DNA of 64,000 nucleotides from OM182 bacterium BACL3 MAG-120619-bin3. Its GTDB lineage: Bacteria; Pseudomonadota; Gammaproteobacteria; Pseudomonadales; Pseudohongiellaceae. The stretch spans positions 197 to 64,196 of the forward strand of contig LICD01000001.1 of the NCBI GenBank assembly GCA_001438145.1. The letters run 5' to 3'. The notes under the pieces were generated by a model. The model had not been told where the DNA came from and did no database searches. It was given only the letters and a program-made list of their open reading frames with translations. Below, piece after piece: positions 1-64,000 of the stretch (the first letter of the stretch is position 1; each line of letters opens with the position of its first letter). The translations under genes and the position numbers were made by a program.

Positions 1-111
1 AGATAAGTCGGTATATTCTGCTGTAAATCCTTAACAACTAGCGATGACGCTGCCTATAAATATGTAGCGGCCGCACTCATCGCGAACCAGTTCTCGCTGC
101 CCCTGGGGCGT

Positions 112-1287
112 TCAGCGCGGTATATAAGGGCGCTTCACAATTAGCGCGGGGTCTGCATCTGCCTTGGGCGACAGCATCTGTGGTCTGCCTGCCTGATTGT
201 CAGTCCCGTAGAGGTTGCCGTTTACATCGACAGACAATGAATGCATTTCGATCCAGAAATCTGGCCCCTCGGTAGGAAGATTCCATGAGTAATGGCGTGT
301 CCCGTCTAAATTGAACTGCACGATTTTTGGCGGATTCAGGTCTGTTACCCAGGCACTGTCCTCGCTCACTGTAATGTCTAGTGGCATGCCCAGTCCGCCC
401 CAGGTGGTGACGTATTCGTAGTCTGGGTAGCGATCTGAATCATGTGCGGCGATCTGTTGAAAGACTTTTATGTCGCGGTTGTCGCGGTCGAGCGCATAAA
501 GGCGTTCGTTTGGCCCCAGTGCGAGCGAGTGAACGCTGCTGAATTGGTGCGCCTCTTTACCGCGCTCGCCAAACTCGGAACGGTAGCTGCCATCGGCATT
601 GCGCACGACTATTCGTGTATTTCTTAAGCCGTCGGCGATCAAAAATTTACCGTCTGGCAAGAACGCGACGTCTTGTGGTTGTGCGTAATGGGTTTCGTCT
701 TCGCCAGCGACGTTTTTCTCACCTAAAGTCATTAACAAATTTTCGCCGTCATTCGAGAAGACATAGATGATATGGCCGGTTTCATCGATGAGCCACAGCC
801 GCTTTTCCTCGTCATAAGGGCTCATGCGAATGCGATGTGGTCCCGGACCGTCGGTTCCAGTGAACAGGTGATCCCATTGATCCCAGACTTCTAGAAGCTC
901 ACCTTCAGCGTTAATGACATACAGGCAGTTTTGCCAAACACGTCCGCGACCACGAAGCACGTTCCATCCCAATGAGCCTGCAAAGTTCGTGTACTCACCT
1001 GGCACTGGGTTCGGTAATTGAGTCTCTCCGCGTTGGAGAACGAAGATGCGCTCGGTGGATTCGACATACACGCCAGAAGTCCCGCCCCAAGAAAGCCCGT
1101 CGGCAGCGAACGGTTGCATCCAAGTTTGGGTGTTGAAATTGTAGGGGGAAGGGCCACTCGGATCGATTTCCGCGGCACTGAGGGGCAGCGAAAAAAAGGC
1201 TCCCACTGCGGCGGTGGCTAGCCAATCACGCAAGACGGGTTTTGTGCAGCCAGATAATTTTTGGTGCGAGGTCGGAAATAAAGGCAT
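112..1287 (-). CDS. secreted NHL-repeat beta-propeller protein, peptidyl-alpha-hydroxyglycine alpha-amidating lyase (PAL)-like
   Basis: ORF 112..1683(-) trimmed to the internal ATG at 1287, which has GGAGAG a few nt upstream. Leader reads ...VLRDWLATAAVGAFFSLPLSAAE. Repeated NHL-like blades are visible (HIIYVFSNDGENL, NTRIVVRNADGSY, DRDNRDIKVFQ). The PAL-like assignment is by resemblance only. Confidence 0.7.
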   Translation of the reverse strand: MPLFPTSHQKLSGCTKPVLRDWLATAAVGAFFSLPLSAAEIDPSGPSPYNFNTQTWMQPFAADGLSWGGTSGVYVESTERIFVLQRGETQLPNPVPGEYTNFAGSLGWNVLRGRGRVWQNCLYVINAEGELLEVWDQWDHLFTGTDGPGPHRIRMSPYDEEKRLWLIDETGHIIYVFSNDGENLLMTLGEKNVAGEDETHYAQPQDVAFLPDGKFLIADGLRNTRIVVRNADGSYRSEFGERGKEAHQFSSVHSLALGPNERLYALDRDNRDIKVFQQIAAHDSDRYPDYEYVTTWGGLGMPLDITVSEDSAWVTDLNPPKIVQFNLDGTRHYSWNLPTEGPDFWIEMHSLSVDVNGNLYGTDNQAGRPQMLSPKADADPALIVKRPYIPR

Positions 1288-1426
1288 ATGGCTCTCCAGA
1301 GGGGAGGTTGAAGTTTTAATTGTGGCCGCCAACGCATAAGCTTTGCGGGAGAGTGTTAGTTTCAAAGATAACAAGACTTTAGTTGAGCGCCAAGGAATAA
1401 GATCGGCGTGATGACTTGAGTTTTGC

Positions 1427-2977
1427 TTAGGGCAGAGGCATTTCTGGACTTTCGTTTTGTCGAGCAGGGGTAAAGCGCGCGATTGGTTCTTCCGCGCGTT
1501 GCTGCTCAAGCCAGAAAACCCCATCAAACGGTGCACTGTTGCCGCGAGTGCCAAGAAGGTCAATGTCACCATCGCCATCGATGTCTCTTGCGATGAATTT
1601 ATCGAACATGCCGCGCTTGCGTCTCGAGACATCGTGGCGCGGCCAAACCGAGGAGATGACTTTGGTTGCACCGGGATTTTCAAACCACGCGAGGCGGCCG
1701 AGTGCGTCGCTTGCTTTCACCTCGCCGTCGCCTTCTCGGGGTCCGCTACTGTAACTGCCTACGAAGGCATCGCTATCGCCGTCGCCGTCGATATCGGTCA
1801 GGACAATGCCGGTTATAGCGTCGGGTGCCAAGCTGCCAATTGGGTGATGAATCCAAGCGCTATCTTTATCCTTTGGTTGTTCTAGCCATCCAAGGGAGGA
1901 GGCTAGTGACTCTGTACCAATCGCGCCGATGATGTCCGTTCGGCCATCGTTGTTGAGATCGGCGTACTCGAGGTTAAACCCCGAGGCTGTACCGCCGACT
2001 ATCCCGATGGCGTGTTCAATGAAACTCAGCTGTTCGAGGCTGCTGCGATTTTCGAACCAAGCGAGTCTGTTTTCCCCGCGGCTTCCTACGACGATATCAA
2101 GGTCCCCATCCGCATCAAGATCCACCGGCTGCGCGTTCTGTGGCACGCTGTAGCGTCCTAAAACAGTTTCGTGCCACGCGTCGGCCACTAGCGGATCGCC
2201 AGTGACTGAGAAAATGGAAACGGGTGTCGAGCGGGCAAGGTCGCCAGGCCCGGGTCGCTGAGCGCCTTTGTTTGCGGCGATTACTTCGGGGGTGTTATCG
2301 CCATCGAGGTCTGCGAAAAACACGCGAATGTAGGAGCCATTGCCTTTCGTCATAGGCAAGATGAGGCGTTCCCACGCTTCGCCCTGTCTCGCGTCATCGG
2401 GCCCAGGGTTTTGCAGGTAAATAAGGTGGGAAAGTTCGGCAGCGACAATCACATCAAGAAAGCCGTCACCATTAACATCAGCTATATCGGCGTCCTCGGG
2501 CGCGGGAGAATCTGCCCCCTCGGCGAGCGTGACATTGACCCAATCCGAAGGGGTAGCGCCTGCAAAAGCGATTCGTACATGGCCCTCTGAGTCTGGAATA
2601 TAATCTGGATCAAATTCGCTGGAATCGTATTCGCTGTCGGACTCATGGACGGACACAATGTCTTCTCGGCCATCGTTATCCAAATCGCCGACGACTAATC
2701 CGTCGCTTCCATTCAAGGCGAAGCCTGCTAGTTCAGGCGAGTCGATTATCCATTCGCGCCACGCTATGTATTCGCCGGCAACGGTTGTGGCTGAAGTCGT
2801 TTGGTTGCCAACGCCTGCTATGTCCACCGAGTTGGCTAGAGGGTCGCTTGCGGCGGCGAAGGCAAGACTGCAGAAGCCAGTTAACGTGACTGTGATGCCT
2901 TTTACCAAGAGGGTTACCAAGAGGGTTACCCAGCGAGTTATCCAGCGAGCTTTTCGGTTCTGGTGGTGGTCTAGCAT
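1427..2977 (-). CDS. secreted FG-GAP/VCBS repeat (integrin-alpha-like beta-propeller) protein
   Basis: Seven calcium-loop repeats: DLDNDGREDIV, DVNGDGFLDVIV, DLDGDNTPEVIA, DLDADGDLDIVV, DLNNDGRTDIIG, DIDGDGDSDAFV, DIDGDGDIDLLG. Hydrophobic N-terminal signal region. Confidence 0.8.
   Translation of the reverse strand: MLDHHQNRKARWITRWVTLLVTLLVKGITVTLTGFCSLAFAAASDPLANSVDIAGVGNQTTSATTVAGEYIAWREWIIDSPELAGFALNGSDGLVVGDLDNDGREDIVSVHESDSEYDSSEFDPDYIPDSEGHVRIAFAGATPSDWVNVTLAEGADSPAPEDADIADVNGDGFLDVIVAAELSHLIYLQNPGPDDARQGEAWERLILPMTKGNGSYIRVFFADLDGDNTPEVIAANKGAQRPGPGDLARSTPVSIFSVTGDPLVADAWHETVLGRYSVPQNAQPVDLDADGDLDIVVGSRGENRLAWFENRSSLEQLSFIEHAIGIVGGTASGFNLEYADLNNDGRTDIIGAIGTESLASSLGWLEQPKDKDSAWIHHPIGSLAPDAITGIVLTDIDGDGDSDAFVGSYSSGPREGDGEVKASDALGRLAWFENPGATKVISSVWPRHDVSRRKRGMFDKFIARDIDGDGDIDLLGTRGNSAPFDGVFWLEQQRAEEPIARFTPARQNESPEMPLP
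2902..2949. repeat. 12-bp tandem repeat x4 (ttaccaagaggg x2, then ttacccagcgag and ttatccagcgag) inside the 5' end of the FG-GAP gene
   Basis: Read directly. On the minus strand it encodes RWIT-RWVT-LLVT-LLVK in the signal-peptide region. Confidence 0.9.
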
Positions 2978-3056
2978 ACTTAGTCACTGCCTCGCTGGCG
3001 TGCGCCTCGATTGCTGAATCAGTATATTTGTCTACGCGCTATGAGCTTAGCAACAG

Positions 3057-3104
3057 GCCTGGCAAAAGACCTAGCAAAAGGCCTAGCAAAAGGCCTAGCA
3101 AGAC
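3057..3104. repeat. 12-bp tandem repeat x4 (gcctggcaaaag / acctagcaaaag / gcctagcaaaag / gcctagcaagac) in the divergent intergenic region
   Basis: Read directly. It would encode PGKR-PSKR-PSKR-PSKT only if the weak TTG start at 3028 were used. Confidence 0.9.
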
Positions 3105-3264
3105 GAACGCGATCATTAAAAAGTCCAAAATCATGCTAGCAGTGCCCGAGCGAAGAGGAAAGAAATTAAGTGCTCTTGAGGACGAGCTGGGGTCTTGTCG
3201 TGGCGGCGCTCTAACGGCAAGGACGATGATTCTAATTCTCTGTCGCATCCTTTATCATGTAGGC

Positions 3265-4617
3265 ATGAAATCAACTCGTTCTATCGCTCAATCCCCGTCT
3301 GCGGCCATTCTCCTTTCATGGCTTTCTTTGTCTGCTTGGTCTTTGTTCGCGCGCTCGCTGCGAATGCGTCTTCTGAGTCTGCCATGCTCTCGATGCTCTT
3401 TATGCTTTCGGCGCTCTCTACGCTCTCTATTTTCTCTATGTTGCCTAGGCTACGCGTCGATAGGCCTCGCGCAGCCAGTAGTCGAGAACCAGTTGCTCAC
3501 CTTCGATGAATGGGTTGAGGAGTTGCGGGCTGAGGCTTTGAGTCTAGGTATTCGCTCAGAAACGCTCGAGGCTCTCGATACCTTGGAGGCACCGCTCGAA
3601 AAAGTGCTCGAATACGATAACAGTCAGCCCGAATTCGTCCAGACTTTTACCCGCTATCTCAATCTGCGCGTCACAGCGCGTCAGGTTGAGCGCGGTCAAG
3701 CGCTGCTCGATGAGCATGCTGACCTGCTGGCCGGGGTGCAGGCGAAATACAATGTACAGCCGCATTATCTAGCTGCCTTTTGGGCAATAGAAAGTAACTT
3801 CGGCAGTGCGACTGGCGGTTTTTCAGTGCTTCAAGCACTGGCCACTCTTGCTTATGATCCGCGGCGCGCTCAATTTTTTAGAGACCAGCTAATCACCGCG
3901 CTGAGAATACTGGATGCGGGACACATTGGCGCGGAGCGCATGACAGGTTCATGGGCGGGTGCCATGGGGCAGTTGCAATTCATGCCCAGCGTGTTTTTCA
4001 GCTACGGCGTGGACGGCGATGGCGATGGCCGAATCGACATTTGGAACAGCTTGCCGGATATTTTTCACTCGGCTGCCAATTTCTTAAGCCAATCAGGCTG
4101 GCAAGGGGATGAACGCTGGGGAAGGGAGGTAATACTGCCTGCGAATTTTGATTACTCACTCACCGGCGTTTCTGAACGACGCTTGTTAGAGAGCTGGCGA
4201 GCACTTGGGATCCGTCAGGTGTCCGGCGCAGCGCTGCCAGTCGCCGATATGGAAGCCTCCGTCATCCTTCCCGCCGGTGCAGATGGCCCCGCGTTTCTCG
4301 CCTATGGCAATTATCGGGCGACGCTCGCCTATAATCCTTCAACTTTTTACGCGCTAACGGTAGGCCATCTCGCCGATCGCTTTAGTGGCAGCGGCCCCAT
4401 TCAGCGAATGCCAATCAATGAGCAGGCAATGAGTTTGGCCGATGTACGAGAGCTACAAGAATTGCTCAATCTTGCAGGATTCGATTCTGGTGAACCCGAT
4501 GGGCGAGTAGGGCGCCAAACTAGAAGCGCCATCAGGGCGTATCAAGAGCGTGCACAACTTCGAATGGATGCGTACGCATCCAAAGCGCTGCTCGAGCGCT
4601 TACAAGCAGAGCGGTAA
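3265..4617 (+). CDS. lytic murein transglycosylase (MltB family) with C-terminal peptidoglycan-binding domain
   Basis: Core region AIESNFGS...GAMGQLQFMPSVF...DGDGDGRIDIW is typical of the MltB/SLT_2 family. The C-terminus LQELLNLAGFDSGEPDGRVGRQTRSAIRAYQ is PG_binding_1-like. The start is uncertain: ATG 3265 or ATG 3364, with TTG 3028 unlikely. Confidence 0.8.
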   Translation: MKSTRSIAQSPSAAILLSWLSLSAWSLFARSLRMRLLSLPCSRCSLCFRRSLRSLFSLCCLGYASIGLAQPVVENQLLTFDEWVEELRAEALSLGIRSETLEALDTLEAPLEKVLEYDNSQPEFVQTFTRYLNLRVTARQVERGQALLDEHADLLAGVQAKYNVQPHYLAAFWAIESNFGSATGGFSVLQALATLAYDPRRAQFFRDQLITALRILDAGHIGAERMTGSWAGAMGQLQFMPSVFFSYGVDGDGDGRIDIWNSLPDIFHSAANFLSQSGWQGDERWGREVILPANFDYSLTGVSERRLLESWRALGIRQVSGAALPVADMEASVILPAGADGPAFLAYGNYRATLAYNPSTFYALTVGHLADRFSGSGPIQRMPINEQAMSLADVRELQELLNLAGFDSGEPDGRVGRQTRSAIRAYQERAQLRMDAYASKALLERLQAER

Positions 4618-4691
4618 CAAGCCTGAGCAAGTGTTGCTCCGGGCGCTGCACGCTTGAGTGACACCTAATGGATCGCCTTTAGAATGTTAGA

Positions 4692-5756
4692 ATGATAGAC
4701 AGCTTGCGAGATTTCCCCATGACTACAATGACTCTTAACCCCACCAGCCAAGCCATTAGCGACGATAGAAGCCTCGTGCTATTTCGGCGCATGGCGTGGA
4801 TCACAATCATCGCGGTGTATGTTTTGATCTTGGTCGGAGCGAGCGTGCGTGCGTCTGGTTCTGGCATGGGTTGCCCCGACTGGCCGACCTGTTTTGGGCA
4901 ATGGATTCCACCGACGAGCGAGGCGCAGCTGCCGGCCAATTATCAAGAAATCTATGCCGCAAGGGGCTATGCAGAAACACGGTTTAATGTGGTCAAGACG
5001 TGGACGGAGTATATGAACCGCCTGTTGGGTGTCTCCATCGGCTTTATGATCTTTGCGACCGCGCTCTTCTCGTGGCGCACACGAGCGCACGATCCCGCTA
5101 TCGCCAAAGCCTCGATAGCCGCATTTCTTATGGTCGGCTTTCAGGGCTGGCTCGGGAGTAAAGTCGTCGGGTCTAATCTGATGCCGGGACTGATCACAGT
5201 TCACATGCTGGTTGCCTTGGCTATTGTTGGCGTATTGCTCTATGCGGTCGCCCAAGCACGTCGCGGGATAATGGCGGCGCAGCCAGTGACGGCTCTAGAT
5301 CAGCGCTTTCCTAAATGGCTTTATATTGTTCTTGGCATGACTATTTTACAGGTTGCGATGGGGACGCAAGTAAGAGAGATGACGGATCTCATTAGCAAGA
5401 TGCAAGGCGAGCAAATGCGTTCAAGCTGGATCGATGCTATGCCCTGGTTCTTTTATGTACACAGGAGCTTCTCGGCGATCGTTTTGTTTAGCAATCTCTG
5501 GCTTGCGAAATTGCTGATCACCTCGCTCGGATTCGGTCATGCGCTAACGAAGATGACGCTCGCGATGATTGCTGTCATTGTTCTTTCCGTTGTCTCGGGT
5601 GCCACCCTAGGCCACTTAGGTATGCCTGCCCTTGTGCAGCCTACTCATCTGCTCGCCGCAGCGCTGCTGTTTGGTTTGCAATTCTTAATCTGGATGAGCT
5701 ATCGCCACGCCAGAGATGCCAACGCGTCCCACCCTTCGATGGAAAACCCAGCATGA
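4692..5756 (+). CDS. ctaA: COX15/CtaA family heme A synthase
   Basis: Polytopic membrane protein with the GCPDWPTCFGQWIPP motif and conserved His residues in TM helices. Alternative start at 4719. Confidence 0.8.
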   Translation: MIDSLRDFPMTTMTLNPTSQAISDDRSLVLFRRMAWITIIAVYVLILVGASVRASGSGMGCPDWPTCFGQWIPPTSEAQLPANYQEIYAARGYAETRFNVVKTWTEYMNRLLGVSIGFMIFATALFSWRTRAHDPAIAKASIAAFLMVGFQGWLGSKVVGSNLMPGLITVHMLVALAIVGVLLYAVAQARRGIMAAQPVTALDQRFPKWLYIVLGMTILQVAMGTQVREMTDLISKMQGEQMRSSWIDAMPWFFYVHRSFSAIVLFSNLWLAKLLITSLGFGHALTKMTLAMIAVIVLSVVSGATLGHLGMPALVQPTHLLAAALLFGLQFLIWMSYRHARDANASHPSMENPA

Positions 5757-7009
5757 GTGTCAACACGAAAGAGTTCGAGATAGTCGTTTTCGGCGCAACA
5801 AGTTTTGTCGGCAAAATCCTGTGCAACTATCTTTGCAACCAATACCGAGAGCCGAACCTGCGCTGGGCGATGGCCGCGCGGTCTAGTGCTAAGCTCGCCG
5901 AACTGAAGGCGGAATTAGGTGAGAATGCGAAGGCGATTCCGCTTATTGTGGCTGATTCTGCGGATGCAGAATCCCTCGCTCAGCTCTGCGATCGGACCGA
6001 ATTGGTGATCTCGACAGTGGGCCCCTATGCGCTCTATGGGGAGCTGTTAATCGAAGCCTGTGTCCGCGGTGGCGTCGACTACTGTGACCTCACAGGTGAG
6101 CCACAATGGATTCGGCGGATGGTCGACCGCTACGAGGCGCTCGCGCAGCAGTCGGGCGCTCGAATCGTGCACAGCTGTGGTTTCGACTCGATTCCTTCGG
6201 ATTTAGGTGTGAGGCATTTACAAGAGGCTGCGCAAACGCAGTTCGGCAGCTACTGCGACAAAGTGAAGATGCGCGTAGTCAAGATGAAGGGCGGCGCCTC
6301 TGGCGGCACAGTAGCGAGCGGTCTTAATGTCTACCGCGAGGCGGCTAAAGATCCCGCTCTGCAGGCAGAGCTCAGAGACAGTTATTCTTTGTGCCCTCAG
6401 GGACACGACTTTACTCTGCGGCAACCGAGCGTTGGCGTCGAATATGACGACGACATGAAGTCGTGGGCCGGACCTTTTATCATGGCATCGATCAACACAC
6501 GGATAGTGCTACGCTCGAATGCCCTGTGGCCAAATCACTACAGCAACAACTTCCTCTACGACGAAGCCCTGCTTCTAGGCGATGGCGAGAAAGGGCATAA
6601 AGCAGCCAAGAAACTCGCGTTTGGCATGAAGTGGGGAATGACGGCGATGGCGATCGCGCCTATTCGGGCGTTCGCTCAGCGTTTCTTTTTGCCAAAGCCA
6701 GGGGAAGGACCCACACCAGAGCAGCAACTTAATGGGATGTTTGATTTGCATTTCATTGGCACTACCGAGGCGGGAGACAAAATCGTTACCCGCGTAACAG
6801 GCGATCGCGACCCGGGCTATGGGTCAACGGCGAAAATGCTCGCTCAAGCGGGGATTAGCCTACGCCGTGATGTCGATCAGCAGTCTGTCGGCGGGGGGTT
6901 CTGGACCACGGCGACAGCATTCAACGAGCGTTTTTATGAGCGGCTGCAGGCGCATGCAGGCCTGACGTTCGATGTGTTGGAGGCAACAGCCTCATCGAGC
7001 GCTGAATAG
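5753..7009 (+). CDS. saccharopine dehydrogenase family NAD(P)-binding protein
   Basis: N-terminal Rossmann motif VVFGATSFVGK, plus DLTGEPQWIRRM...HSCGFDSIPSDLG. Its ATG overlaps the ctaA stop (ATGA). Confidence 0.8.
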   Translation: MSVNTKEFEIVVFGATSFVGKILCNYLCNQYREPNLRWAMAARSSAKLAELKAELGENAKAIPLIVADSADAESLAQLCDRTELVISTVGPYALYGELLIEACVRGGVDYCDLTGEPQWIRRMVDRYEALAQQSGARIVHSCGFDSIPSDLGVRHLQEAAQTQFGSYCDKVKMRVVKMKGGASGGTVASGLNVYREAAKDPALQAELRDSYSLCPQGHDFTLRQPSVGVEYDDDMKSWAGPFIMASINTRIVLRSNALWPNHYSNNFLYDEALLLGDGEKGHKAAKKLAFGMKWGMTAMAIAPIRAFAQRFFLPKPGEGPTPEQQLNGMFDLHFIGTTEAGDKIVTRVTGDRDPGYGSTAKMLAQAGISLRRDVDQQSVGGGFWTTATAFNERFYERLQAHAGLTFDVLEATASSSAE

Positions 7010-7025
7010 GGTAGGCGCGGGCGGC

Positions 7026-8450
7026 TTAGAAGGTGAGTTCTGCGCCGCCATAGGTGAATACCGAATTTCTTTCTTGGAACCCTTTGGGCTTGTAAATGAC
7101 AGCCCCCACCTCGATGCGAATGCTTAAGGGGGACACGTCCCAGCGTGCTCTCAGGTCGAGATGGTGGCCCATATAGCTGTCAGTAAGTCCGCTAGGATCA
7201 CTCTGCTTTGTTCGCCCCAGCGAATCGCGCCTGTCTGCTAGCCAAAAGTGGCGATAAGACGCCATGAGATTAAGTCCCGCGATAGGATTAAAGCTCGCGC
7301 GAAGTCCCGGGGTGATGATATTGCTCGCATTGAACACACCGTAAAAGCCAGTGGGTCCGTAAGCGAAGGCGGTAACACCAAAGAGTTGATTAAACCGCTC
7401 CTGCCGCTGCGGAGTCCCAAGGTCATTGCCGCTGCCATAGTCAATCTCAAACAAGACTCTGAGCCGCGACGGAACGGCGAAGCTGTAACCTAGTTCGAAG
7501 AATGCGTATTCGGCTCGATGATCTCCGCGGCTGACGCTGCCATCTGCGGCAAGCCTTGTATTGTCCCCTCGCTGTAGAATCCCTTCAACTTCGAAATCAA
7601 ACTGGCCGGGCTGCGCGCGCACTTCGGCGCGTAAACCTAGCGTGTTTATCGACGAATCTAGAATCGTGTCGCTTTTCTCACGCAGGGAAAAATAATAAGC
7701 CTCGGTTCTAAGCCGGTCGAAGTAGCCGCCGGTTTTGCCTGCTAGCGGGGCGGGCTGAGTTGTAAATACCCCATAGAAACGGCGGTTATTACTCGATTTA
7801 TCCCACTCAAAGTCGTTATCGAGTACGGACGCCTTGTCTGTCGGCAGTCGCTGAACTGGCTGTGTTGCAAGCACGGCGACTTGGTTGCCATTCGGCGCTG
7901 TGTGCGTAAATTCGAGGCCATCGAAGGCATTGAAGGTGTTGCGATAGATAGGTCTTGCGACGAGGCGCCTGCTGCCATAGTCCGACGTAAAACGTCCCAA
8001 TTTTAGCGTGGTAGCCTCCGAGCCAAGCGCAAGTTTCACACTTGCCTGCTGGATGTCGAGCGCGTTGACATCGCCGGTGCCCAAGATCCCATCGGCGTCA
8101 GCGTATTGCTGCCTTGCGTCCATGACCTCGAATTGCCACACACGGCCGTTTTCTTTGTATCTCGCGTCAATGCGGGTGCGAAACGTTAACACCTGGTCAT
8201 TGGGTGTCCCGCTGCGCACAGAATTGCGGGCATTTTCAAAGCGGCTGCGAAAAGCGCCGGATAGCGACAGACCCTCGGGTAAATCTAGGCTTTGATCTAA
8301 CCGCCAAGCGGACGCGTCCGCGGCGCTAGATGGCACTGACACGAGTGCGCAGGAGGCCAGCGCTACTGACGCAAGCAGGCTTTTTGCTCGCCGGCTTCGG
8401 CAGAACTCCACGATAAATGAGCACGTGATAATTTGAAAAGAAGAGAGCAT
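7026..8450 (-). CDS. alginate-export-family outer-membrane beta-barrel porin
   Basis: ORF trimmed to the ATG at 8450. Signal peptide ...ALVSVPSSAADA. Alternating beta-strand pattern with an aromatic C-terminus (ELTF), and an FRSRFENARN-type N-terminal strand region. Confidence 0.65.
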   Translation of the reverse strand: MLSSFQIITCSFIVEFCRSRRAKSLLASVALASCALVSVPSSAADASAWRLDQSLDLPEGLSLSGAFRSRFENARNSVRSGTPNDQVLTFRTRIDARYKENGRVWQFEVMDARQQYADADGILGTGDVNALDIQQASVKLALGSEATTLKLGRFTSDYGSRRLVARPIYRNTFNAFDGLEFTHTAPNGNQVAVLATQPVQRLPTDKASVLDNDFEWDKSSNNRRFYGVFTTQPAPLAGKTGGYFDRLRTEAYYFSLREKSDTILDSSINTLGLRAEVRAQPGQFDFEVEGILQRGDNTRLAADGSVSRGDHRAEYAFFELGYSFAVPSRLRVLFEIDYGSGNDLGTPQRQERFNQLFGVTAFAYGPTGFYGVFNASNIITPGLRASFNPIAGLNLMASYRHFWLADRRDSLGRTKQSDPSGLTDSYMGHHLDLRARWDVSPLSIRIEVGAVIYKPKGFQERNSVFTYGGAELTF

Positions 8451-8725
8451 GCTTTTTTCCGCTAGTGCATTAGCCTCGGCGCTAGATAAGCGTGCTAAGA
8501 CTAGAGTTAGATTAAAATTCCGCATCATACGCCACAACTCCTAGCGAATCATCTCGCAATGGCGAACGCCTCCTCTGAGAGTCCTCGTCTATCACGAGGG
8601 TCGGTGATAGTCTTAGATTATTACTTGCTGCGAGGTATTTCAGAGTAAAGCGCCGGATGGATCTAATAGGGTTAATTCGGATACTCTTGCCACGTTAAAA
8701 CCCGATCAAAGGACTTAACCGCTAG

Positions 8726-9799
8726 ATGCTGTTGTTCACCGCCCAGATAGTCGCAATATTGAGCGTTTTGCTGCTTGCAGTAGGGTATCTCAAAGCCGAC
8801 TTCCGCGCCTCGAGCGCTCGGGTGTTCGCCCTCATCGCTCTGTGCGTCGCGCTTTACCTAATGAGCGGGATGACGGGCCCAAACATAGCGGCCGAGTACA
8901 GGCTAGATTTCGGCCGCTGGCAGCCACTTATCGGCGTCACCAGCAGCAGTATCTCTGGGCTTTTCATGTTCTATTGTTTCTTGATTTTTCAGGAGGCTCG
9001 CCGCTTTCCTCTCGTGCTAGCTGGCGCTTTTTTAACTCAGGTTTGCGCTGAGTTTACCCTTATGATTCTCGCGTCGCAGACAGGCATTCAGGGCGCAGGT
9101 CTACTCAGTAATATCGCGCTGGTACTCGACCTGATGCAGCTAGGGTTTGTTGTGCTTGCGATTTATTGGACGCTCTCAGGCTGGCGCGCTGACCTCGTCG
9201 AAGACCGTCGTGTTTTTAGGTGGTTTGTCATCGGCGTACAAGGTGCTCTGATTTTCTTCGTCCTCTTTCTCGAGAATTTTGTATTCGATGGGGGCACTCA
9301 GGCCTTCGTAAGAGTGCAAGCGATTACAGTCTATTCTATCGCCGCGCTCGCGCTCGGCATGCTGCTTGTTTCAATGAAATTTGACTATGTCTCGCTTTCC
9401 CAAGCTATTCGTAAAGTGACTGAGCGCGAGGTTTTGCCCGCTGAGTCCGCCAAGGCGTCGTTCGATATCGCAGGGTTTAATGTGGCATTTAGAGAGGGCT
9501 ATCTCTATCGAGAAGCCGGACTGACAATTGCTGTACTCGCGACCAAACTCGGTCTGCCCGAATACAAGTTAAGGGCGTTTATTCACCAAGAGTTAGGTTT
9601 TCGGAATTTTAACGCGATGCTTCATGTCTACCGCGTGGCAGAGGCGAGTGAAATACTCGCTGATCCCAAAAAAGTCAGTTTGCCTGTGCTAACCATCGCA
9701 TTGTCAGTTGGGTATCAATCGATAACTCCTTTTAATAACGCTTTTCGCGCACTCAAAGGCATGACGCCCTCGGAGTTTCGTAAGCAAGCGCTTGACTAA
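8726..9799 (+). CDS. membrane-anchored AraC-family transcriptional regulator
   Basis: About 230 aa with 6-7 predicted TM helices, followed by an AraC double HTH (IAVLATKLGLPEYKLRAFI...TIALSVGYQSITPFNNAFRALKGMTPSEFR). Confidence 0.8.
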   Translation: MLLFTAQIVAILSVLLLAVGYLKADFRASSARVFALIALCVALYLMSGMTGPNIAAEYRLDFGRWQPLIGVTSSSISGLFMFYCFLIFQEARRFPLVLAGAFLTQVCAEFTLMILASQTGIQGAGLLSNIALVLDLMQLGFVVLAIYWTLSGWRADLVEDRRVFRWFVIGVQGALIFFVLFLENFVFDGGTQAFVRVQAITVYSIAALALGMLLVSMKFDYVSLSQAIRKVTEREVLPAESAKASFDIAGFNVAFREGYLYREAGLTIAVLATKLGLPEYKLRAFIHQELGFRNFNAMLHVYRVAEASEILADPKKVSLPVLTIALSVGYQSITPFNNAFRALKGMTPSEFRKQALD

Positions 9800-9993
9800 A
9801 CTGAAGCACGCGTTTGGCTGGCTTAGTGATTTACATCAGTAAAAGCCAAGGCTTGCTAGGTTAGCCTTTAAATGAAATAGACTCGGCGAACAGCTTATAG
9901 CCACAACTCTAGTGCTGAGTTATTCTTGCGCCACGATTTGAACAGTACTCATAGACGAATGCTCGCGTTCGCGAATTAAGAGGAAAACACCCA

Positions 9994-10563
9994 GTGAATC
10001 AACTCATCTTCGACATTTCCGTTTGGCTTGACGACACCGCCTGGAGCACCGCTATCCATGAGTCCTATTATTTATATAACTGGATCGAATCGACACACGT
10101 CATCACGTTGATGCTAAGTCTTGGGATTCTTTTTCTCATCGACTTGAGGATGCTCGGCTGGGCGCTGCCCAATGTGCCTGCGACCCGACTTGCAGAACGC
10201 CTCAATACGCCTATGTTGATTGGCTTTATCGTCATGTTTATCACCGGAATTTTGCTGTTCTACGCCGTACCTGTGAGAAGTTCTCAAAGCCTCTGGTTTC
10301 GCATCAAGATGGTCCTTTTGGTTGTGTGTGCGGTGAATGCGTATTTATTTCATCGGCGCATGACTCAGTCTATGAGCACCTGGGAGAACGAGCCGCGCGC
10401 GCCTTCTACTCTGCGTAAAGGAGCGATGATATCGCTCGCGTTCTGGACAGTGATAGTCCTCTGCGGCCGTTTCATCGCCTACGATTGGTATGATTGTGAA
10501 TACCCACAGCCAGATTTAGTTCGCGCGCTTGCAGGTTGCATCGACGGACAAATCCGATTTTAG
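9994..10563 (+). CDS. integral membrane protein of unknown function (4 TM)
   Basis: GTG start with AAGAGGAA upstream. Hydrophobic helices and coding-like composition. Confidence 0.65.
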   Translation: MNQLIFDISVWLDDTAWSTAIHESYYLYNWIESTHVITLMLSLGILFLIDLRMLGWALPNVPATRLAERLNTPMLIGFIVMFITGILLFYAVPVRSSQSLWFRIKMVLLVVCAVNAYLFHRRMTQSMSTWENEPRAPSTLRKGAMISLAFWTVIVLCGRFIAYDWYDCEYPQPDLVRALAGCIDGQIRF

Positions 10564-10614
10564 ATAATTAATCCCTTCGCTAAGGCTTGGGGTGAATAAC
10601 GCAGGGAGTTAACT

Positions 10615-11244
10615 ATGAGCTCAGCTACCAACTCAACTAACAACTTATCTAACAATTCATCGTCGGATCGACAATCGCCTATTGGGCCGTATCCTCGCGC
10701 AACGATTGCCGGTCTCGCACTGCTAGTGCTGCTCGCCTTTTCATTCTCGGGTTTACGTGCAGAGACTTGGACCGCGCTATTACCGTTCTTCGAATGGATG
10801 GAGACGACGTGGTTTGGCTATGTGGGCAAAACATGGGGTGGTGCCTTTGCAACTATTCAAGCTGGCCATCTAGTCTCCCTTGGAGTTTTAGGCGGTGCCG
10901 TTTTGTTTAGTGATGGCCGCCTTTTAGGACTCTATTCCTCACTTCCGCTGCGCGAGGTGATCGATGGCTCGCATCAGGTGTTTAAGTGGGCACTCGCAGT
11001 GGTGGTTTTTACCGGCGTTTTTATGGCCTGCGGTGTCGCCGTCAAAGTCTATTACCTGCCCGTTTTCTGGTACAAAATGCTTACGCTGACAGTGGGCGTC
11101 CTCTTCGCGTTTTATGTTCGAAAACCACTCATTGATCGTGATTTGAGCGTTGTCAGTCCTTTGGTGGTTAAACTAACCGCTGTTGCAAGCATCATGGTGT
11201 GGTTTACCGTCGCGGCAACAGGTCGCTGGATCGGGTTTAGCTAA
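10615..11244 (+). CDS. integral membrane protein of unknown function (4-5 TM), distant paralog of 9994..10563
   Basis: GGAG lies 8 nt upstream of the ATG. Topology is similar to the preceding ORF, with an shared D.R(M/L)LG-type loop motif after the second helix. Confidence 0.65.
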   Translation: MSSATNSTNNLSNNSSSDRQSPIGPYPRATIAGLALLVLLAFSFSGLRAETWTALLPFFEWMETTWFGYVGKTWGGAFATIQAGHLVSLGVLGGAVLFSDGRLLGLYSSLPLREVIDGSHQVFKWALAVVVFTGVFMACGVAVKVYYLPVFWYKMLTLTVGVLFAFYVRKPLIDRDLSVVSPLVVKLTAVASIMVWFTVAATGRWIGFS

Positions 11245-11359
11245 ATGCCGCTGTGAACGCAGTTTTTACGGAATGAACAGAGACGAAAACGCAGGCAAGT
11301 AATTGCATCGGCGGGCGAGTGAAGACGCTGCCAGGCGAGCGGAAAAATGGGAGAGTAGG

Positions 11360-11521
11360 ATGAGTGAATTAGAAAAGAAAAATAGCGCGACCCCGCGAGG
11401 GCTAAAAGATGATGAGATGGCTGCAGTGGTTGTTGCAGGCAGCATCGTCGCGTTTTTTGCGGTCTATTGGTTTTTCGAAATCTTGTCGGTGCGAGAGCTG
11501 TTAGAAATGGCGTACGGCTAG
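11360..11521 (+). CDS. small single-TM protein
   Basis: Internal ATG at 11360 with GGGAGAGTAGG just upstream. One TM helix (AAVVVAGSIVAFFAVYWFF). No recognisable family. Confidence 0.4.
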   Translation: MSELEKKNSATPRGLKDDEMAAVVVAGSIVAFFAVYWFFEILSVRELLEMAYG

Positions 11522-11546
11522 AGAGGCGCTTGGGCTCCGCGCCTCT
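11522..11546. other. 8-bp GC-rich hairpin (agaggcgc/gcgcctct) between convergent genes, flanked by direct ctagag copies
   Basis: Read directly. No U-tract on either strand, so it is not a canonical intrinsic terminator. Confidence 0.4.
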
Positions 11547-11584
11547 AGAGAAAGAGTGACACGCGGAGTCCGATTGGCGCTAGG

Positions 11585-12049
11585 TTACTGCAGTGGCGAG
11601 TAGTCAGTCGCCTTCATAAATAAGTTTTCTATTCCTGCCAAAATGGGGCCGTTAGCGTTAGACGCTGCAGCTACCTCTGCCCATTCTGGGTCAGCGATAA
11701 ACGCCTGCCACGATGCATCAGCCGCGGCGCGACTCTTGTGCTCTAGTACGTAGACCAGTGTGTTTTCGGCTTCTTCTCCTTCGGTCGGCGCCCAATAGGC
11801 CACGACTTCCATCCCATGTTTACGGAAGATGCGCGTAGTGTGGTCGCGGAAACGGGCATGCAGATTGTCAAGGTTTCCGGGTGTCGCTGTATAGGTTCTA
11901 AGTTCGAAAACTTTGCCTTCCTCCTGTGCGCCGCTGGGTATAAACGACGTCACCGCGAGGAAAAAAGCGAATGATGCTGCAGTGAGAGTGCGAGCCGTAA
12001 GGCTTTTACGTGATTGTTCTGATTTGCTTGATTTACTGAGTGCTGACAT
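11585..12049 (-). CDS. NIPSNAP family protein with signal peptide
   Basis: FELRTYTATPGNLDNLHARFRDHTTRIFRKHGMEVVAYWAP is a typical NIPSNAP/dimeric alpha-beta-barrel signature. Confidence 0.75.
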   Translation of the reverse strand: MSALSKSSKSEQSRKSLTARTLTAASFAFFLAVTSFIPSGAQEEGKVFELRTYTATPGNLDNLHARFRDHTTRIFRKHGMEVVAYWAPTEGEEAENTLVYVLEHKSRAAADASWQAFIADPEWAEVAAASNANGPILAGIENLFMKATDYSPLQ

Positions 12050-12201
12050 TGACTTGCTCCCTGTCGCCTAGGCGGCAGCTATTTAGTGTTAACGGATACT
12101 CTTTATAAGATATTTACAGGGGTAGATGCAATGCGAGGCAGTTGCGTTGCGCAAGCGGTGTTAGCGTAGTGCGGTCGCATTAGTCTTTCTCAGTTTGCTG
12201 G

Positions 12202-12999
12202 CTAGGCGAGGCTCTGATCCATCGTTTGGGCGGGGCTATCGGCCTCGCATTTGCCTATCTCCCGCGCGGGGACGCCTACCACAGTCGTGTGCGGCCTCAC
12301 GTCAGACAACACCACGCTGCCTGCCCCAATTTTTGAGCCACTGCCAATTTCGATGTTGCCCAATACTTTGGCCCCTGCCGAAATGAGCACGCCCGAACGG
12401 ACTTTCGGATGGCGGTCGCCTTGCTCGTTGCCTGTGCCGCCGAGCGTTACGTGTTGGAGTATCGATACATCGTCGTCGATGACACACGTCTCACCAATCA
12501 CAATGCCGGTCGCATGGTCGAACATAATACCCATGCCAAGTGTGCAGCCGGGGTGGATATCTACAGCGAACACCTCAGCGTTGCGACTCTGAATAAAGGA
12601 CGCGAGCGCGCGCCTTGAATGTGTCCAAAGGTAATTGGCAAGGCGATGTACCTGAATCGATTGAAAACCTTTCAGATAGAGTACAACCGGAAGATACGTG
12701 CTGGTCGCAGCGTCACGCTCATAAACAGCTCTGATATCGGCACTTGCGGCTAGAATCAGTTTAGGCTCTGCGTCGAATGCCTCTTCAAAGAGTTCGCGCA
12801 ACGACACAGCGGACATCACCTCATCCGCAAGCTTGTTCGCCAATATCACGCTAAGTGCGGAGGCAAGGCTGCGATGGTTTAGAATGCAGTTGTATACATA
12901 GCTGGCTAACAAGGGCTCTTCAGCGATTGCCAGCGTTGCTTCTTCGCAAAGTTTTACCCAAACGAGACTCGGATTACGTTCGTCGACTGCTGTGTTCAA
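12202..12999 (-). CDS. cysE: serine O-acetyltransferase
   Basis: Hexapeptide-repeat left-handed beta-helix (DIHPGCTLGMGIMFDHATGIVIGETCVIDDDVSILQHVTLGGTG...DRHPKV) preceded by an SATase N-terminal helical domain. Confidence 0.9.
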   Translation of the reverse strand: MNTAVDERNPSLVWVKLCEEATLAIAEEPLLASYVYNCILNHRSLASALSVILANKLADEVMSAVSLRELFEEAFDAEPKLILAASADIRAVYERDAATSTYLPVVLYLKGFQSIQVHRLANYLWTHSRRALASFIQSRNAEVFAVDIHPGCTLGMGIMFDHATGIVIGETCVIDDDVSILQHVTLGGTGNEQGDRHPKVRSGVLISAGAKVLGNIEIGSGSKIGAGSVVLSDVRPHTTVVGVPAREIGKCEADSPAQTMDQSLA

Positions 13000-13146
13000 T
13001 GAGGATTCCTTGGGGATTTACTCTAAGCGCGATTAAAAAGCGATTAAAGGACAATTAAAGAGCTAGGTAAGTAAAGTGCTTGAGTACTAGATAATCAGAT
13101 GGGGAGTTTACTACTTATTAACGCTGTCGCCAAAAAAAGCGGGTGT

Positions 13147-16100
13147 TTAGTCAATGGCAGCCTTCTTCAGAAGAGCTTTGGTTTTTTCGAGCTCATGTTC
13201 TAAACCAAGACGAGTTTCGGTTTCTATCGTTGGAATGGACAGAACAAAATAGGCTGTCCTCACAACCTCTCGCCAGCGTGGAACTTTAGGTAGTTGTTCT
13301 AGCCTTAAATACCGATCGAATGTGCGTGTGCGAAGACGGCCGTCATCTATGCTAACCGCCCAAATATTGCTTTCCTCGGCGAGTTCGATTTTAGACTTCT
13401 GCGTAGTCACCTCCCAAGCATGAAGTGCAGAGCGCATGAGCGTCACGAGTTGCTGACGATACTCGCTATCACTGTCCATATCGGGGAGGTTAGAAGTAAT
13501 TTTCGCAACAAGCGAGTCGATCCTGATCAGCTCTTCGAGCAAGTCGGGTTGTTGATTTAATTCAATAGGTTTAAGCACGCTGAGTCTTGCGTTTATTCTA
13601 CGCATGTTCTGTTGAACTTGCCCTAATATGCCAACAAGCTCGGCCGCATCATACCTCTTCTTGCTCCGACAACCCTCTTCTGAGTTTTCTTTATCTGTGA
13701 GGATGAAGAGCACGCCAGTGCCCTCGTTATTACCGAAGAGCATAAGGCGAACGTCGGCAGTAACCATTTCCGCATTAAGCTTGTTTGCGTCGCCGTAAGG
13801 AATGGCCAGTTGTATTTTCTCCTGCAGCGAAAACACCAAATCGCCTGAGTTACTTTGCAGGTCTTCAGTTTCCCATCTGGCGAGTGCGTCGAGCAGTTTT
13901 TCGCTGTTCAGGCTTTTTTTGAAAACGCTTGCGATCTCTGCTCCCTCGAGGGTTTCCCTGTCAGTGCCGAGTAGGTCAGTTGCTGTCTTATTAAAGCTGA
14001 AAATTTGGCCTGGTAGCTCGAATGCAATGAAGCCTTCATCGATCGTTTCAAGGACTTGTTGTAATTGCATCCTTGAGTGTCGCAGTTCCCTGTCAGCTTC
14101 CGAATAGGATTTAATTAACGATCGTAGGCGCATATTTTCTTTGCTAGTCCGATGCATCAAGCTTAATTTAAGCTGGTTTTCTACGCGCGATTTGAGTTCC
14201 TGCTTGTGAAATGGCTTTGGCAAAAAATCATTGGCACCTGTCGCTAATGCTTCGGCTAAATTCTCGAGATGATTCTTCGCAGTCACAAGAATAATTGGCA
14301 GTTCTATTGGGTTATAGCGTTGACGAATTTTTTGGCAGACCTCATGGCCGCTAAGCCCGGGCATCATCAGGTCTAGCAAAATCAAATCGGGTTTCGATTC
14401 AGCGACAGCGGTTAATGCGTCCATTCCATTGGTGTAGTTGATAACGGTGTATTCTGACAACTGTTGGCCTATTACGATTCGATTGATTTCGTCGTCATCG
14501 ACGATCATCACCGTGATATTTTGCTGGCTTCTTAGTGCTGGGTCAGCCTCTCTTCGCAAGGCTTCCTGCGCAAACTCGGCGCGCATAATCATTTGCTCAT
14601 CAAATGTGCTAGCAACACTCGCTCGGCTCTGATCGAGAGCCATTCTCAGATTGAAGCTAAATTCAGAGCCAACACCTAACGCGCTGGTCATGCTGAGTTT
14701 GCTAAGATGCATCTCGATCATGTGCTTAGCGATGGGTAACCCTAGACCAACACCTTGAGCATTCTGTTTCCTCGAGGGCAGTTTCTCAACGTTGCGAAAT
14801 ATCTTTTCGTGCTCGCTTTCGTGTATGCCGATTCCCGTGTCTAAGACACGGATTCTAATCATTGAGTCTGCAATGACTTCTCCACCGATATCGACTTCTC
14901 CGCTGCGCGTGAACTCAATAGCATTAGCGGTCAGGTTTACGAGTATTCGCTGGAGTCTATCCTTGTCAGCCTCGATTAATGGCAGCTCTGGATCTACCGT
15001 GTTGCGCAGTTTAATTGGTTTTTCACCGATCTTAGGTGAGCAGATAGCAATGATAAGAGTCGCCATTCTATGCAGGTCGACCGATTCAAGCTTAAGCTGA
15101 TTCCCGTCTGGTCCTCGCGACGAGAAATCTAAAAGGTCATTAACCAGCGTCATCAGCCTGTCGCCGCTAGCTTGGATAAGTTCTAGATTCTTTATGATTA
15201 GTCCGGCGTTTTGGTTGTTTCGCCGAAACGCCTCTAACGCATTCCCTGCTAGACCATTAATACCGAAAAGGGGTGTTCGCAACTCGTGCGACACATTCGC
15301 GAGTAAATCGTCTTTGATGCTTTCGGCACGAACAAGATTATCTATGGCCAGTCTTTGCGCATCCTCTTTCTCTTGGTTGATCAAGGCATAACGTGTCGAA
15401 AGGCTGAGGGACAAGAGGAGAGCTTGGGTGATTAGGCCAAGGTTGTAAGCGCTAGCGCTGAAAATGTTCACTGGGAAGCCCGGGACAGCTTCAACGAGGA
15501 GGTGAGCAGTGATGCCGATAATACAAGCGCTTGTAGCGGCTGAGTGGAGTAGTGCTAGTGATCGGTTTCCGTTGCGCATCGAATCTAGATTGGAGCAGAG
15601 AACGACAGGAAGACCAATGACGAGCAGGGTAATTAACGAAAATTGATAATACGTTTTATCGGGTATCAAGCTTAATAGCGCAGCAACACAGAAGGCTGTG
15701 ATCAACCATCGTCCTACATTATCGAGGAACGAGTTGTTTTGTGGAATATTTAGCAAAGACCGTTGGAAAGCGATGAAGCTGACGGCTGCGGCGGGATAAA
15801 TTAAGCGCTCTGCAGTGTCTAAAAGCCAGAGGCTGGTCGTGAAATCGCCAAGCAGAAAACTTAGGTGGTGGGCATTAAGAAAGAGTAAAACAGTTTGTGC
15901 GCCAATCGCGAGGACGTATAGGAGATAAACTCGATCTCTCAGCCTAATGAATTGGAACAGGTTGAAAAACATCATAGCAAGTAACAAGCCATACAGAGCT
16001 CCCAGCCCAATATTAGCTGCGGATGCCTCCTGTGCCCTTAAGGCGGCAGCCTCATCGAGACTCGGCATGCCCGATGGGCCGTCAAGATAGGTTGCCGAAA

Positions 16101-16305
16101 GTGCGGCATCGAGCTGAGCTGGGGAAAGCTCCGCTTGCGCATAGGCTGGGTCGACAGCGGTTAGCGTAAATGTCACTAAAAAAAGTGGGCAAAAGTTAGT
16201 GAGCAACGTGCGCAGAAGAGGGAGGTTGTTGTCTGTCCAACGACAAGGCGTGGTAGAGTGTCGAGACGCAAAAAAAAGATTATGAAGCGAGTGTTCAGAC
16301 CTCAT
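13147..16305 (-). CDS. hybrid sensor histidine kinase/response regulator (7TM sensor, HisKA, HATPase, REC, PAS-like, unknown C-terminal domain)
   Basis: About 7 TM helices (aa ~95-300). H-box LLANVSHELRTPL. G-boxes DTGIGI and GVGLGLPI. REC domain VMIVDDDEINR...DLILLDLMMPGLSG...KPF. PAS-like segment VLETIDEGFIAF. About 190 aa of unassigned C-terminus. Confidence 0.85.
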   Translation of the reverse strand: MRSEHSLHNLFFASRHSTTPCRWTDNNLPLLRTLLTNFCPLFLVTFTLTAVDPAYAQAELSPAQLDAALSATYLDGPSGMPSLDEAAALRAQEASAANIGLGALYGLLLAMMFFNLFQFIRLRDRVYLLYVLAIGAQTVLLFLNAHHLSFLLGDFTTSLWLLDTAERLIYPAAAVSFIAFQRSLLNIPQNNSFLDNVGRWLITAFCVAALLSLIPDKTYYQFSLITLLVIGLPVVLCSNLDSMRNGNRSLALLHSAATSACIIGITAHLLVEAVPGFPVNIFSASAYNLGLITQALLLSLSLSTRYALINQEKEDAQRLAIDNLVRAESIKDDLLANVSHELRTPLFGINGLAGNALEAFRRNNQNAGLIIKNLELIQASGDRLMTLVNDLLDFSSRGPDGNQLKLESVDLHRMATLIIAICSPKIGEKPIKLRNTVDPELPLIEADKDRLQRILVNLTANAIEFTRSGEVDIGGEVIADSMIRIRVLDTGIGIHESEHEKIFRNVEKLPSRKQNAQGVGLGLPIAKHMIEMHLSKLSMTSALGVGSEFSFNLRMALDQSRASVASTFDEQMIMRAEFAQEALRREADPALRSQQNITVMIVDDDEINRIVIGQQLSEYTVINYTNGMDALTAVAESKPDLILLDLMMPGLSGHEVCQKIRQRYNPIELPIILVTAKNHLENLAEALATGANDFLPKPFHKQELKSRVENQLKLSLMHRTSKENMRLRSLIKSYSEADRELRHSRMQLQQVLETIDEGFIAFELPGQIFSFNKTATDLLGTDRETLEGAEIASVFKKSLNSEKLLDALARWETEDLQSNSGDLVFSLQEKIQLAIPYGDANKLNAEMVTADVRLMLFGNNEGTGVLFILTDKENSEEGCRSKKRYDAAELVGILGQVQQNMRRINARLSVLKPIELNQQPDLLEELIRIDSLVAKITSNLPDMDSDSEYRQQLVTLMRSALHAWEVTTQKSKIELAEESNIWAVSIDDGRLRTRTFDRYLRLEQLPKVPRWREVVRTAYFVLSIPTIETETRLGLEHELEKTKALLKKAAID

Positions 16306-16477
16306 TTATTTTTACCCGCGAGGTCCGACGCAAAATTTCTAGATGCTGAAACAATAATGCGTTTGACGGGTGATTGCAATTGTTACTGAGATTTTTAGGC
16401 ACTTCGATTCGACCTAAAGAACTGTGTATCATGACCGGAATGTTGCTCCGACGTTAGGGCGATAAAAAGGATGTCGC

Positions 16478-17431
16478 ATGGGAATATCAATTAATTTAGG
16501 CGCGCTCCTCCTTCGCGGGGCCGGCGGGTTGGCGCTCACGGCGCTGTCAGCGTTATTACTCGCACAGGGCGCTGGCGGCCCCGAAGAGAGAGCTCAGATA
16601 GAGCAGTGGAAAACCTTAGTGGAGGCCGATCAACGATTTGCCCAGCTTACCGCACAAGCAGGCAGGCGCGCTGCATTTCTAGAGTTCCTCGCCCCCGATT
16701 CCGTCGTGTTTCGTGAAGGGCCCGTTGATGCGTTGACACTGTACTCGTCTTCGAGCTTCGCCGAAGCCGCGAGTGAAATTGATTGGAAGGCGCACTATGT
16801 CGATGTGTCGAATGCTGGCGATGTTGGTTTGTCGGCAGGTCCACTGACAATATTCAACGATTCTGGCAGCGACTCTTACGGTCATCTCATTTCTATGTGG
16901 CGATCCTCCAGTGCCGGCTGGGAGTTAATGGCAGACATTGTTGTTGGTATTCCTGGTTTTCTGAGTCTCGATGTAGAGCCCAGCTATGCTGACACGCTGC
17001 CAGTGATTGCCGAGACAGCAATTCCTGCAAGCGTAAGCGTAGCGGGAAATACGCTGCAGTCACTCGTCGATGCAGATGAACTGTTTGGTCGTTCGATTAA
17101 CTTCAGAGGAGGCCAGCGCGCTTTGCTGCGTTATGGCCTTGAAAATACCCGCGTTTATCTGCCTGGCATGGGGCCTGCGGTTGGTGCGGAGGCGGCGAGC
17201 TCGGTTTACGGTGCATTCCTCGACAATCAGTTAGCTACGACAAACCCTGTTAATCTGAGTAATCTCGGCGCGTATTTGTCGTCCTCTCAGGAGATGGGTT
17301 ACACGTATGGGACTATGGAAACTGATAGCAGTACAGCTGAGGCTGGCTTTAAGACGAGCTACATGCGCCTTTGGCGGTTCAATCAAGAAGGTGAGTGGCG
17401 TATTGCGGTAGAGGTGCTTAGCCCGTTTTAA
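16478..17431 (+). CDS. secreted hypothetical protein, possibly tandem NTF2-like/DUF4440-like folds
   Basis: Signal-like N-terminus. Two halves each end in a W-rich ...W(E/R)L/IA motif. The family assignment is tentative. Confidence 0.5.
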   Translation: MGISINLGALLLRGAGGLALTALSALLLAQGAGGPEERAQIEQWKTLVEADQRFAQLTAQAGRRAAFLEFLAPDSVVFREGPVDALTLYSSSSFAEAASEIDWKAHYVDVSNAGDVGLSAGPLTIFNDSGSDSYGHLISMWRSSSAGWELMADIVVGIPGFLSLDVEPSYADTLPVIAETAIPASVSVAGNTLQSLVDADELFGRSINFRGGQRALLRYGLENTRVYLPGMGPAVGAEAASSVYGAFLDNQLATTNPVNLSNLGAYLSSSQEMGYTYGTMETDSSTAEAGFKTSYMRLWRFNQEGEWRIAVEVLSPF

Positions 17432-17434
17432 CGA

Positions 17435-19435
17435 CTAATTAGGCCTAGGAATGGGGCTGAAATAGAATTCGGTGATTAGACTATTTGTCACCTCGCCACT
17501 ATCACTCACTAGTTCGAGTTGGAGTGTATGCGCGCCTGGACTCAAATCACCTGTCTCTATTTGGTAGCGGTAACCCAACTGGGGAAATTGAGAATCCAGC
17601 AGCGCCCCTGCAACGATGTCCAGATCTGTGCGCTCGGTTCTTGAGCCCGAATAGGGCGCAGACTTCCCGTCGATTAACACACGAATCAGGTCGACTTTGT
17701 TCCCTTCTGCAAAAGCCCAGCCGCTGACTGTAAAGTTCTCTGCCACGCGCTCGCCGGCAGCCGGTGAATCAATCCATCCCCGCGCTGGAATCGAGCACTC
17801 GATGGGTTGAGCGGGCTCGGCTATGTGGATTGCGTAAAACGAAAATCGTTTGGCGCCTCCTACAAGGTCGATCTGCTGCAAGAATTTGAGTCCTACGGAT
17901 ACGGCGCAGGCATGCTGGAGCAGCGCTCTTTTCTGCCCAAAGTTTAGGGTGCTGTCCTCTGTGATTAGCAGCGCTGGCGAGTTTTTATTGTCGATCAGCG
18001 CTTCCGTATCCATGCCCCAGAGCGAAAGCTGAAGCGCGCGGCCGTCGCGGACCGCTTTTTCAGTGTCGAGCGTGTAAATTGAGTTGGGCTCTCCGAGTTT
18101 GGCGAACGCGAGTTGCGCCGCTGTATAGTAATTGTCGGTCACGATGAGTGGCGGCTCTTCAAAATGAGCCGCGACGACAAGCCGCGTTTCAGCGGCAAAC
18201 GGCGCCCAACCAGCCATTTTTGTCGAAAGCACCCCCATCCCTAAAATCGGTTGCAGCTGCGTGTGCAGCGACTGCGATCCCACGCCGATAAGTGCAGTCA
18301 AGCTGCCCAGATAGCCTATGCCGAAAAGCAGAGCGGTGACCCTGCGGCCTATCGCGAAAGACGACGTGAGCCTGCGAAGCGCAGCTGGCGCATAGATTAG
18401 AAGCGGTATATACCCAGCGAGGGGCCAGTGGAGGGTTGTGCTGGTTGGGTCGCTAAACGGGGCTAGCGCGGCGTAGAGAACTATATGCAGCGCGGCAATA
18501 AGGGCAACAAGCCTTGCATTAGGTTCGGCACTTCGAAGTAATCCGAGGCCGGTAGCTAGCAGCAATCCGTACAAAAGTGGTGTCGATAGCAGCGCTTGCT
18601 CGAATAAGTGTAGCAAGCCCGCAGGACGAAACTCCCAAGGATGGCGGTCGACTAGGTAAAAAGCGAGACTGCCCATCTGATGGCTCGCGTTGAATAAAAT
18701 GACCGGTACGAGGCCAGCCGCTGCAATGACGAAAGCGATTAAGGTCCGGGGATTACGCCATAATTGTCGCGACGAAGAATCCCACAGGAGTAATAAAACA
18801 GCGCCTGCGGGGAAAAGGCTAAATCGGTAATGCGTTGAGAGCCCGAGGGCAACGACGACACCTGTCGCAAGCCAGTGTGTGAGCGAATCGGTTGCTCTTG
18901 CGCGGATGAAAAACCCGATAGCTAGCAGCCCTAAAAAGACTAGGGGAACGTCGGGGACGGCGAGAAGACCAAGCGAACTGGCGAGCGGGAGGCAAAGAGA
19001 CAGGAGTGCCGCTTCCCGCGCCTCGGCCTTGCCGACTAGAGGCAAAGCCGTCCAGTAGAGAACAGCAGGAAGGCTGCAGCCTATCAGGAAGAAGGGCAGA
19101 CGCACGGCGAAAGGCGTATCGCCCAAGACCGCAGTGCCGAGACCTGCCAATAACGAGCTCATGAAAGGAAGGTCGCTGTAAGCAAGTGCGGGACGAGTCG
19201 ATTCGAACCAGTAGAATATTTCGTCGCTGTAGAGCTCTAGGCGGAATGCGAATAGCGCTTTTAGAGCAAAGATCAATGCGCCGAGGGGCCACAGCCAGTG
19301 GCTAGCCAAATGCCGCAGTGGGTCTGTTGGAATGCTCATTTGGGATTGCTTCACGCAGCTCTCGTTGTTTCCATCGTTCTCATTGTTCTCATTGCTGTCA
19401 TTATTCATAGTGTTGACGTCAATCAAACGGGTCAC
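17435..19435 (-). CDS. GT39/GT83-like (ArnT/PMT-type) membrane glycosyltransferase with C-terminal Ig-like soluble domain
   Basis: The YSDEIFYWFES...LAYSDLPFMS loop after TM1 is typical of dolichyl/undecaprenyl-phosphate-sugar transferases. More than 10 TM helices. The start is uncertain: GTG 19435, ATG 19408 or ATG 19339. Confidence 0.7.
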   Translation of the reverse strand: MTRLIDVNTMNNDSNENNENDGNNESCVKQSQMSIPTDPLRHLASHWLWPLGALIFALKALFAFRLELYSDEIFYWFESTRPALAYSDLPFMSSLLAGLGTAVLGDTPFAVRLPFFLIGCSLPAVLYWTALPLVGKAEAREAALLSLCLPLASSLGLLAVPDVPLVFLGLLAIGFFIRARATDSLTHWLATGVVVALGLSTHYRFSLFPAGAVLLLLWDSSSRQLWRNPRTLIAFVIAAAGLVPVILFNASHQMGSLAFYLVDRHPWEFRPAGLLHLFEQALLSTPLLYGLLLATGLGLLRSAEPNARLVALIAALHIVLYAALAPFSDPTSTTLHWPLAGYIPLLIYAPAALRRLTSSFAIGRRVTALLFGIGYLGSLTALIGVGSQSLHTQLQPILGMGVLSTKMAGWAPFAAETRLVVAAHFEEPPLIVTDNYYTAAQLAFAKLGEPNSIYTLDTEKAVRDGRALQLSLWGMDTEALIDNKNSPALLITEDSTLNFGQKRALLQHACAVSVGLKFLQQIDLVGGAKRFSFYAIHIAEPAQPIECSIPARGWIDSPAAGERVAENFTVSGWAFAEGNKVDLIRVLIDGKSAPYSGSRTERTDLDIVAGALLDSQFPQLGYRYQIETGDLSPGAHTLQLELVSDSGEVTNSLITEFYFSPIPRPN
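19376..19402. repeat. 9-bp tandem repeat x3 (gttctcatt, gttctcatt, gctgtcatt) in the 5' end of the glycosyltransferase ORF
   Basis: Read directly. It encodes the N/E/D-rich stretch NDSNENNEN. Confidence 0.8.
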
Positions 19436-19446
19436 GGCTCATGGCG

Positions 19447-21600
19447 TTAAAGCTGTTTTACTGGGATCAGACCAGGGGGTAGTGCGCGCGAGCCTAGTCT
19501 TTTTAGTTGCTTGATGAATAACCCAAGCGCTAGCGTCATAGCAAGTATCCACACACCTGAGAATTGAGGATGGGCGGCAAAAGTGCCGATCTGATAGAGG
19601 GTTGTCGCTACGGCATAGGCAAGGCCGGTGCTCCAACTGAAAATAAGCAGCATATAGGGCCAGCCGGCTTCTTTTGCTACCGCACCGAGCACAGCGACAC
19701 AAGGCGCATAGAGGAGAACGAAGACTAAATAACAGAAGGCTGCAAACGCGCTAGGAAATAACTGCGCCATATTATTGAGGGTCTCCGTTTTGACCTCCTG
19801 CGCTTGGGCGACCGACTCGCGGTCGCTGACGTCGCCTATAGAAATACCAAGTGGATCGGCGAATGTCTCACCCAATGCGAAAAGCTCGCTGCCGATTGAC
19901 GCTACCGCCTCTTGCAGCGCGGCGCTCAAGTCTGGTGCCGAATTAGCAGTGCTAGGCCCCTCAGGGCTATAAAGGGCATCTAGGGTGCCGACGATAGCCT
20001 CTTTTGCAAACATGCCTGTGAAAAGGCCGACCGTCGCGGGCCAGTTGTCCTCGCCAATACCCATAGGCGTGAAGACCGGGGTTATCGACTTGCCGATCAC
20101 ACTCAATAGAGAGCGTTCGCTGTCCTCGTTGCCGAAGCTAAAGTCGCTCCCTATGGAATTTAAGAAGCTGAGAGCAACGACCACGGCGACGATAGTCTTT
20201 CCCGCGCGCACGATAAAGCCGCGCAGCCTAAACCAGGTCGTGATCATGATGTTGCGGGCGATCGGCAGATGGTAGGCCGGCATCTCTTGAAATGAGGGGC
20301 TAATCTCATCGGAGAAGAGTTGGCGTCTGAACACCCAGCCGGTGAAAACGGCAAGGCCGATGCCGAGTAAGTAAAGGCCGAAGACAATGTTTTGACCATT
20401 GCTTGGGAAGAAGGCTGCAGCGAAGAGCGCGTAAACAGTAAGCCTAGCGCCGCAGCTCATAAAGGGCGCCATTGCAATAGTCATCAGTCGATCGCTGTCC
20501 CGCGACAGGGTCCGCGTCGCCATTACCGCCGGTACGTTACAGCCGAATCCAACAATAAGGGGAACAAACGCGGTACCGGGTAGGCCGATGCTTGCCATTA
20601 GCCTGTCGACAACGAAAGCGGCCCTCGCAAGATAGCCTGAGTCTTCCAAGAATGAGAGGCAGAGGTAGAGAAAACCAATGACAGGGATGAAAGTGGCGAC
20701 GAGTGTTACGCCCCCGCCTAAACCGTCGGCGATTAAGGTGCTCAGCATCGCAGGGGCGCCGAGTGAGTCAAGCAACCACCGACTGCCATCAATGAGTACT
20801 GCGGCGAATAGGATGTCGAAAAAATCGATAAACACGGCGCCGAGATTAACCGCCACGGCAAACATGAGGTAAATCATAAGGAGGAACAGGGGGAAACCTA
20901 GCCAGCGATTGAGAACGAGTGCGTCTATACGTTCGGATGCGCCATCAGCGCCAAGGCTGACCTCTACGACACCATCGAGCAGCTGCCGTGATCTGGAATA
21001 ACGCCTCACCAATGCCTCTTCATCTTCGAGTTCTATGCGCTGCTGGCTCAAGTCTGCAGACATTGCGCTGCGTCTTGGTTCTTCGATTGAGTGTTCGTCT
21101 TTAGCCGAATCCTTCTCTGCGGCAAGTGCAAGGTGCAGTTCCGCTATACCAATGCGGCGCGCCGCAACCATATCGATAACAGGTACGCCGAGCCGCGCAG
21201 AGAGCTCGCGGGTATTGACGATAAGCCCTTGCTGGGCAGCGACATCGAGCATGTTGGCGACGACGAGAGTTGGAATGCCACGTTCGAGCAATTGCTGCGT
21301 TAACACGAGGCTGCGTTCAATGTTGCTAGCATCGATAACATTGATCACAAGGTCGCTTTCGCCTTGCTGTAGATACTCCTGTGCGATTTTCTCGTCGAGC
21401 GCTTTAAAATCTTCACTCAGGGAGTAAACGCCTGGAAGGTCGACCAGTTCATAGTCTTGCGCCTCAAGCGAGAAGAAACCGACCTTCTTCTCAACGGTAA
21501 CGCCCGGCCAGTTCCCCACTTTCTGCCGCCCGCCGGTGAGAAGGTTGAAAAGCGTTGTCTTGCCACAGTTGGGGTTCCCGAGTAGGGCGACTTTTTTCAT
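19447..21600 (-). CDS. feoB: ferrous iron transporter FeoB
   Basis: N-terminal G-domain MKKVALLGNPNCGKTTLFNLLTG...NWPGVTVEKK, followed by a polytopic permease domain. Confidence 0.95.
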   Translation of the reverse strand: MKKVALLGNPNCGKTTLFNLLTGGRQKVGNWPGVTVEKKVGFFSLEAQDYELVDLPGVYSLSEDFKALDEKIAQEYLQQGESDLVINVIDASNIERSLVLTQQLLERGIPTLVVANMLDVAAQQGLIVNTRELSARLGVPVIDMVAARRIGIAELHLALAAEKDSAKDEHSIEEPRRSAMSADLSQQRIELEDEEALVRRYSRSRQLLDGVVEVSLGADGASERIDALVLNRWLGFPLFLLMIYLMFAVAVNLGAVFIDFFDILFAAVLIDGSRWLLDSLGAPAMLSTLIADGLGGGVTLVATFIPVIGFLYLCLSFLEDSGYLARAAFVVDRLMASIGLPGTAFVPLIVGFGCNVPAVMATRTLSRDSDRLMTIAMAPFMSCGARLTVYALFAAAFFPSNGQNIVFGLYLLGIGLAVFTGWVFRRQLFSDEISPSFQEMPAYHLPIARNIMITTWFRLRGFIVRAGKTIVAVVVALSFLNSIGSDFSFGNEDSERSLLSVIGKSITPVFTPMGIGEDNWPATVGLFTGMFAKEAIVGTLDALYSPEGPSTANSAPDLSAALQEAVASIGSELFALGETFADPLGISIGDVSDRESVAQAQEVKTETLNNMAQLFPSAFAAFCYLVFVLLYAPCVAVLGAVAKEAGWPYMLLIFSWSTGLAYAVATTLYQIGTFAAHPQFSGVWILAMTLALGLFIKQLKRLGSRALPPGLIPVKQL

Positions 21601-21664
21601 TATTCAGTGCTTCAGTTGGGTGCTGTGGGGAGTGGGGTAAACGACAGGTTTAAGTTTGGCGAGC

Positions 21665-21967
21665 TTAACCTGTCTGGGCTGGCTGCAGTTGGATAGCCGA
21701 AGCTTCACGCCGCCGTATGCTAACAGAACTGCCTCCCACGCGAACTTGCATAGGGTCTCCTAATGGCGCGACGCGCAGTGTGGTTATTTTGGCGCCTGGC
21801 ACAAAGCCGAGCGCATAAAGCCGGCGCTTGAGTTCGGGATTATCGCCCAGCACACACTCGATGTAACGCGCCTCCCTTGGCTTGAGTGTGTCGAGGCTTT
21901 GACAAGGCTCGCAGTGCGTCGCGGCGGCGGCGTTATGCCGAGGGTTCTCTGAAGAGGGTGCTGTCAT
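21665..21967 (-). CDS. feoA: FeoA family iron transport protein
   Basis: ORF trimmed to the ATG at 21967. SH3-like FeoA core RRLYALGFVPGAKITTLRVAPLGDPMQVRVGGSSVSIRRREA. Lies directly upstream of feoB. Confidence 0.85.
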   Translation of the reverse strand: MTAPSSENPRHNAAAATHCEPCQSLDTLKPREARYIECVLGDNPELKRRLYALGFVPGAKITTLRVAPLGDPMQVRVGGSSVSIRRREASAIQLQPAQTG

Positions 21968-22045
21968 AGTGGGCTTGTTTGTTCTCGGGTGACGATCAAT
22001 TAGACCGCATCGCGCGACGTGATTAAAGTAGTTGGTGTAAATACT

Positions 22046-22067
22046 TTTGACAATCATTCTCATTTGC
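22046..22067. promoter_or_regulatory. putative Fur box in the divergent feoAB / bfd-bfr promoter region
   Basis: gacaatcattctc matches 11 of 13 positions of the GATAATCATTATC part of the 19-bp Fur consensus. About 13 of 19 positions match overall. Both flanking operons are iron genes. Confidence 0.6.
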
Positions 22068-22104
22068 ATTTAGAATAGCATCAACGAATAGAGAGTAATA
22101 CCCC

Positions 22105-22293
22105 ATGTACGTGTGCATTTGCCGACAAGTAACCGACAACCAGATCCGAGAAACCTGCAAAAGCGGCTGCGGCAGCTTCAGTGATCTTCGCGCTCAGCTT
22201 GGCGTTGCTAGTGAATGTGGTCGATGCAGCAAACTCGCACGCAGTATCGTGAAAGAATTCGGGCGCACCTGCGCCCCTTCCCAGCCTGCCTAG
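22105..22293 (+). CDS. bfd: bacterioferritin-associated ferredoxin
   Basis: MYVCICRQVTDNQI...CGRC is the classic Bfd [2Fe-2S] four-Cys pattern. Confidence 0.9.
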   Translation: MYVCICRQVTDNQIRETCKSGCGSFSDLRAQLGVASECGRCSKLARSIVKEFGRTCAPSQPA

Positions 22294-22471
22294 AATTGTC
22301 TGTCTAGACTTATTGACTTCATTTACCTGCCAAAACCATGCGTCGCCGTTTGTCGAGAGCAGAGCGCGCGCAACTTGACTTTTTCGCGCGCAAATTACAC
22401 TCTCTAGAGCCACGATAAACTTACCCACCTAAAGAATATCAGACGCTAAAGGCGGCAATTTAGGAGCAGTT

Positions 22472-22936
22472 ATGAAATCTGACGCTACCGTACTCAAACA
22501 TCTCAACAGGGCGCTTGGCAATGAACTGGTTGCCATAAATCAGTACTTTTTACATTCGCGTATGTTTCAAGACTGGGGGCTGAATAAGCTCGCTGACAAA
22601 GAGTATGAAGAGTCGATAGACGAGATGAAACACGCCGACCAGCTCGTGCAAAGAATTTTGTTTTTGGAAGGACTGCCCAATCTACAATCGCTAGGCAAAT
22701 TGTTCATCGGCGAAAACACGCGTGAGATGCTCGAATGCGATCTGCAACTCGAAATGATAGCGTGCCCCGACCTGCGGGCAGGGATTGCTTACTGCGAGTC
22801 GGTGCAAGATTATGCGACGCGTGACCTACTTAATTCGATTCTTGTTAGCGAAGAAGAGCATGTCGATTGGTTGGAATCGCAGCTTGGGCTTATCGATCGT
22901 GTAGGGATTGAGAACTACCAGCAGTCGATGATCTAA
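22472..22936 (+). CDS. bfr: bacterioferritin
   Basis: [27 protein letters not shown]...[11 protein letters not shown]...EEEHVDWLE, giving the ferroxidase-centre ligands and the heme Met. Confidence 0.95.
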
Positions 22937-22988
22937 TCCTGTTAATCGTAATGAGCCATTCTTTAACGATTTTCGAGGTTAGACCACT

Positions 22989-23972
22989 TTGCCTAGCTCT
23001 ACCCACAACTCGCTGCAAGCGTGTATCGACCTCGGTTCTAACAGCTTCCATCTGCTGATAGCACAATGGACGCCAGAGCGCATAGAGATTATAGAGCGGT
23101 GTAGCGAGCGAGTGCAGCTAGGGGAGGGGGTTCGAGCCAGTGGCGCGATATCTCCGGCGGCCTTCGAACGCGGGTTGGACTGTCTCAAACGCTTTGATGA
23201 ATTGCTCGGTCGCTACCCGGTTGCGCGTTACTGGGCGCTAGGCACCAACACCTTTCGCGTCGCGAGTAATGCGCAAGCCTTTATTCGAGCGGCGGATCAG
23301 CTCGGCATCCACATCTCGCCCATTACTGGTACTCAAGAAGCGGTCTTGATCTACGCTGGCGTGCTTAGCGGGTTGCCGAAGAGCGCGGCGCGGCGCTTGG
23401 TTATCGATATAGGTGGTGGAAGCACCGAGGTTATTGTGGGGCATGGCTCCGCGCAGTTGTTCACTGAGAGTTTGGCAGTAGGCAGTGTTGCCTGGCGCGA
23501 CAGTTATTTTGGACAAGCACATCTCTCTGAGCAATCTCTCGAATTGGCAATGGAATCTGCGCTGGCTGATGCGCGCGCCGCATTCGCCAGAGTCGCACCG
23601 GCAGTCAAAGCGGCTGGCTGGGACGAGGCGTTTGCTGCCTCGGGCACGATTAAAATGCTGGCCTCTGTCTGCGAAGCTCATGGCTTCGGCGCCGGGCAGG
23701 TATCGCAAGAGGCATTGCTCGCCCTCAGAGGCACCTTCATCAAACAGGCGGTCTCAGGCGCTGCTTTAGCTGGACTGAAAGAGCGACGACAGGATCTGTT
23801 GCTGGCAGGCTGGAGTGTTCTGCTGGGTATTATGCAGGCCTATTCGATAGACAAAATCACCTTTAGCGCGACTGCGCTGCGCGAAGGGATGCTCGAATTT
23901 ATGATGCGCAATCAGCAGGCGCTTCGGATAATGGATAACGAGGACATGCCGCGGTTTAAACAGCGCGATTAA
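22989..23972 (+). CDS. Ppx/GppA family phosphatase (short form)
   Basis: TTG start with GAGG upstream. ACIDLGSNSFHLLIA and DIGGGSTE are ASKHA-fold phosphate-binding motifs. Confidence 0.85.
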   Translation: MPSSTHNSLQACIDLGSNSFHLLIAQWTPERIEIIERCSERVQLGEGVRASGAISPAAFERGLDCLKRFDELLGRYPVARYWALGTNTFRVASNAQAFIRAADQLGIHISPITGTQEAVLIYAGVLSGLPKSAARRLVIDIGGGSTEVIVGHGSAQLFTESLAVGSVAWRDSYFGQAHLSEQSLELAMESALADARAAFARVAPAVKAAGWDEAFAASGTIKMLASVCEAHGFGAGQVSQEALLALRGTFIKQAVSGAALAGLKERRQDLLLAGWSVLLGIMQAYSIDKITFSATALREGMLEFMMRNQQALRIMDNEDMPRFKQRD

Positions 23973-23999
23973 TTTTTCGAAAGCTGAATACCTACTCAG

Positions 24000-26165
24000 T
24001 TAAGCGAGCTTCTCTAGCAGTCTTTGTTGCACACCTTGAGCTGACTCTTGCGTCGTCGCATGCTGTATTTTCGTGTATTCGCCATCGGCTCCGAGCTCCC
24101 AACACTGAATCTCATCCTCTAAATGCCACTCAATTTCCGCCAGAATTCGACTCTGATGCTTCTTCTTTAGAATGGGGAAACAAACCTCAATGCGGTTGCT
24201 CAAATTGCGCTCCATCCAATCGGCGCTTGAACAGTAGAGTTGCTGCTCCGAATTTTTGAAATAATAGACGCGGGAATGCTCTAGGAACCGGCCGATAATT
24301 GAGACCACACGAATGTTTTCGCTGACGCCTTCGATTCCGGGTCGCAGGCAGCACATGCCGCGCACAATAAGGTCAACTTTAACGCCTGCGTTTGAGGCTT
24401 CGTAAAGCGCGCGTATCATCTCGGGATCGGTCAGGGCATTGAGCTTTGCAACTATTCTCGCTTCCTTTCCAGCCTCAGCTGCAGCCGCTTCTTCGGCAAT
24501 CATTTTGAGCAACGATTTTTTCAAATTGAACGGCGCGTGTATTAAGAGATTGGGGTGGATCTTCTTTCCCATGCCAGTGATCTGCTGAAAAACTTTATGC
24601 ACATCTGCGCACAGTGTCTCATCCGCTGTGAGCAGCGAATAGTCTGTATAGATTAACGAATTCTTCCGGTGATAGTTGCCAGTCCCTAAATGCGCGTAGC
24701 GCTTTAATTCATTGCCTTCGCGGCGGACGAACAGCAGCATTTTTGCGTGGGTTTTGTAGCCCATGACGCCGTACACAACCACGGCGCCGGCTTCTTGCAA
24801 GATGCTGGCGAAATTAATGTTTTCTTCTTCGTCGAAGCGAGCACGCAGTTCAATAACCACGGTCACCTCGGTGCCGAAGCGAGCTGCTTCGGCGAGCGCT
24901 TGCACCAGTTCAGACGATTCGTTTGTGCGGTAGAGCGTCTGTTTTATCGACAGGACAGAGGGGTCTTTCGCTGCTTGTCTAACCCAATCGATAACCGGCA
25001 GGAACGATTCATAGGGGTGTAAAAGCAATTGGTCTTCGCGTGCGACGGCGGCGAAAATCGACTGATGCTCCTCTAATACTTTTGGCAGGCCCGGTGTAAA
25101 TTTAGGGAAGCGCAGGTCTGGCCTGTCGACCATGCCAAAAAGCGCCATGAGTCGCTGTAGATTAACCGGGCCGTCGAGTGTGAACAGCTCTTCCTGAGTG
25201 AGATCAAAGCGGTCTAAGAGGAAATTAGTCAGCTGGGAAGGGCACTCGGCGCCGACCTCGAGTTTAGTCGCGGCGCCAAAGCGCCGGCTATGGAGTTCGC
25301 CTTTCAGCGCCATGGCGAAATCTTCGACTTCGACGTTGGACATCTCTAGGTCTGAATTTCGTGTAACTCGAAATTGATGGCATTCGGTCACGCTCATTCC
25401 AGGGAAGAACTCTTCGACATAGGCATGAATAACGGACGACAGGAAAACGAAATTGTCGCCGTCGGGCAAAATCTCGCGCGGGACCTTGATTAGCCGAGGT
25501 AGCGACCGCGGGGCAGGGACTATCGCAAGACCGCTGTCGCGACCAAAGGCGTCTTTGCCGTCCAATGACAGGATAAAATTGAGGCTCTTATTGACCAATC
25601 TCGGGAAGGGGTGGGCAGGGTCAAGCCCGAGTGGGCTTACTACTGGGACGACTTCATTGAAAAAATAGTCGCGAGTCCAATCTTTTAGGGCATCGTTCCA
25701 TTCATGGCGGGCCAGAAAGCGAATGCCCTCGCTAGCAAGAGAGGGGAAGAGGTCGTCATTTAAAATGCGGTACTGCTCAGACAGGGCATCTCGCACCTGC
25801 TGATGAAGAATCTTGAGTGTTTGTTCCGGGTATTGTCCATCTGCGCCGGGGCGCTGTCTGCCAAACCCGAGCTGCTTTTTCAAACCCGAGACACGAATTT
25901 CGAAGAATTCATCGAGATTAGAGCTAAAAATAAGAAGAAACATGAGGCGTTCGAGCAGCGGATGATTCTCGTCTTTCGCTTGCTCGAGGACTCTCAAATT
26001 AAATTTAAAATAGCTTAATTCCCGATTCTCGTAGTATTCGCTGTTGGCAAGATCTACTTCGCTATTACTGTCTGTGCTCACAACTTCGCTCTCATCGGTA
26101 GGATGGGCCGCAGCCGCCGGCTTGGCAGGTGCGGGATCGTGAGCAATGTACTGCGAAAATCCCAT
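24000..26165 (-). CDS. ppk: polyphosphate kinase 1
   Basis: YENRELSYFKFNLRVLEQA N-terminus. Autophosphorylation region GYKTHAKMLLFVRRE. Two PLD-like C-terminal domains. Confidence 0.95.
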   Translation of the reverse strand: MGFSQYIAHDPAPAKPAAAAHPTDESEVVSTDSNSEVDLANSEYYENRELSYFKFNLRVLEQAKDENHPLLERLMFLLIFSSNLDEFFEIRVSGLKKQLGFGRQRPGADGQYPEQTLKILHQQVRDALSEQYRILNDDLFPSLASEGIRFLARHEWNDALKDWTRDYFFNEVVPVVSPLGLDPAHPFPRLVNKSLNFILSLDGKDAFGRDSGLAIVPAPRSLPRLIKVPREILPDGDNFVFLSSVIHAYVEEFFPGMSVTECHQFRVTRNSDLEMSNVEVEDFAMALKGELHSRRFGAATKLEVGAECPSQLTNFLLDRFDLTQEELFTLDGPVNLQRLMALFGMVDRPDLRFPKFTPGLPKVLEEHQSIFAAVAREDQLLLHPYESFLPVIDWVRQAAKDPSVLSIKQTLYRTNESSELVQALAEAARFGTEVTVVIELRARFDEEENINFASILQEAGAVVVYGVMGYKTHAKMLLFVRREGNELKRYAHLGTGNYHRKNSLIYTDYSLLTADETLCADVHKVFQQITGMGKKIHPNLLIHAPFNLKKSLLKMIAEEAAAAEAGKEARIVAKLNALTDPEMIRALYEASNAGVKVDLIVRGMCCLRPGIEGVSENIRVVSIIGRFLEHSRVYYFKNSEQQLYCSSADWMERNLSNRIEVCFPILKKKHQSRILAEIEWHLEDEIQCWELGADGEYTKIQHATTQESAQGVQQRLLEKLA

Positions 26166-26307
26166 GTCTGTCGATTCTTGCCTGCGCGTTTGTGTGAAAA
26201 AACCGTAAAACTAGTCTAACGACATTTGCTCGAAAGGGTGTGACGATTAGATGACAATTAATTAATGCGCAGGTTTTGTTCCGGACTGAAAGACGTCCGA
26301 GCACGGT

Positions 26308-26336
26308 TTGTCATATTACTGTAATATTTTCGTCAT
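26308..26336 (+). promoter_or_regulatory. Pho box (three 7-bp direct repeats at 11-bp phasing)
   Basis: TTGTCAT-atta-CTGTAAT-attt-TCGTCAT compared with the CTGTCAT-N4-CTGTCAT consensus. About 90 bp upstream of the pstS ATG, in the ppk/pstS divergent region. Confidence 0.75.
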
Positions 26337-26425
26337 ATAGTCTTTTCCCATCTGAACCATTTAACGATGCTTTGTATACTCGCTCTAGCCTGTATCGAAA
26401 GATAAAATCTATAGGAATCAATTAG

Positions 26426-27426
26426 ATGAATGCCATAATTAAAAAGATTAGTTGCATCAGGCTTGTAGGCCTGGCCACAGTGGCGCTGTTAGGCAGCGCA
26501 CCGGCTGTCGCTGCAGACGTCGATTCAGCCATTCCGGTGTATGAGAGCACCAGTGGAGTGTCGGGCAACCTGTCGAGCGTAGGATCGGATACGTTGGCGA
26601 ACCTAATGACGCTATGGGCGGAGGACTTTAAGCGTGTCTATCCGAACGTGAATATTCAGATTCAGGCGGCAGGTTCGTCGACAGCGCCACCAGCTCTCAC
26701 CGAGCGTACCGCGAATATCGGCCCGATGAGTCGTGAGATGAAAGACAATGAGATCGAGGCATTCGAGTCTCGCTATGGCTACAAGCCTACTGCAGTGCCG
26801 GTAGCGATCGACGCGCTGGCGGTTTACGTGCATAAAGACAACCCGATCGAAGGCTTGTCTCTGCCACAAGTAGACGCAGTGTTTTCTTCTAATCAGCGCT
26901 GCGGCTTTGCTACCGATGTCGTTAACTGGGGGCAGTTAGGGCTCTCTGGTCCCTGGCAACAGCGCGGTATGCAGCTTTTCGGACGTAATTCTGTGTCGGG
27001 TACCTATGGCTACTTTAAAGAAGCGGCGCTTTGTGACGGCGACTTCAAAAATAATGTTAACGAGCAGCCGGGCTCTGCATCGGTTGTTCAGTCGGTGAGC
27101 ACTTCTATTAACGGCATTGGTTATTCTGGTATCGGCTATCGCACCTTTATCGCACCTCAAGCGTCCGTGCCGTGCCCATTGCGCGCACCGAAGGCGGCGA
27201 TTTCTTCGAGGCGACGCCTGAAAATTCGGTTGCGGGCAATTACCCGCTCGCGCGCTTCTTGTATGTCTATATCAACAAAGCGCCTAATACGCCGTTGCCG
27301 CCGCTCGAGCGTGAGTTCCTCAAACTGGTGCTGTCACAGTCTGGTCAAAATGTTGTGCTAAAAGATGGTTATATCCCATTGCCAGCCCGTGTTGTTGAGG
27401 GGACCCTGCGTAACCTCGGCATATGA
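26426..27426 (+). pseudogene. pstS: PstS-family phosphate ABC substrate-binding protein, frameshifted by an 11-bp tandem duplication
   Basis: ORFs 26426..27361 and 27172..27426 are the N- and C-terminal parts of one PstS-like protein (GSDTLANLM...; ...[14 protein letters not shown]...). tatcgcacct occurs twice, at 27137-27146 and 27148-27157. Removing 11 nt gives an uninterrupted 329-aa ORF reading ...[18 protein letters not shown]... Confidence 0.8.
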
Positions 27427-27475
27427 TTCGCTCTCGAGGCTAGAAAAGACTTACAAACGGTCTTCTGTCACGGGC

Positions 27476-27513
27476 CAAGAGGCTAGGCGAACGGGGTTCG
27501 GGCTAGCCTCTTG
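27476..27513 (+). terminator. strong intercistronic stem-loop between pstS and pstC (possible partial terminator or mRNA stabiliser)
   Basis: Perfect 11-bp stem caagaggctag/ctagcctcttg with an inner 5-bp stem cgaac/gttcg. Followed by tcattt, which is only a weak U-tract. Confidence 0.55.
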
Positions 27514-27625
27514 TCATTTGGTGCGACAGAAATATCGAAAGGCTTGCCTCAAGGGTGACCCGTAACGGTGACTCCTTTGCCATTAAACTGTAATATTCGC
27601 GCTCACCGATAAAGAACTAGACCCT

Positions 27626-29962
27626 ATGCCTGCAGATAACTTACCCGAGGCGCAGTCGCGACTCATAGACGACGAGCCTAGCCAATCGGTCAAAGTCTCG
27701 GTTTTGTCTTCCGAGAAGCTCGCTTCCCGTCGCCGCTGGCGCCATCTGAGCGACAAAACGGCGAAGGTGAGTATCGCAGTGGGTGGCATCAGCGTGATTG
27801 TCGCGATCCTGCTTATCTTCGCTTATTTATTTTATGAAGTCGTTCCACTTTTCGCTGGAGCTACGGTCGAAGAGGCGGCGTCCTACGATCTCCAAGATTC
27901 TTCAGCGAGCCTGCATTTGGCGATCGAAGAGCAGTCAGAGATGGCGATGCGTCTCGGAGACGATGGCGTGGCGCGCTTTTTTGATCTTGAAAGTGGCGAG
28001 AACGCTGCGACGATTGCCGTTAAGGTTCCCTCCGGCGCGACGATAACCAGCTTTGCGCTAGACTCAGAACAGTCAGGTTTATTTGCGTTGGGTCTCAATA
28101 CTGGTGAGGCAGTTGTTGCGCGTTATGCCTATGACACGCGTTTCGCGCAGCTAGACAATCGGCGCATTCTCACTCCTAAAATCGACTACCCGTTTGGGGA
28201 AATCCCCTACACGCTTGCCGTTGACAAACCGCTCGCCTCGATCGCACTGCGAACCTCCGGCGAGAATATGATGCTCGCCGCGACAGCGCGAGGCGGCGAA
28301 CTTAGCCTTCTCAAAGCAAGTAAACAGACAAGTCTGTTCGCAGCGTTCGACCTAGGCGGCGGCGCCGAATTTGAAATAGAAGAGAGACGGCTAAGCGGAA
28401 TGACCCTCGGGGGAGAACAACTTTTCATCGACGGCGATCGCTTCTGGTTGTTCGTCATAGACGATGAAGGCCTTGCGCGACTTCTGAGTCTGCGCACCGC
28501 CTTCACTGCCCCCAATCCACAATTCGAAGTACAGGCTCTCTTAACGGCAGGGCGCGCTAACCCTACTGATATCTCCTTCTTGCTCGGCGGAATTTCACTG
28601 CTCGTTGGTGATGATCAGGGCGCGATATCGCAGTGGTTTCTCACGAAGCGCGACGACACCGTTGCGCTAGAGAAGATTCGAAGCTTCCAAGACTCGGCGT
28701 CTCCGGTTGTGTCGCTCAGCCCCGAGCAGCGCCGTAAGAGCTTCGTGAGTGTCGATGCGCAGGGTGTGGTTTCGCTGTTCAATACGACAGCACGACGACA
28801 GGCATTTACCGGACAGCTGGCGGCCGATGGCGCGCGCGCGCTTGCAATCTCCCCGCGGGGCGATGCGCTGCTTATCGAAAGCGGACGAGGCCAGATGGCG
28901 CTTTGGGCGGTAGAGAACAAACACCCCGAAGTGTCGTGGTCTGCACTGTGGAGTCGAGTCTGGTACGAAGGGTACAGTGAGCCCGACTTTATTTGGCAAT
29001 CCTCGGCGGCAACGAACGAGTTTGAGCCCAAATACAGCTTGGTCCCATTGTCGTTTGGTACTTTAAAGGCCGCTTTTTACGCGATGCTTTTAGCCGCCCC
29101 GTTAGCGATTTGTGGTGCGATCTTTACCGGTTATTTCATGGCGCCAATGATGCGCCGCAAGGTAAAGCCGTTAATTGAATTGATGGAGGCATTACCGACC
29201 GTTGTGTTGGGCTTCCTTGCCGGTCTTTGGCTCGCCCCTTTCGTTGAGAATAACCTGCTCGGCATTTTCTCAGTGCTGGTCATTCTCCCGCTAAGCATTT
29301 TGCTTATGAGTTTTTTCTGGGTGCAGCTACCAAGCGAGCTTCGGCATCGAATTCCCGATGGCTGGGAAGCGGGCATACTTATCCCCGTGATCGTTGTGTT
29401 TACTGCACTGTCATTCGCTATTGCAGCACCCCTTGAGGCGCTGTTCTTTGGCGGTGACATGCGTTTCTACCTGACCAATGAGCTGGGCATTAATTACGAT
29501 CAACGCAATGCCATGGTGGTCGGTTTTGCGATGGGCTTTGCGGTGATTCCGACAATATTCTCGATCGCCGAAGATGCGATTTTTACAGTGCCAAAGCATC
29601 TGACCTACGGCTCGCTAGCCCTCGGCGCCACGCCCTGGCAGAGTCTCTACCGAGTGGTCCTGCCAACGGCTAGCCCAGGCATTTTTAGTGCGTTGATGAT
29701 TGGCATGGGACGTGCGGTTGGCGAGACAATGATCGTATTGATGGCTACGGGTAATACGCCCATTATGGATATCAATATCTTCGAGGGCATGCGCACGCTT
29801 GCAGCGAATATCGCCGTCGAGATTCCCGAGTCTGAAGTAGACAGCACCCATTACCGCATCCTGTTCTTGGCAGCTTTGGTGCTGTTTATGTTTACCTTTA
29901 TGTTTAATACCGTCGCTGAGGTTATCCGCCAGCGCCTACGCGATAAGTACAGCACTATATGA
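27626..29962 (+). CDS. pstC: phosphate ABC transporter permease PstC (long form)
   Basis: C-terminal BPD-transporter core (...EALPTVVLGFLAG...GATPWQSLYRVVLPTASPGI...) preceded by a ~450-aa N-terminal extension. Confidence 0.9.
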   Translation: MPADNLPEAQSRLIDDEPSQSVKVSVLSSEKLASRRRWRHLSDKTAKVSIAVGGISVIVAILLIFAYLFYEVVPLFAGATVEEAASYDLQDSSASLHLAIEEQSEMAMRLGDDGVARFFDLESGENAATIAVKVPSGATITSFALDSEQSGLFALGLNTGEAVVARYAYDTRFAQLDNRRILTPKIDYPFGEIPYTLAVDKPLASIALRTSGENMMLAATARGGELSLLKASKQTSLFAAFDLGGGAEFEIEERRLSGMTLGGEQLFIDGDRFWLFVIDDEGLARLLSLRTAFTAPNPQFEVQALLTAGRANPTDISFLLGGISLLVGDDQGAISQWFLTKRDDTVALEKIRSFQDSASPVVSLSPEQRRKSFVSVDAQGVVSLFNTTARRQAFTGQLAADGARALAISPRGDALLIESGRGQMALWAVENKHPEVSWSALWSRVWYEGYSEPDFIWQSSAATNEFEPKYSLVPLSFGTLKAAFYAMLLAAPLAICGAIFTGYFMAPMMRRKVKPLIELMEALPTVVLGFLAGLWLAPFVENNLLGIFSVLVILPLSILLMSFFWVQLPSELRHRIPDGWEAGILIPVIVVFTALSFAIAAPLEALFFGGDMRFYLTNELGINYDQRNAMVVGFAMGFAVIPTIFSIAEDAIFTVPKHLTYGSLALGATPWQSLYRVVLPTASPGIFSALMIGMGRAVGETMIVLMATGNTPIMDINIFEGMRTLAANIAVEIPESEVDSTHYRILFLAALVLFMFTFMFNTVAEVIRQRLRDKYSTI

Positions 29963-31647
29963 AAATTAGCGCGTCAAAATGGTTGAGTTCAGGGACTCCC
30001 TTCGTTTGGCTAAATGCCGGTGCGGTGGCGATCAGTATTCTCATGGTGGTTGGGTTGCTTGGCCTTCTAACCGTGCGCGGCATGGCGCATTTTTGGCCTA
30101 CCGACGTGATGCAGGCGAACTATGCGCCACCCGTTGCCTTTGGCTCTGTTATGTCGACAGAGGTGCTTGGCGAAAAGGTCGAGACCGAAAGCGTGTCGAG
30201 CATTCAGATCGCGTCGTCGGGCATTCCGGTCGATGAATCGATTCCGACTTACGAACGAGAGCTCGTCAAGCTCGGCAACAGAGACGTAACCGGCGCCGAT
30301 TTCGCCTGGTTGTTGAGCAGCTATATCAGCGATATCCGCTATCCAGCTAATGTGGTTGTGCTTGAGCGCCGCGAATGGGGCAATTTCTATGGGTTCCTCT
30401 CAGGCGTCAAAGAGTCTGGCGAGCGTGTTGTGCAAGGCGCAGGGGATGATGCTGCGCTGTGGGACGAATTCGAACAGCGGCTTAGCCGCGCTCTTGCGAT
30501 TCATGACGAAATTTACCGAATCGAAAAGCAGGAGATCGGTGAGGTTAACTATGCGCTCGAACGCCTCAGGTTGAACCAGAGGGGATTAGAGTTAGACGGT
30601 GCATTTGATGCAGAAACCGAAGCCGAGTTCGCCGCGCAGCGTGAAGAATTGGGCTCAGAGTACGCGCTCTTGCAGCAAGACTTGGTGGTGTTGAATCAGA
30701 CTATCGAGCGTGATTCGGCGCAGTTTTTCGCAGCGAATGGCGCAGAGATCGAGGTGGAGTTTGCCGACATAGTACGCGCCTACAGGCCTAACCAGATGGG
30801 CTTCGCCGAAAAGCTGCTAACCTATTTTGCCAAACTAGGTGAGTTTCTTACCGATGAACCGCGCGAGGCGAATACCGAAGGCGGCATTTTCCCCGCTATC
30901 TTCGGCACGGTGATGATGGTGCTTTTGATGTCGGTGTTCGTGACCCCCTTTGGCGTCGTCGCGGCTGTTTATTTGCGCGAATACGCTCGGCAAGGGTTTG
31001 TTACCCAAGCAATACGCATCGCGGTGAATAATCTTGCCGGTGTCCCATCGATTGTCTACGGTGTTTTTGGTTTAGGCTTTTTCATCTACATTATCGGTGC
31101 CGAGGTCGATCAGCTTTTTTACCCTGAGGCATTGCCCGCGCCGACCTTCGGTACGCCGGGGTTGCTTTGGGCGTCACTCACACTAGCGCTGCTCACCGTG
31201 CCGGTTGTGATTGTAGCCACCGAAGAAGGGCTTGCGCGCATTCCGCGCAGCGTGCGTGAAGGCAGTCTCGCGCTTGGCGCGACAAAGTTTGAGACGCTAT
31301 GGCGCGTCGTGTTGCCTATGGCGAGTCCCGCGATGATGACCGGCCTTATCCTCGCCGTCGCACGGGCAGCCGGAGAGGTTGCTCCTCTCATGCTCGTAGG
31401 GGTGGTTAAACTTGCACCGTCGTTGCCGCTTGATGGCAATTACCCCTATCTTCATCTCGATCAAAAATTCATGCACCTCGGCTTCCATATTTATGATGTC
31501 GGATTCCAGAGTCCTAATATCGAAGCTGCGCGGCCGCTTGTGTTTGCCACGGCCTTACTGCTGGTTATCGTCATTGCAGGGCTGAATTTAAGCGCGGTGG
31601 CACTGCGTAATCGACTGCGCGAAAAGTTTAAGTCTCTCGAAGTATAG
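29959..31647 (+). CDS. pstA: phosphate ABC transporter permease PstA (long form)
   Basis: Its ATG overlaps the pstC stop (ATGA). C-terminal core EGSLALGATKFETLWRVVLPMASPAMMTG. Confidence 0.9.
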   Translation: MKISASKWLSSGTPFVWLNAGAVAISILMVVGLLGLLTVRGMAHFWPTDVMQANYAPPVAFGSVMSTEVLGEKVETESVSSIQIASSGIPVDESIPTYERELVKLGNRDVTGADFAWLLSSYISDIRYPANVVVLERREWGNFYGFLSGVKESGERVVQGAGDDAALWDEFEQRLSRALAIHDEIYRIEKQEIGEVNYALERLRLNQRGLELDGAFDAETEAEFAAQREELGSEYALLQQDLVVLNQTIERDSAQFFAANGAEIEVEFADIVRAYRPNQMGFAEKLLTYFAKLGEFLTDEPREANTEGGIFPAIFGTVMMVLLMSVFVTPFGVVAAVYLREYARQGFVTQAIRIAVNNLAGVPSIVYGVFGLGFFIYIIGAEVDQLFYPEALPAPTFGTPGLLWASLTLALLTVPVVIVATEEGLARIPRSVREGSLALGATKFETLWRVVLPMASPAMMTGLILAVARAAGEVAPLMLVGVVKLAPSLPLDGNYPYLHLDQKFMHLGFHIYDVGFQSPNIEAARPLVFATALLLVIVIAGLNLSAVALRNRLREKFKSLEV

Positions 31648-31726
31648 AGTCATGCGGCGGCGCTGCTGCCTCGACAACGCGTGGCTATAAGCCAAAACGC
31701 TTAATCGTTAAAAAGAGAACAGATTC

Positions 31727-32542
31727 ATGAGAAAAGTAGATGTTAGTTCAGTGCTCGGTGCTAGCGCGGAAAACCCCGAAGGCTTAGAGAGCTGCATCGA
31801 TGTTTCGGGACTGAACCTTTACTATGCGAAAGACAAGCGTGCTCTTAATGGCATCGACTTGAAGATTCCGAAGCAGCGAGTGACTGCGTTTATTGGCCCG
31901 AGCGGCTGCGGTAAATCTAGCCTGCTGCGCTGCCTGAATAGAATGAATGATCTTGTCGATGACTGTGTTATCGATGGGCTGATCGAGATCGACGGTGAAG
32001 ATATCTATTCGAAGCATGTCGATGTTGCAGACCTGCGCAGACGAGTCGGCATGGTGTTCCAGAAGCCAAACCCCTTTCCAAAATCTATTTATGAAAATGT
32101 CGCATATGGTCTGCGTATACAGGGGATCAACTCGAAGCGCGTGCTAGACGAAGTCGTCGAAAAGTCACTGAGGGCGGCGGCACTGTGGGACGAGGTAAAA
32201 GATCGCCTCCACGACAGCGCGCTCGGGATGTCGGGTGGTCAGCAACAGCGTCTGGTTATCGCTCGCACGATCGCCGTCGAACCAGAGGTGCTGCTGCTCG
32301 ATGAACCGGCCTCCGCGCTAGACCCTATTTCTACTTTGAAGATCGAAGAGTTAATCCATGAGCTCAAACGCGATTATACGATCGTGATTGTGACGCATAA
32401 CATGCAGCAAGCTGCGCGCGTTTCTGATTTCACCGCATTTATGTATATGGGTGATATGGTTGAGTTTGACGCGACCGATAATATCTTCACGAATCCTGCG
32501 AAAAAGCAGACCGAAGACTATATCACTGGGCGTTACGGTTAA
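31727..32542 (+). CDS. pstB: phosphate ABC transporter ATP-binding protein PstB
   Basis: Walker A GPSGCGKS, signature SGGQQQRL, Walker B LLLDEP, and the PstB-typical C-terminus [10 protein letters not shown]. Confidence 0.95.
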
Positions 32543-32614
32543 TGTTTTGTTTTCGCGCTTTCAGCGAAGGCGCATGATGTTTAACGGGATACTTTTGGAC
32601 TCTAAGGACGCAGA

Positions 32615-33334
32615 ATGAATTCGAATATTGAAAGCCACGGCCACCATATCTCTAAGCAGTTTAATCTCGAACTCGAAGAAATTAAAAACAATATGCTCGA
32701 GATGGGCGGGGTTATTGAACGTCAGATCGCCGATGCAATGAAATCGCTCCTTGACGGCGATACGGGTCTGGCCGCTCAAGTCCTGACAGTCGAAGATCGC
32801 ATCGATTCGATGGAGGTGAGTATTGACGAGGAATGCAGCCTGATTCTAGCTCGTCGCCATCCGGCAGCGAGCGACTTGCGTCTTGTACTCGCGATCATTA
32901 AGACTGTGCGAGACCTTGAGAGGGTCGGAGACGAGTCTGCTAAAATCGCGCGTATGGCGATAAAGCTTAGTGAAGAGGGCGAGATCTCCCAAGGACTCGT
33001 TGAGTTCCGTCACTTGGCGGATAGCGTGACGCGGATGGTAAGTGGCTCCCTCGATGCGTTTGCTCGTTATGATGCCGATGCAGCTCTCGAGGTTGTTCGC
33101 GACGACGTTGCGGTAGATAAAATCTACGCAAGCGTAATGCGCTCACTAATCACCTACATGATGGAAGACCCGCGCAGTATTAGCCGAGTTCTCAATATGC
33201 TCTGGGCGCTGCGTGCGCTTGAGCGCATCGGCGACCATGCGAAGAATGTCGCTGAGCACGTGATTTACTTGGTGAAGGGAATGGATGTCCGGCACGAAAA
33301 GTTAGCCGATGTTGAAGAGCAGCTAGAAGACTAG
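32615..33334 (+). CDS. phoU: phosphate signalling complex protein PhoU
   Basis: Two PhoU repeats with D..ER.GD motifs (RDLERVGDESAKIA; RALERIGDHAKNVAE). Confidence 0.95.
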   Translation: MNSNIESHGHHISKQFNLELEEIKNNMLEMGGVIERQIADAMKSLLDGDTGLAAQVLTVEDRIDSMEVSIDEECSLILARRHPAASDLRLVLAIIKTVRDLERVGDESAKIARMAIKLSEEGEISQGLVEFRHLADSVTRMVSGSLDAFARYDADAALEVVRDDVAVDKIYASVMRSLITYMMEDPRSISRVLNMLWALRALERIGDHAKNVAEHVIYLVKGMDVRHEKLADVEEQLED

Positions 33335-34629
33335 TCCAGCACTCTTTCTCTTGGGATATGGCAGCCGAACACGCTGCCTTTTCGTGGCGTGCTCTTCACT
33401 TCTAACTCCGAGTCGTGCCTCGCCAGAATGTGCTTCACGATGGCGAGGCCAAGCCCTGTTCCACCAGACTCTGCTGACCGGCTGGGGTCGACTCTGTAGA
33501 ATCGTTCGGTGAGGCGTGGAATATGATGCGACTCGATGCCTAGACCGTTATCCTCCACTTCAATTTTTACCCCTGTCGAATCGAGTGCGGCACGTAACTC
33601 AATCATGCCGCCTGCCGGCGTGTATTTTGCGGCATTGATAACGAGGTTAGACAGAGCGCTATAAAGCTCTGAGCGTTGCCCGAGTAGAATAATCTCATTC
33701 GGGCAATTGATCGAAAAGTTGTGCTGCTTCTCGGCCATGATTTCTTGGGTATGTCCCTTTATTTCTTGTGCAAGTTCTCCTAGATCAATCTTTTCTTGGG
33801 CTCTTGGTGCTGCGCGGGTCTCAATCGAGCTAAGAACAAGCAAATCTCGCACGATATTCTCCATCCGCTGCGACTGTGACCGCATCTGCTCGATTGGTTT
33901 ATGCCAGCGCGAATCGAAGGAATCTAAATTGTCGGCGATCGTCTCGAGATAGCCTTTAATTACTGTGATGGGCGTTCCTAACTCGTGGGAAACATTGCCA
34001 ACAAAGTCGCGGCGCATAGATTCAAGTCGATGAAGCTGGGTAACGTCTCTCACGAGCATCAACTTTTCATGCTCCCCAAAGAGGGTGATTTGAAATTCGA
34101 GCGTGCGACCACTGACTCCAGGCGCTTCGATACGAAGTGTTTGGCTGTACTTCTCCTTATGAAAATAGTCGGCAAAACGGGGGTCACGAATAAGATTTGT
34201 GACCGCTTGATTGCGGTCGTTAGGATAGCGAATGCCAAGCAGATCTTCGGTTGCCCGGTTCCACCAGTCCAAAGTTCCTTGCTTGTTAATCATCACGACG
34301 GCCATCTCTAGCGCCGCGGAGGACTCCTGCGCTTTGTCGAGAATATTTTTTAGGTAGTCGCTGGCGAGTCTTTCTTGTTTCTGTAGACGATAGATGCTGT
34401 CGAAGATTGATCCCCAGGTTCCCGTACTTTCTGGCGGCTGGGTGTCGCTTTTGTGAGAGTCTTTGGCTACCCACTGGGTAAGGCGTCGCAGTTGGAGGAG
34501 GTTGTATCCGCTGTAACCTGCGAGAGCGATGAGGAGAACAAAAGAAATCTCCCCGACCAGCAGGCCAAAAACTAAGGCAGCTGCAAGAATGAGAAGGAAA
34601 CGCCGGAGCTCGTTGCGCCACGTGTTCAT
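33331..34629 (-). CDS. phoR: phosphate regulon sensor histidine kinase PhoR
   Basis: N-terminal TM hairpin, PAS region, H-box FVGNVSHELGTPITVIKGY, and HATPase boxes DNGLGI and GGTGLGLAIV. Confidence 0.9.
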   Translation of the reverse strand: MNTWRNELRRFLLILAAALVFGLLVGEISFVLLIALAGYSGYNLLQLRRLTQWVAKDSHKSDTQPPESTGTWGSIFDSIYRLQKQERLASDYLKNILDKAQESSAALEMAVVMINKQGTLDWWNRATEDLLGIRYPNDRNQAVTNLIRDPRFADYFHKEKYSQTLRIEAPGVSGRTLEFQITLFGEHEKLMLVRDVTQLHRLESMRRDFVGNVSHELGTPITVIKGYLETIADNLDSFDSRWHKPIEQMRSQSQRMENIVRDLLVLSSIETRAAPRAQEKIDLGELAQEIKGHTQEIMAEKQHNFSINCPNEIILLGQRSELYSALSNLVINAAKYTPAGGMIELRAALDSTGVKIEVEDNGLGIESHHIPRLTERFYRVDPSRSAESGGTGLGLAIVKHILARHDSELEVKSTPRKGSVFGCHIPRERVLD

Positions 34630-34924
34630 GAGACTTGTCCAGAATGAGCTGTGTGTCGAGGGAAGTTAGGGCAGAGACGGTTAGACATAATCAGTACAAG
34701 CGCAGAATCAGCGCCCAACCTTGCCATAATTAGCGAGTATTGTCATGAGAATAGACCAATCGAGTCGATTGTCTGAAATGAATGTTGTGTCCGCTCGGTC
34801 GTCTATAGCGTGGGATTTTTTACGAGCAGCGGCACGATATTCGTCGCGTTCAGATTATAGGGCTCCGAAATGTTTAAGGCCAATGCTCTAGGCTAATAGA
34901 GCAGTAATATTAGGAATAAAATCG

Positions 34925-35980
34925 ATGAAAAAATCACTAGCCTCAATGGCAATAGCAATCTCGTGTCTTGGCGTGACTGGCGTTCGAGCCGATGCAGGAC
35001 AATTTTACCTTGCCCCGGGCTTGCAGGGCATGAACTATGATGACGAAGTAGGGTTTGACAATGATTTTGGCTATGTTATCGGCATAGGCTACGACTTTAC
35101 ATCCAAGCTGAGTGCGGAGCTCAGTGTGATGGATCTCAATCCGCAAACCAAAGCTGCGCGTGAATTAGATCAAGACTTATGGAAAGTCGACGTCTTCTAT
35201 GGGCTCGATTTCGATCTAGGTAAGTTCAAACCCTTTGTCGTGAGCGGCTTGGGCAATAGTAATATCGATGGTGACAACGACTCTATCTGGGATATTGGTG
35301 CAGGCCTAAGATTGCCCCTTAACGAGCGTTGGACATGGCGGACGTCTATCCGGAATTACTATGCGCTGGGGCGTGATTTTGAAGATCAAGATTTCGGCAT
35401 TGATACCACGCTTGTTTATCGCTTTGGGGGAGCCGCAAAGAAAGCTGCGCTAGTCAAGGAGCTGCCGCAGGCGAGGGAACCGAATGAGCCAGATGCATCT
35501 ACGCAGATTGCCGATGCCGATAGAGATGGAGTGCGGGATGCTCAGGATCTCTGCGCCGACACACCCCTAAGCTATGCGGTTGATAAAGACGGCTGCCCGA
35601 TAGCGATAGAAGAGGTGGCTCGCATCGAACTATTGGTTAACTTCGACTTCGATCGTGCTGAGGTAAAAGAGCAATACTTGCCCGAGATAGAGAGCGTGGC
35701 GCGGTTTATGGAGCAGTATCCTGACAGGGTGGTTGAGCTCGAAGGGCACACGGATAGCCGTGGAACTGATCTGTATAATTTAGGTCTTTCGCAGCGCAGA
35801 GCAGAGTCTGTCATGGCAGAATTAGTGGGCAGATACGGCATCGCGGCGAGTAGAGTTTCCGCCCGAGGGTATGGCGAGTCCCAGCCTGTTGCGAGTAATG
35901 ACTCCACACAGGGGCGCGCGGATAATAGGCGAGTAATAACTGTCGTGATAAAGACGCTGCAGCGTTATCAGACAAGGTAA
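34925..35980 (+). CDS. OmpA family outer membrane protein (beta-barrel, TSP3-type Ca-binding linker, OmpA_C)
   Basis: Signal peptide. DADRDGVRDAQDLCADTP...DKDGCP thrombospondin-type-3 repeat. C-terminal LEGHTDSRGTDLYNLGLSQRRAESV...ADNRRV. Confidence 0.9.
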   Translation: MKKSLASMAIAISCLGVTGVRADAGQFYLAPGLQGMNYDDEVGFDNDFGYVIGIGYDFTSKLSAELSVMDLNPQTKAARELDQDLWKVDVFYGLDFDLGKFKPFVVSGLGNSNIDGDNDSIWDIGAGLRLPLNERWTWRTSIRNYYALGRDFEDQDFGIDTTLVYRFGGAAKKAALVKELPQAREPNEPDASTQIADADRDGVRDAQDLCADTPLSYAVDKDGCPIAIEEVARIELLVNFDFDRAEVKEQYLPEIESVARFMEQYPDRVVELEGHTDSRGTDLYNLGLSQRRAESVMAELVGRYGIAASRVSARGYGESQPVASNDSTQGRADNRRVITVVIKTLQRYQTR

Positions 35981-36064
35981 TTACCCTGATTTAGGATAAG
36001 AGGATTCGACTGCCAGGCGAGGGGGCGATAGAATATTGCTCTCTTTCTGCAACAGTAGAATATT

Positions 36065-36664
36065 GTGTCTTACCGCAGTCCCTCACAAGCTGACATTTCA
36101 GGCTCAGAGTCGTCTTCACTGGTCGAGTGGTTCGTTCGCGGTAGCCGGTCTATAACCGAGAAGGCTGAGTGGCCGGTCGCGGGTGAGGCTGTCACCGCTA
36201 TGCCTGCGAACGCCCGAGATTGGCTGTTCGATTCTGGGTCGCTTACTGCAAGACTCAAAACCTTAAGCGAGGGCAAATTCGCAGTCGAGGTCGTCGACGA
36301 ATCGTGGCTCGTTTTTCCTGAGTTACGGTTCAGGTCGCGCTTTGGTCCCGTAGCACCAGAGCATCGTTTTTGGTCTCGCCGCGTTGTTTTGCTCGGTAAC
36401 GGAGTGCCTTGGGTTTTCGCAAATACCCTCATACCCACGCATTCTCTAGGCGGTGATTTAGAACAAATCATCCGATTGGGCACGAGGCCGTTAGGTGAAT
36501 ATCTGTTTAGTCAGCCGGAGCTTTCGCGTTCAGAAATAGAGGTAAAAGAGATTGCCGAACAGAGTTGGGGGAGACGCAGCTGGTTTTTTCTTAACGCTAA
36601 GCCTGTCCTTGTTGCCGAGTACTTTCTGCCAGCGCTCCTGCGCCAGATCCCGCCGAAGGCGTAG
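36065..36664 (+). CDS. ubiC: chorismate--pyruvate lyase
   Basis: WLFDSGSLTARLK...R.V.L...PWVFA.T..P...LGEYLF pattern of the UbiC family. GTG start is uncertain. Confidence 0.7.
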   Translation: MSYRSPSQADISGSESSSLVEWFVRGSRSITEKAEWPVAGEAVTAMPANARDWLFDSGSLTARLKTLSEGKFAVEVVDESWLVFPELRFRSRFGPVAPEHRFWSRRVVLLGNGVPWVFANTLIPTHSLGGDLEQIIRLGTRPLGEYLFSQPELSRSEIEVKEIAEQSWGRRSWFFLNAKPVLVAEYFLPALLRQIPPKA

Positions 36665-36820
36665 GTTTATTCTGTTCTCGCCTCTGAGTTGTCAACCATA
36701 AGTCACCATTTACTGTGTCACACTTCTTCGTTTTTCTTTCGCATAAATCTCTTCTTGTCCAGATTAGCTCCTATACTCAGAGTGACAGACGATGGTGTTC
36801 TGGAATGATCTAACGAATCA

Positions 36821-37765
36821 ATGGAGCTGAGCGTGGACTACAGGAATGATGGTAATGGGAAAGAGTGCGGCGACGAAAAGACTAAAGGCATTCCGGCACA
36901 AGCGACCTCCTCGGTCAGCTCTCAGCGAGCGACTCTTGCAAGCGATTCGCTGACTACCTACCTCAACGACATCCGAAAGCCAGAATTACTGACTGCAGAA
37001 GAAGAATGCCATTGTGCTCGTCAGGCCTTGTTGGGAGATGAGACGGGCAGGCGAAAACTAATCGAGAGTAATTTAAGGCTTGTCGTAAATATTGCAAAAC
37101 GCTATATGCACAGGGGGATGGCTCTCGCCGATCTGGTCGAAGAGGGGAATCTTGGTCTGATTCATTCGGTAGGTAAATTCGATCCGGAGCTAGGTTACCG
37201 GTTCTCTACTTACAGCACGTGGTGGATTCGCCAAACTATCGAGCGGGGGTTGATGAATCAGGCGAGGACTGTTCGGCTGCCAGTTCATGTCGTCAAAGAA
37301 ATGCGCGCCATGATGAGAATAGACCGGGAGAATTTTACTGAGGCGGGCTTACCAATAACCAGCGCTGAGCTTGCGCAGAAAACACAAAAAACACGTGCCG
37401 ACATAGAGCGGCTTAAGCTGCTAAACGAGCCGACCTTTTCTGCGGATGCGCCGCTCGCCGAGGGGTCTGCTGATTTTTTTGTCGATAGCCTGCGAGGAAG
37501 TCGGGAGAGGGAGCCCGATCGCGTGCTTCAACTCGACGCAAGAAACGAAGCATTGGTTCGTTGGCTGCAATGCCTTACGCCGCGGCAATACGAAATAATT
37601 GTGCGCCGATTTGGGTTAGACGGCCATGACGAAGAAACCCTCGACAAAATTGGTGAAGATGTTGGTGTGACTCGAGAGCGGGTGAGGCAGATACAGATTG
37701 AAAGTCTGCGCCTGCTTCGCGAGATTATTTTGGCTGAGGGGTTGCTTGCAGAACATCTCGATTAG
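36821..37765 (+). CDS. rpoS: RNA polymerase sigma factor RpoS (group 2 sigma-70)
   Basis: Strong resemblance across regions 1.2-4.2: LLTAEEE...RRKLIESNLRLVVNIAKRY..RGMALADLVEEGNLGLI..V.KFDPE.GYRFSTYSTWWIRQTIERGLMNQARTVRLPVHVVKE...GVTRERVRQIQIESLRLLREI. Alternative GTG start at 36833 with GGAG upstream. Confidence 0.8.
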   Translation: MELSVDYRNDGNGKECGDEKTKGIPAQATSSVSSQRATLASDSLTTYLNDIRKPELLTAEEECHCARQALLGDETGRRKLIESNLRLVVNIAKRYMHRGMALADLVEEGNLGLIHSVGKFDPELGYRFSTYSTWWIRQTIERGLMNQARTVRLPVHVVKEMRAMMRIDRENFTEAGLPITSAELAQKTQKTRADIERLKLLNEPTFSADAPLAEGSADFFVDSLRGSREREPDRVLQLDARNEALVRWLQCLTPRQYEIIVRRFGLDGHDEETLDKIGEDVGVTRERVRQIQIESLRLLREIILAEGLLAEHLD

Positions 37766-37860
37766 CGTCGCTGCTTGAAGCGTTACTGCGGCTGCTCTAT
37801 CCTGCAGCGCTCTAGGCGAAAGGTTTTGCTTCGCCGGCGCAATGGGTAGGAGAGAAATGA

Positions 37861-39066
37861 ATGCTGAATAGTGACAGCGAAGGGTCGTTGAAGGGTAAGG
37901 TTGTTATCGATTTGACGCGAGTGTTGGGCGGTCCTTACTGTACGCAGATTCTTGGGGATCATGGGGCGGAGGTGATAAAGATCGAGCCTCCGCGCGGAGA
38001 TGAAACTCGAGACTGGGGGCCTCCGTTTCACGATGAGGATGCGCCTTACTATTTAGCCGTGAATCGCAATAAACGCGCGATGGCGTTAGACCTTTCGTGT
38101 AGCGAAGGTCAGGCAGTTCTGCTGCGCCTTTTAGAGTCCGCCGACATCTTAGTCGAAAACTATAAGCCGGGGACAATGGAAGGCTGGGGTCTTGGATTTG
38201 AAGAGGTGCTTCGCGCGCGCTTTCCTAAGCTCATCCATTGCCGGGTAAGTGGTTTCGGCGCGGATGGCCCCTGGGGCGGCTTCCCAGGCTACGATGCGAT
38301 TGTTCAGGCGATGGCAGGATGGTTTAGCGTCAATGGCGAGCGCGAGAGTGCGCCAGTGCGCTTGGGGCTTGCCATGGTAGATATGGGCACGGGCCTTTAC
38401 TGCGCAGTTGCTATTCTTCTGGCGTTAGCCGAGCGAGAAAAATCGGGATTGGGTCAATACTTGGATATGACGCTTTACGACTGCGCGGTGTCTTTCATGC
38501 ATCCGCACATACCCAATTACCTATACTCTGGAGAAATTCCGGGCCCGACAGGCAATGCGCATCCCAATATCAGTCCCTACGATACTTTTCGGACAAAGAC
38601 AGTCGACATATTTATTGGCGCAGGTAATAACCGAGCATTTGCTAAACTCTGCGCGGAGGTGGCTCGGCAAGACCTTCTGGCTGATCCTCGATTTGCAAAC
38701 AACAGCGACAGAGTCAAAAATCGTGATGTGCTAAAGGTCGAGCTCGAGACTGCCTTAATGCGTATCGACGGTGCGGAGCTCGCTGATACGCTGGCGCGCG
38801 CCGGGCTCGCCTCCGGGCCGATTCACAATACTGCGCAAGTTGTGGCGCATCCTCATACTCAGCATCGGCAAATGATTGTCGAGAAAGAGTGGTATAAGGC
38901 GCTGGGCTCTCCAATTAAGCTTAGCCGGACGCCAGCCTCCCTTCGTTCTCTGCCACCTAAATTCGGCGAGCATAGCCGCGAGGTGTTAACGGAATTCGGA
39001 TTCGAAGACCGCGAAGTCGATGCGCTTTTAGCAAGCGGTGTGGTGCCAACAGTTCGGCACACTTAG
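37861..39066 (+). CDS. CaiB/BaiF family (class III) CoA-transferase
   Basis: LKGKVVIDLTRVLGGPYCTQILGDHGAEVIKIEPPRGDETR is the family N-terminal signature. Also NYKPGTMEGWG. Confidence 0.9.
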   Translation: MLNSDSEGSLKGKVVIDLTRVLGGPYCTQILGDHGAEVIKIEPPRGDETRDWGPPFHDEDAPYYLAVNRNKRAMALDLSCSEGQAVLLRLLESADILVENYKPGTMEGWGLGFEEVLRARFPKLIHCRVSGFGADGPWGGFPGYDAIVQAMAGWFSVNGERESAPVRLGLAMVDMGTGLYCAVAILLALAEREKSGLGQYLDMTLYDCAVSFMHPHIPNYLYSGEIPGPTGNAHPNISPYDTFRTKTVDIFIGAGNNRAFAKLCAEVARQDLLADPRFANNSDRVKNRDVLKVELETALMRIDGAELADTLARAGLASGPIHNTAQVVAHPHTQHRQMIVEKEWYKALGSPIKLSRTPASLRSLPPKFGEHSREVLTEFGFEDREVDALLASGVVPTVRHT

Positions 39067-39200
39067 TACCGAAGCTTGTGTAGAGCTTGATGAGTCAGGG
39101 TAATAAATGAGTCTGACGAGTCGCGCGCTCGCAGTCTTGCCTATGGTGTGTTACTTTGGTATAACACTATATCAAACAATCTCCTGAGAAAGGAATTCGA

Positions 39201-39557
39201 GTGTTAGTCAAATGGAAGCAAGGCGAGCCGATCTACCTTCAGCTTAGGGATCGGCTTCGTGACCTCATTTTGCAGGGCGTTTACCAGGAGGGTGAGGCGG
39301 TTCCCTCGGTGCGCCAGCTGTCGGCCGATCTTCGAATTAACCCTATTACTGTCTCTAAATCCTTGCAGCTATTGGTTGATGGGGGCTGGATAGAAAAGCG
39401 TCGGGGGCTAGGAATGTTTGTCTGCGTCGATGCACGCGCGGCGTTGGCTTCGAGCCAGCGGCAGTATTTTCTAGAGCACGAGTGGCCGGATATTTTGACA
39501 CGACTAACACTACTTGGCTTGCGCGTGAGCGACCTGCCAGACCAGCTGCCGGATTAG
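39201..39557 (+). CDS. GntR family (YtrA-type, short) transcriptional regulator
   Basis: 118 aa with a wHTH only: PIYLQLRDRLRDLILQGVYQEGEAVPSVRQLSADLRINPITVSKSLQLL. Confidence 0.85.
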   Translation: MLVKWKQGEPIYLQLRDRLRDLILQGVYQEGEAVPSVRQLSADLRINPITVSKSLQLLVDGGWIEKRRGLGMFVCVDARAALASSQRQYFLEHEWPDILTRLTLLGLRVSDLPDQLPD

Positions 39558-39587
39558 CAGCGAGAGAGTGAAAAAGGGAAACTAATT

Positions 39588-40514
39588 ATGGAAAACACGC
39601 AACAAGAGAGCGCTAAGCTCGATGCTAAATGGCGGCCCGAAAGCGCGATTAAGGCAAGGAATCTGTGTAAGTCATACGGCAGCTTTAGGGCACTTGATGG
39701 CATCGATCTCGACATCCCTCGAGGCGCCATTTGCGGGTTAATAGGGCCTAACGGCGCGGGCAAAACAACTGCACTCAAGTCGTTGGTCGGTCTCTGCGAT
39801 TCCGACGGCGAGCTCAGCGTTATTGGGCATGATCCGCGGGTCGCAAGAGCATCTCTGATGCAAGATGCCTGTTTTATAGCCGATGTGGGCGTGCTGCCCA
39901 AAAGCCTTCGCTGTATTGACGTGCTTGCCTATGTCGACGATGTTCATCCTAAATTCAATCGAGCAAAGGCGCTGAGATTTCTCGCCACAACAGATATAGA
40001 CCTCAAAAATCGCGTCAAGACACTGTCCAAGGGAATGGTCACTCAGCTACACCTGGCGCTTGTTATGGCGCTCGATGTCGAGCTACTTATTTTTGATGAG
40101 CCCACGCTGGGGCTCGATATTATTTATCGGCAAGAGTTTTATGACCGTCTGCTTACTCAGTTTTACGATGGCAGCCAAACGATCGTTATCAGCACACACC
40201 AAGTAGAAGAAATCGAATCATTGCTGTCGCATTTAATCTTTATCTCTCACGGAAAAATAGTGTTTAGTACTGAAATGGAAGCGTTACAACAGCGTTTCGT
40301 CGAAGTGGCGGTAGCAGCAGAGAACTATGCAGCAGCAGACGGTTTGAAGCCTATTTATACGCGCGCAACGCTAGGCGGTAAGGATTATTTATTCGAGCTT
40401 GAGGAGGGCGAGCGCGGGGTTGGCGATCGAAGCCGATATGAGCGCCTAGGACGGGTCAGCACGCCGAGCGTTGCCGACGTCTTTGTGGCGAAGCTGGGAG
40501 CCTCTCATGGATAA
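39588..40514 (+). CDS. ABC transporter ATP-binding protein
   Basis: Walker A GPNGAGKTT, signature LSKGMVTQL, Walker B LLIFDEP. Confidence 0.9.
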   Translation: MENTQQESAKLDAKWRPESAIKARNLCKSYGSFRALDGIDLDIPRGAICGLIGPNGAGKTTALKSLVGLCDSDGELSVIGHDPRVARASLMQDACFIADVGVLPKSLRCIDVLAYVDDVHPKFNRAKALRFLATTDIDLKNRVKTLSKGMVTQLHLALVMALDVELLIFDEPTLGLDIIYRQEFYDRLLTQFYDGSQTIVISTHQVEEIESLLSHLIFISHGKIVFSTEMEALQQRFVEVAVAAENYAAADGLKPIYTRATLGGKDYLFELEEGERGVGDRSRYERLGRVSTPSVADVFVAKLGASHG

Positions 40515-41373
40515 TTTAGCCGCAGGCCCAAGGACGATTAGGCGTTGGCGAGGACTGCTTTTACGCGAAATCCGAGAGAACCGAAGCCTATTACTCTACG
40601 CACCCTGCCTGCTCGTTTTGGTTGCTATTCTCCTCGGTATGCGCCTCTTTACGCTGTTACCCCTAGAGCGGCAAAAAGCCGGCTTGGAGCTGCTTTTCAA
40701 TCGATTTGAAGGTCTCAATGCCTCAGACGTTGCTCCTCTACTTACCTCAGCGGGCGCGCTGAACTTGCTTTTTATCATTGGCATCGCGACGAGTTATCTT
40801 GCTTCGAGTCTTTATGCGGACCGGAAAGAGCAAAGCTATTTTTTTTGGCAGTCTATGCCGATCTCCGATCGCAGCACCATACTTTCGAAGGTGGTGACTG
40901 CCGTAGTGATGATCCCAGGAATCTATATGGGCGTGCTGGCCGCCGGCAGCCTGATGCTGATCATTGGCGTCGCAGGGTATAGTTTTTCCCTCGGCGTTGA
41001 GCTCAATGGGCTACAGGAGTTATTTGCGGCGATGCTTGTAGCCCTCGGCTTTATTGGCCTCTCGGCATTTATCGCGATGCTCTGGTTGCTACCGGCGGTT
41101 GGATGGGTTCTCTTGTTTTCGGCCTACGCCTCACGCGTACCACTGCTATGGGCTATCGGCGTGCTTGTGGCTCTGAGCCTTCTCGAGGAAATTGTCTTAG
41201 GGAGTAATACTATTGATACGTGGATCGCGAGCCGGTCCAGTCCGTGGCAATATTTGGTGTTTAGCTTCGAGGACATGGCGGCGCGTCTGCTCAGTTACGA
41301 CATGCTCTTTGGTGCTGCGCTTGGGGCGATGCTCATTACCGGTGCGACGCTGATGCGCCGGTTTGCTGATTGA
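40507..41373 (+). CDS. ABC-2-like polytopic membrane protein (putative permease partner)
   Basis: The ATG at 40507 overlaps the ATPase stop. About 6 TM helices. No recognisable family motif. Confidence 0.6.
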   Translation: MDNLAAGPRTIRRWRGLLLREIRENRSLLLYAPCLLVLVAILLGMRLFTLLPLERQKAGLELLFNRFEGLNASDVAPLLTSAGALNLLFIIGIATSYLASSLYADRKEQSYFFWQSMPISDRSTILSKVVTAVVMIPGIYMGVLAAGSLMLIIGVAGYSFSLGVELNGLQELFAAMLVALGFIGLSAFIAMLWLLPAVGWVLLFSAYASRVPLLWAIGVLVALSLLEEIVLGSNTIDTWIASRSSPWQYLVFSFEDMAARLLSYDMLFGAALGAMLITGATLMRRFAD

Positions 41374-41387
41374 TCGAGGCGAGCGGA

Positions 41388-41645
41388 ATGAAAAGCGAAA
41401 ACGACACAGGAGAGGACATGGACAGAATAGAGCGCGAAACCAGCCAATCGATTAAGTTGCAGCGCGTGCTGCGCAGGACGCTTTTACGTAACAAGCACTC
41501 ACTATTCTTTGCAACGATTGCGTTGGTGCTCTGCGTGGTAGCAGTGGAGGGGAAGCTGACTGATCGACAGGGGAGAGGTGCTCAATTTGAGAACCCCTTC
41601 TTCGACTTGGAAATTGCCCCGGACATTAGATCAAGCCTTCGTTAA
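41388..41645 (+). CDS. small single-TM hypothetical protein
   Basis: ATG at 41388 preceded by gaggcgagcgga. One TM helix (SLFFATIALVLCVVAV). Abuts the preceding gene. Confidence 0.4.
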   Translation: MKSENDTGEDMDRIERETSQSIKLQRVLRRTLLRNKHSLFFATIALVLCVVAVEGKLTDRQGRGAQFENPFFDLEIAPDIRSSLR

Positions 41646-41983
41646 CTCAGTCGATCAGGCGCTCTATTAAGGCGCGATCAAAGCTCTATCAAAGCGCGGG
41701 CGCGGCGTTGGTAAGGGTTAGGCAAGGCGTTAGCGTTGACCTTCGACGGTGCCTCCGAATTGGTTGTTAGCCGCGTTTAGGTGAAGTAGACTCTAGGGCA
41801 ACCCCTCGCCGCTGCGCGCCACTTGCGCGGTGAAGGCTCGACACACTGCACCTCCGTTAGTCTCTCCTGTAGCGACGGTAGTCTCCTTGTTCAAGCAGAC
41901 CGCTTGGCTAGGTAAGTAACCGTCGGCCACGCGATAAAATCTTGCTAAGCATTCGTCGAATAAGGCGATCTATCGGAGCTGCT

Positions 41984-43012
41984 ATGACGCAAAATACTCA
42001 AGTCCTACTCGCGAAACGTCCCCACGGTGAACCAACCGACGATTGTTTTAAATACGTAACTGTCGAGACACCTGCGCTTGAAGAGAATCAGGTGCTTATC
42101 AAAGTTGTCTGGCTGTCACTCGATCCCTATATGCGCGGCCGCATGAATGACATGAAGTCATATGTTGCGTCACTTGAAGTCGGCGATGTAATGACAGGCG
42201 AGTCGACTGGTATTGTGGTTGAGTCTAAATCGGATAAATACAAGGTGGGCGACAGAGTCGCTGCGCACATGGGCTGGCAAACGACTATTGTTGCCAACGC
42301 CGATGACCCTCGGCTCATGCCTGTTGATCTCGACAATGGCACACTCTCAGCGCATATCGGCGTGGTCGGAATGCCCGGTCGCACTGCGTATTTCGGCCTT
42401 ACCGATGTTGGCAAGCCGGTTGCAGGAGAGACTTTAGTCGTTGCCGCCGCGTCGGGTGCCGTAGGTTCTGTTGTCGGTCAGATTGCCAAGCTTAAGGGTC
42501 TACGTGCGGTCGGCATCGCCGGAGGCCCAGACAAATGTCGCTACGTGAAAGAGGAGCTTGGCTTCGACGATTGCATTGATTACAAAGCGGGTAACCTTGC
42601 TGAAGAACTTGCCCGCGCTTGCCCAGACGGCATCGACATCTATTTCGAGAACGTGGGCGGCGATGTTACCCGCGCCGTTGCGCCACTCCTTAACCCCGGA
42701 GCGCGCGTACCAATCTGCGGTTACGTCTCGAATTACAACGACGAAGACATGGCAAGCGCCATCACCCCATTCCATATTCTCAAAGAGCTCGACAACGTTC
42801 CCGAGCACCGTTTCTTCGTGGTCACCGAATGGCATGCCCAGTGGATCGAGGCGACCAAACAATTAGGCGCATGGATTAAAGAAGGCAAAATCAAATATCG
42901 AGAGTCTATCGGTGAAGGCATCGAGAATGCGCCTGAGTTGTTCCGCGGCATGCTGAAAGGACGTAACTTCGGCAAGCAACTTGTGCGCGTCGCCGATGAA
43001 ACTGTAGGTTAG
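41984..43012 (+). CDS. NADP-dependent oxidoreductase (MDR superfamily, YncB/CurA/PTGR1-like alkenal/one reductase)
   Basis: ORF trimmed to the ATG at 41984 with GGAG upstream. LSLDPYMRGRM and AASGAVGSVVGQIAKLKG motifs. Confidence 0.85.
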   Translation: MTQNTQVLLAKRPHGEPTDDCFKYVTVETPALEENQVLIKVVWLSLDPYMRGRMNDMKSYVASLEVGDVMTGESTGIVVESKSDKYKVGDRVAAHMGWQTTIVANADDPRLMPVDLDNGTLSAHIGVVGMPGRTAYFGLTDVGKPVAGETLVVAAASGAVGSVVGQIAKLKGLRAVGIAGGPDKCRYVKEELGFDDCIDYKAGNLAEELARACPDGIDIYFENVGGDVTRAVAPLLNPGARVPICGYVSNYNDEDMASAITPFHILKELDNVPEHRFFVVTEWHAQWIEATKQLGAWIKEGKIKYRESIGEGIENAPELFRGMLKGRNFGKQLVRVADETVG

Positions 43013-43016
43013 ATTG

Positions 43017-43844
43017 ATGGATTCGAAGTCAGAGAACTTTTCGTTAGACCGTCTGTTCGGTCTTCAGGGTAAGGCGGCGCTTGTAACCGGAGGCAGTAGC
43101 GGTCTCGGGCTGCACATGGCCAAAGGTCTTTTGCAGAACGGCGTCAAGGTGATGATCGCCTCGCGTAGCGAAGAGAAGTGCACCCAAGCCCTCGAAGAGC
43201 TTGCTCCTTTCGGGGAAGTTGCCGCAGTGGCGGCTGATGTTACCAAACAAGAGGCAAGGGCTACGCTCGTGGCGGAGGTTGAGGCGCATTTTGGCGCGCT
43301 CGACATCCTCGTGAATAACGCCGGCGCCAACTGGGGCGCGCCGCTCGCAGACTATCCCGACGCAGGCTTCGCTAAGGTTATGGACACCAACCTCAATGCA
43401 GTTTTCGCGCTAACACGGGATTTAGTGCCCGCGCTTGCCCGAGCGGCGTCTGCTGATTCGCCCTCACGTATCATTAATATAGGCTCGATGGACGGCATTC
43501 ATGTCCCCATTGTGCAGCGCGTGCCCACGTTCGCCTATTCAGCGAGCAAGGCTGCTTTGCATCATCTTACGAAAGCGTTTGCCGTCGAACTTGGCGCTCA
43601 GCACATTACTGCCAACGCGATAGCGCCGGGATTTTTTGAATCAAAGATGACAGATCATGTTTTCGAGCACTACCTTGCAGATATCGAAGACGATTGCCCC
43701 CTGCATCGAGTTGGGCGCCCAGAGGAAATCGTTGGCATCTTGGTTTACCTCGCCTCGCGCGCAGGTTCCTATACCAATGGCACTGTCATCCCAGTTGATG
43801 GCGGCACAAGTATTTCGAAGGGTAAGCGTGAGTGGACCCTTTAG
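43017..43844 (+). CDS. SDR family oxidoreductase
   Basis: TGGSSGLG cofactor motif, NNAG, and the YSASKAA catalytic Tyr-x3-Lys. Confidence 0.9.
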   Translation: MDSKSENFSLDRLFGLQGKAALVTGGSSGLGLHMAKGLLQNGVKVMIASRSEEKCTQALEELAPFGEVAAVAADVTKQEARATLVAEVEAHFGALDILVNNAGANWGAPLADYPDAGFAKVMDTNLNAVFALTRDLVPALARAASADSPSRIINIGSMDGIHVPIVQRVPTFAYSASKAALHHLTKAFAVELGAQHITANAIAPGFFESKMTDHVFEHYLADIEDDCPLHRVGRPEEIVGILVYLASRAGSYTNGTVIPVDGGTSISKGKREWTL

Positions 43845-43908
43845 CGTGAGCCGTGAGCTACGCGAAACCGACTTAACATTGAATCAAGAGAGAGCAGGAG
43901 AGAAGGGT

Positions 43909-44673
43909 ATGAGTTTGTTTAGTCTGGAAGGTAAGGTGGCCCTTATTACTGGCTCCACAAAAGGCATCGGTAAGGCGATAGCACAGCGTATGGCAGAGCA
44001 GGGTGCGACGGTTGTGATCTCTAGTCGCAATCAGGATGCGTGCGACGAAGTCGCCGCGGAAATTACAGCGCGAGGGGATAAGGCGATAGGTGTTGCCTGC
44101 AACATCAATCACAAAGATCAGCTTCAGCAATTGGTTGAGAAGACAACGGCTGCGCTCGGAAAAATCGACGTGCTTGTTTGTAATGCCGCGTTGAACCCCT
44201 TTTTTGGCAAGTCGCAAGACATCCCTGATGAGGCTTTCGACAAGATTATGCAGGCGAACATTGGCAGCGTTCATCGCCTGTGCCAGTTAGTGATACCCGG
44301 GATTGCCGAATCTGGAGGCGGCGCGGTTGTCATCATTTCGTCTATTGGCGGCCTCAAAGGAACCGATGCACTGGGTGCCTACGCAATATCGAAAGCAGCA
44401 GACATGCAGATCGCGCGTAATTTGGCGGTCGAATGGGGGCCTAAAAATGTGCGCGTAAATTGCATCGCGCCGGGTCTTGTCCGCACAGATTTCGCAAAAG
44501 CGCTGTGGGAGAACCCCGATATTTACGCGGCAACGGTTAAGAACTATCCGCTGCGCCGAATTGGCGAGCCCGACGAAATCGCCGGTGCGGCAGTGTTTCT
44601 CGCGTCACAAGCGGGGAGCTTTACTACGGGCCAGACGCTCGTTATCGACGGCGGCGGCACGATTGCGAGCTGA
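43909..44673 (+). CDS. SDR family oxidoreductase
   Basis: ORF 43657..44673 trimmed to the ATG at 43909 (GGAGAGAAGGG upstream). TGSTKGIG, NAA and YAISKAA motifs. Confidence 0.9.
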   Translation: MSLFSLEGKVALITGSTKGIGKAIAQRMAEQGATVVISSRNQDACDEVAAEITARGDKAIGVACNINHKDQLQQLVEKTTAALGKIDVLVCNAALNPFFGKSQDIPDEAFDKIMQANIGSVHRLCQLVIPGIAESGGGAVVIISSIGGLKGTDALGAYAISKAADMQIARNLAVEWGPKNVRVNCIAPGLVRTDFAKALWENPDIYAATVKNYPLRRIGEPDEIAGAAVFLASQAGSFTTGQTLVIDGGGTIAS

Positions 44674-44713
44674 TCACGAATTTCATATTAATTTCAAAAG
44701 TACTTAGTAAAGG

Positions 44714-45940
44714 GTGAATGCCATGATGAATTTAGGACTATCAGATGAGCTCGTCGTCATTCGTGAGAAAATTCGCACGTTTGTAGAAGAGAAAGTAGAG
44801 CCGGTAGAGCAGGATTACCACGACGAGGTAAGCGTTGGTGATCGCTGGTCGCATACGCCGCGTCAAGATGAAATCCTCGAAAGCCTTAAAGCAGAGGCGC
44901 GCAAGCTCGGCCTATGGAATTTCTTCCTGCCGAAAAGCCAAGGCGGCGCGGGTATCTCGAATCTTGAATACGCGCATCTGGCTGAAATCATGGGACGTAG
45001 TCGTCTCGCGTCCGAGGCAATGAACTGCAGCGCACCAGACACGGGTAATATGGAAGTGCTCGAGCGTTACGGCTCCGAAGAGCAAAAGCAGCAGTGGCTC
45101 TTGCCTTTGCTAGCCGGTGAAATCCGTTCGGCGTTTGCGATGACCGAGCCTGGTGTTGCCTCGTCGGACGCGACTAATATCGCCACCAGCGCGGTGCTCG
45201 ACGGCGATGAGTGGGTGATCAACGGTGAGAAGTTTTATATCTCAGGTGCGGGCGATGCGCGCTGCAAGATTATGATCACAATGGTCGTGACTGACCCCGA
45301 TGCACCTAAGCATAACCGTCAGTCGCAGATTCTCGTACCAATGGACGCCGAAGGCGTCGAAGTTGTGCGCCCTATGCACGTTTTCGGCAAAGACGATGCG
45401 CCACACGGCCACATGCATATTAAATTTCACAATGTGCGCGTGCCTGAGAGCAATATTATTCTCGGCCGCGGCCGAGGTTTTGAGATTTCGCAGGGCCGCT
45501 TGGGTCCAGGCCGTATCCACCATTGCATGCGCTCAATTGGCGCGGCGGAGAAGGCGCTCGAACTTATGTGCGAGCGCGCAGTCAGCCGTGAGGCGTTTGG
45601 TAAGCCTCTCGCCGAACTCGGCGGTAACTATGATGTGATCGCAGATAGCCGTATCGAAATCGAAATGTGTAGGCTTCTTACTTTTAAAGCGGCCTACCTC
45701 ATGGATACTATCGGCAATAAAGCCGCGCGAGATGCCATTTCGCAGATCAAAGTGGCGGTGCCGAATATGGCGCTTCGTGTTATCGACAGAGCTATACAGA
45801 TGCATGGCGCGGCGGGTATATCGCAAGATTTCCCTCTCGCATCCCTGTGGACGAGCCAGCGTACGCTGCGCCTAGCCGACGGACCTGATGAGGTGCATCG
45901 CCGTGTTATCGCACGTAAAGAGCTTGCGAACTACAGCTAG
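44714..45940 (+). CDS. acyl-CoA dehydrogenase family protein (ACAD10/11-like)
   Basis: [16 protein letters not shown], the catalytic-base region and the C-terminal helical domain ...[10 protein letters not shown]. Start is GTG 44714 or ATG 44723. Confidence 0.9.
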
Positions 45941-45997
45941 TCTCCGACCCACCGGCTCGGCTGTTTATAGGCTGCAGCCGCTGACAAGCGACAAGAT

Positions 45998-46025
45998 AAC
46001 GGAGGCTCAGGCCTCCGTTTTTTTA
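45998..46025 (+). terminator. Rho-independent terminator after the acyl-CoA dehydrogenase gene
   Basis: Stem cggaggc/gcctccg with loop tcag, followed by a T7 run. Confidence 0.85.
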
Positions 46026-46245
46026 TTCAGAATAAAGGATATACAGCTAAGACAACGTTCATGAATGCCATCCAAGACATAGAATGTGTCGCCACGGCAA
46101 AAGGCGGCCTAGCTCGTCTCGCCCGTTTGCACTGCGACATTATGTCGCGGAAACTTTTTGAGTTGCGCCTAGGTGTCGGCGCTGACACCTGACATACTAT
46201 CTATTAAAGTAAATCTGCACGCCCAATTAACCAGCGGAGTATCGT

Positions 46246-46665
46246 ATGATCGTCACTGTGACAAGGCCTTTGGCATCGCTTTCTTTTTTAAAAACCTCAC
46301 TTCGGGCATTCGCGTTTATCGCCTGCGTGTCGCTGAGCATGACTGCGAGCGCGCATAATGTGTTGAAGTCGTCGATTCCCGCCGATGGTTCTACGCTTGA
46401 GCGCTCACCCAGCGAGCTCGCGCTCGACTTCAATGGTCAGGTGAGATTAGTAAAGCTGTCCTTAAAACGCAGCGACGAGAGTATCGATGTGGGTTTTAAG
46501 CCTGATCTTACCGCAGCGACCTCTTTCGTCGTACCAGTGCCTGAGCTTGCGTCTGGGACTTATTCCCTCGAATTTTCAGTGATAGGCGAAGATGGCCATA
46601 CCGTCGCAGGGCACTTTAATTTTGGCATAGGAATGCCAGCTGCTCATGCGGAGAGCGGGCACTAG
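46246..46665 (+). CDS. copC: copper resistance protein CopC
   Basis: GGAG upstream. Signal peptide ends ...TASA-H, so the mature N-terminus is His. SSIPADGSTLE..PSELALDF and the EDGHTVAGHFNF motif. Confidence 0.85.
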   Translation: MIVTVTRPLASLSFLKTSLRAFAFIACVSLSMTASAHNVLKSSIPADGSTLERSPSELALDFNGQVRLVKLSLKRSDESIDVGFKPDLTAATSFVVPVPELASGTYSLEFSVIGEDGHTVAGHFNFGIGMPAAHAESGH

Positions 46666-46701
46666 CCCGCTGGAAGCACACGCCCCATCGATGAGACACT
46701 C

Positions 46702-47625
46702 GTGACCTTGCTCCTGTCTATTCCTAGTCTGTGGGCGCTTGCATTCGCCCTCGCAAAGATCGGCGTTTTCGCCGGACTGATCGCGGGAGCGGGCGGTGTT
46801 TTGGCGCTGGGCGGCTACCACAATGGCTCCCGCGCGGCGCACACCCGCCTGCTGTCCTACAGTTTATTAGGCGCTTTCATTGGATTCCATTCGAGTCTCG
46901 CGCCGGTCTTGATTCAGGCAGGGCAGATAAACGACGCAGGTGTGATGGGCATGTTCGATAGTGACCTAGTTCTGCTGCTGCGTGGCACTCCTGTATGGGA
47001 GTCAGCTGCCTTTCGTGGCGCAGGCTTTGCGCTCTCGGCGCTGTTAATCCTTTCATTGCTGCGAACACTGCGGGCGCAAAGAAAGCCGCCCGACTCAGTC
47101 TTTTATCGGCTCGCTTTTATCGGGCAAGCACTCGCGCTCGGCCTCGTCGCCTACGGCTTTACGCTGTCTGGCCATGTCTCTGTGCTCGACGCGTGGCTTC
47201 GGGCAGCGCTGGCGTTTCATGTGGCCGCGATGGCGATCTGGGTAGGGATGCTTCTCCCCTTGCGCTGGTGCTGCGACGATGTCGAGACTGGGGATTTGGG
47301 TGATCTGATGAGGCGATTTGGCCGCCTCGGCATGGGTTTAGTCGCAGCGCTCGCCTCAAGCGGTGCATTTATGCTGCTCACTCTCATCGACCTAATCGAG
47401 TTGTTTACAACCCAGTACGGTCGCCTAATGCTTTTCAAACTTGCCGCTTTCGTCGGCCTTCTCTCTATCGCAGCCCTCAATAAACTGCGGCATGTACCAG
47501 TGCTACACCTGCCTGGCGGCTCACGAGCGCTAGCCCGAAGCATCGATCGAGAGCTTATTGTTGCGATGGTTCTTCTGCTTGTGACCGCAGTCGTTACGAC
47601 GCTGCTTGGGCCTGCGACACACTGA
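46702..47625 (+). CDS. copD: copper resistance protein CopD family membrane protein
   Basis: 8-TM protein directly after copC. GTG start. Confidence 0.75.
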   Translation: MTLLLSIPSLWALAFALAKIGVFAGLIAGAGGVLALGGYHNGSRAAHTRLLSYSLLGAFIGFHSSLAPVLIQAGQINDAGVMGMFDSDLVLLLRGTPVWESAAFRGAGFALSALLILSLLRTLRAQRKPPDSVFYRLAFIGQALALGLVAYGFTLSGHVSVLDAWLRAALAFHVAAMAIWVGMLLPLRWCCDDVETGDLGDLMRRFGRLGMGLVAALASSGAFMLLTLIDLIELFTTQYGRLMLFKLAAFVGLLSIAALNKLRHVPVLHLPGGSRALARSIDRELIVAMVLLLVTAVVTTLLGPATH

Positions 47626-47709
47626 GTGCTCGTCGATTAGGAAGGCTCAAGTAACCTTGAACCTCTGCCGATTACTAACAGGTACACCGTCACAAGCTCT
47701 CAACTTCGA

Positions 47710-48870
47710 TTGGTTCTTCTCATGCCCCCGATTAATTCTGGTTCTGGCTACGCTGGCCGTAAGTCTTTTCTAGGCTCACAGCTTTTAGTCGTTTTGATCA
47801 ACGCTGTGATGAGCGGTGCCGTTTTGGGTGACTATGATCCTGCTCCCTTTTTAGCGTGGGTAGATGAGACTAAAACGGCGATTGACATTCCCGGTGTCGC
47901 TGTCGCCATCGTAAGCCGGGAGGAGGTGCTGCATCTCGAGACCTGGGGACAGCGAACAGTCGATAAGTCACCGTTGGTGACCTCTAATTCCGTGTTTCGA
48001 ATCGCCTCGATGTCGAAGACCTTTGCGGGTACCGCGGCAACGCTTCTTGTCGACAGCAATCAGCGATCATGGGATAGCCGGTTGAGTGAGATCTTCCCTG
48101 ATATGAGATTAGGCAATGGGCGCTCTTATCGCGACATTACCTTCCGGCAGGTTGCCAGCCATTCTACCGGCCTGATGCCGCATTCTTATTCCAATCTCCT
48201 CGACGACGGTGTCGAGTACGCGGAAATTAAGCCGCGCTTTGGCGATATCCCTGCCGTGTGTAAGCCGGGTACCTGCTACGGCTATCAGAATGTGGTGTTC
48301 TCGCTTATTGCAGATGTCGTCGAGGAAAGTACGGGCGAAGGCTATGAACGATATATCGAAGAAAAGCTATTCCGACCATTAGGTATGACGACGGCGTCTG
48401 TAGGCCTCGACCCATTTGTGGCGAGCGATAACGCGACCAGTCCTCATAGATTGGTGCGCAAGCAATGGCGTCCAACGAGCACGAACCCCGCTTATTACTC
48501 AGCAGCGCCAGCAGCGGGGATTAATGCGAGTGTCTTCGATATGGCGTTGTGGCTAAGGGCAAACCTTGGTGGGTTTCCTGAGGTATTATCGCCGTCGATG
48601 ATAAACGAATTACAAACGCCGGTTATCGAGACGCCGCGAGGTAATTATTTTAACCGCTGGGAAGGCATAGAGAAGGCCTACTATGCTATTGGATGGCGAG
48701 TTTTCGATATCGACGGTGTGCGCGTTATTCACCACGGAGGAGGCGTGCGAGGCTATCGGTCCGAGATGGCCTTTATTCCCTCTGCCAACATCGGGATGGT
48801 GCTGTTGTTTAATGGCGAAACCAATGCTGCGAACGAGGCAGTGCCAGCTTTTCTGCGCGGACTTAAATAA
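47710..48870 (+). CDS. serine hydrolase, beta-lactamase/PBP4*-like (class C-related)
   Basis: Active-site SxxK in FRIASMSKTF, plus a downstream YSN-type motif (PHSYSNLL). Confidence 0.8.
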   Translation: MVLLMPPINSGSGYAGRKSFLGSQLLVVLINAVMSGAVLGDYDPAPFLAWVDETKTAIDIPGVAVAIVSREEVLHLETWGQRTVDKSPLVTSNSVFRIASMSKTFAGTAATLLVDSNQRSWDSRLSEIFPDMRLGNGRSYRDITFRQVASHSTGLMPHSYSNLLDDGVEYAEIKPRFGDIPAVCKPGTCYGYQNVVFSLIADVVEESTGEGYERYIEEKLFRPLGMTTASVGLDPFVASDNATSPHRLVRKQWRPTSTNPAYYSAAPAAGINASVFDMALWLRANLGGFPEVLSPSMINELQTPVIETPRGNYFNRWEGIEKAYYAIGWRVFDIDGVRVIHHGGGVRGYRSEMAFIPSANIGMVLLFNGETNAANEAVPAFLRGLK

Positions 48871-48909
48871 GTCAGCTACAAATTCTCAGCATCTTCCTAA
48901 ATAAGGCAA

Positions 48910-49653
48910 ATGACTATGAACGCAACCCTTGAAATTCTCACTGCGCACCGCAGCATTAGAAAATTTACCGATGAGCCATTGCCCGATGGATTGCTCGAGA
49001 CCCTTTGCACCGCTGCCCAGGCCGCCGCCACGTCGAGTTTTTTGCAAGGCGCCACGCTCATTCGTGTGACTAACCCCGAAAGCCGCAGCACGCTTGCCCG
49101 CTGCGCCGGTGGTCAGGGCTATGTTGAGACCGCAGCAGAGTTTTTAGTGCTGTGCGCCGATCTTAAGCGTGCGGGTAACTACTGCCATAAATACGGCAAA
49201 GAGTTTGAGGGCGATTTCACTGAGCAATTTATCATTGCAACCGTTGATGTCGCCTTGATGGCACAGAACCTCGTTATCGCGGCTGAATCTGTTGGCTTGG
49301 GCATCTGTTATATCGGGGGGCTTCGCAACAATCCGCAGGAGGTGTCTGATTTGCTTGAATTGCCGCGCGGCGTTTATCCGGTATTCGGTCTTTGTCTTGG
49401 CTATCCAGACCAAGACCCCGAGGTTAAACCAAGGCTGCCGCTCCCCGTGATCTTAAAGCAAGAACGCTATAACGAGGAGGGTGATGAAGAAGCCATCACC
49501 GGCTATGACGAAACGATCAGAGAGTATTATGCGACGCGTACAGGGGGTGGTCACGGGATTAGCTGGTCAGAACAAGTGGCTGATCTCTTGTCCGAAAAAT
49601 CGCGCCCACATATGCGAGAGTTTTTGGCAGGCCAAGGCTTCCTTTTCAAATAA
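48910..49653 (+). CDS. nfsA: oxygen-insensitive NADPH nitroreductase
   Basis: Co-linear resemblance to E. coli NfsA as recalled from memory: ...HRSIRKFTDEP..., ATSSFLQ, AAEFLVLCAD, MAQNLVIAAES.GLG..YIGGLRNN, KPRLP. No alignment was run. Confidence 0.85.
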   Translation: MTMNATLEILTAHRSIRKFTDEPLPDGLLETLCTAAQAAATSSFLQGATLIRVTNPESRSTLARCAGGQGYVETAAEFLVLCADLKRAGNYCHKYGKEFEGDFTEQFIIATVDVALMAQNLVIAAESVGLGICYIGGLRNNPQEVSDLLELPRGVYPVFGLCLGYPDQDPEVKPRLPLPVILKQERYNEEGDEEAITGYDETIREYYATRTGGGHGISWSEQVADLLSEKSRPHMREFLAGQGFLFK

Positions 49654-49674
49654 AAGCTCAGCCGGCCTTTTGAT

Positions 49675-50202
49675 TTAATCTTCAGGCACGACGCGATAGG
49701 AGCCTGTGCTGGGCAGGCTTTCGACTGCATCGCTCACCTTACTCGCAATAACCTCGGAAGGGGGAATAGCGTCGTCGCCTATAGAGAATTTGAATTCCCC
49801 ATTTAACAGGCCGCGTTTGCCATCGGTGACTGACCACCGTGCAATGTAGTATTCAGAGTCGGGTAGCTCGAAGCCTAGTGGGTAGGCAAAGCTGTCCGCC
49901 ATGCGGTTAGGGTCATAGGCAAAGCCGATGTTGATCCAGTCGCCTTCGGCCGAGTAGAGCGCTAATTTAAGCAGTGTGACATCGACGCGAAAACTCATCA
50001 TGATCATCTGCGGCGACTCATCGAGTACCGAGTCGTCTGTCGGGAAAGTCACCCCTGGCGTCAATACGCCATGGCTATGTTGCGCCGCAAGCGGTGTTGC
50101 TAGAAAGAGGAGGCTGGCGGCAAATAAACACGGCAGTGAAAGCAGCCGAGAGTGAAACTCTTGTCGCCCTAAGCACCGACGATTGCGACTCCCGTTGACC
50201 AT
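49675..50202 (-). CDS. secreted CopC-fold protein with degenerate copper site
   Basis: ORF trimmed to the ATG at 50202 (alternative 50232). Signal peptide ...ATPLAAQ-HSHG. The SP.MIMMSF..DVTLLKLALY...W.V.DG......G.F.F layout is like CopC, but DGK replaces DGH. Confidence 0.55.
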   Translation of the reverse strand: MVNGSRNRRCLGRQEFHSRLLSLPCLFAASLLFLATPLAAQHSHGVLTPGVTFPTDDSVLDESPQMIMMSFRVDVTLLKLALYSAEGDWINIGFAYDPNRMADSFAYPLGFELPDSEYYIARWSVTDGKRGLLNGEFKFSIGDDAIPPSEVIASKVSDAVESLPSTGSYRVVPED

Positions 50203-50239
50203 ATGCTTGCCCCCAGCTTTTGCTTTTATCATTGCAGCG

Positions 50240-51079
50240 CTACTGTTCGAAATACGCCATACACTGCCGCGATAGCGCACACAGTCTGCCCGACTCTTCA
50301 TATATTCGTCCACTTTGCTGAGTATAGCCATCTGCCGCGGCATCGAGGTCGAAGTCTAGGTAAAACCACTCCCCCTTAACGTCGGCAGGATCCACGATAA
50401 ACTCCAATCCCCAGCTTACCGAACTGGCTGGTACAAACGGTTTGTCATAGTGGCAGAGCAGAACGGGCGGTGGCATATCAGCGATAGCGATTATCTTTTC
50501 GGCAGGATAGTCGGACATATCGCACCGATGCCTCACCCACATGTTCAGCCTGCGTGAGCGCGAGCCAGAGAAAGGCATGGCGTCGCCTACCCAACACCCT
50601 TCAAATTGATTAAGGAATGTCGGCATGCGCGCTGCGTACTCAGCGAATGGAATCCCTTCACTGCGGGGGAGGGGATTGCTGAGAGGGGCCGCTTCCACGC
50701 GAATACCCTCGCGTGCTTGCCCAAACACGCCCAGCGCTTGGAGCGCTGGCCTGCCTTCGCTTAATACTGTCGCGCTACACTGCGTTACATTGCGTCCCTG
50801 GCGCTGTATCGCTGCCTCAACCGAGAGTGGGGCCGGCGGCAGTGGCGCGATGAAAGAAGCCATTAACGAGCGCAGCGCAGGCTGCGGCTCGAGCATCTTC
50901 TTCATGCTGAGGCTGGCAAAGGCAGCGACGAGGCCTCCGAAAGCCGCTCGGCCTTGAGACCAGTTCTCATCAAAATCAGTTTCGTTGGTCGGGCTATGTT
51001 GGAGCCTATCTAAAATATCTTGCAGGGTATTGCCGGTCACAGAGAAAACCTTTTCGAGAGCGAAGATTGCCCCTAACAC
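50240..51079 (-). CDS. acyl-CoA thioesterase (TesB-like double hotdog) family protein
   Basis: NWSQGRAAFGGLVAAFA N-terminal hotdog motif. Size and layout resemble thioesterase-II-like proteins. GTG start. Confidence 0.55.
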   Translation of the reverse strand: MLGAIFALEKVFSVTGNTLQDILDRLQHSPTNETDFDENWSQGRAAFGGLVAAFASLSMKKMLEPQPALRSLMASFIAPLPPAPLSVEAAIQRQGRNVTQCSATVLSEGRPALQALGVFGQAREGIRVEAAPLSNPLPRSEGIPFAEYAARMPTFLNQFEGCWVGDAMPFSGSRSRRLNMWVRHRCDMSDYPAEKIIAIADMPPPVLLCHYDKPFVPASSVSWGLEFIVDPADVKGEWFYLDFDLDAAADGYTQQSGRIYEESGRLCALSRQCMAYFEQ

Positions 51080-51193
51080 GGGCGTGTAATATTCTTAGCG
51101 ATTATAGTTTAGTGAATCAATTATGGCTCTAGTTTATCGTAAGCTACAGTGTTTAGGCTTGGTGCATGGCTGCGACTCACAGGGTAGATCATA

Positions 51194-51880
51194 ATGTCGG
51201 GCGCGGTTATCTTGGGTAGAAAAGTGAAACAGAACAGGGCCGGTGAAAGTAGAGCTATTGATGTGCTGTCGCTCGTAAAGGCGTGGCACCTTGTTGTAGT
51301 GACACTCTGTTCACTTGTTGCAACCTTCGCTGGGGCACAAACCCCCGCAGCTGTCGCCACCTATCCGCGGGCTGCGCTGGATTTCACAGGAATAGTAGCG
51401 AAGACGCAAACGACTCCGCTGGATGATTCAGTGTTCGACTCTTCGCCAGAAAGATTGGCGCTGGCATTCCCTGAGAAGGTGCACCTGGTCAAGTTAATCC
51501 TGCGCAATCAGGCCCACGACTGGGTTGATATCAGCTTTCGTTACAGTCCGCGCTTAGCGAGCGACTTTGAATGGTCTCTACCGAGCTTGCAGGCGGCCGA
51601 TTATTACACGGCAGAATGGGCAATACTCGACGAGCAGGACCGTCTCATTAGGGGGAATTTTAGTTTCTCATTCGGCGAAATGGCGCGCATGCCCTCGCTG
51701 ATTAAAGCCGAGCAGGAATTAGCGTTGCGTCTGAGAAATGGGGAAGACGAGAGCACGCGGTTTATTACCCCGCCGCGAACGGAGATAATTCTTGAACAGG
51801 AGCCGCGCAGTTATGACCCGCCATTTACTCTGCGTTTGGAAAGCCGCGAGAGTAATGAGACCCGTAAAGAAGATTGCTAG
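51194..51880 (+). CDS. secreted CopC-fold protein with degenerate copper site, paralog of 49675..50202
   Basis: The SSPERLALAFPEKVHLVKLILRN...YYTAEWAILDEQDRLIRGNFSFSFG layout parallels the CopC fold. There is no mature N-terminal His and no DxH motif. The start is uncertain. Confidence 0.5.
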   Translation: MSGAVILGRKVKQNRAGESRAIDVLSLVKAWHLVVVTLCSLVATFAGAQTPAAVATYPRAALDFTGIVAKTQTTPLDDSVFDSSPERLALAFPEKVHLVKLILRNQAHDWVDISFRYSPRLASDFEWSLPSLQAADYYTAEWAILDEQDRLIRGNFSFSFGEMARMPSLIKAEQELALRLRNGEDESTRFITPPRTEIILEQEPRSYDPPFTLRLESRESNETRKEDC

Positions 51881-51914
51881 CACAGCTATTGCGCCGGCAC
51901 GAAGAGCTTCACGC

Positions 51915-51986
51915 CAGCAAAGAGAGCTATGTCAGCACAGAGAGCTAAGCCAACACAGAGAGCCACGCCAGCACAGAAAGTCCATC
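51915..51986. repeat. noncoding 18-bp tandem repeat x4 (cagcaaagagagctatgt / cagcacagagagctaagc / caacacagagagccacgc / cagcacagaaagtccatc)
   Basis: Read directly. It lies downstream of the stop at 51880. Confidence 0.85.
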
Positions 51987-52041
51987 TAGCGCCGTGGACG
52001 CAGCCACTAGCAGCCACCAACAACCACTAAGAAGAACGCAT

Positions 52042-52074
52042 AAAAAAACGGCAGTACTCATTATGAGACTGCCG
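52042..52074 (-). terminator. Rho-independent terminator for the minus-strand operon ending at 52106
   Basis: On the minus strand: cggcagtctcat..atgagtactgccg hairpin followed by T7. Confidence 0.8.
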
Positions 52075-52105
52075 CTTTCACGCAAAATCTTATGCGGTGT
52101 TCGCG

Positions 52106-53050
52106 CTATTCAGTGACCCGCACAGTGATGTAGTCGTCGTTATAGAGTCCGCCATCGTCGGCACGTGCCCAGAGGATGTAGGTTCCCGGCTTATCGAAGG
52201 TTGCTTTAACCTCGATCATGCCATCTTCCGGAAGCTCGGGTGGAAGCCACAGTGCGCCCCAGGGGGAGTTGGCTGACGTACGGGTGTCTTCCCATGGTTT
52301 GGGCAATGGTGGATCAAATTCGACGTGCCCTTCTCCTCGGTAGACATTCCACGAAAGGAATAAACCATTCACCTTGCCGACAGTGATGCGAGTAGGGGGC
52401 CTCATCATCCGCCGCATGGCGTCTTTTTCTGAGATTGTGCTGTCTCGACTCGCTTTCGGGATGCCGTCATCTATCACTCGCGTGTTAAGCACCAGAGGCT
52501 CACCCACGCGCACGGTACGAATGTCATCGCCTTGCACTTCGATGGTTGGCTTCACGTTCGAGCGAGACTCGGGGCTGCTTGTTCCAGCGCCCAAAGAGCC
52601 TGTCTCAGAGGCGATAACGATATTATCGACCTGGTAGTCTGGTTTCAGTGTTGCATAGGCTTTGCGCTCTTGGCCGTTAACGTTGAGCGTCCAAACAAGT
52701 TCTCTATCGCCCCAATCTGCGGGCACAACCACCTCGAAATTGAATCGGTTACGTCGCGGCAGAAAGTGCGTTGGCTGGCCTCTATCGGCTTCGCCAGGGG
52801 AAAAAGCGTTGTTCTCGCCTACGGGAACATCAGGCTCTTCTGACCAGTTCTCGTTCATGTAGCCGAACATAAAACTGAACGTGCCGTCTGCATTTGGCCG
52901 CCAACCTTCGTAAGCTGGTTCTATATGCTGCCCCGATTGGTAACTTGTTTGTGCGAGGCTTGGCGAGCCCAAAAGGCTGAGGAGGGTAGTGATGACTGCG
53001 ACGAGCAGGGCTTTCGCCCTGCTTATCACACTACTGGAGTTAACATACAT
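52106..53050 (-). CDS. secreted protein of unknown function (C-terminal Ig-like beta-sandwich signature)
   Basis: Signal peptide ...LLGSPSLAQT. No family recognised. The C-terminus GTYILWARADDGGLYNDDYITVRVTE is Ig/PKD-like. It starts 35 bp after the upstream gene and is probably co-transcribed. Confidence 0.65.
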   Translation of the reverse strand: MYVNSSSVISRAKALLVAVITTLLSLLGSPSLAQTSYQSGQHIEPAYEGWRPNADGTFSFMFGYMNENWSEEPDVPVGENNAFSPGEADRGQPTHFLPRRNRFNFEVVVPADWGDRELVWTLNVNGQERKAYATLKPDYQVDNIVIASETGSLGAGTSSPESRSNVKPTIEVQGDDIRTVRVGEPLVLNTRVIDDGIPKASRDSTISEKDAMRRMMRPPTRITVGKVNGLFLSWNVYRGEGHVEFDPPLPKPWEDTRTSANSPWGALWLPPELPEDGMIEVKATFDKPGTYILWARADDGGLYNDDYITVRVTE

Positions 53051-53085
53051 CGTGTCTTGTTTCTCTCGAGTAATTAAGTAAAAGC

Positions 53086-54519
53086 CTAGTTGGCCGCAAC
53101 TTCGTTGCCTGTCGCTTCACCCTCTTTGTCCGCGATTGGCGCGACAATAGGGGCGAGGCAGAGTGGGCAACCGATAACGTGATCATTCGGTCCGAGATTG
53201 AGTACTTGGCGACGTTCTTCCATCGCTTCATGGAACTGCTCGTCGGTGAGTGTGACGCGAATACCCAGATCGATGAACATGTTTGTTACAGAGCGATTGC
53301 CCGAGCCTTGCCAGTTTCTTGGATCCGGCACGTTCGGGTTAGTCTCTGTATTGTTCATGTAACCGACGATATGCAGTATTGTGCCCTTCGGTAGAATCGG
53401 AGCAGCTTGGTCGGCATAGGGATAGCCGCGCACCCAGTTATGGTCATAGCCTACGCAAGACAGGGTTTCGATAGTGTAGCCCCAAATAGCTTCAAGGCAC
53501 ATACGCTCACCTGGCGCATGAAGGTGCGGCTCGAAGCTAATGATCTTGGTGTGATTTTCAAGCACAGTGTAAGCGTGGAGCTCTTGATCGCGGGCGTTGC
53601 CTTGGATGCTGATGTCTACGCCATTACCCAAACCGATAAACGCATTCTGGTATTTCGGCTTGTAGTCTTTGTCGTGGAAGCGGAAGCCCACCTCGAGGTG
53701 ACCGGTCGTGTCGCGGCCATTCGAGTGTAGGTGAACCGAGTCTGACACTATCGCTGAGCCCGCTTTGAGTAAGCGACCTGCATCTTCGTCGAAGATATCG
53801 GCATTACGACCCACTTCGTGTACTGGCCATGGGATGGAGAAACCTGGCGCACGCTCACCTTTCTCGTCGAGCATCGCAGTGCCCCAGATCATATGGTGGA
53901 ATATGTAGCGACCGCCAACTGTGCCAGAGTCGGCAGAGTTATCGACGTCGTTGACCTCGACGACTTCGACTGATTTCACGTAGCGATCTTCTTCGAGGCC
54001 AGTTGGAATGTAGTCGATTTCACCCCACCAGTCCGGCGTGCCGGCGAGTTTAGTGACATCGTTCATTACGACCACGAGGTCTGGCTTGCCCGCTTTCCAC
54101 TTTAGGCTGTCGTCGAAAGCCATTTGTTCAGGCGCGTCTGCAATGTCGCCTTTTGGCGTGCCGCTGCGCGCCCAAGTAGAGATAGCAGCGATCTCTTCGT
54201 CGCTTAAAGAGGGGTCATCCTTATATTCTTGGATGCCGATGTTCTTTTCCATATACCAAGGGGGCATTGCGCCGGCACGATCGCGAAGACCGGTCTTGTA
54301 TTCGATCAGGCCTGCGAAAGGGGCTACTTCTTCGTAAGTCACGAGAGGCATCGGGCCCGCGCCGCCATCACGGTGGCAGTTCTGACAGCTGCGCTGCAGA
54401 ATCGGCTCGATATCTTTGTGGAAAGTGACTTCGTCTTGCGCTGAAACAGCGCTGGCGAATGACATCGAAAGAGTCATTGCGAGCGCGCTGAGAGCGGATT
54501 GAGCGGTGAAGTTGCGCAT
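53086..54519 (-). CDS. periplasmic cytochrome c domain fused to a PHM/DBH-like (type II copper monooxygenase-like) domain
   Basis: Signal peptide ...ASAVSAQD. Heme-binding CQNCH within FHKDIEPILQRSCQNCH. Downstream are FHHMIWG, SVHLHSNG and PHLHAPGERM, plus later Met residues (GYM, TNMF). This reproduces the HHM...H...HxH...M ligand order of peptidylglycine alpha-hydroxylating monooxygenase. Confidence 0.65.
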   Translation of the reverse strand: MRNFTAQSALSALAMTLSMSFASAVSAQDEVTFHKDIEPILQRSCQNCHRDGGAGPMPLVTYEEVAPFAGLIEYKTGLRDRAGAMPPWYMEKNIGIQEYKDDPSLSDEEIAAISTWARSGTPKGDIADAPEQMAFDDSLKWKAGKPDLVVVMNDVTKLAGTPDWWGEIDYIPTGLEEDRYVKSVEVVEVNDVDNSADSGTVGGRYIFHHMIWGTAMLDEKGERAPGFSIPWPVHEVGRNADIFDEDAGRLLKAGSAIVSDSVHLHSNGRDTTGHLEVGFRFHDKDYKPKYQNAFIGLGNGVDISIQGNARDQELHAYTVLENHTKIISFEPHLHAPGERMCLEAIWGYTIETLSCVGYDHNWVRGYPYADQAAPILPKGTILHIVGYMNNTETNPNVPDPRNWQGSGNRSVTNMFIDLGIRVTLTDEQFHEAMEERRQVLNLGPNDHVIGCPLCLAPIVAPIADKEGEATGNEVAAN

Positions 54520-54670
54520 AATTTAGCGACTCCTAGTAAAGTTTAGAACGATTGAACTGTGAAGAGACACACGCCTGAGCGAAATGACCCGACACGTATC
54601 TGGTTAACTTTCCGAAGATAGCATTGAAAAGGGGCTATTTGGAAGAGGTTGGGACGTTTGGCTGCACGCT

Positions 54671-55450
54671 TTATGCACCGCGCTCGGGGCCTTTTAGCAG
54701 CGCCCAGAGATTGCTGCTCGCCAGCAAACTGGCAAAAACTACAATTAAAGAAAGACAAAACCATTGCAGTGCATAAGACAAGTTCTGATCGACATCGGCG
54801 CTCACAGCCGGCCAGTGTCTCGCCAAAGCACCGTCCTGATCTGCAGTCAGCCTAACCTCGAATGGCCAGACGTCTTCACCCAAGAGCTGACTGACGATAT
54901 CGAGTTCGAGGTCGCGCATGAAAATAGGCCACTGGGACGCATCAATCTCGCTCTCACGAGGCTTCCAGCCAGCGGATGGCACATAGAGCTGTGCGGTCAC
55001 AGAAACGGGTCCCTCGACTGGCGCTGTGCGAATCGTTTGCCCGGGTTTGTTCACCGCGCTCGTCCAACCCCTGCTCACGAGCACTATTTGTCCATTAGCG
55101 CTAAGCCTGAAGGGGGTGACTACACCATAGCCGATCTGAGTCTGGTGGAACTGCCCGAGGAGCAAAATGGTTTTGTCGTTAAGGTATTCCCCCACAAGCG
55201 CGACATGCCGGTTTTGCAGCTCTGGATTAGCGCGGTTGAGGTGTCCATTAGGAATAGACTCGATGGGTTCGGCACTGCTTTTAGACTCGTTCTCCATAAT
55301 TTGCTGCGCATTGACTTTCTCGGCAGCGCGATCGAGTTGCCACAGGCCCAGGCGACCAAAGGCGAGTATTGTTAGTAGAACGCAGGCCAAGATAGGCCAG
55401 TTGATGCGGATACTAAACACGCCAAAAGTGTATTCATTCGTCGATATCAT
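54671..55450 (-). CDS. SURF1 family cytochrome oxidase biogenesis protein
   Basis: N-terminal TM helix followed by FGRLGLWQLDRAAEK, then a C-terminal TM helix with YALQWF. Confidence 0.85.
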   Translation of the reverse strand: MISTNEYTFGVFSIRINWPILACVLLTILAFGRLGLWQLDRAAEKVNAQQIMENESKSSAEPIESIPNGHLNRANPELQNRHVALVGEYLNDKTILLLGQFHQTQIGYGVVTPFRLSANGQIVLVSRGWTSAVNKPGQTIRTAPVEGPVSVTAQLYVPSAGWKPRESEIDASQWPIFMRDLELDIVSQLLGEDVWPFEVRLTADQDGALARHWPAVSADVDQNLSYALQWFCLSLIVVFASLLASSNLWALLKGPERGA

Positions 55451-55494
55451 TTGTTTCTCTAAAGCAATAAATTCAATGAGTTAAGTCGGTATAT

Positions 55495-56886
55495 TCATAA
55501 TTTTTTTAACTGAGCGTCGCTGACTCCGTCAATGCCCGCCAACCCGAGTATGACGAGCAACGAGGCCTGTGGGCCCAGATGCGAGTCTGTAGGCACAAAC
55601 CATTCATCGGGTGAGTGCGCGCCACCGCCCTCACCGCCGCCATCGATTGTGATCGCTGGGATGCCAAGCGACATAGGCACATTCGAATCGGTGCTTGAGA
55701 TGCTCAAGCCGCGGAAATCGACCCCGAGTTGCTCGAAAGCCAGCGAGGTCAGCTGCACAAGCGGACTATCGCTCGGCGTATGGCCCACGGGTCTGTCGCC
55801 AATTAGCACGAAGTCTACGGTTATTTCTCCTCGATTCCAGCGCGCATTCTCTTCGGCAACAGCCTCGAGAGCGGCATCTTTCGCGCGCTGCTCGAGAAGC
55901 GCAAGCTGCTCGCGGTCGTTCGAGCGCATGTCGATAGCGAATACGGCATCCGCTGCGATGGAGTTCACCGAGGTGCCTCCTGCGACAGTGCCGACGGTAA
56001 AGGTTGTTTTCGGTGAGCTAGGGGTTTCGAGATCGCCAATTTTTGCAATCGCGCGACCCATGGCATGGATTGCGCTCGCGAGGCCAAAGGCGCCGAAGGA
56101 ATGACCGCCGGGCCCCTTAAACTGAAACTCGAAGCGCCGACTACCGGTGCCACCATTGGTGATGCGGCCAAGGCGAACACCGTCGATTGAAATAAAGCCG
56201 TCAATAGAGGGATGGTCGCGGAATATAGCCTTTATTCCCCGCAAATCACCGCGGCCTTCCTCGCCGACATTGCCGGCAAACATGATGTCGGCTTCGGTCT
56301 GAATCCCGCTGTCGTTCAAGATGTCGATCACCGAGAGCATGGCAGCGAGTCCGCGTGTGTCGTCGCCAATGCCTGGCGCATAGTAACGCCCATCACGCAG
56401 CTGCACGGTGGTGTCGACACCTTCAGGGAATACGGTGTCAAGGTGGGCGGCAATGAGGAGGAGGGGGCCGTTGCCGCTGCCCTTGCGTACACCAATCGCA
56501 TTGCCCTCGGCGTCTAGGTAGGCGTCTTCTAGGCCTCGTGCTTTAAGCTGTTCTAAAAAATACGCGGCGCGGCGATCTTCCTTAAAGGGAGGCGCAGGAA
56601 TTTCGGTCATACGAAACTGCTCCTGAATCGCCTCAGGTTCTCTGACTTTAAGCTCAGCGAGTGCGGAAACCACACGCGGGTCGCTCAGCACAGCGTCGAA
56701 TCCTCTTCTTACCGAACCATCTATTGCGATAGTGTCTTGCTGCGCTGAACCGACTTGAGCAAAGCACCCAACAGCGAGCGCACAGCTACTCAGTAAGAGG
56801 CGTAAAATTGGGGCTCTTGTTACTGCAGACAGAGCCGGTCTCTGGGGGCGTGATTTTTGTGCAACGAAAAGCGCGACGATTGGCAT
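55495..56886 (-). CDS. secreted M20 family metallopeptidase
   Basis: ORF trimmed to the ATG at 56886. Signal peptide. IAAHLDTVFP, GIGDDTRGLAAML and GNVGEEGRGDL metal-ligand motifs. Confidence 0.8.
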   Translation of the reverse strand: MPIVALFVAQKSRPQRPALSAVTRAPILRLLLSSCALAVGCFAQVGSAQQDTIAIDGSVRRGFDAVLSDPRVVSALAELKVREPEAIQEQFRMTEIPAPPFKEDRRAAYFLEQLKARGLEDAYLDAEGNAIGVRKGSGNGPLLLIAAHLDTVFPEGVDTTVQLRDGRYYAPGIGDDTRGLAAMLSVIDILNDSGIQTEADIMFAGNVGEEGRGDLRGIKAIFRDHPSIDGFISIDGVRLGRITNGGTGSRRFEFQFKGPGGHSFGAFGLASAIHAMGRAIAKIGDLETPSSPKTTFTVGTVAGGTSVNSIAADAVFAIDMRSNDREQLALLEQRAKDAALEAVAEENARWNRGEITVDFVLIGDRPVGHTPSDSPLVQLTSLAFEQLGVDFRGLSISSTDSNVPMSLGIPAITIDGGGEGGGAHSPDEWFVPTDSHLGPQASLLVILGLAGIDGVSDAQLKKL

Positions 56887-57006
56887 AGTTGTTCTCGATT
56901 TTAAGGACGCGAGTGGTAATAGACTTCTGAGGTGGTGATTTTCCCTCGCCAACGCCCCAGATACAATCACCACGCTTGATGCAGGTCATCTAAGAACAGG
57001 ACAAAG

Positions 57007-57543
57007 TCACTCACGCAGGGGTGCTATAGCGCGATCTGCAATAGAGGCTAAGGTACTCAGCGTGAGCCCCCACACAAGAAGCTTGCCCCCTGTGCTGATG
57101 ATTTCAGAGAGCATTGTCGGCAATACCTCGAGCGCGGCTAGAGAGAAAAGCACGAGGGGGAAGAAATAGAACACGCCATTCCAGCGCCCCAGAAAGCTCA
57201 TCTTCAGGCTTTTTTGCCTAAACAAAAAGTAGGAATCGAGCACGTATTGTGAAAAAGCCACAACAATCAAAATCGGTAGCAGCGAGCCTATCAGGCCCGC
57301 ATACGCAAGCCCTGCGAGCGCCGAAGTCACGAAGATGAAATCGGTGACATGATCGAAAAGCATGCCTCGGCTAGAAGCCGTGCCAAAGCGGCGCGCGGCG
57401 CGGCCATCGGCGACGTCGCTTGCCATGGCGAGTAAAATGATCGCGACGAGGCTCGCTGCACTCATCACACCGGGCAGCGCAAAGGCCAAAGCAACCGGCG
57501 CTGCTAACGCGAGTCGCAGCGCGGTGAGTAGATTGGCTATCAC
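57007..57543 (-). CDS. CDP-alcohol phosphatidyltransferase family protein
   Basis: The D-x2-DG-x2-AR...G-x3-D-x3-D motif is present (SDVADGRAARRFGTASSRGMLFDHVTDF). Its GTG start overlaps the upstream stop (GTGA). Confidence 0.85.
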   Translation of the reverse strand: MIANLLTALRLALAAPVALAFALPGVMSAASLVAIILLAMASDVADGRAARRFGTASSRGMLFDHVTDFIFVTSALAGLAYAGLIGSLLPILIVVAFSQYVLDSYFLFRQKSLKMSFLGRWNGVFYFFPLVLFSLAALEVLPTMLSEIISTGGKLLVWGLTLSTLASIADRAIAPLRE

Positions 57544-58538
57544 GAGCCAAACAGGTCGCGCTGAGCCTTACGCCAGAAGAGCAGGCCAATCGCTGCATTA
57601 AACAGGATAAAGAAATTGTGCTGCACGAAGCCGAATGCGGCAAGTTGACCTTCATTTTCCGGGAATAAAAACACCCAAAAGGTTATAGCGCCTGCGCGCA
57701 TCGGCGTCGGTGCTGCGGCGGCAAAGAAAATCACTGGCAGCAAGGGCAGAAGCGTCATAATCGACACGTCGACACCAAAGAGATTGAGGGCGATCGTATA
57801 GACTACGATTGCTGCAATAAGCGCCGGCGAACGCAATAAGAAAAACCCAAGGTAGTGACTAGGCTTTGCCTGGCGGAAAGCGTGGAAAATTCGGCGATCG
57901 CGAAATCCATTGGAAGGCAGGATAAGGCCACGGAAATAGGCTATCCACAGCACTAAAAATAGGGCTGCGCCGGATGCGATATAGGGGATGAGGCCGAATT
58001 CGCTCGGCAAAGCATCGCCGCCAACGCTGTAGCCAATCGTCGCCCAAACGAGCAGGTAAAACACCTCACAGAACATGATGAATATCATGACGGATCCGAC
58101 TTCCCAGCTCGGAATTTGATGCCTCTTGTTAAGGTAGAGCGCCATCGCACCTTTGCCGATTTGCTCATTAAAGATCGAGATGATGTAGGCGCTTGCTCTA
58201 ACGGGTGCGATGTCTTTGTATTTAATGTCAGAAATAAACCAATTCAGCGCCTTGGTCACAACGAGTGTGTCGATGGCGAAGTAGAATAGCGAATAGCAGA
58301 TCATCAGCCCGAGCCACGGCACCCAGTTAACCGCGGCGAACACTTGCGCCATGTAATCTGCTAACCCGAGTCCTTCGCGAGCAGCCGCCCCGTTGAGCCG
58401 CGTATAAAGATAGTAAAAACAGACCGCAGTAATGAGCAAAAAGACTATTCGGCCGATGCCGTTTTTCTTCTTGGCGGGCGCAGCCGATTGGTCGTCAGTC
58501 TCTTGATTGATTTCGTTGTCGCTATTCGCTTCGGTCAT
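57540..58538 (-). CDS. UPF0104 / lysylphosphatidylglycerol-synthase-TM-like (flippase-like) membrane protein
   Basis: About 8 TM helices, with a charged N-terminus followed by GRIVFLLITAVCFYYLY. The family call is by overall resemblance. Confidence 0.6.
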   Translation of the reverse strand: MTEANSDNEINQETDDQSAAPAKKKNGIGRIVFLLITAVCFYYLYTRLNGAAAREGLGLADYMAQVFAAVNWVPWLGLMICYSLFYFAIDTLVVTKALNWFISDIKYKDIAPVRASAYIISIFNEQIGKGAMALYLNKRHQIPSWEVGSVMIFIMFCEVFYLLVWATIGYSVGGDALPSEFGLIPYIASGAALFLVLWIAYFRGLILPSNGFRDRRIFHAFRQAKPSHYLGFFLLRSPALIAAIVVYTIALNLFGVDVSIMTLLPLLPVIFFAAAAPTPMRAGAITFWVFLFPENEGQLAAFGFVQHNFFILFNAAIGLLFWRKAQRDLFGS

Positions 58539-58541
58539 TGT

Positions 58542-59435
58542 CTATTTCTCCAGTATTTTTTCGATCGTGCGGTCTAGCGAAGTAAGCGTTACACCCAATT
58601 CGGCAAAGCCATTATGACTTACCTCTTCGTCTTGGGTAATGACGTCGATAACCGTTGGGGTAAAGCCGCCGCCTCTGAGAGTGCTCGTAATTCCTGCCAT
58701 TAGCTTTGTGAAGCCGATCGGTATTGACCCTACCTCGAGGGTCGAGTCGGGATTGATCTTGCGCGCAGTCTTTTTGATGAGATCGCAGTAAGCAATCGCC
58801 TCTGGACCAACCAGTTCATGGCTTGCACACCCCGCCGCCTGTTCTTTACAGGCATTGAAAATCGCTGCGTTGAGGTCGTCAATATCGAGAGGGCGCATTT
58901 TGTAATGGCCGCCACCAAGCGCTTTTGCTTTTGGGTTGCGGGCCGCGCTGGCGAGAGCGCTTGCACCAGCGGTGCCCGGGCCGAGTAATATGGGCGTGCG
59001 GATGATGGTGGCGCTTAAACCTGAGGCAGCGACGAGCGCTTCAGCTTCGCCTTTCGATCGAAAGTAGGCATTACTCGACGCAGGGTCGGCACCGACAACC
59101 GAGATAAACACAACATGCTTCGCGCCAATCTGCTTGGCAGCGTCGACAACCGTGCGGGTTGCGTCGACATTTGCCTCTCGGTATTTGCTGTGTTTTCCCT
59201 CGATTAAGATACCGGCAAGGTGGACGACACAGTCGGCGCCTGCCAAAGCTTGGGCAAGGACTGCGGCATCGTCGTAGCGAATACAGCAGGAGGAAATTTG
59301 AGCGGAGCTCGGCAGCGCATTGCGCGCGCTTTCTGAGCGGACGCCGGCAATAAATTGTAGATCGGGCTGCTGGCCAACTTGCGCGAGAAGATTCATGCCG
59401 ACGCTGCTGTTAGCGCCAGTAATGGCAATTTTCAT
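58542..59435 (-). CDS. NAD(P)H-binding atypical SDR (NmrA/NDUFA9-like)
   Basis: MKIAITGANSSVGMNLL Rossmann motif. No classic YxxxK spacing is obvious. Confidence 0.75.
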   Translation of the reverse strand: MKIAITGANSSVGMNLLAQVGQQPDLQFIAGVRSESARNALPSSAQISSCCIRYDDAAVLAQALAGADCVVHLAGILIEGKHSKYREANVDATRTVVDAAKQIGAKHVVFISVVGADPASSNAYFRSKGEAEALVAASGLSATIIRTPILLGPGTAGASALASAARNPKAKALGGGHYKMRPLDIDDLNAAIFNACKEQAAGCASHELVGPEAIAYCDLIKKTARKINPDSTLEVGSIPIGFTKLMAGITSTLRGGGFTPTVIDVITQDEEVSHNGFAELGVTLTSLDRTIEKILEK

Positions 59436-59495
59436 AGTGTGTTCCTAATGTGTGTTCTGAGTGTGTGCCTTGGCTAGGCGGTGTCTCCATCAGCA

Positions 59496-61994
59496 TTAAG
59501 TGTCTGCTGAGGATTGCTGACCAAGCTTAGTTCGCTGCGTTCTCGCCGCAGGGTCTAAATGAATCGGGGCAAGGCCTGCAGCAAGCTGCGCCCTGTCGCG
59601 TCGCTCTGCGGGCGCGTCGGCATAGAGCGTCGAACGCATTCTAGGCTCACGACCTAGGGCCCGAATTGTCGTCTCTATTTCAGCGGGCGACCATTCTTCG
59701 CCGTGCTCGGCTCCTGCGGCGCGGGTAATGCTTTCATTCATCAGCGAGCCACCGACATCGTTGGCCCCAGCATTAAGGCAGGCTGCTACGCCTTCGCGAC
59801 CCATTTTAACCCATGACGCTTGTATGTTGTCGATGAGGCCGTTAAAGACTAAGCGCGGCACTGCGTGCATCAAGAGAGCCTCGCGGTAACTTGGGCCGCG
59901 GCGTGCTTTTCCTTTTTTGTACATTGGTGCCTCGTGCGCCACAAAGGGCAAGGGTACGAATTCGGTGAAACCGCCTGTCCTGCGCTGCAATTCGGCGATC
60001 GAATAGAGATGTCGCGCGCTGTGCTCGGGGCTCTCGATATGGCCGAACATTATCGTTGCCGTAGTCCTGAAGCCTATTGCATGGGCGCTTTCCATCACTT
60101 CTAACCATTGCGCCGAATTGAGTTTGTCGGGGCACAGGTGCGCCCGCACATCGTCGTGAAGTATTTCAGCTGCAGTACCAGGCAAAGTGTCGAGCCCCGC
60201 ACTTTTTAAGCGCGCTAAAAATTCTGTCAACGGCACGTTAAGCGTTTCGGCGCCTTGCCAGACCTCGAGCGGTGAAAAAGCATGAATGTGCATAGCCGGT
60301 GTTGCTTTTCTCACGGTTGCGATTATGTCGAGATAAGTCTGTCCTGTGTAGTCGGGATGGATTCCACCCTGCATACAGACCTCGGTAGCGCCGCGCTCCC
60401 ATGCTTCGACGCAGCGCCGAGTTATTTCTTCGGCACTTATGTCATAAGGCTTACCGCGCAGATTCTCGCTGCCACTGCCTTTAGAAAAGGCACAGAACTG
60501 ACATTTGAAATAGCAGACGTTGGTGTAATTGATATTGCGGTTAACCACATAGCTCACTGTGTCGCCAGACACCTTTTTGCGCAGCGTGTCTGCGGCCTCA
60601 ATAACGGCGCCAAAGTCGGCGCCGCGGCTACGCAGCAGAGTAGCGATCTCAGTCTCTGCCAAAGGCTCACCTGCTAGGCAGCGCTCGATTAGAGCCGCGA
60701 CAGCGGGTTTTGCTTGTGCGAACGGCAAGCTCAATTCGGTGGAAGGCGCATGCTCGCTAATTCCTGCGATCCACTCATCACGTTTGGCATACCCTTCGCC
60801 ATCACTTTGTTTGCGCGCAGCGGGCTGCACTTTTGGCGAAAGCCATGTGTCTGCTTCTACAAGGTAGCGTGGATAGAGTGTTAAGCGCTGATCGAGATAT
60901 TTACCCGCGCTGCCCGTATCGCGTGCTAGTTGGGCGAGATGCGGCCAAGGCGCCTCAGGATTGACGTGATCGGGGGTTAGCGGCGACACGCCGCCCCAAT
61001 CGTTAATGCCGGCTGCAACCAGTTGCTCTAATACGCCGGGGCTCAAATTGGGCGGTGCTTGAATAGACATCTCGGCACCAAAAATCAATCGGGCGACGGC
61101 GATAGTCCACACCAGTTCTTCTAGATCAGGCTCTGGCGCAAGTGCCATCTTAGTGTGTGGCTTTGCACGAAAATTCTGCACAATGACTTCTTGCAGATGT
61201 CCGTAGCGACGATGCGATGTTCTGAGAGCGAGCAGCGACTCGATGCGCTCTAATCGCGTTTCACCAATGCCTATCAAAATGCCAGACGTAAAAGGCACGC
61301 GCAGTTCGCCGGCGAGATCAAGCGTCGCGAGGCGAGTGATAGGATCTTTGTCCGGCGAGCCATAATGCGGCATACCCTTTTCACAGAGTCGTGTAGAGGC
61401 TGATTCAAGCATGATGCCCATCGACGCGCTCACGTCACGCAAGGCGAGCATTTCGTCGCGGGTAAGATTGCCGGCGTTAATATGTGGTAGCAGCCCAGTC
61501 TCGACAAGCACTCGCCGCGCGACTTCGATCACGTAGTCTATGGTCGTCTTGAAACCTAATGCGGCAAGGCTTTCGCGCGCGGCGCGATAGCGCAATTCTG
61601 GTTTTTCACCGAGCGTGAAAAGCGCTTCTTGACAGCCCAATGCGGCACCAGCTTTGCAGGTCGCTATGACTTCGTCGATCGGCATATACGCCTGAGGAAT
61701 ATGTTTTGGCGTTTGCGCGAAAGTGCAGTAGTGGCAGACATCGCGGCAGAGTTGGGTGAGGGGGATGAACACCTTGCGTGAGTAAGTGACGACATTGCCA
61801 AAGCCTAAATCTCGACAATGCGCCGCTTCTTGGGCGAGTCGTGCGGTGTCTGTGCGGCTGGCAAGCGCGAGTGCTTCTTTATCGCCGAGCACTTTATCGC
61901 CGAGCACTGCATCGCCGCGCACTCCACCGTCGAGTGATCCGTCGCTGTGCGCGTTTTGACCGAGCGCAGTGTCTTCAGGCACGCTTATTTTCAT
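59496..61994 (-). CDS. fbiC: bifunctional FO (7,8-didemethyl-8-hydroxy-5-deazariboflavin) synthase, CofG-CofH fusion
   Basis: Two radical-SAM CxxxCxxC clusters, CRDVCHYCTF in the N-terminal half and CYFKCQFCAF in the C-terminal half. At 832 aa, the length and order match FbiC. Confidence 0.85.
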   Translation of the reverse strand: MKISVPEDTALGQNAHSDGSLDGGVRGDAVLGDKVLGDKEALALASRTDTARLAQEAAHCRDLGFGNVVTYSRKVFIPLTQLCRDVCHYCTFAQTPKHIPQAYMPIDEVIATCKAGAALGCQEALFTLGEKPELRYRAARESLAALGFKTTIDYVIEVARRVLVETGLLPHINAGNLTRDEMLALRDVSASMGIMLESASTRLCEKGMPHYGSPDKDPITRLATLDLAGELRVPFTSGILIGIGETRLERIESLLALRTSHRRYGHLQEVIVQNFRAKPHTKMALAPEPDLEELVWTIAVARLIFGAEMSIQAPPNLSPGVLEQLVAAGINDWGGVSPLTPDHVNPEAPWPHLAQLARDTGSAGKYLDQRLTLYPRYLVEADTWLSPKVQPAARKQSDGEGYAKRDEWIAGISEHAPSTELSLPFAQAKPAVAALIERCLAGEPLAETEIATLLRSRGADFGAVIEAADTLRKKVSGDTVSYVVNRNINYTNVCYFKCQFCAFSKGSGSENLRGKPYDISAEEITRRCVEAWERGATEVCMQGGIHPDYTGQTYLDIIATVRKATPAMHIHAFSPLEVWQGAETLNVPLTEFLARLKSAGLDTLPGTAAEILHDDVRAHLCPDKLNSAQWLEVMESAHAIGFRTTATIMFGHIESPEHSARHLYSIAELQRRTGGFTEFVPLPFVAHEAPMYKKGKARRGPSYREALLMHAVPRLVFNGLIDNIQASWVKMGREGVAACLNAGANDVGGSLMNESITRAAGAEHGEEWSPAEIETTIRALGREPRMRSTLYADAPAERRDRAQLAAGLAPIHLDPAARTQRTKLGQQSSADT
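61878..61922. repeat. 15-bp tandem repeat x3 (tttatcgccgagcac x2, tgcatcgccgcgcac) in the 5' end of fbiC
   Basis: Read directly. It encodes VRGDA-VLGDK-VLGDK, before the catalytic domain begins. Confidence 0.9.
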
Positions 61995-62088
61995 GTGTTA
62001 ACTTTTTGCTCGAAGCCAGGAAGCTTAAGTGTTTTAAGCCCTGTAATCTACCCTACGCGAGCCGGCTCGTATAGGGCGTTAACCTCGA

Positions 62089-63519
62089 TCAATCACTGCT
62101 AACGAGATGATATTGGGTTTGGCGAGGTTGAATATAGCGGAACGTCTCGCCGTCGAAGAAGCCATTCTGTTCGAGTTTCATTTTTAGAGGGTCGTCCCCC
62201 CATTCGGGTAAACTTACCTCTGCGGTAAGTTCGATGGAGTAAGCGGTATTTGGCTGCATCGCATAGTCGCCGCTGCCCGGAACGCCGTCCTGTTTGTCCC
62301 ACATACCAATAGTCGTGCCGGCGGCGTGGCCATGAAGTCCAATGGGGTGAGTGTAAATTATCGGCGTTAATCCACGGCCAATTGCCTGTGCTCTGCTGCG
62401 CGCAAGTATGTCGTTGCCAGTGCGGCCCACCCTGAAATTGGCGGTGAGGATATCTTGGAGTGTGTTGCCTTCGCTAAGCGCCCTCTGAAGGTAGCTCGGC
62501 GCCTCGGTTTCACCTGCTTTGAGAATATACGCGTTCTGCTGCGTGTCTGTTTGTAAGTTCAGATACGTAATACCGAAGTCGATATGCACATGATCGCCCG
62601 GATAGATAATGTCTAACGCCGCACCCTGCGCCATGAGTGCCGCGCTCACCTTTTTAGGCCGCTCGATTTCGATGCTGTTGTGAAACCACGTAGTCAGTCC
62701 CAAGTCATTAACCCGTTGCCGATACCACCACTCTAAATCTTCTGTTGTTGTGATTCCCGGGGTAATCGCTTCTCGCGAGAAGCCCTCGGCGATAATGTCA
62801 TGGGCTATAGCCATGACATCGGCATACGCCGTCATCTCTTTGTCGGTGCGTGTCTCTAACCAGCCCACCGCAACTGGTTCCGATGACACGAGCCTGCTGC
62901 GCAATTCACTCGGCAACGCCGCGCTAAAATCGCGTTGCTCGGAATAGGTGAGACCGTCGGCAAGCGCATAGTCGTTAGAGAAATTCAGCGCGATATTCTT
63001 GGGATTCGCTGCGCTTAGGATCTCGGCAATGCGCGCGTATTGATCAGGTTGTTCTTCTGGATTCCACACGCCAGGAAAAAGATCGCCGACTGCATAGCGC
63101 GCAACAGCCATGCGCTCGACACCGAGTGCCTCGCCACGGTCGATAAACAGCAGCACGGTGCGGCGGCGCGCATTTAGCCAAGTGGCGGGAAGCATGGTTT
63201 TAACAATCGGGTCTTCATTGTATTCGCGGGCGATGAGTACCCACGCTTCAATACCTTCGCGGCGCATAAGTTGCGGCACCAAATTGTCTAGTCGATCGGC
63301 AAGAATCTCGTCTTGTAGTGCCGCGCGTTCGCGCAGAGGTAGAATGCGCTCGGCTATGAGGTCTGCGCTTTGCGCAGTGCTGCTGACAAAGGCCAATAGT
63401 GCCGCAAGAAAAAGAAGGCCCGCTTTGGGTAAGCGCGACCCTGCGATAAAGGCGCGATTTGCCTTAACTTGATTTGCCTTAACTTGATTGGACTTAACTT
63501 GATTAAATAGAGACGACAT
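62089..63519 (-). CDS. secreted M24 family metallopeptidase (Xaa-Pro aminopeptidase-like)
   Basis: ORF trimmed to the ATG at 63519. Signal peptide ...FVSSTAQSADL. Pita-bread metal ligands are plausible in GDHVHIDFG...HPIGLHGHA...YSIEL. Confidence 0.75.
   Translation of the reverse strand: MSSLFNQVKSNQVKANQVKANRAFIAGSRLPKAGLLFLAALLAFVSSTAQSADLIAERILPLRERAALQDEILADRLDNLVPQLMRREGIEAWVLIAREYNEDPIVKTMLPATWLNARRRTVLLFIDRGEALGVERMAVARYAVGDLFPGVWNPEEQPDQYARIAEILSAANPKNIALNFSNDYALADGLTYSEQRDFSAALPSELRSRLVSSEPVAVGWLETRTDKEMTAYADVMAIAHDIIAEGFSREAITPGITTTEDLEWWYRQRVNDLGLTTWFHNSIEIERPKKVSAALMAQGAALDIIYPGDHVHIDFGITYLNLQTDTQQNAYILKAGETEAPSYLQRALSEGNTLQDILTANFRVGRTGNDILARSRAQAIGRGLTPIIYTHPIGLHGHAAGTTIGMWDKQDGVPGSGDYAMQPNTAYSIELTAEVSLPEWGDDPLKMKLEQNGFFDGETFRYIQPRQTQYHLVSSD
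63456..63504. repeat. 15-bp tandem repeat x3.3 (gatttgccttaactt x2, gattggacttaactt, gatt) in the 5' end of the M24 peptidase gene
   Basis: Read directly. It encodes NQVKS-NQVKA-NQVKA-N immediately after the start codon. Confidence 0.9.
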
Positions 63520-63588
63520 AACTATCTTCCTTTGGCTGGCCGCACTGAGAAGCTTGCTACGCAAGCAAGATAACCCTAGTTAACTCGC

Positions 63589-63624
63589 GAGCTACATCGA
63601 GAGCTACATCGAGAGCTACTTCGC
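63589..63624. repeat. 12-bp tandem repeat x3 (gagctacatcga x2, gagctacttcgc) spanning the stop codon of the hotdog gene
   Basis: Read directly. Confidence 0.85.
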
Positions 63625-64000
63625 GGCAATACTAAAAATGGCGGTGTGTTCTGCTTCGAAGACGAGGTCATCTTGCGAAAACATGGCGATATACAGACGA
63701 ATGAACTGGTGTCCTTTGCGTTCCCATCGCTCGATTGGGCGACAATCGACGGTGATCGCCTCGCCTACTTTTATTGCTCTTATCATACTGCCTACGGTGC
63801 CGACATGAATCCATGCAGGTAACACGTAAAGCCGCATCAATGCCCGGTTACAAGTGTCGAGAAGAAAATAGGGGTGAATTAGCGCGCCCGCGCCGCGATA
63901 GCACGCGGCCGGATCCCTCTGGGCTTCGACATGGCGGTCATTGTCTTCCTTTGATGGGGTCCAATGCCAGGTTGGTGCAGCGCGCTCTAAGTGAATAACA
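63616..64000 (-). CDS. MaoC-like/hotdog-fold protein, 5'-truncated by the window edge
   Basis: The ORF track starts at 63840. By manual translation the frame stays open upstream to the window end (...APTWHWTPSKEDNDRHVEAQRDPAACYRGAGALIHPYFLLDTCNRALMRLYV...). Confidence 0.55.
   Translation of the reverse strand, partial: VIHLERAAPTWHWTPSKEDNDRHVEAQRDPAACYRGAGALIHPYFLLDTCNRALMRLYVLPAWIHVGTVGSMIRAIKVGEAITVDCRPIERWERKGHQFIRLYIAMFSQDDLVFEAEHTAIFSIAAK

Follow-up and report, generated by a model that had tools for sequence, protein, structure and literature searches.

An 11-nt near-duplication, private to one fragmented assembly, splits the phosphate-binding protein gene pstS of an uncultured marine member of the Pseudomonadales

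The pst locus and its interrupted first gene

The stretch of DNA analysed here (64,000 nucleotides, hereafter the window) comes from an uncultured marine Pseudohongiella/OM182-like member of the Pseudomonadales and carries a phosphate-uptake locus in the order ppx, ppk (minus strand), pstS, pstC (778 aa), pstA (562 aa), pstB (271 aa), phoU and phoR. Its own genome, G000, is a draft of 474 contigs, the shortest of them 1 kb long, with an N50 of 10 kb and no scaffold gaps; these contig statistics are typical of a metagenome-assembled genome (MAG). The features of the locus used below are the following, in window coordinates.

26308..26336, + strand: Pho-box array upstream of pstS, three phased heptamers TTGTCAT-ATTA-CTGTAAT-ATTT-TCGTCAT (pattern search)
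26426..27361, + strand: broken first frame of pstS, 311 aa, made of authentic residues 1-240 and a 71-residue out-of-frame tail (ORF list, Pfam)
27136..27146, + strand: inserted 11 nt, CTATCGCACCT (base-by-base comparison with contigs L024-L026 and 19 JGI contigs)
27147..27157, + strand: resident wild-type copy, TTATCGCACCT, with the codons Gly-Tyr-Arg-Thr-Ser of GIGYRTS (same comparison and orthologues)
27148..27426, + strand: authentic C-terminal 92 PstS residues in the shifted frame (ORF list, alignment with PDB 4OMB)
27493..27510, + strand: terminator- or attenuator-like hairpin between pstS and pstC (consensus scan only)
27577..27594, + strand: second Pho box, TTGCCAT-TAAA-CTGTAAT, 5' of pstC (pattern search, 1 mismatch)
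27626-29962, + strand: intact pstC (ORF list)
29959-31647, + strand: intact pstA (ORF list)
31727-32542, + strand: intact pstB, followed by phoU (ORF list)

Pho boxes were searched with YTGTMAT-N4-YTGTMAT, which we take to be the PhoB binding-site pattern, and the array upstream of pstS matched it at 0 and 1 mismatch. The locus has the gene order ppk / pstS-pstC-pstA-pstB-phoU / phoR and the Pho boxes of known PstSCAB-PhoU systems, and shares the long PstC and PstA of the Pseudomonas type. The second Pho box suggests that pstCAB-phoU may possess a PhoB-dependent promoter of its own and, together with the preceding hairpin, that the permease and ATPase genes are probably independent of read-through from pstS. 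As the first-pass annotation stated, the genes downstream of pstS are intact: pstC, pstA, pstB and phoU are full ORFs, and the PstC protein is identical to one found in 326 blocks of public assemblies.

Within pstS, the string TATCGCACCT occurs twice by exact string match, at 27137-27146 and 27148-27157 with T27147 in between, as previously noticed, and Tandem Repeats Finder returns one repeat at the site, with an 11-nt unit and 1.9 copies. The earlier description as an 11-bp tandem duplication has to be amended in one respect: there is indeed a frameshifting 11-nt near-duplication of pstS, but the two 11-mers, CTATCGCACCT and TTATCGCACCT, differ, agreeing in 10 of their 11 positions. Where the window has GG-CTATCGCACCT-TTATCGCACCT-CAAGC, its closest contigs show GG-TTATCGCACCT-CAAGC, which makes the change a pure insertion of CTATCGCACCT after G27135, with its placement fixed. 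The borders of the insert lack microhomology and the mismatch lies at its first base, while deletion of either 27137-27147 or 27148-27158 returns the exact wild-type reading. By our own calculation, some 20 period-11 matches at 10/11 are expected by chance in a genome of this size; the insertion is therefore shown by the comparison with the wild-type allele and not by the repeat statistic.

The consequences for the reading frame are those given in the first-pass annotation. The first frame leaves the authentic sequence after residue 240 (…GIGYRT) and runs into a Cys/Arg/Ser-rich tail that ends at 27361, and the authentic C-terminus continues in the shifted frame to 27426, as judged from the ORFs and their translation. 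This shifted frame is open from 27112, after a TAA stop at 27109-27111, and gene callers annotate 27172-27426 as an 84-aa ORF. The window hence lacks a single uninterrupted PstS frame, the break at 27136-27146 leaving ORFs of 311 aa and 84 aa. Removal of 11 nt does yield the announced 329-aa PstS, full-length by both Pfam and structure alignment: it covers positions 5-266 of the 267 of PF12849 (PBP_like_2; E 2.9e-27), versus 5-187 for the broken ORF, and aligns with PDB 4OMB, the closest solved structure, over residues 19-329 (E 5.7e-149). The restored protein is thus a full-length match to the PstS family and structure, whereas the product encoded in the window, broken after residue 240, would be devoid of the C-terminal 27% of the fold.

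The gene in the population and among relatives

The split organisation, which the first-pass annotation had envisaged as possibly common to orthologues, was found in none of 18 orthologues from the genus and the order. All are single ORFs and read GIGY(R/K)T-SSVR at the site (GIGYRTSSVR in congeners), and the 11-nt repeat is absent from the orthologues in at least 18 genomes. Closer to the window, three long contigs (L024-L026), 99.7-99.9% identical to it over 10.3 kb, carry an intact 329-aa pstS 5' of a gene for an identical PstC. A gapped DNA pattern that could match one, two or three copies of the 11-nt unit retrieved 19 JGI metagenome contigs, each of them single-copy. A single copy was hence present in all 22 fully checked contigs (L024-L026 and the 19 JGI contigs; 94-99.9% identical to the window). 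Together with three contigs bearing other lesions of pstS (L132-L134, see below), they constitute a sample of 25 population contigs, none of which has the duplication, so the check for copy-number heterogeneity of the 11-mer, which the first-pass annotation had suggested, shows none. At the protein level, an exact look-up placed the intact 329-aa protein on 206 contigs and the broken 311-aa product on none. Apparent deletions of pstB in L026, L049 and L051 were actually 100-N scaffold gaps.

By these sequence comparisons, the split of pstS is private to one fragmented, MAG-like assembly and not a feature of the population. The absence of the insertion from the other public assemblies of the population points to a one-off lesion or an assembly error, not to a genetic switch. 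The pattern is that of a recent pseudogene, with a disrupted frame, intact close relatives and no further decay of the operon.

The cost of losing the gene depends on what else could import phosphate. No second copy of pstS, which the first-pass annotation had suggested looking for, was found elsewhere in the genome: G000 has no second PBP_like_2 gene, and neither a Pit (PHO4) nor a Na/Pi cotransporter was found in it. Pit is encoded in 34 of 40 high-quality congeners and is missing from a small-genome subclade made of G000 and the congeners G003, G012, G050, G051 and G054; as these nearest small-genome relatives also lack it, two of them being 99-100% complete, the absence is a lineage trait. 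PstC and PstS were detected in 38 and 36 of the 40 high-quality congeners, respectively. By gene content, then, Pst is the one phosphate importer that can be recognised here. Fixation of a pstS null should therefore be strongly deleterious and is biologically implausible in this lineage.

In E. coli and Pseudomonas, pst loss-of-function makes the Pho regulon constitutive and abolishes high-affinity uptake, and both organisms retain the Pit transporter. If real, the lesion of the window would resemble these mutants in being a pstS null with pstCAB-phoU intact. It would differ from them in its cost, which should be much higher in a lineage without Pit.

Some congeners show irregularities of their own in these genes. 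A pstS remnant with several stop codons lies at G010:C361:5735-6077, and pstC is in two adjacent pieces at G018:C1:230968-233273 and G051:C72:2399-4631; each could be real decay or an assembly frameshift.

Origin of the eleven extra nucleotides

The reading we favour, with a probability of about 0.5, is an artefact of the assembly or consensus step rather than a genuine null variant of recent origin; the 11 extra bases are most likely absent from the genome of the dominant cells. The assembly or consensus step would have placed two strain alleles of one 11-nt segment in series at a strain-variable site, first CTATCGCACCT from the co-occurring 95-97% lineage and then TTATCGCACCT from the host lineage itself. 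The real gene would be an ordinary intact 329-aa pstS, controlled by the Pho boxes and heading pstSCAB-phoU. The insert is identical to the allele of this co-occurring lineage, its first base C being the allele of that lineage at a synonymous site. Elsewhere in the vicinity, the window agrees with its own lineage at every variable site. It shows a single further substitution relative to L024 in 10.3 kb, and the one additional change specific to the window in this neighbourhood, T>C at 27136, coincides with the first base of the insert. A technical cause is what we infer from this pattern.

A parallel lies outside the window. A genome-wide scan of G000 was conducted for short near-duplications whose removal restores an ORF. 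The scan was noisy, nearly all matches being chance fusions of neighbouring genes or gene-end repeats, and the only candidate that held up was on C106. There, at 5441-5460, AACCCTACCA is inserted 5' of GACCCTACCA in a DUF3604 gene: the insert is 10 nt long, mismatched at its first base (a transition) and placed ahead of the wild-type unit, the same anatomy as in pstS. The restored 644-aa protein covers positions 2-591 of the 591 of PF12228 and is on 157 public contigs, versus a broken 557-aa product that occurs only on G000's own 7,407-nt contig. The gene is a single ORF in congeners, and a single copy of the unit is present in four population contigs. Genuine tandem duplications normally reproduce their template perfectly, and two imperfect ones, each mismatched at its first base, need a common special cause; that this odd anatomy recurs in another private event of G000 tilts the balance towards error.

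A third lesion of the assembly, on C51 (~11098-11149), had come up in the scan as a short duplication and turned out to be a frameshift of 1 nt, CGCCCGG(G)CG, in a conserved PQQ-dependent dehydrogenase gene that is unbroken in congeners (NPAPDLPAYLRPGENLY). Two further candidates of the scan, C55 (wrong-frame sequence) and C180 (TPR matches only), were dropped.

In favour of an artefact, then, are the privacy of the insertion, its identity with the allele of another strain, the odd anatomy shared with C106, the 1-nt frameshift of C51, the fragmentation of the assembly, the implausibility of a fixed null where Pst is the sole importer and the lack of any other decay in the operon. The case resembles the consensus errors of mixed-strain MAGs in its privacy, its strain-variable site, its use of the allele of another strain and the second event of the same form. 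It differs from them in that the exact pattern is undocumented (our literature searches found no MAG error mode giving precisely this result) and in that graph assemblers should not create junction k-mers. A de Bruijn graph assembler cannot invent novel junction k-mers, and the junction k-mer CACCTTTATCG was met in none of the sampled strains and, by a 15-mer search, nowhere else in the genome; the duplication was thus either in at least some of the reads or introduced by a non-graph step. Also against an artefact are the freedom of the assembly from scaffold gaps, the active short tandem-repeat dynamics of the species, the DUF3604 insert, for whose allele (Asn, AAC) no strain was found, and the existence of other pstS-null alleles in other assemblies.

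Several other sources for the insertions were considered and set aside. The junction 15-mer being unique in the genome, no ectopic template is available for the pstS insert, and a 12-mer match on C176 is by chance; the DUF3604 paralogue was set aside as template for the C106 insert, as it encodes Asp and not Asn. Non-homologous end joining was discarded on the lack of any detected Ku gene, and a transposon-excision footprint on the position of the altered base, which is at the outer edge of the duplication instead of the central junction.

The main alternative to an artefact, to which we give somewhat less credence while taking it seriously, is that the cells themselves underwent a very recent loss of function, a replication or repair error having inserted a near-copy of the next 11 nt. 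The allele would then be that of the cells dominant in the sampled population, and either transient and deleterious or locally tolerated. PstS would be cut after residue 240 and lose the last 27% of its fold, so that no phosphate would be delivered to PstCAB. As in E. coli pst mutants, expression of the Pho regulon would become constitutive. An exact return to the wild type could occur by slippage between the 10-nt repeats. This possibility gains from the junction argument, as the junction must be in the reads if a graph assembler was used, and from the exact reversion obtained by deleting one unit. It also gains from the quality of the window, which is otherwise without coding indels relative to the population contigs: the pstS insertion is the only coding frameshift in ~46 kb compared with contigs >99% identical, which indicates that the assembly is not error-prone in general. 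The remaining indels are copy-number changes in the 9-nt arrays near 3429 and 19394, a 1-nt indel between ORFs at 46018 and, relative to more distant contigs only, indels between ORFs of 22 nt at 13038 (vs L048) and 1 nt at 26203 (vs L048 and L029); offsetting 1-nt alignment gaps at 23705/23708 leave the length unaltered. It is moreover normal for a bacterial genome to have a few private frameshifts, and short tandem repeats that differ in copy number from contig to contig, such as these 9-nt arrays, are abundant in this one.

Against a real mutation stands first the selective cost: with a sole pstS, no Pit or Na/Pi transporter and a Pst system conserved across the genus, a null should be strongly selected against and is unlikely to prevail among the cells of a sample. 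Slippage does not typically leave an imperfect first base or borders without microhomology, the recurrence of exactly this oddity in another gene (C106) suggests a technical cause, and the allele is absent from every other assembly.

Short tandem arrays with units of 9, 12, 15 or 18 nt are found in the window at 2902-2949, 3048-3101, 3386-3429, 19360-19406, 51913-51977, 61877-61923, 63456-63504 and 63585-63623. An AT-rich CTTTAAT repeat at 13032-13060 lies beside the 22-nt indel vs L048, between the ORFs 12202-12999 and 13147-16305.

A further point in favour of real mutation is the presence of independent pstS-null lesions in other assemblies of the species: three other contigs (L132-L134) have the 84-aa C-terminal fragment annotated as a gene. 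L132, a 61-kb scaffold from another sample (SAMEA6236708, scaffold_123), is 99.84% identical to the window and without the duplication; its pstS (L132:4266-5255) has a TCA>TAA stop at codon 241 (27158, C>A) together with three further substitutions in 220 nt. L132 and the window differ at five positions over 10 kb, and four of these hence fall in a 220-nt stretch of pstS; this allele is a singleton in the protein collection. L133 and L134, short ENA contigs of a more divergent, 94-97% lineage, share a 37-nt frameshifting deletion (~27075-27111), which is flanked by the quasi-repeats CTGCAT and CGGCAT and lies ~25-60 nt 5' of the insertion site. The two belong to separate ENA assembly records, with contig names that suggest different assembly pipelines; as they start at the same position (26890) and have the same differences over their shared length, they may nevertheless come from one sample.

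A special case of real mutation, which we consider improbable and whose likelihood is already included in that of real mutation as a whole, is a hotspot of recurrent pstS inactivation in natural populations at ~27090-27160, either mutation-prone or repeatedly hit by selection that favours the loss of Pst or a constitutive Pho response. Three different null lesions within ~70 nt, two of which touch codon 241, speak for it, as do the clustering of four of the five differences of L132 in 220 nt of pstS, the rare variant 26998A common only to the two other null haplotypes, and the quasi-repeats GGCATTGGTTAT / GGTATCGGTTAT in the region. The L132 allele is a singleton, however, L133 and L134 may come from one sample, and the survey covered pstS alone. 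The look-up of the 84-aa fragment detects only breaks at ~27095-27172, so that the clustering is partly built into the method. A 269-aa product on 21 contigs (P0047), which might have been a common 5'-broken allele, was traced to the calling of start codons and to gaps in scaffolds: five of its loci have all of the first 60 codons intact, and N-runs or contig ends occur at the other five.

Finally, a programmed or contingency device, whether the phase-variable 11-nt on/off switch of phosphate scavenging proposed in the first-pass annotation or a frameshift read through by the ribosome, is very improbable and fails its defining tests. Ten-nt direct repeats can support rare slippage deletions, and the site resembles slippage duplications and contingency loci in being a head-to-tail near-repeat with a unit length not divisible by three, the loss of one unit restoring the frame exactly, but it comprises two imperfect copies only (1.9 copies, 10/11 match; mismatch at the first base, no microhomology) and no multi-unit tract, with no two- or three-copy state in the 25 population contigs, no conservation of the repeat in the orthologues of at least 18 genomes, no X_XXY_YYZ slippery heptamer in the overlap 27100-27361 of a gene whose orthologues are single ORFs, and a product that belongs to a conserved housekeeping transporter and is no surface antigen.

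Significance for the lineage and for other MAGs

The split of pstS is of an ordinary kind, either a private frameshift or a MAG assembly error. Its signature, in which a near-copy altered at its first base stands directly ahead of the wild-type segment, occurs twice in G000 and could be screened for in other MAGs; the duplication-bearing marker sequences are CTATCGCACCTTTATCGCACCT at pstS and AACCCTACCAGACCCTACCA at C106.

If the lesions are real, there would be three independent pstS-null alleles, amounting to a recurrent inactivation in the wild of a seemingly essential uptake gene, which would be modestly interesting. Should the hotspot exist, a streamlined population that relies on Pst only would repeatedly carry pstS nulls clustered in 70 nt, driven by a mutational hotspot or by selection, e.g., in phosphate-replete brackish water or under arsenate stress.

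The case is above all a caution: the split pstS should not be taken as lost phosphate scavenging or as a regulatory switch of this organism. The pstS of the population is intact and forms part of the lineage's only recognisable phosphate importer.

Follow-up and report, generated by a model that had tools for sequence, protein, structure and literature searches.

The 64-kb stretch of DNA analysed here (the window), which comes from a marine gammaproteobacterium, contains, on its reverse strand, two genes that lie 35 nt apart and end at a common terminator (the features below are on this strand unless stated otherwise). The upstream gene (53086..54519) encodes a 477-aa cytochrome c/PHM-like protein, the predicted two-copper catalytic subunit (PHM, peptidylglycine alpha-hydroxylating monooxygenase), and has an AGGAG Shine-Dalgarno sequence 10 nt 5′ of its reading frame; the downstream gene (52106..53050) encodes a 314-aa secreted partner. 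The intergenic spacer (53051..53085) carries a purine-rich GAGAGAAAC stretch ahead of the partner ATG. The unit is closed by an intrinsic terminator (52042..52075), which consists of a hairpin at about 52049-52075 (−21.9 kcal/mol, z = −5.1) and U7 at 52042-48. Both reading frames, their spacing and the shared terminator were as an earlier, sequence-only reading of this DNA had reported. The short spacer suggests co-transcription of the two genes and, together with the shared terminator, implies that they form an operon. Elsewhere in the window, we found neither a second copy of the family nor another CxxCH protein.

A SURF1-family gene (54671..55450; Pfam SURF1, E = 4e-35) lies 151 nt upstream of the enzyme gene. 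On the other side of the pair, a CopC-fold paralog (51194..51880, forward strand; Pfam CopC, E = 2.4e-5) is convergent with it and might supply copper, and a second such paralog (49675..50343; E = 3.3e-4) falls just below the Pfam cutoff. M20/M28 peptidase genes are also found near the pair, both in the window and at one related locus (L089).

Export and heme domain of the enzyme

The 477-aa protein begins with a putative Sec-type signal peptide (about aa 1-27, ending in SAVSA before QDEV; 54439..54519), as judged from the sequence and from the low-pLDDT N-terminus of the structural model; on reading the sequence we saw no twin-arginine motif or lipobox there. The signal peptide is followed by a helical, mono-heme c-type cytochrome domain (about aa 28-125; 54145..54438), which was recognized from sub-threshold Pfam matches and from the model, with helices at residues 33-44, 62-78 and 107-118. 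The window protein matched Pfam Cytochrome_CBB3 (PF13442) with E = 5e-4 and 20.7 bits, below the cutoff of 27, and 93 of 99 family members matched cytochrome c models (E ≤ 0.1), mostly also below threshold.

The CQNCH heme c site that had been picked out from the sequence indeed lies at aa 45-49 (C45, C48 and H49; 54373..54387), and is invariant in 140 of 140 homologs (35-95% identity) aligned to measure conservation. M57 and M85 of the cytochrome domain, both candidates for the distal heme ligand, are invariant in the same alignment. M85 (54265..54267) is part of an MPPW motif that is invariant in three family alignments (A3, A5 and A8) and, because class I cytochromes c have such MP motifs, it is likely to be the distal heme ligand.

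The presence of a candidate Met ligand at an invariant position is relevant to the possibility that the heme and copper of the protein use or remove H2O2, be it in a peroxide-dependent peroxygenase or peroxidase reaction or in a defence against oxidative stress. Such a function is suggested by a sister group of distant relatives (23-30% identity), which share the cytochrome c domain, the PHM-like core and the ligand histidines with the window family, but are coupled to a thioredoxin-fold domain in place of the Ig-like partner. In two of these (clusters P0356 and P0371) an AhpC/TSA domain is fused to the cytochrome c and PHM-like domains, and in Chondrinema litorale (WP_284688968, 'hypothetical protein' in RefSeq) a separate redoxin gene lies upstream, on a plasmid that also has a cytochrome c peroxidase gene nearby. 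However, electron-transfer cytochromes, and not peroxidases, typically have a Met sixth ligand, no redoxin partner accompanies the proteins of the window protein's clade, and redoxins of the TlpA type may just as well act in metallation or reduction. We therefore consider a peroxide-dependent function quite unlikely. The redoxin coupling seen in some relatives nevertheless hints that electron supply or chemistry may vary across the superfamily.

Fold and copper-ligand equivalents of the core

We compared an AlphaFold2 model of the 477-aa protein (pLDDT 85, pTM 0.82) with the PDB using Foldseek. The top 30 matches were all dopamine β-hydroxylase (DBH) or PHM, animal enzymes that make noradrenaline and amidate peptide hormones, respectively, with probability 1.0 and a TM to target of 0.5-0.62; the best was DBH (4zel, E = 1e-9), and PHM followed with E-values of 1e-8 to 1e-5. 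In the model, thus, the protein appears to adopt the PHM double β-sandwich that the sequence-only reading had predicted. The N-terminal sandwich (about aa 145-295; 53635..54087) corresponds to the CuH domain of PHM, and the C-terminal sandwich with its closing helix (about aa 296-440; 53200..53634) to the CuM domain, in both the model and the profile alignment described below.

Sequence searches detected this relationship less readily. Pfam PHM domains gave no match to the window protein at E ≤ 0.1, although relatives matched them: Cu2_monoox_C (PF03712) in 18 of 99 cases (best E = 3.9e-5) and Cu2_monooxygen (PF01082) in two, with the domains in the right order; among the relatives' matches listed, none reached the cutoff of either model. 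Scanning NCBIfam gave nothing for either window protein. PDB sequence searches with the protein, the family profiles and the two relatives nearest to the Pfam models (P0371 and P0335) never reached PHM or DBH; they returned only the CxxCH neighbourhoods of the hydrazine synthase alpha heme domain and PccH, which the heme motif resembles, and redoxin structures.

We aligned the family profiles with the PDB-verified sequence of rat PHM, used as a single-sequence template, by hhalign. The E-values were 3.6e-4 (A5) and 1.6e-4 (A3), with probabilities of only 37-51% against this template, and the alignment spanned aa 147-422 of the window protein and residues 19-278 of the PHM chain. Run globally, the A5 and A8 alignments failed and that of A3 scored lower; the C-terminal half of PHM, searched by itself, gave a weak match. 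The alignment paired H208-H209 (53893..53898) with the CuH ligands H107-H108 of PHM, H263 (53731..53733) with the third CuH ligand H172, H332-L-H334 (53518..53526) with H242-T-H244 of CuM, and M414 (53278..53280) with the CuM methionine M314; M210 and G337 were paired with PHM M109 and G247. All six putative ligands are kept in 140 of 140 homologs, except H209, which is kept in 139.

Of its 17 His the protein shares just 6 with the homologs at large, and of its 14 Met just 3. Among all His, Met and the six Cys residues, those kept in at least 99% of the homologs are C45, C48, H49, M57, M85, H208, H209, H263, H332, H334, C341, C355 and M414, so that, besides the heme His, the only conserved histidines are the five aligned with copper ligands. 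The motifs noticed earlier (FHHMIWG, aa 207-213; SVHLHSNG, aa 261-268; PHLHAPGERM, aa 331-340; M388 and M414) are all present, and they are not a product of chance. The proposal that they follow the CuH and CuM ligand order of PHM agrees with the pairing and conservation of the six residues; of the two later methionines, M414 would be the CuM ligand, but M388 is only 20% conserved. H265 (89%), M340 (51%) and M388 are, given these frequencies, not family-wide ligands. The five histidines, CxxCH and MPPW remain invariant in an alignment that takes in a Bacteroidota relative of 23% identity, which has a DEM motif near the M414 column, but not aligned to it. At alignment level, the assignment of the six residues as equivalents of the CuH and CuM ligands thus appears largely to hold.

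One could also imagine that the β-sandwich region is a non-catalytic binding module of the PNGase F or lectin type, carried by an electron-transfer cytochrome. PNGase-type structures do appear in the Foldseek results, at ranks 34 and 40, and the window protein falls below the Pfam PHM thresholds. Yet DBH and PHM lead all other folds by at least three orders of magnitude in E-value, and no residues of the family are better conserved than the exact six copper ligands of PHM, which makes this possibility extremely unlikely.

The residues that anchor the peptide in PHM, in contrast, are not kept. The columns of R240, N316 and Y318 hold Q/E, F/I and W/L (E330, I416 and L418 in the window protein), indicating that the substrate differs from that of PHM. 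We expect a small organic molecule, either fairly hydrophobic or uncharged, rather than peptidylglycine.

The partner protein and linkage of the pair

The 314-aa partner has a signal peptide and two predicted β-sandwich regions, a conserved one in the N-terminal half (about aa 35-150) and a probably PKD/Ig-like one at the C-terminus (about aa 166-314). It had been described as belonging to no recognizable family, and Pfam and NCBIfam scans of the window partner indeed gave nothing; the protein is, however, not wholly without relatives, because its C-terminal half is probably PKD/Ig-like. Pfam PKD (PF00801) was matched by 2 of 20 diverse partners (E = 1.5e-5), not including that of the window, and the partner at locus L087 has a faint precomputed PKD match. 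A model built from a shallow alignment (pLDDT 61, with C-terminal strands above 90) retrieved generic tandem-Ig proteins in Foldseek, and the partner profile had no match in the PDB. We rejected a CopC/YtkA-type copper-binding domain as the identity of the N-terminal half, as YtkA matches were weak and limited to 3 of 20 partners (E = 0.013), and in the partner family neither Met nor Cys is conserved and H95 is the only near-invariant His.

Homologs of the enzyme number more than 6500 and those of the partner more than 6900, and the two families are closely linked. Of 80 related loci, 73 have the partner gene directly downstream of that for the enzyme, and the genes are adjacent in all eight genomes that represent distant contexts; in some distant genomes the directly downstream partner is 35-37% identical, while other distant loci have in this position a gene of 286-305 aa without a Pfam match. 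Furthermore, in four metagenomic clusters the two proteins are fused, with the partner C-terminal in P0267 and P0287 and N-terminal in P0277, and with the enzyme nested between two partner domains in P0266. The two-gene synteny on which the sequence-only reading had staked its proposal is, thus, seen in most of the loci compared. As the partner model is poor, the case for a complex of the two proteins is a genomic one.

The interdomain loop of the partner is Gly/Ser-rich (ASETGSLGAGTSSPESR) and invariant in the near clade. Since PHM chemistry is hydroxylation of a glycine Cα, the enzyme might act on a protein or peptide substrate, for instance on its own partner at the conserved glycines of this loop, and the peptidase genes near the pair would fit such a role. 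Several observations speak against it: distant partners do not keep the sequence of this loop, the PHM peptide anchors are replaced, and fusion of an enzyme with its own substrate in one chain would be unusual. We consider this role very unlikely.

The neighbourhood of the pair had been called copper- and heme-centred. Within 8 kb in the window there are copC-copD as well as the two weak CopC-fold paralogs and SURF1, but this setting is confined to orthologous loci of the Pseudohongiellaceae type: the convergent CopC-fold gene is kept in 57 of 80 loci, the second CopC-fold gene in 55 and SURF1 in 56, whereas CopC, CopD and SURF1 are absent from the eight distant contexts, where the pair alone persists. 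SURF1 is absent from paralog loci as well; at one of these (L079) a CopC gene adjoins a partner-like gene. We rejected a functional tie to SURF1 and to the biogenesis of cytochrome oxidase, since only orthologous loci have SURF1 next to the pair.

The CopC-like genes beside orthologs, together with a clade-specific CPLC motif (C451 and C454; 53158..53169), may alternatively mean that the pair handles copper, as a Cu(I) oxidase, a copper buffer or a metallochaperone complex of the CopC/CopD cluster. The CPLC motif lies in a C-terminal tail that has a pLDDT below 50 from residue 460, and is invariant in the near clade, but present in only 36% of alignment A5. The absence of the copper genes from distant contexts and the scarcity of potential copper ligands in the partner argue against copper handling. 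In addition, there are two or three paralogous pairs per genome, and some of them adjoin TonB receptors and an AraC regulator, an arrangement that fits catabolism better than homeostasis. A copper-handling role is, thus, quite unlikely. TonB-dependent receptor-type genes occur within 8 kb in five of nine annotated paralog and distant contexts; across contexts we found no consistent catabolic neighbours that would define a substrate.

Proposed reaction and comparison with known enzymes

We propose, with moderate confidence, that the two proteins are the subunits of a periplasmic, PHM/DBH-type copper monooxygenase, in which heme c replaces ascorbate as the point of electron entry. Sec would export both proteins to the periplasm, where heme would be attached at C45-x-x-C48-H49, probably with M85 as the sixth ligand. 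Once reduced by soluble or membrane respiratory cytochromes, the heme would pass electrons to CuH (H208, H209 and H263) in the first β-sandwich, from which one electron would cross the interdomain cleft to CuM (H332, H334 and M414) in the second; CuM would activate O2 for the hydroxylation of a substrate C-H bond. The two-Ig-domain partner would be an obligatory second subunit, bound to the catalytic one in a structural role or to present the substrate, the CopC-fold genes beside orthologs and one paralog might provide copper, and the substrate would reach the periplasm possibly through TonB-dependent receptors. Ascorbate is an unlikely reductant here, as the fused, invariant heme c suggests another donor.

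Electrons might also flow the other way, the copper sites oxidizing the substrate as in a dehydrogenase or oxidase and heme c acting as the exit to the respiratory chain, so that the enzyme would conserve energy rather than consume reductant. Periplasmic cytochrome-c-fused oxidoreductases often hand electrons to the respiratory chain, one homolog lies near a gene for a PQQ dehydrogenase that has its own cytochrome c domain, and nothing in the data fixes the direction through the heme. The family, however, keeps the full PHM ligand set, including the CuM methionine, which to our knowledge serves reductive O2 activation in all characterised members (PHM, DBH and tyramine β-monooxygenase), and we know of no enzyme with this scaffold that acts as a dehydrogenase. 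We thus regard outward flow as unlikely.

With PHM (the PAM core; 1PHM, 1SDW and 1OPM) the proposed monooxygenase shares two β-sandwich domains, six aligned copper ligands and the local motifs HHM, H-x-H-x-x-G and (D/N)-M. The ligand spacing is HH-54-H-69-HxH-80-M in the family versus 64, 70 and 70 in PHM, and identity to PHM chains in the Foldseek structural alignments is 8-10%. The family further differs in being bacterial and periplasmic, with an N-terminally fused heme c domain and a putative obligatory Ig-like partner, and in lacking the peptide anchors. DBH, its best structural match, and tyramine β-monooxygenase likewise combine the core with accessory domains. In DBH this is an N-terminal DOMON β-sandwich, a domain that binds heme or sugars in other proteins; here the accessory modules are a c-type cytochrome and a separate two-domain Ig-like protein. 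Pfam gave no DOMON match in enzyme or partner, and DBH-type dimerisation and tetramerisation elements were not detected in the family.

A parallel to the predicted relay, from a tethered mono-heme cytochrome c to a first and then a catalytic copper, is found in three-domain copper nitrite reductases such as Ralstonia pickettii NirK, in which a periplasmic copper enzyme is also fused to cytochrome c. These are cupredoxin-fold enzymes that contain type 1 and type 2 copper and a C-terminal cytochrome; they have no homology to the PHM fold, and they reduce nitrite instead of activating O2. Donation of single electrons from a heme protein to a mononuclear-copper oxygenase is known from the cellobiose dehydrogenase cytochrome, which feeds LPMOs, and from cytochrome b561, which with ascorbate feeds DBH and PHM in secretory vesicles; in contrast to the covalent heme c on the same polypeptide here, those donors are separate, eukaryotic and contain heme b.

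As far as we know, all characterised PHM, DBH and tyramine β-monooxygenase enzymes are eukaryotic and depend on ascorbate, and our search of the literature yielded no bacterial fusion of cytochrome c with a PHM/DBH core. If our proposal is correct, PHM-type chemistry extends to the bacterial periplasm. Electron transfer from CuH to CuM in PHM-type enzymes has long been debated, and the pair would offer its first bacterial, genetically tractable model, with bacterial expression and the heme as an optical reporter. A plausible function would also follow for thousands of proteins named "hypothetical" or "cytochrome c family". Somewhat more tentatively, and with slightly less than even confidence, we suggest that the window protein is the founding member of a large and so far unrecognised class of bacterial periplasmic monooxygenases, in which the respiratory chain, instead of ascorbate, powers PHM-type chemistry by way of a fused heme c and a dedicated Ig-like subunit is required, and which hydroxylates TonB-imported dissolved organic compounds in marine heterotrophs (Pseudohongiellaceae, OM182 and SAR86-labelled MAGs) and in other phyla. 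Were such compounds the substrates, marine carbon turnover would include an oxygenase route that has so far gone unrecognised.

The family occurs widely among bacteria, and Pfam and NCBIfam have no model that covers it. Across a whole family of marine bacteria the proteins are 75-98% identical. Close homologs labelled 'Deltaproteobacteria' and 'Kiritimatiellia' were rejected as proof of breadth, because their contigs share the full synteny of the window, and looking up the clusters returned no taxonomy for the distant members. A tblastn search of plasmids gave one distant match.

A predicted PHM-like copper core behind a heme c domain

The cassette consists of two genes on the reverse strand. 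The first (53086–54519), preceded by an AGGAG Shine-Dalgarno sequence, encodes the 477-aa enzyme, and the second (52106–53050), 35 nt after it, a 314-aa partner. By inspection, both N termini read as Sec signal peptides, with putative cleavage at …SAVSA/QDEV in the enzyme and …SPSLA/QTSY in the partner. A hairpin followed by seven U (~52049–52075; −21.9 kcal/mol, z = −5.1 in folding against shuffles) starts 30 nt past the stop codon of the partner gene; it escaped a simple consensus scan because its stem is bulged. Every motif quoted in the sequence-only reading was found at the residues assigned to it, and no other CxxCH-containing ORF occurs in the window before position 46000.

The enzyme reached no threshold in Pfam or NCBIfam, its sole match being sub-threshold to cytochrome c. 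Divergent relatives, however, gave weak Pfam matches to Cu2_monooxygen and Cu2_monoox_C in the correct order; among 99 diverse members, 18 matched Cu2_monoox_C (best E 3.9e-5), two the N-terminal domain and 93 a cytochrome c model. The proposed kinship to peptidylglycine alpha-hydroxylating monooxygenase (PHM) and dopamine beta-hydroxylase (DBH) is weakly visible to HMMs in relatives; the window protein itself stays below all Pfam thresholds. AlphaFold2, supplied with a 140-sequence alignment (35–95% identity to the query), modelled the enzyme with a pLDDT of 85 and a pTM of 0.82, as a helical domain (residues 30–125) followed by two beta-sandwiches. The top 30 PDB matches of this model in Foldseek were DBH (E 1e-9) and ~28 PHM entries (E 1e-8 to 1e-5, probability 1.0, TM to target 0.5–0.62), and matches below these were at least 1000-fold weaker, bearing out the PHM/DBH-like fold.

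Among the His (17), Met (14) and Cys (6) residues of the window protein, conservation reaches 99% or more only at C45, C48, H49, M57, M85, H208, H209, H263, H332, H334, C341, C355 and M414. We aligned family profiles by hhalign to the deposited PDB sequence of the rat PHM catalytic core (chain residue n is PAM residue n+44); E was 3.6e-4 for profile A5 and 1.6e-4 for profile A3 (probability 51%, window residues 147–422 on PHM chain residues 19–278). H208, H209 and H263 aligned with the CuH ligands H107, H108 and H172 of PHM, and H332, H334 and M414 with the CuM ligands H242, H244 and M314; M210 fell on M109, adjacent to CuH, and G337 on the motif glycine G247. The predicted ligands map one-to-one onto the crystallographic copper ligands of PHM. 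Six residues of the ligand set proposed earlier are PHM-equivalent in this alignment; H265 (89%), M340 (51%) and M388 (20%) are not family-wide ligands. In the alignment with a 23%-identical Bacteroidota relative, C45, C48, H49, MPPW, H208, H209, H263, H332 and H334 are invariant, and a DEM motif of the relative was put by MAFFT into an insertion beside the M414 column. Four independent lines, namely Pfam matches through relatives, structure, conservation and residue-level alignment, agree that the enzyme is PHM-like.

H265 (window 53725–53727) and H383 (53371–53373, 85%) are conserved well above background at positions where PHM has no ligand. H265 aligns with PHM G174, and with H263-x-H265 the CuH domain gains another HxH, which suggests that the site there may differ from that of PHM. 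In the CuM domain, a disulfide is likely between C341 and C355 (99% conserved).

The CxxCH and MPPW motifs of the heme c domain are invariant; M85, within MPPW, is the likely distal heme ligand, and M57 is invariant as well. Around the heme motif, the sequence is similar to the heme domain in hydrazine synthase alpha and in PccH. The low-confidence C-terminal tail carries GCPLC (CxxC, not CxxCH; window 53158–53169, residues 451–454), which is invariant in the near clade, present in some 50%-identical relatives and absent from most of the family. The motif might act in copper acquisition or in thiol-disulfide chemistry.

The partner protein

The partner gene adjoins the enzyme gene in 73 of 80 loci, the exceptions lying mostly at contig ends; in the paralogous loci (L064–L078) the pair alone is conserved. 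In eight distant genomes or contigs the enzyme gene is directly followed by a gene for 286–305 aa that has no Pfam match and, where compared, is 35–37% identical to the partner. The two-gene linkage seen in the window extends to other genomes. In addition, four 50%-identity cluster representatives are enzyme–partner fusions, with the partner C-terminal (P0267, P0287), N-terminal (P0277), or in two domains between which the enzyme is nested (P0266); because of this nesting, P0266 is not a gene-calling read-through. Linkage and fusion together suggest that the partner would be an obligatory subunit, structural or substrate-presenting. Twelve orthologous loci, some from Pseudohongiella, carry a second, tandem partner paralog directly after the first (L005, L006, L010, L011, L015, L026, L027, L029, L032, L038, L040 and L058; at ~8.5–9.7 kb in locus coordinates). 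These second copies are 61–67% identical to the window partner, of which the window itself has one copy.

The N-terminal domain of the partner has sharply conserved polar motifs (EGW, DG, FGY-N-N-E and DRGQPTHF-PRR), and the partner-family alignment shows no conserved Cys or Met in it. The C-terminal domain appears PKD/Ig-like by sequence, with Pfam PKD matched by 2 of 20 partner relatives. The AlphaFold2 model was poor (pLDDT 61), and its Foldseek matches were generic tandem-Ig proteins. The sequence-only reading, which saw no recognisable family in the partner, holds in that the protein has no match in Pfam or NCBIfam, but probably not for the C-terminal domain.

Family size and other architectures

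A collection of 5.8 billion proteins contains over 6,500 homologs of the enzyme, and likewise of the partner; the best 120 are 75–99% identical, their most specific annotation being "mono/diheme cytochrome c family protein" or "hypothetical", and the RefSeq name for one relative is "hypothetical protein". In the GTDB species representatives, at least 588 stretches encode the family; the 80 best come from Pseudohongiellaceae, OM182 or "SAR86"-labelled gammaproteobacterial MAGs, and several of these carry two or three paralogs. HMMER, run exhaustively over 1.84 billion cluster representatives, retrieved 4,393 of them with E ≤ 1e-10, of which 379 had E ≤ 1e-30; they extend to ~30% identity and include multi-domain forms. 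Contigs L081–L085 (homologs P0024 and P0088), whose proteins are labelled 'Deltaproteobacteria bacterium' or 'Kiritimatiellia bacterium' at NCBI, keep the window gene order over ~12–20 kb; because of this full synteny, they are probably mis-binned Pseudohongiellaceae-type gammaproteobacteria.

In P0317 (1064 aa) the whole cytochrome c–PHM-like module is tandemly duplicated, with EF-hands. A sister group has this core joined to redoxin domains instead, as N-terminal AhpC/TSA-redoxin fusions (P0356, 1251 aa; P0371, 606 aa) or, on a Bacteroidota plasmid (L091 5261–7314), as separate redoxin and enzyme genes adjoining cytochrome c peroxidase and PhoX.

No curated family model for the cassette proteins was found in Pfam or NCBIfam (window proteins against both, the 99 diverse members against Pfam), although automatic superfamily tags may exist elsewhere. 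A full-text literature search found no description of a bacterial cytochrome c–PHM/DBH fusion, a result that does not by itself prove absence from the literature. The novelty lies in the architecture around a predicted two-copper core of PHM/DBH type, which is bacterial, heme-c-fused and putatively two-subunit, and whose substrate would differ. The family has many members and strong conservation, and the cassette lends itself to direct testing.

Proposed reaction, substrate and genomic context

We propose that heme c would take single electrons from periplasmic cytochromes and reduce CuH, which would pass an electron on to CuM, where O2 would be activated and the substrate hydroxylated. Heme donors to copper enzymes have precedents in cytochrome-c-fused NirK, where the donor is tethered, in the cellobiose dehydrogenase–LPMO pair, and in cytochrome b561, which with ascorbate feeds DBH; the cassette would work in a similar way. 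Less likely alternatives are that electrons flow in reverse, that the protein handles copper, that its chemistry depends on peroxide, that it modifies a protein, or that the beta-sandwich region is a non-catalytic module. Computational support for the PHM-like reading of the cassette is strong.

The columns aligned to R240, N316 and Y318, the substrate-carboxylate anchors of PHM (1OPM complex), hold Q/E, F/I and W/L in the enzyme family. This replacement suggests that, unlike PHM, the family would keep the metal sites without peptidylglycine recognition, and its substrate pocket looks more hydrophobic.

Neighbours of the cassette include CopC (46246–46665), CopD (46702–47625), two weak CopC-fold paralogs (49675–50343 and 51194–51880) and SURF1 (54671–55450), as well as a thioesterase, a nitroreductase, a beta-lactamase-family protein and an M20/M28 peptidase. 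The neighbourhood is thus copper- and heme-centred in the window, as proposed, but only orthologous loci share the CopC-like/thioesterase/CopC-like/nitroreductase/beta-lactamase block and SURF1. The two CopC-fold paralogs (49675–51880) are divergent (38% mutual identity), each with a long N- or C-terminal extension; the gene between them encodes an acyl-CoA thioesterase, and the trio is kept in 55–57 of 80 related loci.

A Pseudohongiella paralog cluster (L079) has the order partner-like, CopC, META, Tat-exported Ldi-family protein, enzyme, two TonB-dependent receptors, AraC, enzyme, partner. The Tat-signal protein (L079 2541–4379), assigned by Pfam to the linalool dehydratase/isomerase (Ldi) family (E 1.5e-12), may point to terpenoid-like substrates. 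In five contexts, paralogous or distant, genes for TonB-dependent receptors or CarboxypepD_reg-type outer-membrane proteins recur no more than 8 kb from the pair (L079 7785–13109, L089 13309–16101, the P0457 contig, L092 13369–16356 and L093 9323–11419), which suggests that the substrate would enter by import through the outer membrane. The context fits an organic substrate taken into the periplasm and oxidised there; it does not give the identity of that substrate.

Elsewhere in the window, N-terminal sequence reading pointed to a FeoB-like GTPase/transporter, a bacterioferritin-like gene and a pst/phoU/phoR-like phosphate uptake cluster (19447–23972 and 26426–34629). An FbiC-type fused radical-SAM gene, CofG/CofH-like (832 aa; 59496–61994, reverse strand), lies ~5 kb from the cassette, and its ortholog in L081 has Radical_SAM and CofH_C. 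A very distant genome (GCA_022820825.1) carries an 805-aa homolog (L092 10286–12703) 91 nt downstream of its own pair. Its presence near the pair in both genomes may be a coincidence or may reflect a deazaflavin link.
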